From: Stegostoma tigrinum
Lineage: Eukaryota
Reading direction: 5' to 3'
Length of the DNA stretch: 64,000 nt
Assembly: GCF_030684315.1 (NCBI RefSeq)
Contig: NC_081365.1
Span: forward strand, 23,314,062 to 23,378,061
Part shown: piece after piece, positions 1-64,000 of the stretch
Numbering within the stretch: the first letter of the stretch is position 1
Layout: each line of letters begins with the position of its first letter
Program-made: the position numbers and the translations under genes
The notes under the pieces: generated by a model
The model's database searches: none
What the model was told of the DNA's origin: nothing
The model's input: only the letters and a program-made list of their open reading frames with translations

Positions 1-120
1 CCAAAGAACAAAATCATACTGACCCGTGTACCTTAAAAGTATTCCCCCTTTTCTGGTCACAGTTGACTACAGCAATTTAAATATAAATTAGTTGTGCACT
101 CATTTTCTGTCTCTTGGTTA

Positions 121-501
<381 letters not shown>

Positions 502-1331
502 TCAAGTTGCTTGCTCTTTGAGAGCAGCAAATCAATTAATCAGTCCTTCACACACAATGGCAAAGCAACCAAGGTAAATATCACACATTCTTCACCCAAC
601 ATAGTATTATTTACAAAAAAATTAAACAAACTAACACATAGCAACCTACCCGAAAGGAAGGCTAGCTCAAGCTCACATTGAACAACAAATAGATTTGATA
701 AAATATGTTTTAGATTCAATGTGGCAGCTCATAAAATAAAGAGGGATGCTCAGTCTAAATGGAAACAGCAAACAAATGAACTTCAGACAAGTTAATTAGA
801 AACAGACCTCAATAGCTTGAGCTCTCAAATCTGACCTTTTAAAGCAGCTCGAGATAAAACAAGGTACTACCAATATCATGTAAAAGAATGGAATGATACA
901 CTTAAAACTTTTTCTTAACTTTCACAATTTCGAACAAACTTAACCAGAAAGACTGCAAATTTACACATGTGGATTGTAAAGATATCCCAGTCCACGGAAC
1001 ATACAGTTTTGTGAATAAACTTTGAAAAGGGTGAACACAGAACACAGTTTAATTCACAAGTCAAGCAAGCAGAGAGACCTCATGATCTACTTGTGACTTC
1101 CATCTCTCAGTCATTAATAAACCTTAGCAACAGAATTAGCTTAGCCTGATGTACAATATATGGCATGAGATTTAAAAAAAACAAAATACATGGTCACAAG
1201 ATAATTATGGATAAGTAAGATCACTGGGTCCATCTTAATTAATTCAAGCAGAAAGACTCCTCACATCCAATGGTTTCTGAAAGATTCCAGTTTATCACCT
1301 CCATCCCAGCACATAGCAATCTAATCTTGTT

Positions 1332-1666
1332 GGGTGGCAAGGTGGCTCAGTGGTTAGCACTGCTGTCTCGCAGCGCCAGGGAAAGGTTCGATTCCACCCT
1401 CGACTGCTGTCTGTATGGAGTTTGCACGTTCTCCTTGTGTCTGCATAGGTTTCCTCCATGTGCTCCAGCTTCCTCCCACAATCCAAAGATGGGCAGGTTA
1501 GGTGGATTGGCCATACTAAATTGCCTGTAGTGGTCAGGGAGGTAGAGGGTATATATTAGGTGGGTCATAGGGGGAATGGGTCTGAGTAGGATGCTCTGAG
1601 GTTCAGTGTGGGCTTGTTGGGCCGAAGGGCCTGTTTCTACACTGTAGGGGTTCTATGGATTCTATG
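1332..1666 (+). mobile_element. HE1/V-SINE-type tRNA-derived SINE
   Basis: tRNA-like head with A box (GTGGCTCAGTGG) and B box (GGTTCGATTCC), central GGAGTTTGCACGTTCTCC...TTCCTCCCACA domain, CR1-like tail ending in TTCTATG repeats. Confidence 0.85.
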
Positions 1667-1813
1667 AAATTCACCCTCCCAGTCTGATCATTAGCAACTC
1701 CTTTGTCTATCCATCTGTCTTTCTTTCTCTTTGGGCTCTATCCTACCATTTACTCCCTTCCCCACCCACATCCCTATTTTCTGCATATAAACTGATGTTT
1801 TCCCAGCCACCAT

Positions 1814-1853
1814 GAGTTCTGAGGAAGGGTCACCAGACCCGAAACGTTAACTC
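1814..1853 (+). ncRNA. Minimal type-I hammerhead ribozyme motif in a PLE 3' terminal fragment (about 1670-1915)
   Basis: GAGTT-CTGAGGA-A-GGGTC(acca)GACCC-GAAA-CG-TT-AACTC: 5-bp stem I, intact core, 5-bp stem II, palindromic ACGT stem III, predicted GUU cleavage after 1848. Confidence 0.75.
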
Positions 1854-4232
1854 TGTTTTTTCCTTCACAGATGTTGCCAGAGCTGCTGAGCTTTTCCACC
1901 AACTTCTGTTTTTGTTTGGTGTGCACTCTTTAGGCCGAAGGACCTGTGGGGATTCTACAATTATATGATTCTGCCATTAGTCAGCTAATCCTCTATCCGC
2001 GCCGTGAAGTAGCTTGGGATGTTATTAGACAAGATCTGACACCAAGCTGTGTAAAGAGCTATCAAAAATCTTGGTCAAAAACAGCCAACTTTTAAAAGGG
2101 TCAAAAGAAGTTGTAGAGATTCAGAGAAGAAATTCCAGCACTTAGAATGTATACAGCCACCAGTATAAGGGGGAAAACAAAAAAAAGCAGAAGAGATCAA
2201 ATTTCAACGGACACAGAATTCTTGGAGGGTTGTACAGCTGGAGTTCACAGAGATAGGTATGACCACAGAGCAAGTACAGTGCTCATGGATTCTGTGGAGT
2301 TTAATCTCTTGGTTTTTGAGAGTACATTTAAAATATGTTTCTGTATAATGTTCAGACACACACTTGCTTGATATTTCCTAACTAAAAACAATACAACAGA
2401 TGTCTTCTAGAGCAGGGTTAGTATCCGTATTACTATTCCAGATGCTCTAGATTTGAGTCCCACTAGACAAGTGCATGACCACAAAATGTGGATTAGTAAC
2501 GTAGCCAATAAGATTGTTTGCCAAAATGCAAATCCTTCCAACATGTCAATGATAGACAATAAGAGAAGGAGAGACTCATGGGCAGCCACACTTGATGCAC
2601 AGTACAGACCCTCAAACTATAGCCATTGGCTTCAGGGTAGTGACCTCTTCCAGGAAAAAACAGCTATGGAGACAGATTCAAGAATACACTTCAACTGCCT
2701 CATACAGAAAATCTAAGAAGATGAGAAGAAGTCGTAATTACAACAGATGTTGGTGATCTGCAATTAAACCAGAATGTGTTGAAGAAACTCAGCAGGTCTG
2801 GCAGCATCTGTGGTGACAGAAACATGTTGCAAGGCCACTATAACTTCTGCAGAATTGTATTCAAAACTATTTCAGTTACCAAATATACTTGTTCAGTACA
2901 GTTTTTGCAGGATTCATTTTTGTATTAATTTATAGGATATGAGTGTTGTAGGCTTTGCCAGCATTTATTGCACATCCCTCGTTGGCCTGAAAAGGTGGTG
3001 ATGAGCTACCTTCTTGAACTTCTACAGTCCTTGGGCTGTCGGAAGACATCCCATGCATAAAAGACACACTAATTTCTTAACAAAAAAAAAAGAACTGCTG
3101 ATGCTGGAAATCAGATACAAAAACTGAAATTGCTGGAAAACCTCAGCAGATCTGGTGGCATCTGTGAAGAGAAATCGCAGTTACTGTTTCAGGTCCAGTG
3201 ACCCTTCCTTAGAACACTAATGCCTTTAGAGCATTATTGTCTATATTTCCAGTTCAAGATGGTGAGTGACTTGGAGGGGAACTTGAAGGTGGTGGTGTTC
3301 CCACGTATCTACTGCCTCCTAGATGGAAGTAGTCCTGTGTTTGGAAGGCACTGTCTAAGGATCTTTGGTGAATTTCTGCAGTGTATCTTGTGGATAAGTA
3401 CATACTGCAGTGAGTGAGCATCAGCAGTGGAGGATTGGATGTTTGCGGGTCTGGTGTCAATCAAGCACCTGCTTGACCTGTACGGTATCAAGTTTCTTGA
3501 GAGTTTTGGAGCTGCATCCATCCCGGCAAGTGGAGAGTATCCCATCATCCTCCTGACTTATGCCTTGCAGATGGTGGCTAGTGCTTGAGTAAAGTACATT
3601 TGGGAGAGTTTGTCGGGTAGGCAAGTTAAAAGAGAAAGGTCTAAAATAATTTCTTACTCCTTGTTACTCATGTCACTAACCAGTAAAACATTAATACTGT
3701 GTACCTTATTAATCCCGAACATCTTTTGAAACAGACAGACGTCAAATTAGACAGGAAATCCTTTACCTTCACCACCCCAGTGAAAAGTAATTCTCATAAC
3801 TACAACTTGGTAACTCTGTTAACATCCCAGTAAATCAGTGCTGGCACTTTACATAGCTTTATGATTTTTCATTTTATCGGGTTCTCTTGAAAAGACCATT
3901 AGTAAATATGACCCATACATGAGCAATTCTAATACTGCAATAAAGGACAAGGGCTGAAAGCACCATAAGCACAGCATCAAACTGCAAAACAGCAAACTTC
4001 CAGAATTAGTTTTGAGTTAAGCCATCCCCCACCTTCTATGCAATCTTCTTTGTACGAGCTATATTACATCTCACTGTTGGCGCGAACCGGAGTGAAATAC
4101 ATTAAAGTCAAATCTGATAGCTATAGATGTTCACAATCTCACTTACTAAAGATTTGTGAAACGTAGCAACAAACACGTGCTTGCAACAGGAAGCAAAGTC
4201 AATTTTAAGAAGCACAAGTTGCATATACTCAC

Positions 4233-4515
4233 ATGGATGGCGCTAGAAAACGTTGCCTGTAAAGGCTTCACAATGACCGGGCTGCAAACTCAACACAGCG
4301 AATCATCAGGGTTGAAATTGAAAAGTGGGAGGTTTCACTCCATGTGGCACCGGACCATTTTTTTTTGTTGCTTTGTTAACGTCATAACCTAAGTAATGAA
4401 GTAGAGTAAAAGCAATATTTGCAAAGTTAAAGTATTTTTAATTTTGAGAAAAAAACGTGCTTTTTTTAAAGGATTTGGCCATGAGCAGAAGGGATTATGG
4501 GGTTTGTAGTTTCTA
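4233..4515 (-). promoter_or_regulatory. GART: Candidate GART promoter and non-coding first exon
   Basis: Minus-strand donor CAT|GTGAGT at 4232-4227, local CpG enrichment, E-box CACGTG near 4174 and a ZNF143/SBS-like motif (minus strand ACTACAAACCCCATAATCC, about 4492-4510). The TSS cannot be placed from sequence alone. Confidence 0.5.
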
Positions 4516-4594
4516 ATTTGCTTTCTCTCTGGCCAGACTGCAAAGCGGATAATCAGTTAACAACGAGAATGTTTCTTTATAATAAGAATAAAAT

Positions 4595-4947
4595 TCTGCG
4601 GACGCTGGAAGTCTGGAGACGAGCACAGTAAATGCTGGAGAAACTCAGCAGATATGACAGGTCAGAAGAAGTGATACGACACATGAAACATTAACTGTTC
4701 CTCTTTTCACGGATGTTGCTCTACCTGCTGAGTTTCTCTCCCACATTTACTGTGCTCGTCTCCAGATTTCTAGCGTCTGCAGTATTACATTACTGCATTA
4801 CAAAGCAACATAGAGAATGCTGGAGAAACTCAGCAGGTAGAGCAACATCTATGGACAGAAATGTTTCAAGTGCGGTATCACTTCTTCTGACCTGTCATAT
4901 CTGCTGAGTTTCTCCAGCATTCTCTATGTTGCTTTGTAATGCAGTAA
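4595..4947. repeat. Two adjacent PLE-terminus-derived hairpins that are also inverted copies of each other
   Basis: Perfect 47-bp arms at 4790-4836 / 4901-4947. A second arm pair tctggagacgagcacagtaaatg / catttactgtgctcgtctccaga. Segment 4632-4677 is the reverse complement of about 4876-4921. Confidence 0.85.
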
Positions 4948-5864
4948 CGTCATCAATTTAGACTGATGGAATTTTAGCTTTGAGCCAGGGGCGAAATGTT
5001 CAACTGCAGATTTATTTTGGTGGATCAGCAGCTGAGATACATATAAATGAAGACAATAAATGTGCAGCTGTAAACAGGTGGTGAACAAGTACAATATTCT
5101 GAATTGCCTCCTGTGTTGAATGATTGTTTTGTTTCTAATGATTAGCACCTCGGTTCGGTACAAGTTGTTTCAGACAATGTTTCACCTCTGGTTTTGTGTT
5201 TCAGCAAGTTAGTTGGAAGTTGCACCAGGCCCAATTGTTCAGTGAGGCTTTGGCTTTTTAATAAGAAAGTAGTTTAGAAAGTACTACAGAAATTGTGGGC
5301 TGCTTTGAGTTTAGATCCTGTGCAAGATTATCTTAATATAGTTTGATCTGACTATTGTAGTGACAATATGTTTTTGTATTTGTCCTTTGAGCACCGTCTC
5401 TAATTTCCTCCACTTTTGCTGCCTTCCTCGGCTTGATTCATTTTTAGATAAGCGTGCAAGTTCACCGATGCGTCTTTTCAACTCCTCCCATGCACCCAAC
5501 AACAACATTGCTGTCATGTTAGGAACAGCAACTCTAGGTATCCTAATCCATTCTTGTAGGAACATGGGAACAGAAATAGGCTGTTTGCCCATTCAAGCTT
5601 GCTTCACCAATCAGTAAGATTGTGGCTGATCTGCAAGTGGTCCATGTTTCAGCTCTACTCGGGTCCCTCCCCACAACTATTTCTCTAGTACATTAATGAT
5701 ATCATTAGTGCTGCTTCCCTATCTCATTCAGAATTTTAAAAAGTTATCAATTTCACTTGAAATTTCCACCCTGTGCTCACCTTCACCTGATCCATCTCCT
5801 CCCTTCCCTTTGTCAACATGTGGGGATAGCTGGCCACCATCATCCACTACAAACTCTATGAGGG

Positions 5865-6085
5865 AGAAAATTACTGCAGATGCTGTAAAAAACTAATGCC
5901 GGAGATCAAAGTGGGTCAGACAGCTTCCATGGAGAAACAGCAAGCATACATTTCCAGTCTGGATGACTCTTCATCAGACTTTTCGAGTCTCTAATGAAGC
6001 GTCATCTAGACTCAGTGTTACTTTGCCCTCTCTCCATGGATGTTGTCTGACCCACTGTGATCTCCAGCACTGGTTGTTTCCACTA
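5865..6085. mobile_element. Fold-back pair of PLE 3' termini with a hammerhead-like motif
   Basis: Inverted arms around about 5985. The minus strand at 5977-5946 reads CTGATGA-A-GAGTC(atcca)GACTG-GAAA-TGTA. Confidence 0.6.
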
Positions 6086-6099
6086 AAAACCCACCAGTT

Positions 6100-6430
6100 T
6101 TTGATTTAATTAATTGCCAAATGTATTTTGTTACAAAATACACGGAAATGTTGTATAGTGTTGTCACTCTCCAGTACCATTTTAAAACACAGAAAAATAA
6201 ACCAAAAAACAGAATGTAAAGGCAGAAAAAGAAAGAAAAAGTGTTCAGTTTCAAAGTCCTCATTAAGTGCTCCACTAGGACAAGGTGGCCAGTCAAAAGT
6301 CCCTTCACTACACCTCTGCCACTGGAATGATGTTGCCATTTTTTGGTGCCATCCTGCCTCCACTGGTGCCCTCACCACTATGAGTCCTTGCTGGATCTTG
6401 CCAATACAAATGCTATGGTACCGCATCGGC
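6100..6430 (-). mobile_element. Unclassified non-coding retroelement 3' fragment (same family as 7080-8040)
   Basis: Its reverse complement matches the 7870-8040 tail (ttttctgtgttttaa-atggt...ttttgtaaca-aat...ggcaataaat). Confidence 0.6.
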
Positions 6431-6439
6431 CCAAATTCG

Positions 6440-8570
6440 ACTTAGCTTCTTGACAATTACCTGGAATGTACATCCTCACACCCTGCTTTCTGGACTCCAT
6501 TACACTGTCCCAGTTTTTCTATCTCTATTGCATCTGTTCTGATGATGCTACAAACTGCAATATGGAATGTCACCTTTATCCTCAATGGAGGATTCTCCGC
6601 CACCATGGTTGACAGGGCCCTGAGCCATACTCTCCAATACTTGTGGTGTGTCCTCCCACACACAACAACTACAGCATTCCCTTGGGTCCTTATTTTCACC
6701 CCACCAGCATCATGAGCTGCCATTTTCACCACCTCCAGCAGGATGCCACTGACGGACACATTTTCCCCTTCCCTCACTGGTCAGCCCTCCGCAGGGACTG
6801 TTCCCTCTGTGACACCTTGGTCACCTTCTCCTCCTCCACTTTGAACATCTCCATACCCCCATGGCACCTTCTCTTGTAACTGCAGAAGGTGCAACACCTA
6901 CCTGTTAGCCTCCACCTTCCTCACTATCCAAGGGCCCATTTACCTTCCAGGGTGAAGCAGCAATTTACCTGCACTTCACTCAACCTAGTCTGTACTTGCT
7001 TCTCAAATATGGTCTAATCTACATTGAGGAGGTGAATGGCAGGCTGGGTGACTGCTTCATGGAACACATACATTCTGGTAATATGGCGGTGGAGTACGGC
7101 TTCGGAGCAGGGGCCTCATCCACTTCGCTTTTCTTTTCCATTCTTTTTTCTTCATTCTTGTTTCATCTTTTAAAATATTTTTTCTCTTTTATTTTCCTTG
7201 CCTTTCGCTGAAGAGCACAGTCGTGGCACAAGAATTGGCACCAGCAACTAGGCCCAGCACAGTGGAGAGATTTTGGTTCTGCATTGGCAGCATCTGCATC
7301 AATGAGGTGGGGCCCAGTGCCAACTAGCACCCCAATAGGGTGGCATGGTGGCTCAGCGTTTAGCACTGCAGCCTCACAGCGCCAGGGACCCAGGTTCAAT
7401 TCCAGCCTCGGGTTACTGTCTGTGTGGAGTTTGCACATTCTCCCCGTGTCTGCATGGGTTTCCTCCCACAGTCCAAAGATGTGCAGGCTAGGTGAATTGG
7501 CCATGCTAAATTGCCTGTAGTGTTCAGGGGTGTGTGGGTTATAGGGGGATGGGTCTGGGTCGGATGCTTCAAAGGGCGGTGTGGACTTGTTGGGCCAAAG
7601 GGCCTGTTTTCACAGTCGGGAATCTAATCTAATCTAATCTTAATTCCAACTCATGGCTCTTGCGGCAGAGGCAAGTTTGGGCCCAATGTGATTGCGTTGG
7701 TGAGGTGGACTTATAGCGAACTCATGGCAGCGGTAGAGTCGAGTTTGGGCTGATGCGGTACCCGGCAGCTTCGGTGGTGAGGACTCAGTGGTGAGGGTAT
7801 CGGTGGAGTGAGATGGTAGAGTGAGATGGTGCTGTAGAGTGAGAATGTTCTGTCCATGATGGTGCACTTAACAAGGACTGTAAAGTTGAACATTTTTTCT
7901 TTTTATTTGCCTTTATATTCTATGTTTTGCTTTATTTTTCTGTGTTTTAAGATGGTGGCAGAGTGGCAACACAATACAACACTTTTCACTATATTTTGTA
8001 ACAGAATGCTCATGGCAATAAATAAGTCAAATCAAACCAAAAACGACCCTGAGATTTGGCTGCCTGCCACTTCAATACATCATGTTCCCTGGCCAGTATT
8101 TCTGTCTCGGGCTTGCTGCGGTGCTGTAGCAAAGCTCAGCACAAGCTGGAGGAACACATCTCATCTTCTGCTTGGGGATCCTGCAGCCTTCAGGACTCAA
8201 TATTGAGTTGAACAATTTTAGGGCCTAAACATTTGCATCCATGTCCTTTAGCCACTCCTATGCCCCAGGCTCCCCTGTCATGACATGGGCCACTTTCAGC
8301 AAATTTTCACCCACTCTTGGTCCATTTATCTCCTTTTCTCATTCCCTGGTCTATCAGCTAATCCTCTGACTGCCTAACTGTCTCTCTCTCTGTTCCATCT
8401 CCACAATTCTGCTCACTCCTACCCCCACCCCCTGTCATCACCATAAGTACCACCTTTTTCTAGCTACTATCAGTTAAGAGAAAAGGGTCTCTGGCCTTTA
8501 AACTTTAACTTTCCTTTCCGTCCACAGACGCTGCCAGACTGCTGAGTTTCTCCAGCGGTTTCTGCTTTTG
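6440..8570 (+). mobile_element. Decayed Penelope-like element interrupted by nested insertions (7080-8040)
   Basis: Degenerate RT-thumb/GIY-YIG similarity (LIYIEEVNGRLGDCFMEH near 7015-7070) resumes after 8045 and ends in the PLE 3' terminus with a degenerate hammerhead near 8470-8510. Confidence 0.7.
7338..7640 (+). mobile_element. HE1/V-SINE-type SINE
   Basis: Same head and core as 1332-1666; (AATCT)n tail. Confidence 0.85.
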
Positions 8571-9164
8571 CCATAACCCTTGTCAATCAAGAATCTATCT
8601 AAGGCTGCCTTGAATGAATTCAGTGACAAGCCTCCACTGTTAGGTGCGAAAGAGAATTATCTATACAAAGGACCATCACCAACCCCCCCGAAAAAAGACT
8701 CATCTCCCCCTTAAATGGGAGACTTTTCCCTTAAACTGGGTCTGTTAATTATAGCCTCTATGCTTAAGCTTGCTCCTTTCTTTAGTTTCCTCTCCATCTA
8801 GTCCATGAGACCCAGTAAACAGCTGAACCCACAATTTCTCTGTCTGGTCCCCAGCTCAGCTAACATTTTTGACAATCCTCTCTCCTGAGATAAAGCGTCT
8901 TTCTCCTGATCCATCATCTGCAGTATTTTGCATCCATTTGTTTTTAAAACGGATTTTTCTCGTCCTTCACAAAACCAGAATCTCGCAATCAAGCATTTTG
9001 CCAGTGGGGAGTTTTCCTTCTTAAACGTTGTCGTTTAAACTTCTATCATTCCGTTCTGGAACAGTTTAGATTCGAAAGCCCACAGTTTTACTGCATCAAT
9101 CACTTCGCTGTCTCTCCCAGTTGAGAAGAGCACTACCTGGAGTTTTTAAACAAGTGTTTTTATA

Positions 9165-9215
9165 AAGCAAAACTACAGCTCCCAGGATTCACTTTCCACA
9201 ATAGACATGGCTCCT
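9165..9215 (+). promoter_or_regulatory. Candidate DNAJC28 promoter, ZNF143/THAP11-type site
   Basis: ACTACAGCTCCCAGGATTC at about 9172-9190 matches the ACTACAnnTCCCA SBS motif, about 350 bp upstream of the ATG. Confidence 0.55.
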
Positions 9216-9535
9216 TGCTGAGGGGCAGAGACAAAAGGTGATTCCACAGCTTGCTTTTCCAACTGGATGAATTTCCGGACATCTGTTCTTAATGTCTACT
9301 GAATGTTTTTGGAGGAGGTCAACAGTTTTGTTCAATGTGACAGACAAGAAAATTGCATTCACTGCTGGTGCGACATGTACGCAGTCCTGTCCCTTAAATC
9401 CCAGGAAGGAACGCGGTGTTTCTTTTCCTCTCTGTTAAGACCAAAAGTTTTTTTTTTGATTCATTAAATGCAAGGTGAAGTGGTCCCCTGCCGTGTTCCC
9501 GTACGGTATTAGTCATCAATCAGTGCGACGACAAT

Positions 9536-10615
9536 ATGCTAACAGCGAAGAGAAGTTGTGCTGTCACCTGTCGTGGAAGTGTTAGAATGCTTTCGGGTTA
9601 CAAGACCATTAGAGAGAGCCTCCGAGACTGCTACCGCCTGCTGAATGTACAGGAGAACTGTAGCCACCATGAAGTGAAGGAAGCTTACCTCAAACTGGTA
9701 AAGTTGCACCATCCAGACAGTGGTTCTGGGGCAGATCCTCGAAAATTCATCCAGGTGAAAGAAGCTTACAAGGCCGTGGTCAGACATATAGCTGAGAAAA
9801 GAAAGACACAGTCTGATGAAAGATCAGATGACGAGGAAGAGCAATCCAAATACATAGCACCTCAGCATAGACAGTACCTTAGCTTCGAAGGCATTGGCAT
9901 CGGGACACCAAGTCAACGAGAGAAACAGTACAGAAAATTCCGGATGAACCGTGCAACAGAGCAGGTGCTGGACTACAGAAAGCAGAAGCTGCAAGACCAG
10001 GATCTTGAGAACACTATGATGGTGAAAGATGTCCGGCAGAGCCAGAAGATAAAGATAACCCAAGCGGTGGAACGGTTGGTGGAAGATCTCATCCAAGAAT
10101 CAATGGCCAAAGGTGAATTTGACAATCTAAGTGGTAAAGGCAAGCCACTGCAAAAATTTTCACAGTATCCGTACATTGATCCCATGACTCATAACCTGAA
10201 CAGGATACTCATAGAAAATGGATATCAACCAGAATGGATTGTTCAGCAGAAAGAAATAAATCAAACCATAAGCAAGCTCAGAAGTGATATGGTGGGGTAT
10301 CGAAGAAAGCTTGGTGAGTCTCTCACCCTCTACAACCAGAAACAGTGGAATCTGAAATGTGAGCAATTCAGAGACGATATTAAGCAACTTAATAAAATGG
10401 TAGATCGTTTCAATTTAATTGTCCCGCTACTAAACAGGCAGATGCTGCACTTTAATCCAGAGAAGGAGCTTGCTATCATACTGAAGGAATACAGCGTGGT
10501 ATTGGAAGCGAGCAAGGCCACTTCAGAGGTTATGGAAAAATCAGCTGAGAGAAATGGTACACGAGGACATGGGAAAAACAGCCTGTTTTCTTGGATCAAA
10601 CTTTTTCTGAAATAA
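9536..10615 (+). CDS. DNAJC28: DnaJ homolog subfamily C member 28, single coding exon, 359 aa
   Basis: N-terminal J domain with HPD (KLHHPDSG), conserved PQHRQYLSFEGIG and DUF1992-type VEDLIQESMAKGEFDNLSGKGKPL...DPMTHNLNRILIENGYQPEWI. Flanked by GART and TMEM50B as in other vertebrates. AATAAA overlaps the stop codon, with more downstream (about 10933, 11593). Confidence 0.95.
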   Translation: MLTAKRSCAVTCRGSVRMLSGYKTIRESLRDCYRLLNVQENCSHHEVKEAYLKLVKLHHPDSGSGADPRKFIQVKEAYKAVVRHIAEKRKTQSDERSDDEEEQSKYIAPQHRQYLSFEGIGIGTPSQREKQYRKFRMNRATEQVLDYRKQKLQDQDLENTMMVKDVRQSQKIKITQAVERLVEDLIQESMAKGEFDNLSGKGKPLQKFSQYPYIDPMTHNLNRILIENGYQPEWIVQQKEINQTISKLRSDMVGYRRKLGESLTLYNQKQWNLKCEQFRDDIKQLNKMVDRFNLIVPLLNRQMLHFNPEKELAIILKEYSVVLEASKATSEVMEKSAERNGTRGHGKNSLFSWIKLFLK

Positions 10616-12414
10616 AGACTGAAGAAGTGAGCAGTTAGTACCTTTAGTGATCAGAATGTCAAAAGATTTATATTTAGAGGTTAATTTGCCTCTTTAATTA
10701 TAACTACAATGTGTATGAGAAAACATATCAGTTACAATGGGAAGAGATCATTTAGCCTCCGAAGCTTGCTGCTTCATTCCGTACTTAGTTCTGGCATTAG
10801 ATCATGACTCACTTGTAGTTCAGTCCCATTACTTATGTTAGCTCTCTAACATTTGATACCTTTACCTAATAAAAGACTGATAACAATCTGATTTTTGAAA
10901 ACTCTAGTTGCACCCTGAGATGTTTATATGGGAATAAAGTTCATGTTTTAACAATCATTTGTGTGTGATGAAGTGCTTCAGAAAATTCCCTCCTAAAATC
11001 TGCCTCAAAGCATGTGGATATTTTCATCAGCCTTTTCAGGGATGTTATTATACACTTTTGGAACAGGTAGGAGTTGAACTCTCAGGCTTCTTGGTTCAAA
11101 GATAGAGACATTGTACCATGCAAACTCATTCTTGATACACTCATTTGTATAAATAGTTTCTCGGTGACTATTATTTTGGTCAAGTAGGTTCTTGTCTGTT
11201 CATGACAGTGACTTTCACAGTACTGTTTAACTTGCTTGTAACGCTTCTGTGCCCTTAAATGCTGTTACTGAACAAAACCAGTTATAATGGGTTGTTAGTA
11301 ATTATTGTTGAACTTTTTTATTGGCTGATGGGTTGGTGTGAAATGTCAATGTGCCACTAAGTGGAACCTATTTCAGTCTGATTTTTTAAGTAGTTTTAAA
11401 AAGCCTTCTATGGGTGACATAAAATGCAATGTGGATTCACAAAATGGAACTGTAGGAATGTCTCTTTTAAAAAAGCACATATCATTACACAAATAGCTTG
11501 TTATATAAAATTTCAGGTCCAAATTTCATTCCTGGAAATACATTTGTTCAGTACGTAATCCCCTGTTGTGAAGTTATGCAAATTGTAACTGAATAAAATT
11601 GAATGCATCAGTTATGGGCGTACAAGTTTTTAGAAAAAGATTAATGTTGCCTTCCCAATAGGGCTATGCTATGGTTGTCCTCCAGCTAATTGCAAGGCAA
11701 GGATAGAACTACTAACAGAGGCCAACAAAAGAACCATGGTGAAATTCGTATTTTTTTGCAACAGTTCTTTAATTTCCCATCCTGTGATTTGTTATGCTTC
11801 CTATGTCATTTCTGTAATGCCATTCACATTCCTCTGGTATCATCCCCAACCCTTCCTTCTTCCCATGCTATCCCATCTGCTGTTCCATAACATTCCTCCT
11901 GCATATTCCCACTCCATATCATTCCCAAGTTCCCTTCCTGCTCCTGATCCACTCTAGCTTATGTTTTACATTTAAAGGCAGCCTCATGTTTGCCATCTAA
12001 GATCAACTTCATTGCTGTCTTAGGTTATCTGCTAAAACCCGCATTCATGCCTCCATTACCTCTAGCCATGACATTTCTATTGCACCCCTGGCTGGTCTCC
12101 TACATTCTATTTTCTGTAAACTTGAAGTCCAGAAGTCTGCTACCTGTCCCAAACTGGAATACACCCAGTTCTCACCCCTGTTCTTGCTGATCTATACTGA
12201 TTAAGACATGCTTCTTTCTAAAAAGAAAACATCCTCTTTGTTTTCAAATCCTTTCATGCCGTCACACCTCTCAGTAATCTTTTCCAGTCCCACCAGCCTC
12301 CGTAATATCTGTAATTCTGGCCTCTTGTTAATTCCCAATCATAATTGTTCTACACTTTGTTGCTACACCTTAAATTGCCATGGCCCAAGTTCTGGATTCC
12401 TTCCTTGAGCATCA

Positions 12415-13520
12415 GTGCCTCTTCACTCACAACCTTCTGAGGAAGAAATTCCTCCTCATCTTGGTCTTAAATTGAAGTGCATTTATCCAGAGACTATGCC
12501 TTCTGGTTATACACTATCTCCCATGAGGGAGATACATCCTCTCAGCACTTACCCTGTCAAGCCCCTTAAGGATCCTGTATGTTTCAATGAGATCACCTGT
12601 CATTTTCCTAAATTCCATCGAGCAGCTCCCAACCCACTTAATCTTTGCTCATAAGATAATTCCTTCATACTGGAGATCATCCTAGTGAACTTTCTCTAAA
12701 GGTGCCTCTAATGAAATGATATCCTTCCTTAAATAGGGATACAAAGACTCCAGATGTAGTCTCACCAGCATCTTGTACAGCTGCAGTAAGAACGCCAAAG
12801 CCTTTGAAACAAGGGGCAACATTCCATTGGACTTCCTGCTTACCTGCTGCTCCTGTGTGCTACCTTTGTGTTTCTCCCAAACCCCCTTATGTTGTAGCTC
12901 TCTGCAATTTTTCTCCATTTAAATAATGTTATGATCTTTCGTTCTCCCTTCCACATTATACTGCAGTTGTCAATTTGTGCCCACTTAATATCTCTGAAAA
13001 CTGTTTGCATCCCTTCACAATCTGCCTTTCCACCATTTTTGTGTTGTCTGCAAATTTAACTACAGTATATTCACTTCCTTCCTCCAGTCATGAATATATA
13101 TTGTAAACAGTTGCAGTCCCACAACTGATCCCTGTGGAACTCCACTGGTCACGGGTCTCCAACTGAAAAAAATCCCCTTATCACTACTTGCTGCTTCCTA
13201 CCCCAATATCCCTGCTAAAAGAAAAACTACCTCTAACACTGTGGGCTCTTATGACAATCTTTTGTGAGCTACCTTGTTGAATGCCTTCAGGAAGTCCATA
13301 CGCAACACATCTACTGGTTTCTCTCTATCCATTGACTTCCTCAAAAACTCCTGAATAAATTAGGCAGACTCAATTTTCCATTTGTGACTTGATTAGATAA
13401 TGATTCTCAAATTATTCCACTCTTACTTCCTTAATATTGCTTCCAATACATTTCCAGCAATAGATTTAGGCCAATCAGTCTTTGGTTAACTCCTTTTTGC
13501 CTCCCTCCCATTTTGAATAG
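12415..13520 (-). mobile_element. Decayed CR1-like LINE, 3' part
   Basis: The minus strand encodes degenerate RT C-terminal peptides (LLQLYKMLVRLHLE...RKDIISLE); a KFADxTK-like segment lies near 13040. Confidence 0.75.
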
Positions 13521-13720
13521 GGAATAGTGTTATATCAGTTTAAATTGCTGTTATATTATTGCCTTCCATCAACAATTTATTGGAGTAATGGAGCAACCTA
13601 TTTGCTCATCATTTTTCATTGATTTGGTTTTGTTTTAAACTGATGTGTATTTTTCCTCCAGCAGGATATCTTTACTGGATGCAGCAACATTTACGTTATT
13701 CTTTGTAATATAAGAAACTG

Positions 13721-14658
13721 GGATGTGGTTTTGAAAAGATCCAAAAATTGACAATCACAGGCACTCAGTGACTGAGCTAACTTTAAGTAGTTAGATTACA
13801 AAGAGTAGCCTCCATCAACATGTCATGCTTCAGGTGATCTAAATTCAAATGGAGCTGAGACTTCTATTATGCTATAAGGCCACATGGTGAAAAAGAGTGA
13901 TGCATTAATGAACATATTTCTTAATGGCATACCAATATACTGTGTTTCTTAGAGTTATACTGACTGTGAGATATAGCACAACATCCGGTTTGTGAAGCAT
14001 AAAGCACTTAAGGAGAGGCGATGGCCTAATGGTAACATCACCGGACAGCTAATCCAGAGACTCAGATAATATTCTGGGGCCTGGGTTCAAATCCTGCTTT
14101 GGCATATCATAGCATTTGAATTCAATAAATATCTGGAATTAAGAGTCTAATGATGATTGATTGTCGGGAAAAAACAATCTGGTTTACTAATGTCCTTTAG
14201 GGAAGGAAACTGACATCCTTACCTGGTCTGACCTACATGTGAATCCAGACCCACAGCAATGTGGTTGACTCTGGCCAATTAGGGACAGAGGTAAATGTTG
14301 CCTCGGCAGCAATGCCCTCATCCCAAAAATGAATAAAAGAAACTTGATGCCTACAAGCTTGGTTCCAGTGCTGTAATATTGTTTCAATCTATTATACTAA
14401 GGATTGATTGCTTGTTGACTTTAAGAGCCTTTCATCAAATATTATCTCTGATGCACTATCTGCTATAATTGAAAAATCATGCAAAATATGGTCATGAAAG
14501 AATTTCATGGAAGGACTTTTTGAACTAGGATGTGGTTTTGAAAAGATCCAAAAATTGACAGTCACAGGCACTCAGTGACTGAGCTAACTTTAAGTAGTTA
14601 GATTACAAAGAGTAGCCTCCATCAACATGTCATGCTTCAGGTGATCTAAATTCAAATG
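13721..14658 (+). repeat. 131-bp near-perfect direct duplication (13721-13851 and 14528-14658)
   Basis: ggatgtggttttgaaaagatcc...gatctaaattcaaatg occurs twice with one visible mismatch (gacaatc / gacagtc). Confidence 0.9.
14012..14340 (+). mobile_element. Second tRNA-derived SINE family
   Basis: A box TGGCCTAATGG, B box GGTTCAAATCC, body CCTTTAGGGAAGGAAACTG...CCACAGCAATGTGGTTGACTCT. Related copies on the minus strand at about 18722-19072 and 50793-51110. Confidence 0.75.
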
Positions 14659-15639
14659 AGAAGTTTTGAATTTAATGTGAAGGAATCTCTAGCTTATCAT
14701 CACTTATATTTGGGCAGTGGGAAATTATGTATAAAGCAAGGGTACTGAAAAAGTTAATTTTGAAGTTGCGTTAGCTCCATTCAATTTGGGATGTAACCCA
14801 GTGTCTGGATGGCCAATCAAACAGTCTAGCATGAGATCCTGACAGAGACAGACTAGTTATCTCTGGCTCCTGTTATTTGTGGTTAAGCCCAACTACTTAG
14901 TGTTAATTGTATCTGCTGCCATTATAATAGAAGCTACACCTGACTGTGTAAGACAAGAGCCCCTTCTTCTTTAAGACCTCCTAGTTATCTATCTGATAAT
15001 TTGACAGGCCTTTAGACTCTGCATAGAAAGGAAGATTGCTGGCAACAAGCTATACCCAGTTCCAACTGTCAGTGATTAGTACTGAGAACCTAACATGATA
15101 GGAAGATAAAGGGAGAGAGGCTGTAATGGAGCAAGCAAATCACAGGAACTATGAAATTTGGGAGGAAATAAGAAGACAGCCTCTGAGGGCTGGAGGACAG
15201 CAAAGAAACAGATATAAAAGCAAGGGAAAGAAAGAGCCCACAATCTCATGCTTGTATATGCAATGGAAACCTGCCTACAATCATTTAGTTTACTTGTTTA
15301 TTTTCATGCTTACAATGTTCTATCCTGAATTATTAAGTTGAGGATCTACATCAAAAAAAACCTTGGAAATTCCTACTAATTTTTCAGACAGGTAGATATA
15401 TACTAATTCCTTTTCAAAAGACCATCAGGTTGACTCTGTAATTCAATTTCTAGAGAAGTCCAGCACATGATAGAATACTGGATAAGATCAGTTTTAACAC
15501 TTTTTTGGTGTTCATCAAGACTTTTTTTTAAGAATTCTGGTCAAACCTCTCCGTATCTCCATGCTTACCAAACTGTTTAACTTCCTACAACCTCGTAACT
15601 CTGACCTCTAGTAGATCCACCACTTCTTTTGCCATAAGA

Positions 15640-16297
15640 TAATAAGAAAATGGAGGCAAAATTGGGCCATTTGGTTCATCGAGTCTGCTCTGCCTTTTGA
15701 TCATGGCTGATGTTTTCCAAACCCATTTTCATGCCTTTTCCCACAACCCTTTATCCCCTTACCAAGAAAGAGGCCATCAACCTCTGCCTTAAATACACTA
15801 AATGACTCAGCCTTCATAGCCTTCTGTAGCCATGAGTTCCACAGTTTGACTACCCTCTGGCTGAAGGAATTCCTTCCTTATGCCAGTTCTAAGAGGTTGT
15901 CCTTTCATTCTGAGTTTGTGTGTTCGGGTCCAAGTCTCTCCTACTGGTGGAAACATCTTCTCCGTGTTTTCTCTACCCAAGCCTCTCAGTATTCTGTACA
16001 TTCCAATCAGATTCCTCCTCATTCTTCTAAATTCCGTTGGGTACAGATCCAGAGTCCTCAACTGCCCCTCATATGAGAAGACCTTCATCCTTGGGATCTT
16101 TCTTGTAAACCTCCTCTGGATCCCTTCCAAGGCTAACACATCCTACCTTAGATACAGAGCCCAAAACATGCTCATATTATTCCAAGCGTGTGTGACCACA
16201 GCTTTATGCAGCCTCAACCTCAGTCTCAGCAATACACTTCTGCTCTTGTATTTTAGCTCTCTTGAAATGAATGCTAACATTACATTTGCCTTCTTAA
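15640..16297 (-). mobile_element. CR1-like LINE 3' fragment
   Basis: ORF 15807-16139, LALEGIQRRFTRKIPRMK..SYEGQLRTLDLY..EFRRMRRNLI, is the typical CR1 ORF2 C-terminus. Confidence 0.85.
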
Positions 16298-18721
16298 GGT
16301 AAATGCTCTCCTGTTAGTTGCTGTGCCTTTCACCATCTTGTAGACCCTGGACACTGGAATTCTTTCTTGGTAATGTTCTACCTCTTTTCCTTCAAGGTGC
16401 ACCTTAAAATTAATTTGTTAGTTTCCTGCTTTAATTCTTTGACTTGCTGTCAATTTACTTCTCAATTTGCTCCTCTAAAGCACATCAGAATATTTTACTA
16501 TGTTGAGAGAGATGTAGAATACAGACAGTTGTTAAAGTGAGTGTCAAAGTATGACATTATTTGTAATGGGTGGTTAAATCTTGTCTTTGCTATTTCTACT
16601 GGAAATAGATTGGTTGTTTAACACCTGATAACTATATTTACGAGCATTTGGATTCTAACTGGAAATGTAATCCTCAAACTCCAGCTTCCAGTTTTATATT
16701 CAATGTTTGATGTGCAGCAAAAATATGGAATTAAAGCTATTGCATTTGTAACAAAGAACACTCTGTGCATCTAAAAGTAAGAATGAAACATCAGCTATTT
16801 CAAAAGAGCTGTTTCAGCAATTTATTGAAAACAGGTCATTTTACTCAGGTGAGAAACCTATCCAGACCGTAGCCCTGTCCTTCAGAAACAGACAGATCAT
16901 TTGAACATTTTCTGCCTCCAATTTGTATATCAGCAGAAAAAGAAATGGATATTTAACTGGTTGTTGATAGCCCCAAATTATGTTTTACAGATCTTGAGAT
17001 CAGAAATTTGGAGGAAAGTAGTTGACCTTTATTCCTGTCAGCATGAGTTAAAATGTTTATTATTGTTCCCAGGACATACACAATAACTTCAATCTGCTCT
17101 TTATTTCTTTAGCACAAAAGTGCAACTTAGTCTTAAAGTGTAGGCTTTGAAATAACTCCGTGAATGCTGGTATTCTGTCACCCTTTATTTATACCTGAAA
17201 AGTGCTTTACTCTAGTACTAGCTCTTCAGAGCCAGCTTTCAGAGTGCCAGAACCTCTGGCTTGCCTCTTTTTATCTGTCAGCCATGGCTCCCTGATAGGA
17301 CCAGATTAACAACCTCAATCAGGGAACTCATATCCTGTGAAGCCCAGCTGGCTGACCTTGTTACAATCAATACATCCCTCCCACTCTGAGTCTGAGGGCT
17401 TAGACCATAGACGATTCCTTTTTGCTGGAGATCCTCCTGGAGACTTTTACCACTGGCTCAGCTTCCGCTGACTCAGCATACTATGCAGGTGGCGTGTAAA
17501 GCATGGGTGCTTGCCTCTTTCCCCAGGATCACCTCAGTTGAATTTCACTCTCTTCTTCCAGAGGCAAAGATGTCAGGGTGGCCACATCCATCATGTCCAT
17601 CTCTAATTCTGAGGACTCATCAATACTTGATGGAGAGGGTGAGTCCAAGTTTCTAGCAGCCTTTCTGTCTGCTGGAAGTGATAGGGCACATTTTGCTTCT
17701 GCACCATTTGCAAATTTGCAGTTTTCATGTGGTTCACGCGCTTGTTAAGGACATAGCACTCACTCAAACTTGATATGACACTGGTCCTGACTGTGTATTA
17801 ACCATGGCTTTTAACCATGCAGGGCCATTTCTGTGGTTCCTACACCAAACAATGTCCCCTATAATCAAACTGTCTCTCTTACTTGGCAGAATCATGAGCC
17901 TGCCATTGGCATTCCTGATGGTGTTTCACTGCCCCCCACCACCCCTGTAATTGTGAGCACCTAGTATTACAGCCCCACTCCTGAAAGCCCACACCCCTCC
18001 AAAGCTGTGGGTGATACTGCCTTGTCCTCTGAGCAGACCAAGTAGAGGTTTGTGAACTGTTATGATCACAAATTTTCATCCATAAAGGTAGTGTTGGAAA
18101 CTCCTGACTCTAAATATGACCATCAATCCTCTTTCCCTATCTGGCCGTATTTACGCTCTACATTACCTAAAAAACTACTTGCATTCACTATTGGGTGTTC
18201 CTCTCCATTGGGCCACCAGTGAGCTAATACCAGCCCAATGCATGGGTAGTCAATACGTGTCAATACAAGGTCTTTCTGAGGATCATAATGTGCCAACATC
18301 TTAGAGGATGATAGCCGTTTCTTTACTTCCCTGAAAGGTAGGGCTTGCCTGTGATCATCTCAGAGGCTTTTTCAGGAGTTGACGGAAAGTTGCCAGGATG
18401 GAGGCCATTTTACAAATGAACCTTCATAATAGTTTATCTCCACAAGAAATGACCTATGACCCTGGATGAATGTAGGAGCCAGGGCACCTGTGATCACTCT
18501 CACTTTATCTTCCAATGGGTGTAACCCAGCCTGTTGACTCTGTAGCCCAGGTAGGTCAATTGGGGGCCTGGAGCACATATTCCTCCCTTCATAAGCATGT
18601 GCCCACCTTGGCAAAATGCCTTTGGACTATGTTTAAATTCTCTTAGCACTTCTTCGTTTTCCATGTTATTAGAATTTCATCTAGATAAATGGTGACATGA
18701 GCTAGACCTTGCAAAATTTTT

Positions 18722-19072
18722 TTAAAAATTCATTAATGGGATGAGGGCATCACTGGCTAGGCAGCATTTATTGCCCATTCCTAATTGCCTATAGGGCAGT
18801 TCAGAGTCAACCACATTGCTGTGGCTCTGGAGTCACATGTAGGCCAGATGAGGTAAAGATGGCAGTTTCCTTCCCTGAAGGACATTAGTGAACCAGATAG
18901 ATTTTGCTTATAATCGACAATGGATTCATGAGCATCATTACATTCTAAATTCCAGATATTTTTATTGAATTCACATTCACCATCTGCTGTGGTGGGTTTC
19001 ACACCCTGGTCCCCAGAATGTTATCTGGGTCTCTGGATTAACAGTCCAGCAATAATACTAGTATGCCATTGA
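18722..19072 (-). mobile_element. SINE (family of 14012-14340) nested in the Gypsy RT
   Basis: Reverse complement of the 14012-14340 element; interrupts the RT remnant. Confidence 0.75.
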
Positions 19073-20274
19073 CTTCCCAGTTCTCCATTGTCCACCGAAA
19101 AATTGACCAGGCTGACAATACTCCACATGGCAGTCTTGTATAATAGTACAAGCCATTATGATATTAATTGTGGCATACTTCTGGGAATCCTCATCTAAAT
19201 GCCATTGCAAGTAAGCATGGCTCATGTACAGCTTTGTGAAGGACAATCCCGCAGGAGCTTTACATATAAATCCTCTACCCAAGGGATTGCAAAAAGCTGT
19301 TTACCATTTGTTTAGAATCCCTACAAAGACAAACCAATCTGTGTGGGTTCAAAATTGGTACAACCTCTGGGGTTTGATGATTCCATCACTTCCTAGCCTT
19401 CTAATTCCTGCCTCTACTTTTGCCTGCAAGATAAACTGCACTGAGCAGACTTTGCAGGATCAAAGATTTTCTGTCTGGTCAACATGTAAGGAGGCCTTGG
19501 CTCCTCTAATAGTCCCTAGAACATCCTGGAAGACACCGAGTATTTAATTAGGACTTTAGCCAGGCAGCTATTTTTTAATTGAAAAATATTGAGCCAACCT
19601 AGGTAAACATCTCATAAGCAATTCCATCTCACCAAGCTTGGCCCTGAGCCTTTTACTAAAAACAGTGATAACCAAACCAGCTGTTTCTCTTAAGGGACCT
19701 GAACTGCAGTTGTACATGCAATCTGTAAATGTTCCCTGGTATGGGTTCTCAATCTAGTCAAGGCCTTTCACAAACTTAAGGGGGAGTCCAGAGCGAATTT
19801 TGTTAAGAACCGGTTCTGCAATCACTGATACAGCCATGCCAGTACTGAATTCCATTAGCACTGGATGACCATTTAATAAGATGTTTAGTTTGATTGGTTC
19901 TGATTTGCACGTTGATAAACATTATAACTGTTCCAAACCAGATATAGGTGGACTTTCCAGGTATGAACTTTCTTGGTTTCCAGTCTCTGAGTTCTCTTAC
20001 TCAATTAAGTTCTATTGGAACTCTTTTGTCTTCTTGAGTCTGCTTCCCGGCATCAACTACCAAAGCTTGTCAGCAAGGATCCTGAAGAAAATTTTAATGG
20101 AGGCTTGGCTTTGTTTTGGGGTTTAGCTATAGGCTGACCTAGAGTCCCTCTGTTCAGGCTATGTCCTGAGTGAGGCCATGCACTTGCCTATGTTCAAGTG
20201 GTGTTTTGTAAGCACAGTCAGGCTGGCAGGACACGAATTCCATTGGAAAACCCTCCAACTCCTATGCTCCATAG

Positions 20275-20397
20275 ATAGTAGGAACTGCAGATGCTGGAGA
20301 ATCTGTGATAACAAGGTGTAGAGCTGGATGAACACAGCAGGCCAAAAACTCTGATGCTGCTTGGCCTGCTGTGTTCATTCAGCTCTACACCTTGTCA
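20275..20397. mobile_element. Short PLE-terminus hairpin nested in the Gypsy element
   Basis: acaaggtgtagagctggatgaacacagcaggccaa ... ttggcctgctgtgttcattcagctctacaccttgt inverted arms. Confidence 0.8.
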
Positions 20398-21369
20398 ACT
20401 CATATACTCCACTTGTTTTCCAATGATAAAGCCAGTTATGAGCCCGTTTGAAGTTTAGTCTGGCTTCAGCTAATAGGTGTTTTTGCACAGTTACATAATT
20501 AATCCCAAACACAACATGTCCTCTAAGCATCTCATTAAGGGTTAAGCCAAGTCACCTGCTTCTGCCAGTCATCTTGCTCTAACTAAAAGTCCCAATACGG
20601 AATCCCCTGGTTCTCGAATTGCCGAATAAAAACAATAGCATCTCAGAATTAGAGGTTCCTTGGGGTCATAATATTGCTTAACTATGTCCATGCATTCTCG
20701 AAACGGTTTAGTATCTAGTACCTCAGGGGAAGTTAGTCTCCTAATAATTGAAAAACCTGTAGCTCCACAGGCTGTCAGGAGTATCACTTGTTTCTTTTCA
20801 TTTGCCACAATGTCGTTTATTGGAAAAAATAACACATTCTTTCCACATACTGAGCCCAGTCCTTGATGGCAGGATTGAATGAGCCAAGCTTCCCAAACAA
20901 AGGCATGATGTAAGAAATGTTTAGCCCAACTCAAAACTGACCGTTGTGAGTGAGTTTCTTCAGCAACATGGTTTACTGTCATTGCCACTGAAATAATGCC
21001 ACAGAGGCTGATATCTTGCCACTAGTTCACCCTTTATTTACACATGAAAAGTCTTTGACAATATTACTGCCTCTTCAGAATCTTTGACACTTCTACTTTT
21101 ACCTATTCGGCAGGGCTCTGTGATTGTATGAGAGAAACAGCTCCATTCAAGGAACTCAAGCTCTGTGGCTGACCTCATTACAATCACTACAGTTTTGGCT
21201 TCAGAATTCTACCCTATAATATGGCAATTTGGTAGCTGAGCAGCAGGACTGAATATTTTGCGGACACCCCCATTTCTCCGCCTAACTCTCTCGGATCCAG
21301 TGAAGGTACAAGCTATTTGCAATTCTCCTCCCATTCAGCACTCAGCCATCAAAGTGTCACTCTAAGGGG

Positions 21370-21757
21370 AGCTGTGATTGGCAACTGTCTGCGACACTGC
21401 GGTGTCTATTGGTTAACAGTGCGGTCCATCAAAGCTATGGGGCGAAGACCAGCTTGTCTATTGGTTGTTAGGACCATCCATCACCGCTGGCGCGGGTGGG
21501 CGGTGGATGTTGTCTATTGGCTAATAGTGTTATCGATCAACGCTAGGTAGGAGGGGACCCGCTAACTATTGGCTGTCAGTCCCGCTCATCACAGCGGCGG
21601 GGGCTGGGACAATGCTGTCTATTGGCCAACAGAGCTGTCTGTCACAGCTAGGTGGGGTTGCGATCGTTATGCGGGCGCTTGGAGAGTGGACGGGAGGAAG
21701 GTATCCGGCCTGGGCCCAGGACCAGGACTAGGACTGAATTGAAAATCCTGACCACAG
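21370..21757 (+). promoter_or_regulatory. TMEM50B: TMEM50B CpG-rich promoter and non-coding exon 1
   Basis: Six ATTGG (reverse CCAAT) boxes at 21377, 21408, 21460, 21516, 21568 and 21621, GC boxes (GGGCGG), CpG enrichment, and splice donor CAG|GTTAGT at 21757/21758. Confidence 0.7.
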
Positions 21758-22589
21758 GTTAGTTGTTTGCTTTTAGTTTAAAAAAGAATAACGGGAAAGA
21801 GACAGAGTGTGATTTGAGGGTAGGAAGTTTCTCTGACTATGTCCTTTTCTGTGACCGGGTGATTGCCCTGTTCCTGTGATTGTGAAGTGGGTAATTCTGG
21901 AGGAAGAAGCTGCCGCAAACCCTGGAATAATCATCTGCTTGCATCTGAGTCCTGTCCATCCCTCTCAGCACAAGGTTACTAGCTCTAAAGATGCTTTAAC
22001 GACATGCTTTTACCGTCTGGGCGTGATCGTTAGTTGTCACCTTGAACCAACTGGAGGATAGTGACAACTGTTGGATGACACTATTTCCTCCCAGTTAGTT
22101 CTTGCCTTTTTAAAATCCTATTTGCTGACTGTGAAAAACTCCACATTTTTGTGGGTCAGTGGAGGGGTAGCTTGTGCAGAGACAAAATGTAATCGACCTT
22201 GTTTGACTAGTCACTTGTTCCAATTCGGTATAGGAAGTTATAGCAGGAAGTGTTTCTTGTTCTTTGAATTAACCTGTTAGGACAGATTATGACACACCTC
22301 TGGAACTACTTAGACTGGAACCTTCAGAGTCAGCGGCTGTGACACGCAGTGAGTGATTCCTCACTCTTATGCCCCACCATCTTTAGATGCCCTGATATTG
22401 TCCTTCCCCTTCCATTAGATCAGGAATGGGGATGTGTAATGATGATTGCAAGTGTTTGGTACTGTACCATTTGGTAGAAGTGCCACTGGGCTAATAATCC
22501 AAAAATCCATGCTCATGCTGTAGGGATATTGTTTCAAATCATGAATTCTGGCACATAGCATTTTCTTTTTTTAAAGCCTGATCAGACAG

Positions 22590-24358
22590 ATTCCCTCCGC
22601 TTCTTCCTGTCCCGCAGGCCCGACCAGGCCCCCTCCACCGACACTCTCATCCGCCTAGCGGAACTCGTCCTCACACTCAACAACTTCTCTTTTGACTCCT
22701 CCCACTTCCTACAGACTAAGGGGGTGGCCATGGGCACCCGCATGGGCCCCAGCTATGCCTGCCTCTTTGTAGGTTACGTGGAACAGTCCATCTTCCGCAC
22801 CTACACAGGCCCCAAACCCCACCTCTTCCTCCGGTACATTGATGACTGTATCGGCGCCGCCTCTTGCTCCCCAGAGGAGCTCGAACAGTTCATCCACTTC
22901 ACCAACACCTTCCACCCCAACCTTCAGTTCACCTGGGCCATCTCCAGCACATCCCTCACCTTCCTGGACCTCTCAGTCTCCATCTCAGGCAACCAGCTTG
23001 TAACTGATGTCCATTACAAGCCCACCGACTCCCACAGCTACCTAGAATACACCTCCTCCCACCCACCCTCCTGCAAAAATTCCATCCCCTATTCCCAATT
23101 CCTCCGCCTCCGCCGCATCTGCTCCCACGATAAGACATTCCACTCCCGCACATCCCAGATGTCCAAGTTCTTTAAGGACCGCAACTTCCCCCCCCACGGT
23201 GATTGAGAACGCCCTTGACCGCGTCTCCCGCATTTCCCGCGACACCTCCCTCACACCCCGCCCCCGCCACAACCGCCCCAAGAGGATCCCCCTCGTTCTC
23301 ACACACCACCCTACCAACCTCCGGATACAACGCATTATCCTCCGACACTTCCGCCATTTACAATCCGACCCCACCACCCAAGACATTTTTCCATCCCCAC
23401 CCCTGTCTGCTTTCCGGAGAGACCACTCTCTCCGTGACTCCCTTGTTCGCTCCACACTGCCCTCCAACCCGACCACACCCGGCACCTTCCCCTGCAACCG
23501 CAGGAAATGCTACACTTGTCCCCACACCTCCTCCCTCACCCCCATCCCAGGCCCCAAGATGACATTCCACATTAAGCAGAGGTTCACCTGCACATCTGCC
23601 AATGGTGTATACTGCATCCACTGTACCCGGTGCGGCTTTCTCTACATTGGGGAAACCAAGCGGAGGCTTGGGGACCGCTTTGCAGAACACCTCCGCTCAG
23701 TTCGCAACAAACAACTGCACCTCCCAGTCGCAAACCATTTCCACTCCCCCTCCCATTCTCTTGATGACATGTCCATCATGGGCCTCCTGCACTGCCACAA
23801 TGATGCCACCCGAAGGTTGCAGGAACAGCAACTCATATTCCGCCTGGGAACCCTGCAGCCATATGGTATCAATGTGGACTTCACCAGTTTCAAAATCTCC
23901 CCTTCCCCCACTGCATCCCTCAACCAGCCCAGTTCATCCCCTCCCCCCACTGCACCACACAACCAGCCCAGCTCTTCCCCCCCACCCACTGCATCCCAAA
24001 ACCAGTCCAACCTGTCTCTGCCTCCCTAACCGGTTCTTCCTCTCACCCATCCCTTCCTCCCACCCCAAGCCGCACCCCCAGCTACCTACTAACCTCATCC
24101 CACCTCCTTGACCTGTCCCCTCCCTACCTCCCCACCTACACCCTCTCCACCTATCTTCTTTACTCTCCATCTTCGGTCCGCCTCCCCCTCTCTCCCTATT
24201 TATTCCAGTTCCCTCCCCCCATCCCCCTCTCTGATGAAGGGTCTAGGCCCGAAACGTCAGCTTTTGTGCTCCTGAGATGCTGCTTGGCCTGCTGTGTTCA
24301 TCCAGCCTCACATTTTATTATCTTGGAATCTCCAGCATCTGCAGTTCCCATTATCACT
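22590..24358 (+). mobile_element. Young 5'-truncated Penelope-like element (RT + Cys-rich linker + GIY-YIG; Neptune-like)
   Basis: RT motifs GVAMGTRMGPSYA and FLRYIDD; linker CNRRKCYTC...FTC; GIY-YIG GVYCIHCTRCGFLYIGETKRRLGDRFAEH. One frameshift in the C-run near 23190. Pyrimidine-rich 3' region with hammerhead. Confidence 0.92.
24229..24260 (+). ncRNA. Minimal hammerhead ribozyme motif in the PLE 3' terminus
   Basis: CT-CTGATGA-A-GGGT(ctag)GCCC-GAAA-CG-TC-AG: canonical core and GUC triplet, but stem I is only about 2 bp. Confidence 0.65.
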
Positions 24359-25474
24359 GACATACCGCTTCTGGTTGTGGCTCGAACCTGGGTCTTTCGG
24401 TTTCGAATCTAGAATATAAAGCTGGTCCCAGTGTTGGTGGCCAACTACCATACATTGTCATGGAAACCCATCTGGTTTAGTAATGTGTATACTGGAAGCT
24501 AGTCATTTAATAGGATCCTTTTCTTTGCAAACATAAAATTTACATGTGCTGTGGCTTTTTCAACTCAACAAAATAAGTGTTAGCCATTTGCTTGTTCATT
24601 TCACAGGACCTTGACCATCAGTTTCAACACGCCTGGTCTAAAATTTAAACAAAACTTGACATTTAATAGTTGATCATCATGAATTGGTGCACTCTTCATG
24701 GCATCTTCTGTACGGTTGGTGAATAGATTCAATCAGTACATTGTTCTTGTTCTTGTATTCTTCTTGTTGTTCTTCTGTATAAATGCTGGTTTCTCTTCAA
24801 GTTGCTATTCTTGTAAATTACACCCAAAAAAACGATGGTGAATCCCCCACAGTCCTGAGACCTAATTTGTCTTTTAAGGTATTCATATGTGCTGCAGAGT
24901 CTTGTGGGTTCTTACATTGCTGAGTTAGGCATCCTTCCCACTATTAATGTTGAAGGTTCTTGTATAAATGCAGGTTGTAGCTGTCTTGTGTGTAATCTTG
25001 ATGCTGATATTTTGTATGGAAGATATTAAGGCAGGAAAAATATGACTTGTATGTTTTTAAAAAATGTGGGTACCAAATGAGCACTTCCTATCTCGGCTGT
25101 AACATCCATTTGATTGAATGAGGCCACTATGCATTATCTGCTTGCTTTTTAAATTTTTGTTTCAAATTGTGTTGAAATACATGTATAGGTACTATAATGC
25201 TGCGTTTGTTGTAGGAAGAGTCATCGGTAATTCACTCCTCATTTTCCATGGCCTATCTAAGTTAATAAAAGCTAGATAAAGCTGATTGCTTCATCAAGTG
25301 AACCCTGAAAAAGTATCACTTATTCTAAACTAGCCGCCTTCTGATCAGGTTGCTAAATAATCTTTCTGTTCCAGCAAATGCTTTTCTTTAGAAAGAGCAG
25401 TTGCTGCTTTCCAACTTCCCTGTACAGGCAACTTTTACATTCCTTGGAAGGCAACAATAGTATGTGTTACAGAG

Positions 25475-27590
25475 ATACTAGGATCTGCTGATGCTGGAGA
25501 ATCTGAGATAACAAGATGTAGAGCTGGATGAACACAGCAGGCCAAGCAACATCAGAGGAGCAGGAAAGCTGATGTTCGGGTCAAGACCCTTCTTCAGAAA
25601 TGGGGGAGGGCAAGGGGATTCAGAAATAAATAGGGAGGGGGTAGCCGGATAGAAGATGGATAGAGGAGAAGATAGGTGAAGAGGAGACGGACAGGTCAAA
25701 GAGGCGGGGATGGAGCTCATAAAGGTGATTGTAGATGGGGAGTTATGGAGGGGAGAGGTCAGTCTGGGGAGGACAGACAGGTCAAGGAGGTGGGATGAGG
25801 CTGGTTGGTAGGTAGGAGATGGGGGTGGGCCTTGAAGTGGGAGGAGTGGGTAGGTGGGAGGCAGGACAGGTTAGGGAGGCACGGATGAGCTGTCCTGGTT
25901 TTGGATGTGGTCAGATGCGGGGAGATTTTGAAGCTTGAAGTCCACAGGGTTCCCAAGCGAAATATGAGTTGCTGTTCCTGCCACCTTTGGGTGGCATTGT
26001 TGTGGCACTGCAGGAGGCCCAGGATGGACATGTTGTCCAAGGAGTGGGAAGGGGAGTTGAAATGGTTCGTGATTGAGAGTTGCAGTCATTTGTCACAAAG
26101 AGTGTAGGTGTTCCGCAAAGCAGTCCCCAAGCCTCCACTTGGCTTCCCTGATGTAGAGCAGGCCACATCGGGAACGACGGATGCAGTATACCACATTAGC
26201 AGATATGCAGGTGAACATCTGTTTGATGTGGAAAGTCTTCTTAGGGCCTGGGATGGGGATGAGTGGGGAGCTGTAGGGGCAGTTTTATACCTGTGGTTGC
26301 AGGAAAAAGTGCCAGGACTGGTGGGGAATGTGGAGCGGACAAGGGAGTCACGGAGCGAGTGGTCCCTCCGGAAAGCCGATAAGGGTGGGGAGGGAAAAAT
26401 GTGAAAAATGCAAGAGACGCGGTTGAGGGTGCTTTCAACCACTGTGCGGGGAGTTGCGGTCCTTGAATCTGCAGTGGTTGAAAACACCCTCAACCGTGTC
26501 TCTTGTATTTCCTGCAACTCACCCCTCACACCCCATCCTTGCAATAGCAACCAAAACAGAATCCCCCTCATCATGTACCACCCCACCAACCTTTGGATCC
26601 AACGCATCATCCTCTGGCATTTCCACCAAATGCAATCTGACCCCACGACCAAAGACATTTTTCCCTCCCCACCCTTATCGGCTTTCCGCAGGGACCGTTC
26701 TGTCTGTGGCTCCCTTGTCCGCTCCACACTCCCCTCCAGCCCCGCCACCACTTTTCCCTGTAACTGCAGGAAGTGCTACACCTGTCCCTACACCTGCTCC
26801 CTCACCCCCATCCCAGGCCCCAAGATGACCTTCCACATCAAACAGATGTTCACCTGCACATCTGCTAATGTGGTATACTGCATCCACTGCTCCCGTGGTT
26901 CTCTCGGACACATCAGGGAAAACCAAGCGGAGGCTTGGGGACTGTTTTATGGAACACCTACACTCTGTTTGTGACAAACAATTGCACCGCTCAGTCGCGA
27001 ACCATTTCAATTCCCCCTCCCACTCCTTGGACAACATGCCCATCCTGGGCTTCCTGCAGTGCCACAACGATGCCATCCAAAGGTTGCAGGAACAGCAACT
27101 CATATTCCGCTTGGGAACCCTGCTGCCCAATGGTATCCATGTGGACTTCACAAGCTTCAAAACCTCCCCTCCCCTGACTGCAATCTCAAAACCAGCCCAG
27201 CTCGTCCCCACTTCCCTAACCTGTCCTTCCTCCCACCTAGCCATTCCTCCTACTTCAAGCCCCACCCCCATCTCCTACCTACTAGCCTCATCCCGCCTCT
27301 TCAACCTGTCTGTCCTCCCTGGACTGACCTATCCCCTCCCTAACTCCCCAGCTGCACTCTCATTTACTGGCTCCAACCCCAACTCTTTAACCTGTCTGTC
27401 TCCTCTCCATTTATCTTCTCCTCTATCCATCTTCTATCCGCCTCCTCCGCCCCTGTCCCTATTTATTTCGGAATCCCCTTCCCCTTCCCCATTTCTGAAG
27501 AAGGGTCTATTCCTGAAACGTCAGCTTTCCTGCTCCTCTGATGCTGCTTGGCCTGCTGCTTTACCAGCTCTGCACCTTGTTATTTTACAT
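25475..27590. mobile_element. Fold-back pair of PLE 3' halves (minus 25475-26450, plus 26468-27590)
   Basis: Both arms encode GIY-YIG remnants and end in the hammerhead-bearing terminus (about 25567-25598 minus, about 27495-27524 plus). Symmetry centre about 26460 (ggttgagggtgctttcaaccactg ... cagtggttgaaaacaccctcaacc). Confidence 0.9.
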
Positions 27591-28499
27591 CAGTATTAGT
27601 TTCCTATTGACTAACACGTTCTGTGCAGCATTAAGTATGAAAGTAGCGTAATGAGGATAGTTTTGGCTGACAGCCAGAATGCCCTTTTAGTTCCATTTTT
27701 TTTAAAATAGAAGGTTTATTACTGTGCTCCAGCCTCCAGCCAATCCAGCAGTTTAACAGTCTGAAGTGGGCATCATCATTGAAACATAGAAAATATGAAC
27801 GTGGTTAGAACATTTGGCCTCTTGAGCCTGCTGCATCATTTAACATCATTGTCCAAATTGATATGCTATATCTAGTTTCTCCCCATGCTCTTTGATCCCT
27901 TTAACCCCGTGAATAAAATCTTATCTCCTTGAAAACATTAAATATTTTGGTCTCAACTGCTTTCTGTATCAGGGAATTCCACAGACTGACCACACCTTGG
28001 GTGAAGAAATTTTTCCTCATATCTGTCCTAAAATGGCTTGTTCCTTATCCTTAAACTGCTAATCCTCAAAGACTAGTGGAATGGAACATGAGAATAGCAG
28101 AACTCTATCATTGTTCGGGGAAAGGGGGAGGGAAAGGTGGAAATTGGAATGAAAGTGCGGCAAAACTGCTGAATTTTTCCATTTCTGTACAAGACCAGAA
28201 AGTAGTACTGACTGCTGTCTATTGGAGAAAGAGTTGTAAGTCAGGATCCAAGTAGGATTTCAGCAAGGAATGTTCTATGTACCTATAAAGAGACAGCATA
28301 GCAGGCACCAATGCAGGTACCCATTGCCACATCTTTTGGCACTGATGGGCATTTGTTGAACAAAAAAAACCCTTCACACCATCCTGATAGTGGTTGGACA
28401 TGTATGGTGTGCATCTATGGTGCAGAGGAGGTGGCTTGAACTTGGAAACTGGAAGTCGTGCTGACATAAAGCATTGGTAGAGTCCCAAAACGTAAATGG

Positions 28500-29480
28500 C
28501 GGGGGGACAAAATCCAGCCAAAAGAGGAAGAAATAAGTTCAGTGAGGCAGGAGGGGCTGGAAGGAAGGGGTATGTGTGGATGGAGGAATTGAGGTAGGAA
28601 GCTTTGCAGTAAATTCTCCAGAGAAAATGACATTATTGACAGTCCAGGAAATTTGACACTCAGTGACGGGGTTACTTTCCACTCTGGAAGATTCATTCCC
28701 TGCCACTTCTGCCACCTCCAGCGATGCCACCATCAAAGATCTTCCTCTTCTCTTCACCAATCCCCACATCAGTGTTCTGCAGGGACTGTTACCCCCATGA
28801 CACGCTGATCCGCTTCCTCCTCAATTCTTAACACTTCCTCACTCCCTCTGGCACCTTGCCATGCAATTGCAGAATGGTTAACACTTGTCCATTCACCACT
28901 TTCCCCTTCATTGTCCAAGGCTTTAAACACGTTGCCTTTGAAACAGTGTTTTACTTGTACTTCTTTCAGTTTAGTTTACCCTATTTGATGCTCAGTGTGG
29001 TTCCCCCTTTTACGTTGGCAAGACCAAATGCATACCACTTTGTGGAACACCTGTCTATAGAAATGGCAATGATCTTCCAGTTGCTTGGCATTTTCAACAA
29101 ACCACCTAGCTCTTGTGCTATCCTTTTGTATGTTAGGCCAGCTGCAGTGTTCCTCAACTTGCTTTACTTCAGCATTTCAGACCCTGACTCCGTGATGTCT
29201 GTCCTCCATTTCTCTTAAATTCTCTCTTTCCCCTCCAGCCCCCAACCCCCACAGCTTATCTTGTTTACTTTGCTCAACCAAGGGGACTGATTATCACCCT
29301 GAATTTACATCCACTTTATATATCAATTTCTCTTTTGCCCTAATTAGCAACCCCTTCTGGCTTTTGCACTGGGCTTCCACTTAGTTTGTTCCTCTAACTC
29401 TGCAAAAAGTATAAAAACCACCATTTTCTGACCACTGTCAGTGATGAAACTTGTTGTTATGGACTCAACGTTAACACAAA
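28500..29480. mobile_element. Old PLE remnants, partly inverted
   Basis: Degenerate GTLPCNCRMVNTCPF linker and HFVEHL motif (28856-29218) preceded by minus-strand PLE sequence. Confidence 0.55.
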
Positions 29481-29969
29481 TGGAATAAAGTGATCAAGAA
29501 GCCACAAGTAATAAGTGCTTGAAATGTGTTGCCAGAAATGATGGTAGAAACAGATAGAATAGCAACATTTAAGAGGCACTTTTGAAAGATACATAAATAC
29601 GTAGGGTACAGAGGGATATGGACTACGTGGAGGCAAGGGGTTTTAAATTTAGAAAGACATCATGTTGGGCGCTGGCTGGGTGACCCAAGGGGAGGATCTC
29701 CTCACCCACAAAGTAACCCATGGAATAATGCAAACAAATTGACCTCTGCTCTGCAGTTGTTTTGAAACTGGTCACTAGAATTGTGGGTGAGAGCACATGA
29801 ATAAAAGTATTTTTTTGTTCCACAGCCCCCTCTCCCCACTGAAGTGTTATACTCTGCCTATAACATCGAAAATGAACAGTTTTTAAATGGTGATGAACTC
29901 TCTTACAATTGAACTACAAGCCTAATGAATGCCAAACTCCTGGCATGTAAAGTATCATAATCTGATCCT

Positions 29970-30312
29970 AGAGATAGTAGGAACTGCAGATGCTGGAGAA
30001 TCTGGGATAACAAGGTGTAGAGATAAAAGTGTGGAGCTGGATGAACACAGCAGGCCAAGCAGCATCTTAGGAGCTCAAAAGCTAACATTTCGGGCCTAGA
30101 ATCCACAGACCTAGGTAAATGTTCTGGCGACTTGGTTCAAATCCTGCCAAGGCAGATGGTGGAATGTGACTTAAGGAAGGCAATAACAAGGTGTAGAGCT
30201 GGATGAACACAGCAGGCTCTGAAGAGGGGTCTAGGCCCGAAACGCCAGCCTTCCTGCTCCTCTGATGCTGCTTGGCCTTCTGTGTTCAAACAGCTCTACA
30301 CCACCTTGTTAT
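29970..30312. mobile_element. PLE terminus fragment plus hairpin derivative
   Basis: Arms taacaaggtgtagagctg / cagctctacacc-accttgtta enclose CTGAAGA-GGGGTCTAGGCCC-GAAACGCC at 30219-30246 (cleavage triplet mutated to GCC). Confidence 0.75.
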
Positions 30313-30464
30313 AATATGATTCCATGCTACTTACAGAAAGTTTCTACACTATGTGGGATGAAATTGACAAGTCCATTTATGTGCTGGTACAAACTGCTTT
30401 ATTAAATTAGAGATCAAAATAATAATTTTCTAAAGAAGCCCTGCTGATACATAAGCTGACGCTG

Positions 30465-30484
30465 CCCCCCCCCCCCCCCCCCCC
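30465..30484 (+). repeat. C20 homopolymer (G20 on minus; G-quadruplex potential)
   Basis: 20 consecutive C. Confidence 0.9.
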
Positions 30485-30984
30485 GGAAAAAATCAGTACC
30501 CAAATAAGGAAATGTTTTAGGTTCTTCTAAAGTGCTGTCATCAATGCATGCATTTCAATGATGCCTTGTAGAATAGTGAAAAGACTTGAGGCCTTCAAAG
30601 GTAGATGACAGACTTGACTTGTGTGGTGGTGGGGAAAAAGAAGTGAAAGAAACTTTGAAGTCTAAGAGGTGCCTGATGCAGGAGTGTTTAGTGTGACTTA
30701 GATTGGAGGTCGCCTGTATGAAAGTAGAGAAACACGATGTAGGAGAATTGAAAGATTGGAGAGCAAGAGCTTAGACTTAATTTGCAACCTAATTGATTCC
30801 TCTTTGCCTACTGACATAGTTAATTTGCAACTGTTGCATAATCAGAAATTTGAAAAGATGAATGATCAAATGTTGTTAACCCTCTGTAATTAAAAGCCAG
30901 AAAAATCATTTGCAAAGTTTGACTTGTATGTTGAACCTTCAGTAATAATTTAATACCTTAACAAAGTAACAAAATACGTTAGAA

Positions 30985-31645
30985 CATAGAACCATACAGC
31001 ACAGGAACGGGCCCTTTGGCCCACAGTGAGTCAAACGTGACTCTAAATGTAACTAATCTCTCCTTCCTTCCCTTGCTCCTTGTCCCTCCATTCCTTGCAC
31101 ATTCATGTGCTTATCTAAAAGTCCCTTAAATGCCTTTTTATTGTATTTACCTACCCCAGCACCACTGGCAGTGTGTTCTAAACTGCTCCTAGTTCCCCTG
31201 TTTTTTTAAAAAAAGCCTGCATCTCGCATCTCCTCTTTGATTTTTATTTCTCCCGCCCCCTCACCTTTTAAATGCATGCCTCCTAGTATTAGACATTTCA
31301 CCTCTGGTGAAAAGATTCTGACTGTCAACCCACTCTATGCATCGCCATAATTTTGTAAACTTCTTCAAGTTTCCCCTCAGCCTTCACTGCTCAAGAAAAC
31401 GACCTGAGCTTTTCTAACTTTTATAGCTCCTATCCTCTAATCCAGGCAGCATCCCTGGTAAACCTCTTCTCTATCCTGTCCAAAGCCTCCACTTCCTTCC
31501 TGCAATGTGGCAAACAGAACTGAGCACAATAGTCTGAGTGAGGCCTCACCTGCAACATGTCATCCTGGCTCTTGTACTCAGTTCCTCAACCAATAAAGGC
31601 AGGCATACCATATTCCTTCTTTACCACCCTATCTATTTATGTGTG
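30985..31645 (-). mobile_element. CR1-like LINE 3' fragment
   Basis: agaacatagaaccatacagcacaggaacgggccctt tail and atccctggtaaacctcttctctatcctgtccaaagc (reverse: ALDRIEKRFTR). Confidence 0.7.
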
Positions 31646-33559
31646 AACTTTTTATTTCTCATGCATGTACGTTCTCTAGTCCTAATAAAAAAAACACTGA
31701 ATGTGTTTTTTGAAAGTGTTGATGCTTTTTATGTGATGGCAAATAAATTTTGAGGCATCTTCCTGGACTGGTTTGTTAGACTGTCATTAACTAGTTGAAA
31801 GGCACTAACTAGCTACCTGCATTGCAAGGTAAACAAAAAAACATGTTTGATAATTTAAGTGACTGGAGTTGTTTCTCACCATTCCAAAATGTTTGTTTAT
31901 GTCCTTTCTCTCCCTTTTATTTGTAGTGTCTTATTGGTGAGCACTTAGGAGAATATAATTGCCAAATTTTGATTTTTTTTTTAATGATATTATTTAGGTT
32001 TTGTTTTTGCTGAAGTTCATTGTGCTGTAAAAGGAAGTTTGTTCCACAGTTTAAAATAGTCATTATGTCCAATGTCAAGGTCCAATGCATGTTTTGAAGA
32101 ACTACATTGTGCCTATATTTGCTCAGTTGATTGTGAAGAGGTAACGAGCTAGTACAGTAAATAGTTGCTGGTGCAGCCATCGCATGTTTTGCTCACTAGT
32201 TAATCCTTGAAAATTTTAAGGCAGATAGGGAGAAGCCGAACATTGGAATCTCACTTGTAAGGGAGTTGAGAAGAGAATATAAGTTTGATCCAGTTGCCTG
32301 GATTTTGGGAAGCTGCCATTGAAGAAATCCGTCCATCAAATTTGAGCAGCTGCCAGTTGTGTGGATTACATTTTTAATTATATAAATTTCATTCCCGTGT
32401 CATTTTTTTAAAATGTTAAGGTGGCACCTGGTGTCCAGTGAGCGTGATGTCAATAAGAGAGTTCTCATGGACAGAAATCCAGGAAGTAAAATGCACCAAT
32501 TATCTTTCATAACTGGTAAAATCATTGAAAGTTAAATGAGATGTAGGATTAAGTTAGAAGTGGAAATATCTAACTTCAGAATGTAATTATTCTAGCCACT
32601 TAATTTAAATGAAAGAAATTTGACATTGCACAAAATTTAATGTGAGTTTATTGAGTCAGAAGTCCACCCTTTGCACAATCCTTTGGGATACTTGTCACTC
32701 AGAATGTGATAGTACCTGTGGTTAGTGAAACAGTTGTGCTAAATGCATTCATGTTGAGTGGAAGTTGATACCAACCAAGTTTGATGCTTTGTATGAAACC
32801 TAGGTCTTGTTTTTTTTTGTTGACTTTGATCAAGTCTTGGTGAAAATGAATTGATTTGATTTTAAAATATTTCAATTGTCTCAACTTCTCGTAACACTTG
32901 TACTTGACCCATCTGCAAAACTTCTGTTTCCTCCAGTGGAATTTTTGCATTTACTGAAATTAATGCACAGTAGAATTATTTTCCTGTAAGAGAGACTATA
33001 AAATTTGTTGTCCACAATATGTATATTAGAATAAAAACACTTGATACTTGAAAAGGCATTTTCCCAAGTGCTTGAAGTCTTGTTGCAGTTGCTTCCTGAT
33101 TGCTGAGATTTTCTTTCTGGGAGGGTCTAACAGTATTAAGTACTATTGAATGCTTGAGAATATGCCGGCTATTGTATGCATTAAGGAACAAAATTTGCTT
33201 TTGGGAAAACAATGAGGAGCAGGAAAAGAAACCTCCTAATTTGAAAAAGTTAATATCTTTCTTTTGAAAACTATGCACAGAAATCCCAATGGGACCAATT
33301 TGACCTTCAGGAACATTTAAAGCCTGTTTTGCCAATAAGACCCAATATTTTATTTACTGTTTTCCACTGTAGCCAAACATCAGTCTCCAAGCTGCACTTC
33401 TGGCATGACACACCTGGTCTCTCTGCTGCAAAAGCAAAATCAGTTCCTTGTCGTGCTTATAGATTCCAACATAGTCAAAACAAACGTATTCCTGCAAATG
33501 AAGAAGCTAGTTATGCGATTGTATTCTTTTCTTGTTCATGGGATGTGGATAACATTGGC

Positions 33560-34400
33560 ATTGCCAAGCTCAGCAGGTCTGGCTGGGATGTAAGGAGAAG
33601 TAAACAATGGGTGCAGGTGGAGCTCACAGACAGAGATACAGCATAAAAGAATGGGTAAAGGTCAGTCTGGAAGAAGTAGTAGCTGACAGTGGGTTGGTTG
33701 TGGTAGCAGCCTATGTCTGGACAAGGTGTAGTGCACAGGAACTGGGGTAAGGACATGGGAGAAGGTGCCCAGGCCCTAACTATTTGAACTGTATTGAGCC
33801 TTGATGGTTGCGGGGTGCCCAACCAGAAAATAAGATGCCACTCTTGAAAATCGTGCTGAGCTTTGCTGGAGTGCTGTAGAAAACTTGAGATGTTGGTGAG
33901 GGAACACTATTGTTTTCAAGTGGCAGGCAAAGGGAAGTTGAGTCATCTTTGTGGACAGAATGTAGGTGTTCAGCAAATGTTGACTCCGTCTACGTTTAGA
34001 CCGCTCTCCTCAATGCAGAGCAGGCCACGTTGTGAGCACTAAATACAGAAAACTAGATTGCATTAAATGCAGGTAAATTGCTGCTTCACCTGGAAGATGT
34101 TTTGGGCTACCAATATCCATTGCCTATACATCCTCACACCCCGCTTCCTGAAAAGAGTCTATTCCATTCTCCCATTTTCTCAGTCTCCATTGCATCTGTT
34201 CCACTGATAGCGGCTTTTAAAATGATGCCTTACAAAATGCCCACCTCCTTCCTTCACCAAAGATTTCCCATCGCTTTAATGGACAAGTACCTCGGCCATG
34301 TCCGACCACCTCCCATACTGCAGGGAGAAGGGAGGAAGTAAATCAACAGTTATTACACCTTCTGCAATTGCATTGGAAGGTGCCATGTGGTAATTGGGAG
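33560..34400. mobile_element. Decayed PLE fragments in both orientations
   Basis: Minus-strand GIY-YIG remnant (LGTPQPSRLN) and plus-strand KSLFHSPIFSVSIAS RT-thumb-like remnant. Confidence 0.6.
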
Positions 34401-35222
34401 GGGAGGAAGAAGGAATGGTCCTTGTCAGCCTTCTGCAAAGGATGGGAGAAGAACATGTCTAATAATTTTGGAACATAAGTTTTTTTTTTCATTACTGAAG
34501 CTAGGATGCTGTTGGGTACTATGGTCTTTTCACGTATTCCGATTGATACATCTTTCCCCATTTCGCCCCCACCCCCCAAAAAAGTCATTACATTGCATGT
34601 AATTGATCCAATTTCGGCATTTATGAATTTTGTGACCTCAAGAAAAAGTTTGAGATCGATTGAATGGTGGAGCAGATTTGATGGACTGAATGGCTTATTT
34701 TGGCTCCTACATTTATGGTTATATCATCTTAACTCCGTTTTTGGTGTAGGTCTACAGCTGTCAATGAGGAGGACTGCTCAAGGTTGACTGATATACCTTT
34801 TTGTCATGCCTGGGTCAATTGGCCCAGACATTAATGTAGTACTTTGTAAATGGAATTAAAATTTTGCATTTGTTTATTGCAAGTTATCTGATAGTACTCA
34901 CTTTTCTGTTCAGTTTTTTCCAATTCAGAAAATTTGTTTTTTTAAATTTAAATTCCTGGGGCAAAAGTCAGATTAGAAAGCTACCTAATTTGAATAATTG
35001 AGACCAATGGAACACAGGGAATGGGAAAATCCAGCATTCAGTCCAACTGTAAAGTAGATTTGGCCCCTAATTTCAGTTCAACAATGAAGCATGGCCAGAG
35101 GGATTATTTTTCCTAACGGTATGGTATATTTCTTTCCTTTAGTGAAACTCAAACACAATCAGAAGATTTGAGGATTACGTTGAAGTCCAGTGAAAAGCAT
35201 ACAGTCCAAACAGCAGTTTGAG

Positions 35223-35321
35223 ATGGCAGGATTTCTGGACAATTTTCGCTGGCCGGAATTTGAATGTTTTGACTGGGGAGAAAGCAGAAATGCAGTTGCT
35301 TCTATCGTAGCTGGGGTGTTG
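35223..35321 (+). CDS. TMEM50B: TMEM50B coding exon 1 (whole exon 35143-35321)
   Basis: [33 protein letters not shown] matches the TMEM50B N-terminus. Acceptor ctttag at 35142, donor GTAAGT at 35322; 99 coding nt, phase 0. Confidence 0.95.
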
Positions 35322-35859
35322 GTAAGTTCTGTGAACAAGTGACTATTATTTCAAAGCCTCATTTTGGAGATGATTCTAAAATTACTATTTTCTTCTCAAA
35401 AATACTGCACTAGTGATCCACTGCAAGAAATGATTTTCTTGACAGTGTGATACATAAATAATTGTGACATGCTAACAGCTTATTTAACACAATCAGTCCC
35501 TGTGAAATATAAATGTTACATGAACAAATGCTATTTATCATCCTTATTTGCCTGTTACTGGATGTATTTTTTATATCTTTTTCAATGCAGTCTTGTGGAG
35601 GTTTGAGATCCACAAAATGTAGCTTTTCTGAAAGGAACCTTAGCTTCCTCATAACTGTGACCATGACTAATGCAGAACATCTTTTAATAAAGCAAAATAT
35701 CAGGTGTCACTTCATGCGAATAATGTCGAATTTTGATCGATAAGTGCCATCAGCTGATATTAGGAAAGTGACACAGTTGATTTGGAGGTAAATATAAAGG
35801 AACGGAGCAAAATTAGGGCGGAATTAGAGTTTGGTCCCTTTGCAGCTGAAGCAAAATAA

Positions 35860-36905
35860 GATTTAGGTCCATGGCCATTCAAGCCTGCTCCATCTTTCAA
35901 TGAAGTTACAGCTAAATTGGTTGTGGTTCAGCTTGGTTTTCCTTCATACACTTCCCCAAAACCTTTGCCTACCTTACTTATCAAGAATGTATCCAACTCA
36001 ACCTTGAATAAATTTTGTGATCTTGCCTCTGCTGTTCACCAGAGAAGAGAATTCCACAGATCAATAGCAATCTGAGAGGAGAAAAAAAATTCATTTTCAT
36101 CTTAAATGGGGGATTTTTTTTTTGAATGGCCCTGTAGACTTTTCATTAGAGAAAACATCTTACTTATCAAGTGGCCTGAGGATCTCCAATAAAATCACTC
36201 CTTGTTATTGTAAACACTAATTGATGTTGGTTAAACATGTAAAACCTTTTTTCATTAGGTATGCCCTTCATCCCAGAACTGAGTCAAATGAACCTTCTTT
36301 GAACAGCTTCTAATGCATTTATTTCCTTTTTCTATTTAATTTTAAGGAAAGAATGGGTGTACGTACAACTGCAAATGCAGTCTCACCAAGGCCTTAAACA
36401 ACCGTGGCAAAATGCTCTCCGTTTTATGTTCTACTTCCCTTGCAGCGTTCCATTGACCTTGCCAGTCACTTTGCTGTCACCATGCATGTGATCCATGGTG
36501 CCAGAGTACCCTGATTGTTCTATAGCGCAGAGTTCTGCAATCTTCTTCACTCCCTGTCCGTATTACCAACTTTGCTCCCATTTACTTAACTAGTCTGTAT
36601 CCCTTTTCACATTCTTTGTCCTCTTCACAGTTACTCATTGCCTGTCTTGGTGGCACTTGGCAAACTTAATTGTCATACATTGCGACCTTTCATTCAAACC
36701 ATTTGTGTGAACTCCAAATAGTTGAGCTCCCAGCACTGACTTCTGCAGCACTCCATCTTGCAGCTTGGCAACCTAAAAATAACGCACACTTTTTAAATTC
36801 AGCTTTCATTTAGCCAACCAATCCTTTTTGTCCATTTCTAGTATCTCTACTGGATGAACTCTCATGTCGTGTATTACCTTTTTTAATATGGCATCTTATC
36901 AAGTG
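35860..36905 (-). mobile_element. Old CR1-like LINE remnant
   Basis: Degenerate CR1 3' UTR and RT (ttggtggcacttggcaaactt = KFAKCHQ, a decayed KFADDTK). Confidence 0.55.
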
Positions 36906-38266
36906 AGCGTTGGCATGACCATCAATGATGGGAAGAAGAAAACCAGGCCTGCCTGCAAGAGCCCAGAATTAGATGATCATGGAGATTTTGTAGAGCTGGA
37001 GGAGATTTATGGAAATGGACAGGGATAGAGCAGCTATTCTGTTCATTTGTCTGAAGAAGAAAACATTCTGAAGTAGTTGCAAGAGAAACAAGTTTCCCTT
37101 CAGACAGATGTTGGTGGACAGGGGACTAGGGTTGGCAAGTGAGCATGGGAGACAAGTTAGAATGCAGGGAATATTTGAGCTCCAGGTTTAAGATCAAGAT
37201 TTTGAGGATGCAAGTCTGAGACCAGCCTGGGAGAAAACTGGAATAGTTAAGTATAGAGGTAACAAAGACACAGTTGTATTAACTTTATTGTCACATACTC
37301 AAATGTATCAGTGTCATCTTAGCTACAAAGATACCAAATTTGTCAGAAACGAAAAAGAATTAAAGAAATAAATAGTTCAACATTACAGGTTATAGGAATA
37401 AATTAGAAAAATAAAGGACTATAAGAAGTTCAGAATATGAGTCTTCCAAACCTGTTCGTGCTGGCACCTTGCCTCAAGGGAGACATCTATTGCTTCGTCA
37501 CTGCCTGTCTGCACTGTGTCTCTGAGTAAGCTTGTCAGCTAAAAACAATATTGTGGAAGTAGTTGTGGTAACAGGATATAAGATGAAGAACTTAACACCA
37601 GGTCAATAAGACTGGCAATTATTGCCAGGTTTGGCCTCGGATGAGACTTGGGAGAGGATACAAAAATATTTTGGCACTGAGGATATCAAGGATTTTGGGA
37701 TGGACCAGCAAAGTAGAGATAATGTACATGATCAGTCATAATAATGAATGCTGGAGCAGATTCAAAGAAATCTTCTATTCCTCATGATCTTTTAAAGTAT
37801 CAGCATGGATAGGGAATGGAGTTTGTGGCAAGAATCAAAGATAATAGCTTTTGGTCTTCCCAGTATTTAATCAGAGGAAATTTCTGCTTACTGGATGTTG
37901 AGCAAACAGCATGACATGAGATGGTGGAAAAGTTGAGGTGAAGAATTTCAGCTGTGTCCTCCATGTATGTAGTTACAGTCATACAGCATGAAAGCAGATC
38001 CTTTAGTCCAACGGGTCCATGCTAATGAAGTTTCCGAAACTGAAGCAGTCTCATTTGTCAGCATTTCACCCAAATTGCTTTAGACTTTGAGAGAGCATGA
38101 ACTGCAGATGCTGGAGTCAGAGTGATGAAGGGTATAAACCCAAGACATTTACTTTCCTGCTCCTGTGATGCTACCTGATCTGCTGTATCCTTCTCTCTTT
38201 TTTTTTAAGATACCTGTCCAACTGTCTTTTAAGTGTTGCGACTGTACCTGCATCTACCACTTCCTG

Positions 38267-38590
38267 TGGTGGCTTGTTGGCTCAGGTGGTTAGCACTGCT
38301 GCCTCACAGCGCCAGGGACTCTGGTTCAATTCCACTCATGGGCTACTGTCTGTGTGGAGTTTGCACATTCTCCTCATGTCGTCTTGGATTTCCTCCCAGG
38401 TGCTCTGGTTTTTTCCCGTAGTCAAACGATGTGCAGGCTGGGTGAATTAGCCATGCTAAATTGCCCATAGTGTTCAGGGATTTGTAGATTTAGGTGGGTT
38501 CTAGGAGGATGGGTCTGGGTGGAATGCTGAGAGTGTCAGTGTGGACTTGTTGGGCCAAAGGGCCGGTTTCCAAACTTTAGGGATTCTGTG
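38267..38590 (+). mobile_element. HE1/V-SINE-type SINE within a CR1 fragment
   Basis: Same head and core as the other copies; flanked by minus-strand CR1 RT remnant (VLQGSALGPLLFVIYI, 38779-38994). Confidence 0.8.
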
Positions 38591-40824
38591 ATTCAAATAA
38601 GAACCACCTTTTGTGTGAAAAAGATGCCCCTTGTGTCCTGTTCAAATCTTTCTCCTTCCACCTTTAAAATTATGGCCTTGAATTTCAAACTCCCTAGCTT
38701 AGGGAAAAGACCTTGGCTATTCACCCTAGCTCATGAATTTATACATCTCCACAAGGTCACTTGTCAACCTTCTACGCTCTATTGAAGATAGTACCAGCCT
38801 CTCCAGCTTATTTTATTCTCGTCCAGATGCTTTATGTAAATGACAAACAGCAGTGGACCCAGCGCTGACCCTTGCAGAACCCTGCTGGCTACTGACCACC
38901 AGTCTGAAAAGCAAGCCTCTACCATCGCCCTCTGTCTTCTACTATCGAGCCAACCAGAGTCTTGCACACAATCTGTGCAAGGAGTTCTGCCCATCCTAAA
39001 CCAGGTATCCTACTTTTGGATTGTGTTGCTGAGGGATAGTGTGTAGATGTGAAATGGTTGCCTTTAGGGTATTCTAGATATATTGGTGCAGAAGTGGGAA
39101 GGAGCACCATTTAAAGTGATTCTTAGGCTAGCTTGATTGGCATGGGACTATTGTGCAACTGGATGAAAGAGGTGGCTTTGGGGGACAATTGTGTGGTTAC
39201 CTGTATGGACAGGTAAAGAGGAATAATTTGCCAAAGTTGCTGTCTTTTTGGATTTAACTTGTCTTTTAGGGCCTTTTTAAGGCAGTATTGTGATGAAAAC
39301 TTGACGATAGAAGTTCAAATGTAGCTGACTCTATTCCTTTAAACAATCTAACATATACATTAAAATTAAAAATGAGATCAATCTGAAAACACAATATTAC
39401 ATAAGAGGAGAGGGATATCAAAACAGGATGTAGATACTATATTCAGTTCAGTTGTTTGAAATGCTTTCTAAAACCAATCCAATATACATTTTGTGATATA
39501 GCTCTTGACTTAGTAGTTTTTATCAACCTTCCATACACTTTGTGAGCAACGTAGTTACTAGGGAGTCTAAAATAGTTACCAAAACAGATGTGGTTATTAA
39601 GAAAGACATACAATATATAATCTAGCCTCTTGGATGTAGGGTGGGAAGCTATTTGTCAATTAATTGATCACCTGACATGGGGATGTTATCTGTCATCCTA
39701 ATTATCTGGACAATCACTTAGAGTATCGCTTTTTTGAACTGAGATTTTATGCAGCACTTCAGTTACTGCAATGCTACGTACTGCTATCACTGACACTCTC
39801 TATTTATGTGGTGGGTGGGAGGTTGGTCAAGCATCTTTGATCAAATCTTGTCATGAACAAAAACAAATTGCTAGAAAAGCTCACCAGGTCTGGCAGCATC
39901 TGTGAGGAAAAAATTCAATTAACATCTAGTGACCTTTCCAAAGAATGTCATGAAGTAATTGAGCTTCTTGATAGTTGTAGCTGGACTCAAACAAAGAAAT
40001 GGAGTGTGTTCTGTTATACTTCTGACATGTGGATAGTGCACAGGGCAATGAAGGAAATTGTCAGCCTTTCAGAATTCATTGTACCTTAAGTTCCAATTGA
40101 ATACATCTATTCACATTGCAATTCTATCTGGTGCAGCTATGAAGGTTGTTCCTTTCACAATATTTGAGGAGTCCCTTTTGCCAGCTTGTAACACCACTGT
40201 CTGGTTATCCTTATACCCTCCAAGTCTGGCTGCTTACCATGCATTTCGAATGGTAATTAATTACGTTTAATCTTCACACTAAGTGTTTGATAAGCTTTTG
40301 CAAACCCCAGAGATTTAATGGTGAGAATGTTAACTTTTGAATAAAAGGCAGCTAATCTTTCACCTGACGTGGTGAAAACATTTCACTTTGTCCCAAAAAC
40401 AGTGAAGGATAAGACTATGATTGAAATATTGGACTTAACTCAATTGATATAATTTTGTACTTGATAGAGACTTATAATATGTTGTAATTTGTTTTAATGG
40501 AACAATAGAGAAGGGAAAGAAAAGGGCAATGTGTACAGAGCCAATATTCTTTGGTCTGTGCAGAGCTACTGATTACCATGATGCAATTGCTAAAAGGAGA
40601 CTGCACAGTGGAGCTCCATCAAAATTGGCTTCTTAAAAATTGAAATATATTTATTTGCAGTTCAGATAAGGGAGGGAATGAAGTGGCCATTTTACTGTTA
40701 TAGGTCCACATCGCGTGTCCCAAAAGAAGAATGTGGAGATGATGTTGAATCTTTTAATACTACTTTCTGTCAATTACTCATCTTCACGCGAGTAGGTGGT
40801 CTAAAAAGCCTGCTCCATTTAGTA

Positions 40825-40840
40825 CCTCTAGGTGGCAGTG
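40825..40840 (+). promoter_or_regulatory. Candidate CTCF site
   Basis: CCTCTAGGTGGCAGTG closely matches the CTCF core consensus and lies in non-repetitive intronic DNA. Confidence 0.5.
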
Positions 40841-41079
40841 TGCCATAACTACATGAAATGATACATGAGAGAAAACGGCTTGATTTTTACAGGAGGACAA
40901 TACAAGTAGCTTGAAAGGAAGTATGTTTTTAAAAATATAAAATGAATTAGACAAACGAATGAATAAAATTCAAAGAGGAAAGGCTAAAGAAAATAATTAG
41001 GGAATGATCTGTGAATGCTGGAAATTTTGGCGGGGGAAAGAGAATGCTAGAAAACAAATCATTAACAGGAATAAAAAAA

Positions 41080-42935
41080 GACAAAAGAACTGCAGATCCT
41101 GTAAATTAGGAACAAAAAGTAGTTGGAGAAGCTCAGCAGGTCTGGCAGCATATGTGAAGGAGAAAACAGTTAATGTTTTGGATCCGGTAACCCTTCCTCA
41201 GAACTGTTCCTCGGAGTTCTGTAGAGGAGGTCACATTGGGAGCAGTGGATGCAATAGACCACACTGGATGTGCAGGTGAACCTCTGATCTGAAACGTTTG
41301 TTTGTTTCCTTTGGATGGAGGTGAGGGGGGAGGTGTAGGGGCAGGTGGAGCACTCCCTGCTGTTGCAGGGAAAGATGGTTTGCCTAGTGGGGAGTGTGGA
41401 ATGGACGAGGCTGTCGCGGAGAGTGTGGTCCCTACAGAAGGCAGATGGATTACAGAGGGAAATATATCTTTAGTTATGAGATCGGATTGTAGGTGGCGGA
41501 GAATGATACGTTGGATATGGAGGTTAGTGAGGTGATACATGAGGACAAGGAGGATTCTGTCTTTGTTTTTGTTGTGGGGAGGGGATTTGAGGGCAGAGAT
41601 GAGGTTGAGTGCATTTTCCACCACCGAAGGTGGGGGGTGGTGGGGTGTTACGACCCTAGAATTAAGAGGACATCTCGGAAGTTCGGGAGTGGAATGCCCC
41701 ATCTTGTGAGCAGATGAGGAGGAGCAGTTGGGAGTATGGAGTTGCGTTCTTGCAGGTAGGTGGGTGAGAGGAGGTGTAGTCTAGGTAGCTGTGAGAATTG
41801 GTTGGCTTGAAGTAGATGTCGGTTTCGAAGTGGTTACGGGAGATGGAGACAGAGAGGTGTGGGAAGAGTGGAGAGAGGTATCAGATGCTCCGGGTGAACT
41901 AGAGGCTGGTGTGAAAAGTGTCAGTAAGTTTGATGAACTGTTCAAGCTCATGAGGAGCATGAGGTAGCACAGGAATAGGTGGGGAATTGTGCCCATGCAA
42001 CAGCAGAAAAGGACTGTTCCATATACGAAGAGGCAGGCGTAGCTTGGGCCCGTATGGGTGTCCTCCTTAGTCTGTAGGAAGTGAGAGGAATTAAAGGAGA
42101 TGTTGTTAAGGGTAAAGACGAGTTCTTTTAAGCAGATGAGGGTGTCAGTGGAGAGGGACTGGTTAGGCCCGTGGGAGAGGAAGAAGCAGAGGACTTCTTG
42201 GCCGTGTGCAGGGATTGGATGTACTTGGTGAAGATGAGGTGTTGGAGGCCAAGGAATTGGAAGTCCTGGAGGAGGTGAAGGGCAAGGGGAGTTCCTGGAA
42301 TAGTGGGGACAAAAGAGTCAAGGTAAGCGGAGATAAGTTCAGTGGGGCAGGAACAGGCAGAGACAGTAGGTTGACCGGGGCAGTCGGGTTTGTGGATTTT
42401 TGGGCAGGAGATAGAAACGGGCAGTGTGGCGTTAGGGAACAGTTTGGTTGGGAGGTCACCTTAGGTGATAAGGTTATGGATGGTTTGGGAGATGATGTTT
42501 TGGTGGTCAGGGATAGGGTCATGATTGAGGGGATGGTGGGAGGAGGTGCCAGGGAATTGGCATCTGGCCTTGGTGATGTAAAGATCAGTGTGCCATACCA
42601 CAACTGCACCTCCCTTATCTGCGCGTTTGGTGAGGTTAGGGTTGGAGCAGAGGGCTGCACGTTCTGTGGGGGAAGAGGCTGAAGTGAGTGAGAGGGGTGG
42701 AGAGGTTGAGGCGATTGATGTTGCTGTGCCAGTTGGAAATGAAGAGATTGAGGGAGGGTAGGAGGCCTTTGGGTGGTATCCAGGAGAATGTGGTGTGTTG
42801 GAGGTGGGAGAAGTGGTCTTTAGAGGGTGGGTTAGACTCATGGTTAAAGAAATAAGCGCGGAGGCGGAGGAAACACTTCGCCCAAGCGTGAGTGGAATTC
42901 ATTGTGTGGGTGGAGTGGAATGAAGTTGAAGGTGA
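41080..42935 (-). mobile_element. Decayed Penelope-like element covering the RT N-terminal region to the 3' terminus
   Basis: RLRAYFF, RADKGGAVVVW and VVENALN...RIILRHLQSD remnants. Terminus 41206-41167 reads CAGTT-CTGAGGA-A-GGGTT(accg)GATCC-AAAACATT-AACTG (CpG-decayed hammerhead). Confidence 0.85.
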
Positions 42936-45900
42936 AAAAGTCAATTAACAGAAATATTCACAGGTTTTGTAATTTCTGACGTTGATGAGGTTGTTGCCAA
43001 TTTGCAGCATGCTTTCAGTATTTTTTTACAAAAATAAAAACCTTGGACCAGAAAGTTATGGTAAATATATGGTGGTGCACATAATTCTGTCATACTAATG
43101 TATACAATCAATCAACTGTAATAGATACTCATTTGTATGGTATTTAATGTCATCGTAAAATTTTAATTCATGTTTTTCTCTTTTCTGGAATTTAAAAATA
43201 ATTCAGATATGCAGTCTGCCCTATTAGATGTGATCATTTTGATTTTGTTTTAGGTTAAGCAGAAAAATGATAATGATGGGATAGCCAGATTCGCTCCTCT
43301 TTTTAATTCCTTATCATAGGATGGTAAAAATGTTATGCATTTAGTTTAAAAAAGGAGTTCACTTTTTCTAATTTATTTTTGTGAGGATGATTTTGTATGG
43401 AAGTGTGGAATTGAACATATAATTCTTGTACTTAGAAATTAGGTGAAAAGAATTAGCAACTGCAATTCAAGTTATAGAATACTTAAGTAGATGAAGAATT
43501 AAGGTGAACAACTGCAAATGACCAATAAAGGAAGCTAGAAAATTGTCAGTTAATTTAAAAAGTTTTGAACAATGGCACTCTGGTTTGCATGTACCAGTGC
43601 TCTGAGGGGGCACTAAACAAATAAACTGAAAGAACTGCAGATTTTAGAAATTGGAAATAAAAACAGAAATTGCTGGAAATGCTCAGCAAGAGTGGCAGCA
43701 TCAGTGGAGCGAAATCAGTTACTCCACAGATGCTGCCAGACTTGAGTGTTTCCAGCAGTTTCTGTTTGAAAGATGTCCGTTCGCTCAGTAAGCTTTTTCG
43801 TTGTAAAAGTCAGGCAAAGCAGAGTATTGTGGAAGTTTTTATTTTGGGCTGCCTGTCAGATCGTTCTAAGAATTTTACCTGATCTGCTCAAATGACTACG
43901 TTGGTCATGTAGCCCTTTTCCAATAACTTCTGCTTTTTGCTTGTTTCTGATCTCTAGCATCTGCTCTTCTTTGTTTTATTCTTTCTCATTTTCTTTGGCC
44001 CCCATTCCTGTGATTCAAGAAGTGGAGGGTGGAGGGGAGGTTGCCAGGGGGAGAAACTGTTGATTTACATGAGGAAGGCAGAGAAATGACTGAAGGACTT
44101 TATTCTTGGAGTGTGGGACAAAAATTCAGATTCCATGCCAGTAAATTGCCAGTTTGTACTGTGATACCAGCATGGTGTCCCTCAGGAAACGGTTTTACTG
44201 TTATGTTATTTTTGATCGAATTTTCATTTCCTCTGCAATCAAATTTAACTTTGTATTGCAGTCCCACTTGTACTGAAGTTGAATACTGTAGTTTTAAACA
44301 CCCACTGAAGTGTTGCGCAATCCACTTTCTTTTGGACTTAGTTTAATAATTTGGGCCAGTTCATTGTTGCATGTTATGTGCTTAATCATTTGATTTTATT
44401 CCAAAAGAGAGAAGACCTGTTACTATTAAATCTGTGGGTTGTTGCCAGTATATGTAATTGTGATGTTTTACTGTGAACTGTAGTGAAGTAATGTTTGTCC
44501 TTCATGAATATGTTCATGTTGCTGCAAGTCTCTTTTGAAATTCCGTTTTGTAAATAAAAGAGGAAGTAGTATTACAGTAAATATGGTGTTTTGATTAAAT
44601 AAGGTAATTTGGGCCAGTGTCGAATTGGTGAGGTGTTGTGGCACTGTTACTTTGAGTACAGATAATGAACGTGATTTATCTTAATTCAGTTTTTTCCAGA
44701 GAACTCTTGTGGTGTAGTGGTAGTGTCTCTACTTGTGAGACAGGAGGTCCAGGTTCAAAGATGTGTAATTATATTTCTGAAAGGTTGATTAGAAAATATC
44801 CAATTTCACTGGGATCTTTCAGTCATGTTTGTAGCATCTGCCGATGAAAATTATTTCAGAATTTCTGCTTACATTATAATTTTGAGGATTGTATTTTCAT
44901 TTTGAGTGTTTTGTTGAGGTATGTAGTAAAGTGCATTTTCACTGATTTGCAAGTCAGTGACTGGAGAGCATGAATGCAAGATGATCATCAGAAGTTAAGG
45001 ATCAAATTCAGACTTCTAAGAATCTATTGCATTAGGGTTTTCAAAGCCCTATCTATGAAAGTACCGAGAACCAGTATCTCTTCTCTTGAAGCTCAGTGCC
45101 AATTTTTTTTTGATCACATTCCTCTGAAGATGGTGAATTCAGAGATTCATGACCCTTTGAGAGAATTAATTCCTCCTCTTGTGAAATTTACCTATATTTA
45201 AAGGCAGAATATACTTGTAAGTTATTGCTAAGTTGGACTGTGTAATAACTTGCAAAAGATAAACAACAATTTTTTTCTTAAAAATAGAATAAATGCAGTA
45301 AGACATTAGTGAATAACAGAGGAATTGAACTCTGGCTGACACCTTCAGAGAGTCACCACAGGCATCCTGAACTAAATTGACAACATCCCTGGTGTAAGAT
45401 TGAGACTTTTGAAATCACTCATTTCAAGGCTTGAGAAATTTGCCGTGTTTAAATTAGCATGTCCAACAATCTCTCTCCTCAAGCCAGGCCATTGCAAACT
45501 GTAGGTGGTAGTTACATAGCCGAAAATCATAAGTTCAGGTCAGCAATAACTACCTTGGTAGCCAAACTCTCATAGCTGTGTAGCCCCTCTAAATCTGTGC
45601 ATTTTTATTTAATAGTGAGTATTGTCTAACCAGTTGATACTTGAGGCCAGGTTGCTTTCTTGTATAAACCCATGGAAATTTTAGGTGCTTTTTGCATTAC
45701 ATTCAAGTAGCATTCTGCCACTCTTCTTGTAAGTCTATTATCCCCTCCTTCTCCAACCTTCCCACCTATCACTGTTGCGGGTATCTCAGCACTCACTTAT
45801 TCTCTCAGGTCTGGGATCATTGCAATTTTCACGTCCTTAATTGGGTCACAATGGGAAGAAACTTGGGAAGCACTTTTTGAAACTACACAGCCACAAAGTA

Positions 45901-46019
45901 GTGTAAAATTCTGTGCAGGCCAACTGCGCAGGTCAATACCACTTAAATTGCCACGTGACTACATTAGGATATGTAAAGGGGGCGTACTCTTAAATCACAT
46001 GAATGGCTGAAGCAAGAGA

Positions 46020-46890
46020 TAACTAGGTGCAGGAGTAGGCAGTTCAGCCCGTTGTGTGCTCTGCCTTTCACGATTATGGCTGATCTCATCTCTTCCTCGA
46101 CTCCACTTTCTTGCCCACTTCTCTTAATCCTTCAACATTTTGCCAATTAAAAATCTCTCTGGCTTCTCCTTATGTTTACTTTAATATCGAGGCATCTACA
46201 CACTAAGATAGTGAATTCCGGCGATTCATGACCCATTTGAGCAAGTTAATTCCTCTTCATTTGTTTTGAATCTGGTAGCCCTTATCCTAAATCTCATTCT
46301 CGATGCTTCAAGTGAGGTAACATCCACTTTGTGTCTATTTTAGGTCCCCTTTTGCATTTTGTATGCCTTAATTAGATCCCCTGTCATTTGTCTAAACTCT
46401 AGACAGCACAAGCTTAAACTATTCCAAGTCAGTCTTCAGAAAACAAACCTCTTGCATCTGGAACTAGTCCAGTGAATCTCCTCTGAATTGCCTCCAATGG
46501 AATTACACACCTGCTCAAGTAAGGGGGCTAAAACTGTATGAAGTACCCCGGATACAGCCTCAACAATGCCTTGTGCAGGTGCAGCAACACTTCCTACTAT
46601 AATAAAAACTGAAAGAACTGCTGATGCTGTAAATCAGGAACAAAAACTGTTCCGAGGAACGGTCACTGGACCTGAAACGTTAACTCTTTTTTTTTTCCTT
46701 CACAGATTCTGCCAGACTTGCTGAGCTTTTCCAGCAACTTTGCTTCTTTTTCTTCCTACATTAATACTCTCTTCCTTTGGCAATAAATGCTATATAATTC
46801 TATTTACTTTCCTTATTACTTAGGGTACCTGCGTACTTGTTGTCTACAGTTTCTGTGCTGAAGTTTCTCTGCAGTTAGAGAATCAACTGA
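46020..46890 (-). mobile_element. CR1-like remnant with an inserted PLE-terminus hairpin (about 46600-46750)
   Basis: CR1 3' UTR-like sequence; the insert contains CCGAGGAACGGTCACTGGACCTGAAACGTTAAC. Confidence 0.6.
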
Positions 46891-47639
46891 TATCCACCTA
46901 ACTTCCCTAGAGGTTGAAATGGCTATACAGTCTCCTCAATGCTGCTCTTGTAAATCCAAAATTCCATGAGCCATTCTGTCCAATTCGACAACTTTTGTTT
47001 GTTACTATTGTCACATTTCTGGCACTTCTAGACAGTACCTGTTGTGATTAACTTTTACTTTCAGTTGTCAAAAGATAACCAGTGCTCTTTTTTTTTGAAA
47101 TGTAACCTTCAGCCAACATTCATTCCAAAAACTGTCAGGTGACAACATTGCAGTGCTGCCCAGCAATAGGAGAGAGGCTTATTGCAAGGCTTTCAATATG
47201 TCACTCGGAACAGCTCAGGATCACTGAACAGAACTTCAAAGGAGACTGAGTGAGTGAGAAAAGTCAGTAAGGATATGAGGGAGACAGATAAGCCTCCATT
47301 TTAAACTGCTGATGTTGGGACTTTATTGTGAGGAAGATAACTGAATTGCACAGGCTATCTATAGGAGAGAGTAAGTTAAGCCTCAAGTGCAGTTAGACAT
47401 TTCTGTGCTGTATGGACTCTGGTCAAGTTCTAGCCGTTAGTAGCCAGTCTGCTGTTGCAGTTGGGACTGAGGGAAAAGTCCTAGAACTTTGGTTTCAAAA
47501 GAAAGCAGGTGCCACTAACAGGTCGTATAGATGGAATGCCCAATAATGGTGTTTGCTGATGCAGTTGTGCAAGCTGGGAGCTCTTGGGGGTGAAAAATAT
47601 AACAAAGATCTAACTTGATGAAGCTATTTGTTGATGAAA

Positions 47640-48990
47640 CAGTGGGGTTGGATAAGATGAGATGCTGGAAGAGTGGAGGTTAGCTAACGTAGTGCCCTTT
47701 TTAGAAAAGGTGGTGACGAAAAGCCAGGAGACTATAGACTACTGAGCCTGACATCAGTGGTGGGCAAGTTGTTGGAAGGAATCCTGAGGGACAGGATTTA
47801 TGTATTTGGAAAGGCAAAGACCGATAAGGGATAGTCAACATGGCTTTGTGCATGGGAAATTGTATCTCACTAACTTGATTGAGTTTTTTTTGAAGAAGTA
47901 ACAGAGGATTAATGAGGGCAGACCTGTGGGCGTGATCTTTATGGACTTCTGTAAGGCGCTCAACCTTCCTCATAGCAGACTGGTTAGCAAAGTTAGATCA
48001 CGTGGAATACTGGGAGAGCTAACTATTTGGATAAAGAATTCCATTGAATGTAGCAGATGTGGTGATGGGAGGTTGCTTTTCAGCCTGGAGGTCAGTGTTG
48101 TGTCCACTGCTTTGTCATTTATATAAAGGATTTGGATGCAAATGTAGGAGGTATGATTAGTAAGTTTGCAGATTACGCCACAATTTGGGATGTAGTGGAT
48201 AGTGAAGAAGGTTACCTCACAATGCAATGGGCCCTTGATCAGATGGGCCAATGGGCTGAGGAGTGGCAGATGGAGTTTAATTTAGATAAATGTGAGTTAC
48301 TACATTTTGGAAATGCAAGTGGACCTTTTAATGGTAAAGTCCTGGAGAGTGTTACTGAAGAGAGGCATTGGAGCACAGGTTCATAGTTCCTTGAAAGTGG
48401 AGTTGAAGGTAAATAGGATAGTGAGAAAGCATTTGGCAAGCTTGTCTTTATTGGTCAGTGCATTGAGTATAGGAGTTGAGAGGTAACGTTTGGTTGTTCA
48501 GGACATTGGTTATGCCACTTTTGGAATACTGTGCATAATTCTGGTCTGCTTTCTATAGGAAGGATATTATGAAATTTGAAAGGGTTCAGAAAAGATTTGA
48601 GGGTGTTGCCAGGGTTGGAGGGTTTGAGCTATAGGGAGAAGCTGAATAGGCTGGGGCTATTTTCCCTGGAGTGCCAGATGCTGAGGGGGATATCTTTATA
48701 GAGGTTTATAAGATCATGAGGGGCATGGATAGGGTGAATAGCCAAGGTCTTTTCCTGAGGTATGGGGCGAGTCCAAAACTAGAGAACATTGGTTTAATCT
48801 GAGAATAGAAAGATTTAAAAGGGACCTGAGGGGCAACTTTTTCATGCAGAGGGTATTGCGTGTATGGAATGAGCTGCCAGAGGAAGTAGTGGAGGTGGCT
48901 ACATTAACAATATTGAAAAGGCATCTGGATGGGTATAAGAATAGAAAAGGTTTAGTGGGATCTGCTGACAGATGAGGCTAGATTAATTTG
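47640..48990 (+). mobile_element. CR1-like (HER1-type) LINE, RT region to 3' end
   Basis: Remnants DYRLLSLTSVVGKLLE, SQHGF, FMDFCKA and MISKFADYATI...LDQMGQWAEEWQMEFNLDKCELLHFG, with multiple frameshifts. Confidence 0.9.
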
Positions 48991-50792
48991 GGATATTCGG
49001 TCAGTATGAATGAGTCAGATTGGAGGGGCTCCTTCTGTACTGTGTCCTGTGAATACGCACTGCAGTGTAGTAATAACCCACTCTGTCATTACAATTTAGG
49101 ACTGAAGGAAGAAAGATAACAAGATGTAGAGCTGGATGAACACAACAGGCCGAGGAGCAGGAAAGCTGATGTTTTGGGTCTAGACCCTTCTTCAGAAAAA
49201 ATCTATCTCTAGGACTTGAAGAAATTCTCCTTGTGACTTGTCTTTTGCAAATCGTGTACTGCGGACTGTTTACTCACAATTTATTACCCATTTTGAACCA
49301 CGTTAATTCTGGGTGTTAGAAATAAATTTACCTTTTTATTATAGATGATGAAATCTTACTAGCTTGTATAGTAAAAGTTTTTTGTTCTTGGCTTTGTTAT
49401 CCTAGTACGTCGCCTAGATTTTGCCTTCAGATCTAGTTGTTTTTTGGCATAAAATTAATGTTCCTAAACCAGATTATCCTAACCTGGTCTTGTTTGGCAT
49501 CATAATAGTAGATTTTGCCATTCTGGCCTCGGATCCTAATACTGCATATTGTCTCTTGGTCTGGTAGCACTCTCGCTTCATGTTCTTGTGCTCTGCAGCC
49601 CTTGTGGTTCCTCCTAGGGTTAACTTCCAGTTATCTACCTAGGCAGTCAAAATTGTTCAAGCACTGAGCACTACCATGTCAATTCCTATGATTTCTTAGG
49701 TCTTTGCCTTTATTTCTGTCCCCTTCCTGGCCCTCTCAACATTTCTTTGCTTCTATTGTCTCCCTAATATAACCTCCAACCCCATTGTGGCCCTTGTAAC
49801 GGTATCTTTCGGGCCTGCCTTAATCCCTCAAATATCCTACCAGAATGGAAGTAATTTATTTAGATATTAAACATATTGAAAATATGGCATTTGATATTAA
49901 AGAATCTAAAAACAGGTGAAGAAACAGAATCACATCATAACAATAATGAGGGGTGCTTACAACTAAAAATGGCAGGAGTAGGAGAAAAGGAGTTAAAAGC
50001 ATACCTAGGGTCTGACACACGAATTCCAGTGAGAGGGGTATAGGTCTTATACCTAAAATAGTGTGCTTTTCAATCTCTGAAATTCCTCTGACGCTCTTTT
50101 GGTCATATTTTAGTTTTGTGTACAATGACATTTCTCCCTTGGAGAATGGTATGGGTGTTGGAAGGATATGAGCATGTACATGTTTCATTCATAACCAGCA
50201 AGTAATGGCTTGGGACTTGGACATGTGCCTTTCTGGCTTAGATATGGGTGCAACCAACTGACCCATTCTGACCCTCTTATAACTTTTCAAAACTTGGCTA
50301 GTTTATACATGGCAGGTCGTCAGGGGTTGATGGTTTGGGAGGAAAAGAAGTTGTGAAAACCTGGATGAGTTGATGTGTGTCTGTAGTTAAGTAAAATAAA
50401 GATGCTAAAGAATATAATTGAAATTTAACACCCCTTAAATAACTACCTTTTACAGAAGAGAAGAAGCTAATGAATCTGCTGCTTTAGTGTTAAGTGGTGA
50501 GGCTTGTTGTATTACTAAAACTTGGTGGTATACTTTAAATGATGGTGAGGAAGGGCATGAATTAAAACGTGTCATTTAGAAAGTAATTAGCTACCTGGAG
50601 AGTAGGACTGAATATGACGCATGGAGTGTATTTTGGGAAATGTGCAATTATCATATTTTCACCAAAAAAAATGGAGTGTTCTAAATGATTGGGAAGTGTG
50701 TGGACCCAAAGAGGGATTGTACTTGCCATACAAGGAGTGCAATGAAGATTTGTCACACTGATTTCTGATGTAGCGTGATTGTACAATGAGAA

Positions 50793-51110
50793 TTTTAAAA
50801 TTTATTCATGGGATATGGGTGTTGCTGGCCAGATCAACATTTATTATTGCCCAGAGGGCAGTTAAGAGTATAGCTGCCCTCACCTAGCCTGGTTGATAGG
50901 TGATAGTAGATTTCCTTCTTTTAAAGGCCACTATCCAACTAGATGAGTTTCTCTAGTAATCTAGAACAGATTAATGGTCATCTTTCAACTCTTAATTCCA
51001 CATTTTATTGATTACAAATTCCATTATCTGTCATCGCAGTTCCCCAGAATGTTATCTGTGTTGCTAGATTAATAGTTGAGCCACTAATACATTAGGTAAT
51101 CACCTCTCCT
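50793..51110 (-). mobile_element. SINE (family of 14012-14340), decayed
   Basis: Similar to 18722-19072. Confidence 0.6.
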
Positions 51111-53322
51111 AATGATTGAGACTGGATTGCTATTCTATGGAGACTTGAAGATTGACACACAATCTAATTGAGATGCACTTGATTCTTACTGGACTCAACA
51201 GGGTAGATGCTTGAAGGATAGTCCTCCTGGTTGCATTCTCAGAATCAAGGAAGACTGTCTCAGAATAAAGAGTGGGCCACTAAGGACTCAGGAATTTCTT
51301 CAGTCAGTGTGATGAATCTTTGGAATTCTTTACCTCAGACGTTGCAGAGGCTTGGCCGTATTCAAGTGGAGGACTTCTAGGAGTAGAAGAAGATTACCCA
51401 TGATCTAATTAGCTAGCAGAGTAGGCTCAGGGCTGAAAGTCTATTCCTGCTCCTATTTCCTCTGTTTCTAATTAGAAATCCTGTATCTAAATCGGTCATG
51501 CACATTTGTGTCTTGCACTCTGGATGAGTAAATATTCAGTTTAACAGTTAGTTGCTTTTCTAGGTTTGGAATATCAGAGCAGAGGAAATTACTTCCATGG
51601 TGATTTCATCTTTCACTTCTGGCAGGCTAAAGTGCAGAGCAGTTCCGTAACATCTAAGCACTTGTTTTGCTGCTATCTCCAATCTTCTAGTGGAAATGGT
51701 CAAGAACCTCTCTTCTCTGCTTTGCACAATGATTCATTACATCATAATTTTCAGCATATTAATTTGTTGACTTGGAATGTATAATTAATGTTGATATTTT
51801 ACTGAACAGTTGTGACCATGCTTAAAACCGCAAGCTTCTAACTTGATAGGTAAGAGTGAAGGTGTTAGTCTTGGCTTGGTAACTCTTATCTCTGAGACAG
51901 GAAGTTGTGGGTTCTGAATCTAGGTTAATATTTCAGTGCTGTACCGATGATGTATTTCAGAGAAGATATTACCAGCAGCGTCATCTCTCTTACACAGCTT
52001 TAAGCTTCCAATCAACATAATTAAAATGGATTGTTTGTTTTTTATTTTTACTGCACTCGCACAAAAGACATCTCCAGTTTGACCTCTCTTCTCTTTTGTT
52101 GTACCAGCAATTACCCCTCGCTTGATTGGGAAACAGGTTGAGCCATCCAAAGAAACATGGAAGGTCCTATATAAATTCAAGCTCATTCTTCTGTGCAATG
52201 GTGTCAAGGCATTTAGATCAAATATTGATATCGACAACCAGAACATAGCTTCAGTTGTTTGGGGTTTATATTTTTCAACTGGTATGAGCACTGACCTTTA
52301 TTTTGTGCATGAATAAGGAAAGAGTAAATGCAAACCACCAGTAGCCTTGGTCTGAATCTTTTAGTGTTGCATCAGGTACTGGCCCTTACCATCAACACAA
52401 CATGCTATCATGTTTACTCTTCAATTATTCCCCCTACAAAACTGCTGTGTTTGGCACCCACCTCATACACTCTCTTGTCTGCCACTCAATTTCCCAGTTT
52501 AGTTATTTTGTTACACTAGTTATAAATTGCATGTATTTCTCTAGGCTCTGGACTTCAAAACTGTCATCCTCTAATACTGTCCCTCTTAGCTTGATTCTAC
52601 TCCGTATGCTATTGTAGGTTTTTGAACCTTCGTATTTGCTTCTCGTCCTCAGCTACGATTCTGTAAATTTCAGTCTTCCAAGGTTCCGTACTTAATTCAC
52701 CCTATCTCCTGCATTTGTTTCTCTGTACCGTTATCTTTGTCTGTCCCATTTATGTGCTATAATTAATCCTGTTTCATTACACGTTGTCCATTCTGAAATA
52801 GCCTGATGTTCTGGTTCTAGAACTTGTCCTAAGAAGCTGACCTAAATACATATTTGTGGACTCCTCCAGCTGTTTCCAACAGTTTTTTTATCCAAACTGT
52901 ATGAGGATTAAAATTCCTCACCTCAAGTACTGTGGATCTTACAGTACTTAGTTAATGCAAACTATTTAACTGTCTGTCTGCCGAGGAGAAGCCATGGGAA
53001 GGATGGTGATAAATGGCCATGGTTGAATATGATGCGCGCAAATGCGTTCTTTCCAGGAGTGAGTGAAATGCTAGATAAGAGATCAATAGTCCTCTCTACT
53101 TGTTTTTTTTTTCCCCCATCTTCCCTTCTGAAGATTCTGTGGTCCATATGACTATCTACACCAAGAAATTAGTTTACAGTTGAATTATTAGAGAAGCTAT
53201 TTCTGATGTTTCTAAATGCCAACATGTATAATTCTTTTTTAGAATGGAGTTGATACTTGTCTTGCTATTTTAAACTGAAATCAGTTGTATTACTTAATCT
53301 CATGTTATATTAAATTTTGCAG

Positions 53323-53432
53323 TTCTTCACTGGTTGGTGGATAATTGTAGATGCTGCAGTGGTTTACTCAAAAAATGAATTGAATCCAGCTTTTCACACG
53401 TGTGGAGTCATGTCGACTGTTGCTTTTTTCAT
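53323..53432 (+). CDS. TMEM50B: TMEM50B coding exon 2
   Basis: [36 protein letters not shown](M); ttgcag acceptor, GTAAGT donor; 110 nt, frame-compatible with both neighbours. Confidence 0.95.
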
Positions 53433-55619
53433 GTAAGTTCTTGATTGTTCTTTGTTCTTTGATTACTTAATGACTTTTATTAAAAGCATTGCATCATGGG
53501 CTGTTATTCCCATAAAACAAACTTTACCAGTGTTAGCTGCAGCTGAGTGTGATAGATGTTGTTTATGAATCAGAATGATGTGGACTGAATGAGGATGAGT
53601 ATCTCAAAAATCTGTTAAAGTTCTAACAGTACTAGACAGGGTAAATGCAAAATTAATGACTGGGATTCCAGAACCAGGGGTCATAATTTGATGAGATGGG
53701 GTAGACCACGCAGGATAGAGATGAGAATTTTTTTCTTCACTCCGATGTTGGTGAGCCCTTGGATTCTGTACCACAGGAAGTGGTTGAAGTGAAAACATTG
53801 AAATCTTTCAAGAAAGAGTTCGCCATAGCTCTTAGGGCTAAAGAGATCACAGTATGTGCAGCAAAAGCAGGAAGAGGGTCTTGAGTAGGATGATAGCTGT
53901 GATTATATTGAATGGCAGAGCAGGTAACTTCACTCTTCAAGCCTATTTGTTATGTTTCTATGAAGCCCAACTCTGTAGCAGCCCTGAAGGAGTGGTGTTG
54001 GAGGTGCAGTTTTTCAGATGAACACTTAAACCAAGGCCTTGCATTGTTTTACAAGAGAGATTCCTCCAGCACTATTTCAAAGAAGATCACTGAGTCTTCC
54101 TGATATTCTGGGCAATTCCACAACTCGGATTGTTCAGATTAGGAAATTGTTATTTAAGTGCTGTTTGTGAGACTTTGGTATGTGTAAATTTGAAACCATG
54201 TTTTCCACGCTTATTATTATTGTACTGTACAGTGTTTTAAAACAAATGCTCAATTGCCCTTAAATCACTTTTTGGAATGTTTGAGTAGTTTAAAGTGCTA
54301 TATACGTGGAGAAGACTTCTTCCTTCTTTCTTATTTTCCACTTAAGAATCCAAGTCAATGTACAGGTGAATTTGTGTTTGGCTAAATCTGCCAGCTAAAT
54401 TCAAATGAGAGAGGTGTATTTTTAAAACTGTAACCTGGTTCTTGCTAGGTCTAAAACAGAACTAGAAAATGGTGGATTTGGGCTGCAAGGGTGGTTGCAG
54501 GAGAATGTGTTATAATGAAATGTTGGGAAAACTTAGACTCTTCAGCTTTAAGCAAACACAAGAGAGGGCATTATCAAAGTATGTATGAAAAGAGGGACAG
54601 GAATGGTTGAAATCTGAAAGAGATTATTTTTGAGTTAAACCGCAATTGCAGGATAAGGGAACATGGGTATGGACAGATTTAAAGCAAGTCCTGAACTGGT
54701 GTTAGGAAGCATTATATATCATTCAAATTTGACAAGACAGTGCAGATCAATTTCATTCAATAGAGTACCTGAGGTATTTTATTGCACAAACCAATAGATT
54801 TATATGTATTTCTCAGGTCAAATGTTCTCCGTAAATACAACCCCAAGAGGTCTGGTACAGAGGAACTAGAATCTGTGTACTGTTATAGGAGAATCTTGCT
54901 GGCCCATCCTTACTGAACCCTAGCAGCAGCTACCCCAAGCTTCATTGCTTTGTTCAGCACTCTGCTGTTCTACAACAATGTTACCACCAGTTCCTTTTTG
55001 TTGGAAGACTAACAGGTTTCAGGGGCACCCAAGAATGTCTTTCAGTCAGTTGAAGGTCCTCCAAGAGCAACCTGTTTGTCATTGCTCTTCCCTGAGAACA
55101 GTCCTGTGTCATGGAGTTGCTCATGATGAGCTTTGATACTTCAGGCTGATATACAGATGCTTTGTGGTCATATCTGACAGGAAGATCTTTGATAGAAGTT
55201 TCAAATGTTTACCAACAGCAGTACATATTTCACCCAATTGGTGGTGGTGTCTGTCTGAATTTTTAATTAACAATTACCTTGGTGTATTTTTTCCAAAAAT
55301 AGATTTTATTCATCAAATTTGTAAAAAAAAACATTGGATAAGAACTTAAATTTGTTCTGCTCCCCATTCTCTTCTTGACACCACCTTAATTCTCAATTAT
55401 TTAAAAATTTGTCTTGGGCATGCTAAACTCCTAAACATCCATGCCCTCCCTGAAAATTTGAGTTCACAACCTACTGAATGAAGAAACTGATCTCATCACT
55501 GTTGGAAATGCTGACCTCTCATTCCGGAAACTCTATCCCCTAGTTTTGGACTCTGCAGTCAGAGAAATATCCTTTTTCATTGTCTACCCTGCCGAGCTCT
55601 CTTTTTAAACTCTTCACAT

Positions 55620-56980
55620 TTGATTTGATTTATTATTGTCATGTATACCAAGAAACAGTGAAAAGTATTGTTTTACATGCTATCCAGACAAATCATCCCT
55701 TGGGTGAGAACATCGGGGTAATACAACAGGATATAATGTTACAGCTACAGAGGTGCAATAAAAGATCACCTCTAATATAAAGTCCATTCATAAGTCTGGT
55801 AACACAGGGAAGAAGCTGATCTTAAATCTGCTGGTCTGTGTTTTCAAATTTTGTATCTTCTCCCCAAAGGAAAAGCGTGGAAGAGTGTGTAACTGGGGTA
55901 AGTGGGGTCTTTGTTTATGATAATGGGAACTGCAGATGCTGGAGAATCGAAGATAATAAAATGTGAGGCTGGATGAACACAGCAGGCCCAGCAGCATCTC
56001 AAGAGCACAAAAGCTGACGTTTCGGGCCTAGACCCTTCATCAGAGAGGGGGATGGGGTGAGGGTTCTGGAATAAATAGGGAGAGAGGGGGAGGTGGACCG
56101 AAGATGGAGAGAAAAGAAGATAGGTGGAGAGAGTATAGGTGAGGAGGTAGGGAGGGGATAGGTCAGTCCAGGGAAGACGGACAGGTCAAGGAGGTGGGAT
56201 GAGGTTAGTAGGTTGGAGATGGAGGTGCGGCTTGGGGTGGGAGGAAGGGATGGGTGAGAGGAAGAACAGGTTAGGGAGGCAGAGACAGGTTGGACTGGTT
56301 TTGGGATGCAGTGGGTGGAGGGGAAGAGCTGGGCTGGTTTAGGAACCCTGCAGCCTAATGGTATCAATGTGGACTTCACCAGCTTCAAAATCTCCCCTTC
56401 CCCCACCGCATCCCTAAACCAGCCCAGTTTACTCTCAGGAACTTGAAACACTCAAGCACTTTCACATCAGTGCACCAGTACTGATGAGGGCATATCCTCC
56501 GCTCTGCTTTCTGAAGTCAATGACCGTCTCTTTCCTTTTGCTGACATTGAGAAAGAGGTTGTTTTTACACCGTGCTTCTGTGCTGTCTACCTCTTTCGTG
56601 CACGCTGTCTTGTCATTGTTTGCGATCCAACCCACTATGGTGGTGTCATCAGCAAATTTCTAAATGGAGTTAGAGCTGAATTTGGCCGTGCAGTTCAATG
56701 TATAAGGGTATAGTAAAGGGCTGAGTATGCAGCCTTGTGGGCACTGGTGTTTTGTAGAGGAGGTATTATTGCCTATCCTTACTGAATGCAGTCTGTAGGT
56801 CGGGAAGTCGAGGATCCCGTTGCAGAGGTGGGAGTAAGAGACCTAGATATCAAAGTTTAGAAATGAATTTTGTTGGAATTATGGTGTTGTAGGCAGAGCT
56901 AAAGTCAATAAGTAGGAGTCTGACATAGGTGTCCTTGTTATCCAGATGTTCCATAGATGAGTGTAGGGCCAGGAGCACGG
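55620..56980 (-). mobile_element. Rex1/Babar-like LINE remnant interrupted by a PLE fragment
   Basis: The minus strand gives KFADDTTIVG-like sequence near 56630-56660; the tail ends in (CAAAT)n near 55620. Confidence 0.6.
55918..56430 (-). mobile_element. Young PLE 3' fragment with inverted 5' segment; hammerhead motif at 56045-56013
   Basis: 55918-56340 is highly similar to the reverse complement of about 23960-24355, including CTGATGAAGGGTCTAGGCCCGAAACGTC. 56341-56430 is the adjacent upstream sequence in the opposite orientation. Confidence 0.88.
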
Positions 56981-57327
56981 TTTTCAGTGGAAGAATGAGA
57001 GTATCTCATTTGATTAAACTCCAGAAACTAAAAGGCTGATTTGTTCATCCGTTCTTCACCCAAAGGAATCTGGAATGGTTTTCTACATTGAAGTGGAACT
57101 GAAAAAAAGCCTTGAATTTTTTGGATGTTGAGAGATAGCAATACATTAGATGAGCTAACCCTCTCTGCACTTGTTTTGTGATCATAGCTTATTTTCTGGC
57201 ATGAATTTTTGAACAAAAATTATCCTGCTAGTTCCTAGGAGAGTTATTTGGTAGTCCAGGTTACAAAAATTCCTACAAAAGTAATGTACATAGCATGGCT
57301 CATCGCGCTATACATTGAAATATGTAA

Positions 57328-57483
<156 letters not shown>

Positions 57484-57517
57484 TAGTGATCTAAAAATCA
57501 TATCAAAGACAGAAATA

Positions 57518-57832
57518 GGGGTGGCACAGTGACTCAGTGGTTAGCACTGCAGCCTCACAGCACCAGGGACCCAGGTTTGATTCCAGCCTTGGTCAACTGT
57601 CTGTGTGGAGTTTGCACATTCTTCCTGTGTCTGCGTGGGTTTCCTCCGGGTGCTCCGGTTTCCTCCCACAGTCCAAAGATGTGCAGGCTAGGTGGATCGG
57701 CCTTGATAAAATTGCCTGCAGTGTTCAGGGGTGTTTGGGTTATAGGTGAATGGGTCTGGGTGGGATGCTTCAAGGGGCAGTGTGGACTTGTTGGGCTGAA
57801 GGGCCTGTTTCCACACTGTAGGGAATCTAATC
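57518..57832 (+). mobile_element. HE1/V-SINE-type SINE
   Basis: Full head, core and tail, as in the other copies. Confidence 0.88.
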
Positions 57833-57896
57833 AAAAAAAATATATATCTGGTGTATTGCCAATGGGGATGCAAGTTTAAAAATACAAAGAATTAAA

Positions 57897-58110
57897 CCAG
57901 GTGTAGAGCTGGATGAACACAGCAGGCTAAGCAGCATGAGAGGAGCGGGAAAGTTAATGTTTTGGGTCTGGACCCCCTTTCTCTGAAGAAGGGTCCAGAC
58001 CCGAAATGTCAGCTTTCCTGCTGCTCTGATGCTGCTTGGCCTGCTGTGTTCATTCAGCTCCACACCTTGTCATCTCAGATTCTCCAGCATCGGCAGTTCA
58101 TACTATTTCT
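57897..58110. mobile_element. Fold-back mini-element of two PLE termini with hammerhead motif
   Basis: About 75-bp inverted arms around about 57980; plus-strand CTGAAGA-A-GGGT(ccag)ACCC-GAAA-TGTC at 57983-58010. Confidence 0.85.
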
Positions 58111-60636
58111 GAAAGAATTGAACCAGCTTTCTTGGGAAAAAAAACTTCAGTGCTGTGAAGAGTATAACTGTTTTTATTCATTCATGGGATACACACACAA
58201 CAGCAAAGTCTGCATTTGTTGCTTACCCCATATTGCTTTTGTGAGGGTGATGAGCCATTTGCTGTAAATTTGAGGTTCCTGTATAGGTGGTGTTGGAAAA
58301 GGAGTTCCAGGAACTTGATCCAATGACGCTGAAGGAACCACAATGTTTCCAAGTCAGAGTAGTGCTGATTCGAAGGGAAACTTCCAGTTGATGCTGTTCC
58401 CATGCACCTGCTGCTCATGTCCTCCAACATGGCAAAGATCATGGATTTGGAAGCGCCCTGATCTGGCAGTTTGAACTATTGTCCAGTGTTCAAATTTATG
58501 TTCACTTGTACTTAGTCTAGGCACTGCTGTCAACTGGAAATGATAACGAGAAAGCTGGTACGTTTTCTCAGGGTTGAACAATTGGAAATGTCTCCATTCA
58601 GTCATCTTAAGTAATGGCTTGAGCACAGGTTGGTCAACTAGAAAGGGCATGATTGGATGGGGAAGGGCAAGACTAAAACAGGAAAAAATAATAGATTTTG
58701 AGAATTTTATTTCATTTTCATTTCAAATGAAAAAGAGAATAGAGTGTAACAATAAGAATTGTCAAAAATAAATTGTGGGTTCTGCCTCTAGGCTTTGGGT
58801 TCTAGCTTATTTGTGGGTTGTCATTCAATGAAACATTCAGCAAGATGCAGACCACAAGCTATGTGAAATGACAAGTGAATATAAAAATGTTCATTTCACG
58901 AGAACATATAGTGTGGTGCTTTGCTGGTATCACACCAGGCGACCTATTGTTGTTTTGTTTCACGTTTTGTGTATGTGACTCTCTTCGGTTGCTAAAATCA
59001 TTCCTGTCCTCAGTCACTAGTCATGTTGAAAGTAAACTTTGGTTTGGTCACTGAAGAAGCCGCAGAATTTTATTTTTGTTGTTTCATTTTTGTGTTTGAA
59101 AATTTGTTTTTGCAAGTTGTTTCCTTCTCGGCCTGAGTAATGCAACCTCTCTCTGGCTCTGACTCTTTGGGTGCGCATTACACTTAAAGGATTAAAATGG
59201 AAGGAGGTACACATGAGCGAGCTAGTTTCCTCGTCATTCTGTCTTGTGACCCCTTGCATCAATTTGTGCCTCTGCATCGACAAAGCTGAAGTTGATAACT
59301 TGGTGAAGCATTGCAGGTTTTACATATGCACAGCTACCATTTGTTTTTGCTTCAGTTGCCTAGGGCACCATTTTAATTAGTTACATTTTTATTCTTTCTA
59401 AAGAATGGATTTCCAATATCAGACTAGTGCAAAATAGACACTAATTTGGAAATCGGGCATCATTCGAATTTTGGGAAGTGAGCCAAGTTTGTTTTTAAAA
59501 ACAAAATAGAAATGTTTCCGTTGAGATGTGATTTTTCTCTCCTGTGCCACCTTTTTGAAGCCAAGAGAGTTCAAGGGTATGGAACCAAGGTGGTCAGCTA
59601 ATAATACATATCAAGCATAACAGGCTTGAAGGGCTGAATGACCTACTATAGTTCTTTGAGCTAAATTTACAATGGAAGAAGCCCTCAAATACCTTGCTCC
59701 AAGTAAACATTCATTTATGAGCCAAGGTTGTGGAGAGTGTTTACAGGCCTGCTTGACTGTATTCTCACCCAACATCCATAGATGTACTTACAGCAGCCTT
59801 CATTGCATAGCAATTAAGAATTGGATACCTGCAGTTTGTTAAAGGATATTTTTCCTGTTGGATCTAAAGATGGAAACAGTTCATAGCATTTCAGTTACTG
59901 CCATAACTAGAATCAGCAAAATCTAGATAGATGAAGAGCTGAACTTCCTGGTCTTGTCTTCTTGCTGCAATGATGCTTTTGTTTGTTAGGGAGGAGATTT
60001 GTTTTTAAAAACAGCAACCATCTGAACAGTGTTGTAAAAAAAATCATAATATCTTCATAATATTAAGTCCTTGGCATAGCTCCGATAGCTAATGGCATGA
60101 GATAATTTTAAGTGCAGACCTACCATGTGCCATGATTCTTTCAGTGAGAAGAATTGTGGGACATGGTGTCTCATACTTTATAACCAAGATGTGTTTTTGA
60201 AAGGTTTTCAATTGCAGACCAAGTGTGCAAGCAAGATAAGTGAAATATTTTCCTGCTGGTTGTGGTTAATCCTATTTAAAATATAGTAAGTTTTAGTTTT
60301 ATTATAATTTTTCAGGAAACTGCCAAGTTTAGAGTCAGATTTTTTCTTAATTTTACGTGGTCACAGTTTGATACTTAAATTTTAAGACCCACAGTCATTT
60401 TTATAGGCTGCTCTGAGCAAGCGTTTTTAGTTTTAAATCAGTGTTGAGTGGTGTACATGCACTGATAATGTTCTTTTAATGTCACAAGCTATTGTCATGA
60501 TCAAAAATAAAATCTTTTTCTGTGCTGCGCTTATTGGGTGGAAAATTGCAGATTGCTAACATTGTTGGTGCTGCTGGAAAGTGCACTTGCAGACGGGAAA
60601 ATGTCGAAGTTTCCTTGGTTTTTTTTTAAATTACTT

Positions 60637-60941
60637 AGTGTGGAAACAGACCCTTTGGCCCAGCAAGTCCACACCGCCTCTTGAAGCATCCCAACCAGAT
60701 CCATCCCCCTATAGCCCACATACCCCACATACCCCTGAACACTATGGGCAATTTAGCATGGCCAATCCACCTAGTCTGCACATCTTTGGACTGTGGGAGG
60801 AAATCGGAGCACCCGGAGAAAACCCACGCAGACACGGAGAATGTGCAAACTCTACACAGGCAGTCGCCCGAGGCTGGAATCGAACCTGGGTCCCTAGTGC
60901 TGTGAGGCTGCAGTGCTAACCACTGAGCCACCGTGCTGCCC
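60637..60941 (-). mobile_element. HE1/V-SINE-type SINE
   Basis: The reverse strand starts GGGGCAGCACGGTGGCTCAGTGGTTAGCACTGC with intact A and B boxes. Confidence 0.88.
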
Positions 60942-61199
60942 CAGTGCTGATCCAGTGCATGCATTCTCTCAGTACCTTGGAGTTTTGCCATGGTTTCTGA
61001 TCTAAGAGCTCAAGAGAAATGTAGGGTTCTAGTAGTCAGTCATGACAGAAATTTCAACAATCTTGAAGTAGTATGCAAAGGGACAGGTTTGTAATAATGT
61101 AACATAGGTGTACCTGTTACTCTGCAAATAGAACTTTGGATGCTAATGCTTTCCCTTTTGCCCAAGGCTGCTCCAAATCCATTTGAAGCATCGGATATC

Positions 61200-63100
61200 A
61201 GCTGAGGCTAGATATGCCAACATAGAAAGTGTGTGTTTGGCAGCAAAATATGGACATGAGAAATTTCACACCTATCTCCGGGTGAAAATTTATAGCTGAG
61301 AATAATAATTCATCATGAGAGCAGACCCAGAGGAAAAATCTGTGTGAAGTTTGAGTGAAGCTACAGTTTATTTTCTGGTTTGAAACTGAGTGAAGTAGTA
61401 CTACTACATGACTTGGAGTCAAGACCAGCAAGGACAAAGACTTAACGGATTTTCTCTCAGCATGCAATCCAGTGATGACCGGACAGGATTCAGCCAGCAA
61501 TACTGCAGCGTTACATTATCGGACATGATATCTCATTAGAAGGTGGTGTTCTGTAATCCAGAATAATGTGCAAAGAGCAGTTCCGGAAGATGCATGAAGA
61601 ACATGTGGAATGGAGAAGTAGAAACTCAGACCTAGTTTAACTGTGTACTGCATGTACACAAATATCAAAGTATCTGTATGTCATAAGTATGGAAAAACCC
61701 AGGGGAAAGAGAAGATGGTAGCTACTGATGTGCGGCCTCAAACTGGCATAGTATAGAAACTGATTTACTCACACACAGTCAAGACCGTTATCTCATACTT
61801 ACACACTGCTACACAGAATTCGCTTTTGTCTGAAGCACAAAAGATTTGAGAGCTTTAAATTATCTTGGTAGGAAGAGATCTGTTCACTGAGCAAGGGATT
61901 CCGAACAATGGAACTCCAGTTGACTTCTAGAAAATTTTAAGGAACTCTCAACCGTATGGGATCAACTCCAAGATATTTCCCAAAAGAATATTGGTTTAGA
62001 AAACAAAGCCTGTAAATGGTCAAGAGAGCCCTCCTGATGCTGGGAGTTTAGGGAAGACCCAGATCTTGACTTGGTATCGTTCCCTGAGCTACACCTCTCA
62101 GTGCTGACGTAAAATCACCTCCTGTTTCTATCCACCGTCTAATCTTTAGATCATGGCTTTTTTGTTAGTCCTCCACCTTCATTAGTCTGGAGATTTGTTT
62201 TAATTCTTTCGGGTTTTGGTCTTTCCAGTTCAGGACCACCTTGTGTTTGCAATTTAGTAGCACGTTGATCTTTTGGGCCTTCTCATCAATCCTGCCTTGA
62301 TCTCCTGGTAAAGAAACCTAGAATCTCCTTGCAAGTGTTGCTTATTGGTGGATTTAAGAGCAGACTAGGTAGTGTGAATATTCTGTGGTTCCTGTTCATT
62401 TAAGCAATTCAAAGTTGACTGAACCACTGTCTGAGTAACTCTTTCTTCAGCAGGTGCTTGAGTTCATCAACATTTTACATTTCCTATGGCCGTGCATCTG
62501 ACACTGCCCTTTTTGTGTCAGCTGATAGAAATTGTAGATCAGATGAGGCAATAATTTGTCAGCCCAGTATCTGTCAGCGCCTGTCATGTTCCAGATGATG
62601 AAACCACCCTGTGCTTGAATGATTTAGTTGAGTAGATGCCAAAAGGTCTTGCATTTATGTTTCTGATAAAGTTGTGTATTTGCTGTGATCAGACCATGTT
62701 CTCAGAATTTTGTCAGACTCTGTTGCTGTTTATTTCTCTAAGCTTAATTTGACAACCACACCTTTCCAAAGTTTGCGCCCCTCCCAACTCTGGCATTGAA
62801 ATCACTAATGATGGTCAAATTGTTTGTTTTTTTATGGCTAAAATAACCCCACAATGTCAGTGTTTGTTTTGATTATGTAAGTTTATCCACAACTACGGGA
62901 GGTTGTTCCTCCAGTTTGGTTGCCCATGGAAACTGAGCACCATCCTGTGCTTCCTGCATATTGGCACGCAAGCGGCGATACTCTTTTCACGTCTACTGCA
63001 GTTCCAGTATGTGTGCAGATTAGGATTAAGATGGCTATGCCTTTGCACTCTTCTCTCTTCATCTTCCTTGTCACAGAACTCCATCCCCACATCCATGAAG
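61200..63100. mobile_element. Highly decayed LTR-retrotransposon (gag/pol/integrase-like) fragments
   Basis: Weak integrase-like NNGTPV segment near 61905 and gag-like remnants on the minus strand near 62900-63090; recognition is tentative. Confidence 0.35.
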
Positions 63101-63299
63101 CTTCCCTCTGGTGTGAAGCTAATTTACAGGATGAGTGAGATACTTTTCAATCTGCATTGTCTGTAGTCCAGAACAAGATCACTCTAACCTCTGTTCAGTT
63201 GCAGTGAACACTTGGATGTGTACACATTCAGAAGGCAAGCACTGAAATAACATCAATGTCTTCAGAGGCCTAGAAGGAATGAGTCTAAAGCTAAACAGC

Positions 63300-63720
63300 T
63301 GAAAGGCAAAGGTATTCCACCGTGTTTGTTCTCGCTTGTTAAATAGTGTCCCTCAACAATCAAGACCCAATGGACAATGGGAGTCAATTCCTGTATATTG
63401 GGAGTGTCATCTCAGCGACGGCTGACATTGATTCTGACTCTGAAACTCAACATCACCTTCAATATTCCAGTGCCATTTTGGCACCCTGAGGAACAGAAAG
63501 TTTAAGTGACCTCAAGCCTGACAGCAAATTCAAGGTCAACAGGGTATAACAGTATTGCCAGTCCTCCTCATTATATCGGAGCCACAAATAATATCCAGTA
63601 GGCACCTCCAGTTGCATGAGAAATATCATTAGCAATGCCCCTACAAAACCCTGCAAATACACTAACAGTCTTACCAATATGATTATTTCAAATTTATGGG
63701 AAGGGGAAAATATACAAATT
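63300..63720 (+). mobile_element. RTE-clade LINE remnant
   Basis: QFLYIGSVISATADID...QHHLQYSSA resembles the F-YLGS-I motif region of RTE ORFs. Confidence 0.55.
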
Positions 63721-64000
63721 GCAGATGTGCAGCAGTCATTAAGGAAGATTCCTGCATCTAGTGCCTGATTTCTGGAGTTCATACATTTGCATGGTGTTCT
63801 GAAAGTGTGCTATTATAGTGCAGTGGAAGCTTGAATAAGATGTACTGTATTGTAGATGGGCAATCATATTACCTGAGAGGATGAAGGCCACATGTTTTCT
63901 TACAAGGTGGGAAAATTAAGGGTTTATGGTTGGAGTCCCTTTTATTTGCTGGCCTTGGGCACTACTGAAGGCTGTAAGCAAACCTCTAATTTGTTTTCTG

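Follow-up and report, generated by a model that had tools for sequence, protein, structure and literature searches.

A complete minimal type-I hammerhead core can be read on the forward strand at positions 1814–1853 of the window, the 64,000-nucleotide stretch of shark DNA analyzed here. The locus raises the question of how such a motif came to lie in what is very likely the first intron of GART, and of what it does there. The motif itself adds little beyond an extension of the 2014 min-HHR finding to a shark genome. The more useful point is that short copies of the same repeat end at the 5′ edge of the hammerhead and not at its cut site.

Anatomy and genomic setting of the motif

The 5′ strand of stem I (AGUU) occupies 1815–1818, and its 3′ strand (AACU), placed by the sequence and the contig alignment, occupies 1849–1852. 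The core C3–A9 (CUGAGGA) lies at 1819–1826 together with an extra A (A1826) between positions 9 and 10.1. Stem II, at 1827–1840, consists of the arms GGGUC (1827–1831) and GACCC (1836–1840) with the loop ACCA between them, and G1827–C1840 is the G10.1–C11.1 pair of min-HHRs. These elements are followed by G12–A14 (GAA, 1841–1843), the loopless palindrome ACGU (1844–1847) and U17 (1848), in hammerhead numbering. The copy has no mismatch to the min-HHR core CUGANGA...GAAA...UH, and the cleavage site is predicted between 1848 and 1849. Helix III of the palindrome, which has no loop, can form only between two molecules. The rest of the pseudo-LTR runs from 1853 to 1917, and its end at 1916–1917 is a common 3′ boundary.

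An earlier note on this DNA had described the core, the extra A, stem II, GAA, ACGT and T1848 as given here, and the sequence bears out each of them; its cut after 1848 is in line with the core register, in which U17 is 1848. The five-pair stem I of that note (GAGTT/AACTC, 1814–1818 and 1849–1853) is correct for this copy, but the fifth pair, G1814–C1853, is not family-wide. We aligned contigs from four runs to the 601 bases of 1670–2270. Position 1814 was C, not G, in ~99% of the aligned depth in runs X1, X5 and X14 and in all of the aligned depth in run X18. G1814 is private to this copy, and the C found across the family indicates that the family stem I has 4 bp (AGUU/AACU).

Stems I and II formed as described in the minimum free energy fold of the motif. 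When folded in context, stem II had pairing probabilities of 0.94–1.0 and stem I of at most 0.033. The folding energy alone was unremarkable (z −1.48; 22 of 200 shuffles folded as well), and the core pattern matched once in the window and in none of 100 shuffles. An Rfam search of window positions 1–6000 at E ≤ 10 gave seven matches, none of them to a hammerhead family. The strand-swapped dimer (−22.1 kcal/mol) had no advantage in stability over a pair of monomers (−24.0 kcal/mol) under a nearest-neighbour model, which ignores core tertiary contacts and protein help.

The antisense placement within GART intron 1, proposed in the same note, is very likely correct, judging from the gene features read in the sequence. 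A GARS_N match was found on the minus strand (E = 2e-16), and the first coding exon of GART spans 207–355 (−), with ends read from the sequence. The start codon (ATG at 351) comes four bases downstream of an acceptor AG; candidate donors of the form GTRAGT are at 4232 and 4146. The CpG observed/expected ratio was highest at 4001–4500. A SINE-like repeat at 1335–1666 (+), separate from the motif, abuts the 5′ side of the Penelope-like element (PLE) piece, and further copies of its 3′ part occur at other places in the window; we presume that it is tRNA-derived from what appear to be A and B boxes. At 4596–4950, next to the likely GART promoter, a hammerhead-derived unit of another subfamily is present as two inverted copies, and the same inverted 3′ piece stands in front of each. 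A single-exon DNAJC28 open reading frame (ORF; Pfam DnaJ and DJC28_CD) lies head-to-head with GART at 9479–10615 (+). Human DNAJC28 and GART are presumably on the same strand, and the gene order may differ in the window.

Association with Penelope-like elements

Five remnants of PLE ORFs, recognized by similarity to reverse transcriptase (RT) and/or GIY-YIG, were found in the window, and each is followed by a sibling motif on the same strand. They are located at 22562–23888 (+; motif at about 24231), 26471–27155 (motif at 27495), 26400–25921 (25597), 42197–41137 (41201) and 5635–8216 (+; about 8477). The best-preserved remnant (22562–24360, +) retains RT, a CX4CxxC linker, GIY-YIG, the 3′ flank, a sister-subfamily hammerhead at about 24231 and the tail. 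The fragmented remnant at 5635–8570 (+) carries a decayed hammerhead at about 8476 that belongs to the same subfamily as the 1814–1853 motif. The closest relatives of the 22562–23888 ORF were proteins of Stegostoma tigrinum (94% identical) and Rhincodon typus (88% identical), and its long relatives carry the RT and GIY-YIG Pfam domains; the ORF fragments of the window themselves fall under the curated Pfam cut-offs (RVT_1, 20 vs 29.6 bits; GIY-YIG, 21.2 vs 22.6 bits). The segment CNRRKCYTC in 23184–23888 matches the CX2-5CxxC linker between RT and endonuclease, which PMC8557442 describes for Neptune PLEs and reports to be shared by Nematis. The linker motif and the domain order suggest a Neptune-type element.

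Two of these loci have further features. At 22559–24360 (+) the element looks young, with RT and endonuclease frames that are nearly open and a single frameshift near 23190; the annotated end of a zebra shark protein 94% identical to it (P0001) reads through the hammerhead. At 41137–41210 (−) the ORF is broken inside the endonuclease and joined directly to a hammerhead copy, and a short duplicated piece of the core lies just upstream of that copy.

No ORF is left at the motif locus, and the link to PLEs there is made indirectly, through the shared flank and the family. The flank at 1670–1813 (+), recognized by alignment and high contig depth, has its left end cut by the SINE-like repeat. It resembles the stretch that separates the end of the PLE ORF (8216) from the decayed hammerhead at about 8476 (93 of 132 positions identical; alignment score 85.5 vs 70.5 for the best of 200 shuffles). 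We rejected the DNA left of the SINE as a continuation of this flank, since its score of 29 was below the shuffle mean of 36 and no PLE-flank similarity was detected in it.

Iterative nhmmer searches of the window recovered 26 related pieces from one seed and 24 from another, and these form at least two main subfamilies. In run X1, 43,101 contigs fell on the 601-base stretch, and the summed depth was 1.7–1.8 million over the motif against ~23 on unique flank; this depth is not a copy number and shows no more than that the family is very abundant. The repeat family is also present in organisms B and C, and a contig of organism B covers 1945–2270. A flank-anchored pattern gave no match in metagenome or viral contigs. 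The sibling motifs after ORFs, the shared flank and the abundance support the proposal of the earlier note that PLEs have dispersed this minimal type-I hammerhead across the genome.

The core, palindrome and N17 are intact in 4 of 21 window copies, the 1814–1853 copy among them (stem II was outside this test). The nearest plus-strand siblings, at 4662, 5990 and about 8476, have broken cores, and the closest intact plus-strand copy, at about 24230, belongs to another subfamily. An optional tail of ~30 nt was present in 7 of the 17 window copies checked and is absent from the copy at 1814–1917. Self-comparison of 1600–1950 revealed no adjacent repeat, so that the motif is single and not head-to-tail. 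Head-to-head inverted pairs of pseudo-LTR fragments occur at 5898–6069, 20270–20411, 30036–30312, 43630–43767 and 57895–58112. The pair at 5978/5990 suggests a stem II variant, GAGUC/GACUC, which is compensatory relative to GGGUC/GACCC.

Comparison with known hammerheads and evidence for selection

Min-HHRs were described in the pseudo-LTRs of metazoan PLEs by Cervera and de la Peña in 2014 (PMC4209133), and all of their sequence features are present in the 1814–1853 motif, which confirms, at the level of sequence, that it is a hammerhead of a known kind. The shared features are the type-I fold, a helix I of 4–5 bp, the lack of a helix III loop, an extra nucleotide between 9 and 10.1, the G10.1–C11.1 pair and a palindromic 15.2–16.2; thus the extra A and the ACGU palindrome are already published traits. 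Min-HHRs likewise occur as thousands of mostly solo copies and close opposite-strand pairs, and are tied to Neptune, Poseidon and Xena PLEs of vertebrates (PMC4209133). In contrast, helix II has 5 bp in the shark motif and 7–8 bp in the Schistosoma min-HHR families of that paper. The hosts that it names are fishes, coelacanth, Xenopus and reptiles, and no shark is named in the portions of its text and the two supplementary files covered. We found no paper that names shark PLE hammerheads; supplements outside our search may list this family.

With regard to activity, a min-HHR of Schistosoma was inactive as a monomer and cleaved weakly as a dimer (PMC4209133). The small PLE hammerheads of Lünse, Weinberg and Breaker (RNA Biol 14:1499), as summarized in PMC6765202, share the short palindromic stem III with the shark motif and cleave in a dimer-dependent manner. 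The hammerhead of the Anolis carolinensis Poseidon element PAc (Frangieh et al. 2024, PMC11167929) cleaved only with the protein of the element and was dispensable for insertion in vitro; uncleaved RNA was the dominant insertion substrate, and no RNA-seq ends were reported at the cut site. The PAc hammerhead precedes the sites of RT initiation, which set off an optional tail of 30–40 bp, and an optional tail is also seen in the shark family. PAc differs in that it belongs to the Poseidon clade and its hammerhead overlaps the start codon, whereas the shark ORF has the Neptune/Nematis cysteine linker. As in the Neptune-clade PLEs of Craig et al. (2021, PMC8557442), the shark element has RT followed by a C-terminal GIY-YIG and a CX2-5CxxC linker, together with 5′ truncation, inverted 5′ copies and an optional tail; the role of the PLE hammerhead is still called unclear there. 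Non-LTR retrozymes (Li et al. 2026, bioRxiv 10.64898/2026.07.22.740005) also contain a type-I hammerhead related to pseudo-LTRs, but they are defined by tandem units that each contain a hammerhead, and the shark copy is single. Retrozymes were reported in the one chondrichthyan genome sampled in that preprint, and 8 of 9 dimers of Xenopus retrozymes showed no cleavage.

The hammerhead fold is selected between families and not within inserted copies. In the alignment of 21 window copies, 71.9% of stem cells pair, and both-sided changes were found in 6 of 8 pairs (2 of 500 shuffles), a result that is inflated by kinship among the copies. We also scanned metagenomes with a pattern that fixed the core and part of stem II and left stem I and N17 free, and obtained 123 matches in 120 loci. 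The 75 distinct motifs among them, which come from few related families so that the counts are not independent, had a mean of 2.41 Watson–Crick pairs in stem I, compared with 1.44 ± 0.09 after permutation (0 of 2000 as high) and 0.05–1.49 in shifted registers. N17 was C in 51, U in 19, A in 2 and G in 3 of these motifs, i.e. C, U or A in 72 of 75. A PLE ORF was near 29 of the 123 matches, and 26 of these 29 ORFs were upstream on the same strand. In motifs L005, L006, L024 and L077, stem I seems to start two bases later and N17 is read as G or A, a register that implies a variant with a longer helix III or a loop.

The earlier note named as a refuting result a core no more conserved than its flanks across genomic copies, and the window copies gave this result: at non-CpG positions, core and flank diverged alike (0.085 in the core vs 0.078 in the flank for long copies; 0.118 vs 0.103, respectively, for short copies). 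This comparison is a poor test, because neutral decay is what one expects of copies once inserted, and selection is visible as covariation of the stems between families. CpG-type changes in the X1 depth amounted to 30% at G12, 58% at the palindrome CG, 77% at a flank CpG and 87% at the loop II CpG. This pattern is consistent with cores that are fixed in the source elements and later decay neutrally, and alignment bias may contribute to it. The 1814–1853 copy has 0 changes at 13 core positions, which is compatible with selective retention, youth or chance.

Origin of the copy in GART

Taken as an explanation of the locus, it is highly probable that the motif is the minimal hammerhead of a Neptune-type PLE pseudo-LTR, which would have been inserted, truncated at its 5′ end, on the opposite strand of the first intron of GART. 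By analogy with papers on other species, the loopless ACGU of an active element could not close within one molecule; two motifs may then exchange strands, with cleavage after U17 that is weak or assisted by the element's protein. The 1814–1853 copy itself is probably inert, since it lies off the GART transcript strand and lacks an intact partner on its own strand in the vicinity.

A chance resemblance to a hammerhead would agree with the modest folding z-score and the empty Rfam result, but every core position is exact, no shuffle matched the pattern, stem I covaries outside the search pattern, and the features agree with the published min-HHR consensus (PMC4209133). The shuffles, the metagenome stem I pairing and the covariation in the window reduce this reading to a negligible probability, and we regard it as ruled out. 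Domestication of the copy, in which self-cleavage would regulate either GART or an antisense or divergent transcript, is very improbable. The intact core, kept by few window copies, the gain of a fifth stem I pair and the distance of only ~2.4 kb from the likely GART promoter would speak for such a role. Nevertheless, the motif is antisense to the GART pre-mRNA, its nearest plus-strand siblings are broken, its stem I hardly forms in context, and copies are so abundant in X1 that intact intronic ones are expected by chance.

Somewhat less improbable, and still unlikely, is a non-autonomous SINE-like or retrozyme-like unit of ~100–135 nt, reaching from the hammerhead to the tail and mobilized by PLE proteins. 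The sharp shared ends at 1815–1817 and 1916–1917 resemble those of such a unit, the start of most short window copies falls on the hammerhead's 5′ side (see below), and animal retrozymes have been proposed as pseudo-LTR derivatives (bioRxiv 10.64898/2026.07.22.740005). The 1814–1853 copy, however, has ~145 nt of upstream PLE flank and so is not such a unit. There is no head-to-tail array, with one go-back joint among the 15 joints listed, and the short copies fall in the same subfamilies as the ORF-linked copies and often form inverted pairs, which are typical of PLE insertions (PMC8557442).

The 5′ boundary of the short copies

A long upstream flank was present in 6 of the 21 window copies, and the other 15 were short. 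Thirteen of the 15 start at about −9 to +1 relative to C3 (7 by BLAST, 6 judged), and two start inside the core. Among six further window fragments that contain only the 3′ part, one (43723, minus strand) starts ~1–3 bases from the cut site. The leading 5′ loose ends in the contigs of X1, X5 and X14 were at 1815, 1816 and 1817, with 1258, 1079 and 757 contigs, respectively, in X1; the private G1814 can shift starts from a few bases upstream onto 1815. The sequences upstream of these loose ends showed no consensus (agreement ~0.33). No loose end at the cut site (1849) was found among the 24 loose-end rows listed, beyond which there were 1086 more, and 11 of the 15 joints listed connect 1815–1817 to the opposite strand at 1853–1884. 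Short copies in three organisms start sharply at the 5′ strand of stem I and not at the predicted cut site, and in many cases a 3′ piece is attached to them in inverted orientation. The metagenome families have a vaguer 5′ boundary than the shark copies: upstream homology of 7–27 nt was found in 7 of 27 loci of the largest family and of 11–21 nt in 2 of 22 loci of the next. All of these loci were chosen for an intact core, a choice that makes them uninformative on starts at the cut site.

These results suggest that the short copies were copied from uncut RNA with a 5′ end near 1815–1817. Run-off of the RT at this RNA 5′ end on uncut templates is the simplest reading, and it agrees with the in vitro result for PAc (PMC11167929). 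If the run-off reading holds, the element RNA would have its 5′ end on the first base of stem I. Around 1815 the family sequence fits the initiator pattern YYANWYY, with A1815 as +1. We also considered the core as a downstream promoter element at +28 and rejected this idea, since loop II of the sister subfamily is 3 nt shorter and breaks the spacing. The more complete account would be that the short copies are fossils of the 5′ end of the element RNA, in which the RT was primed at the tail of the 5′ pseudo-LTR, crossed an uncut hammerhead and ran off at 1815–1817, the ribozyme being mostly silent on the templates that were inserted. We offer this account tentatively, and rather doubt than assert it in full.

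The boundary could have two other causes. The RT may stall at the folded or protein-bound motif, or the RNA may have a 3′ splice site at the CAG of 1814–1816. The family majority sequence of 1792–1816 (+), with C at 1796 and 1814, has a branch point-like element, a pyrimidine run and a CAG acceptor before the core, as judged against consensus patterns. The sister subfamily is without the acceptor AG. The Penelope element of D. virilis has an intron whose end coincides with the 5′ side of helix I (PMC4209133). We found no relevant paper on the 5′ boundary of PLEs in a literature search that had subscription papers and several supplements outside its reach.

The run-off reading, if true, would provide in vivo, genome-scale evidence on what PLE hammerheads do, and shark genomes contain enough PLE copies to map the end points of the cDNA. 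Intact cores were found in 4 of the 6 long and none of the 15 short window copies (post hoc Fisher p = 0.0025). The idea that short copies arise solely from catalytically dead RNAs was rejected, as the non-CpG core divergence of short copies equals that of their flank (p = 0.69; nine short copies, leaving out the two that start inside the core and the four of minor subfamilies).
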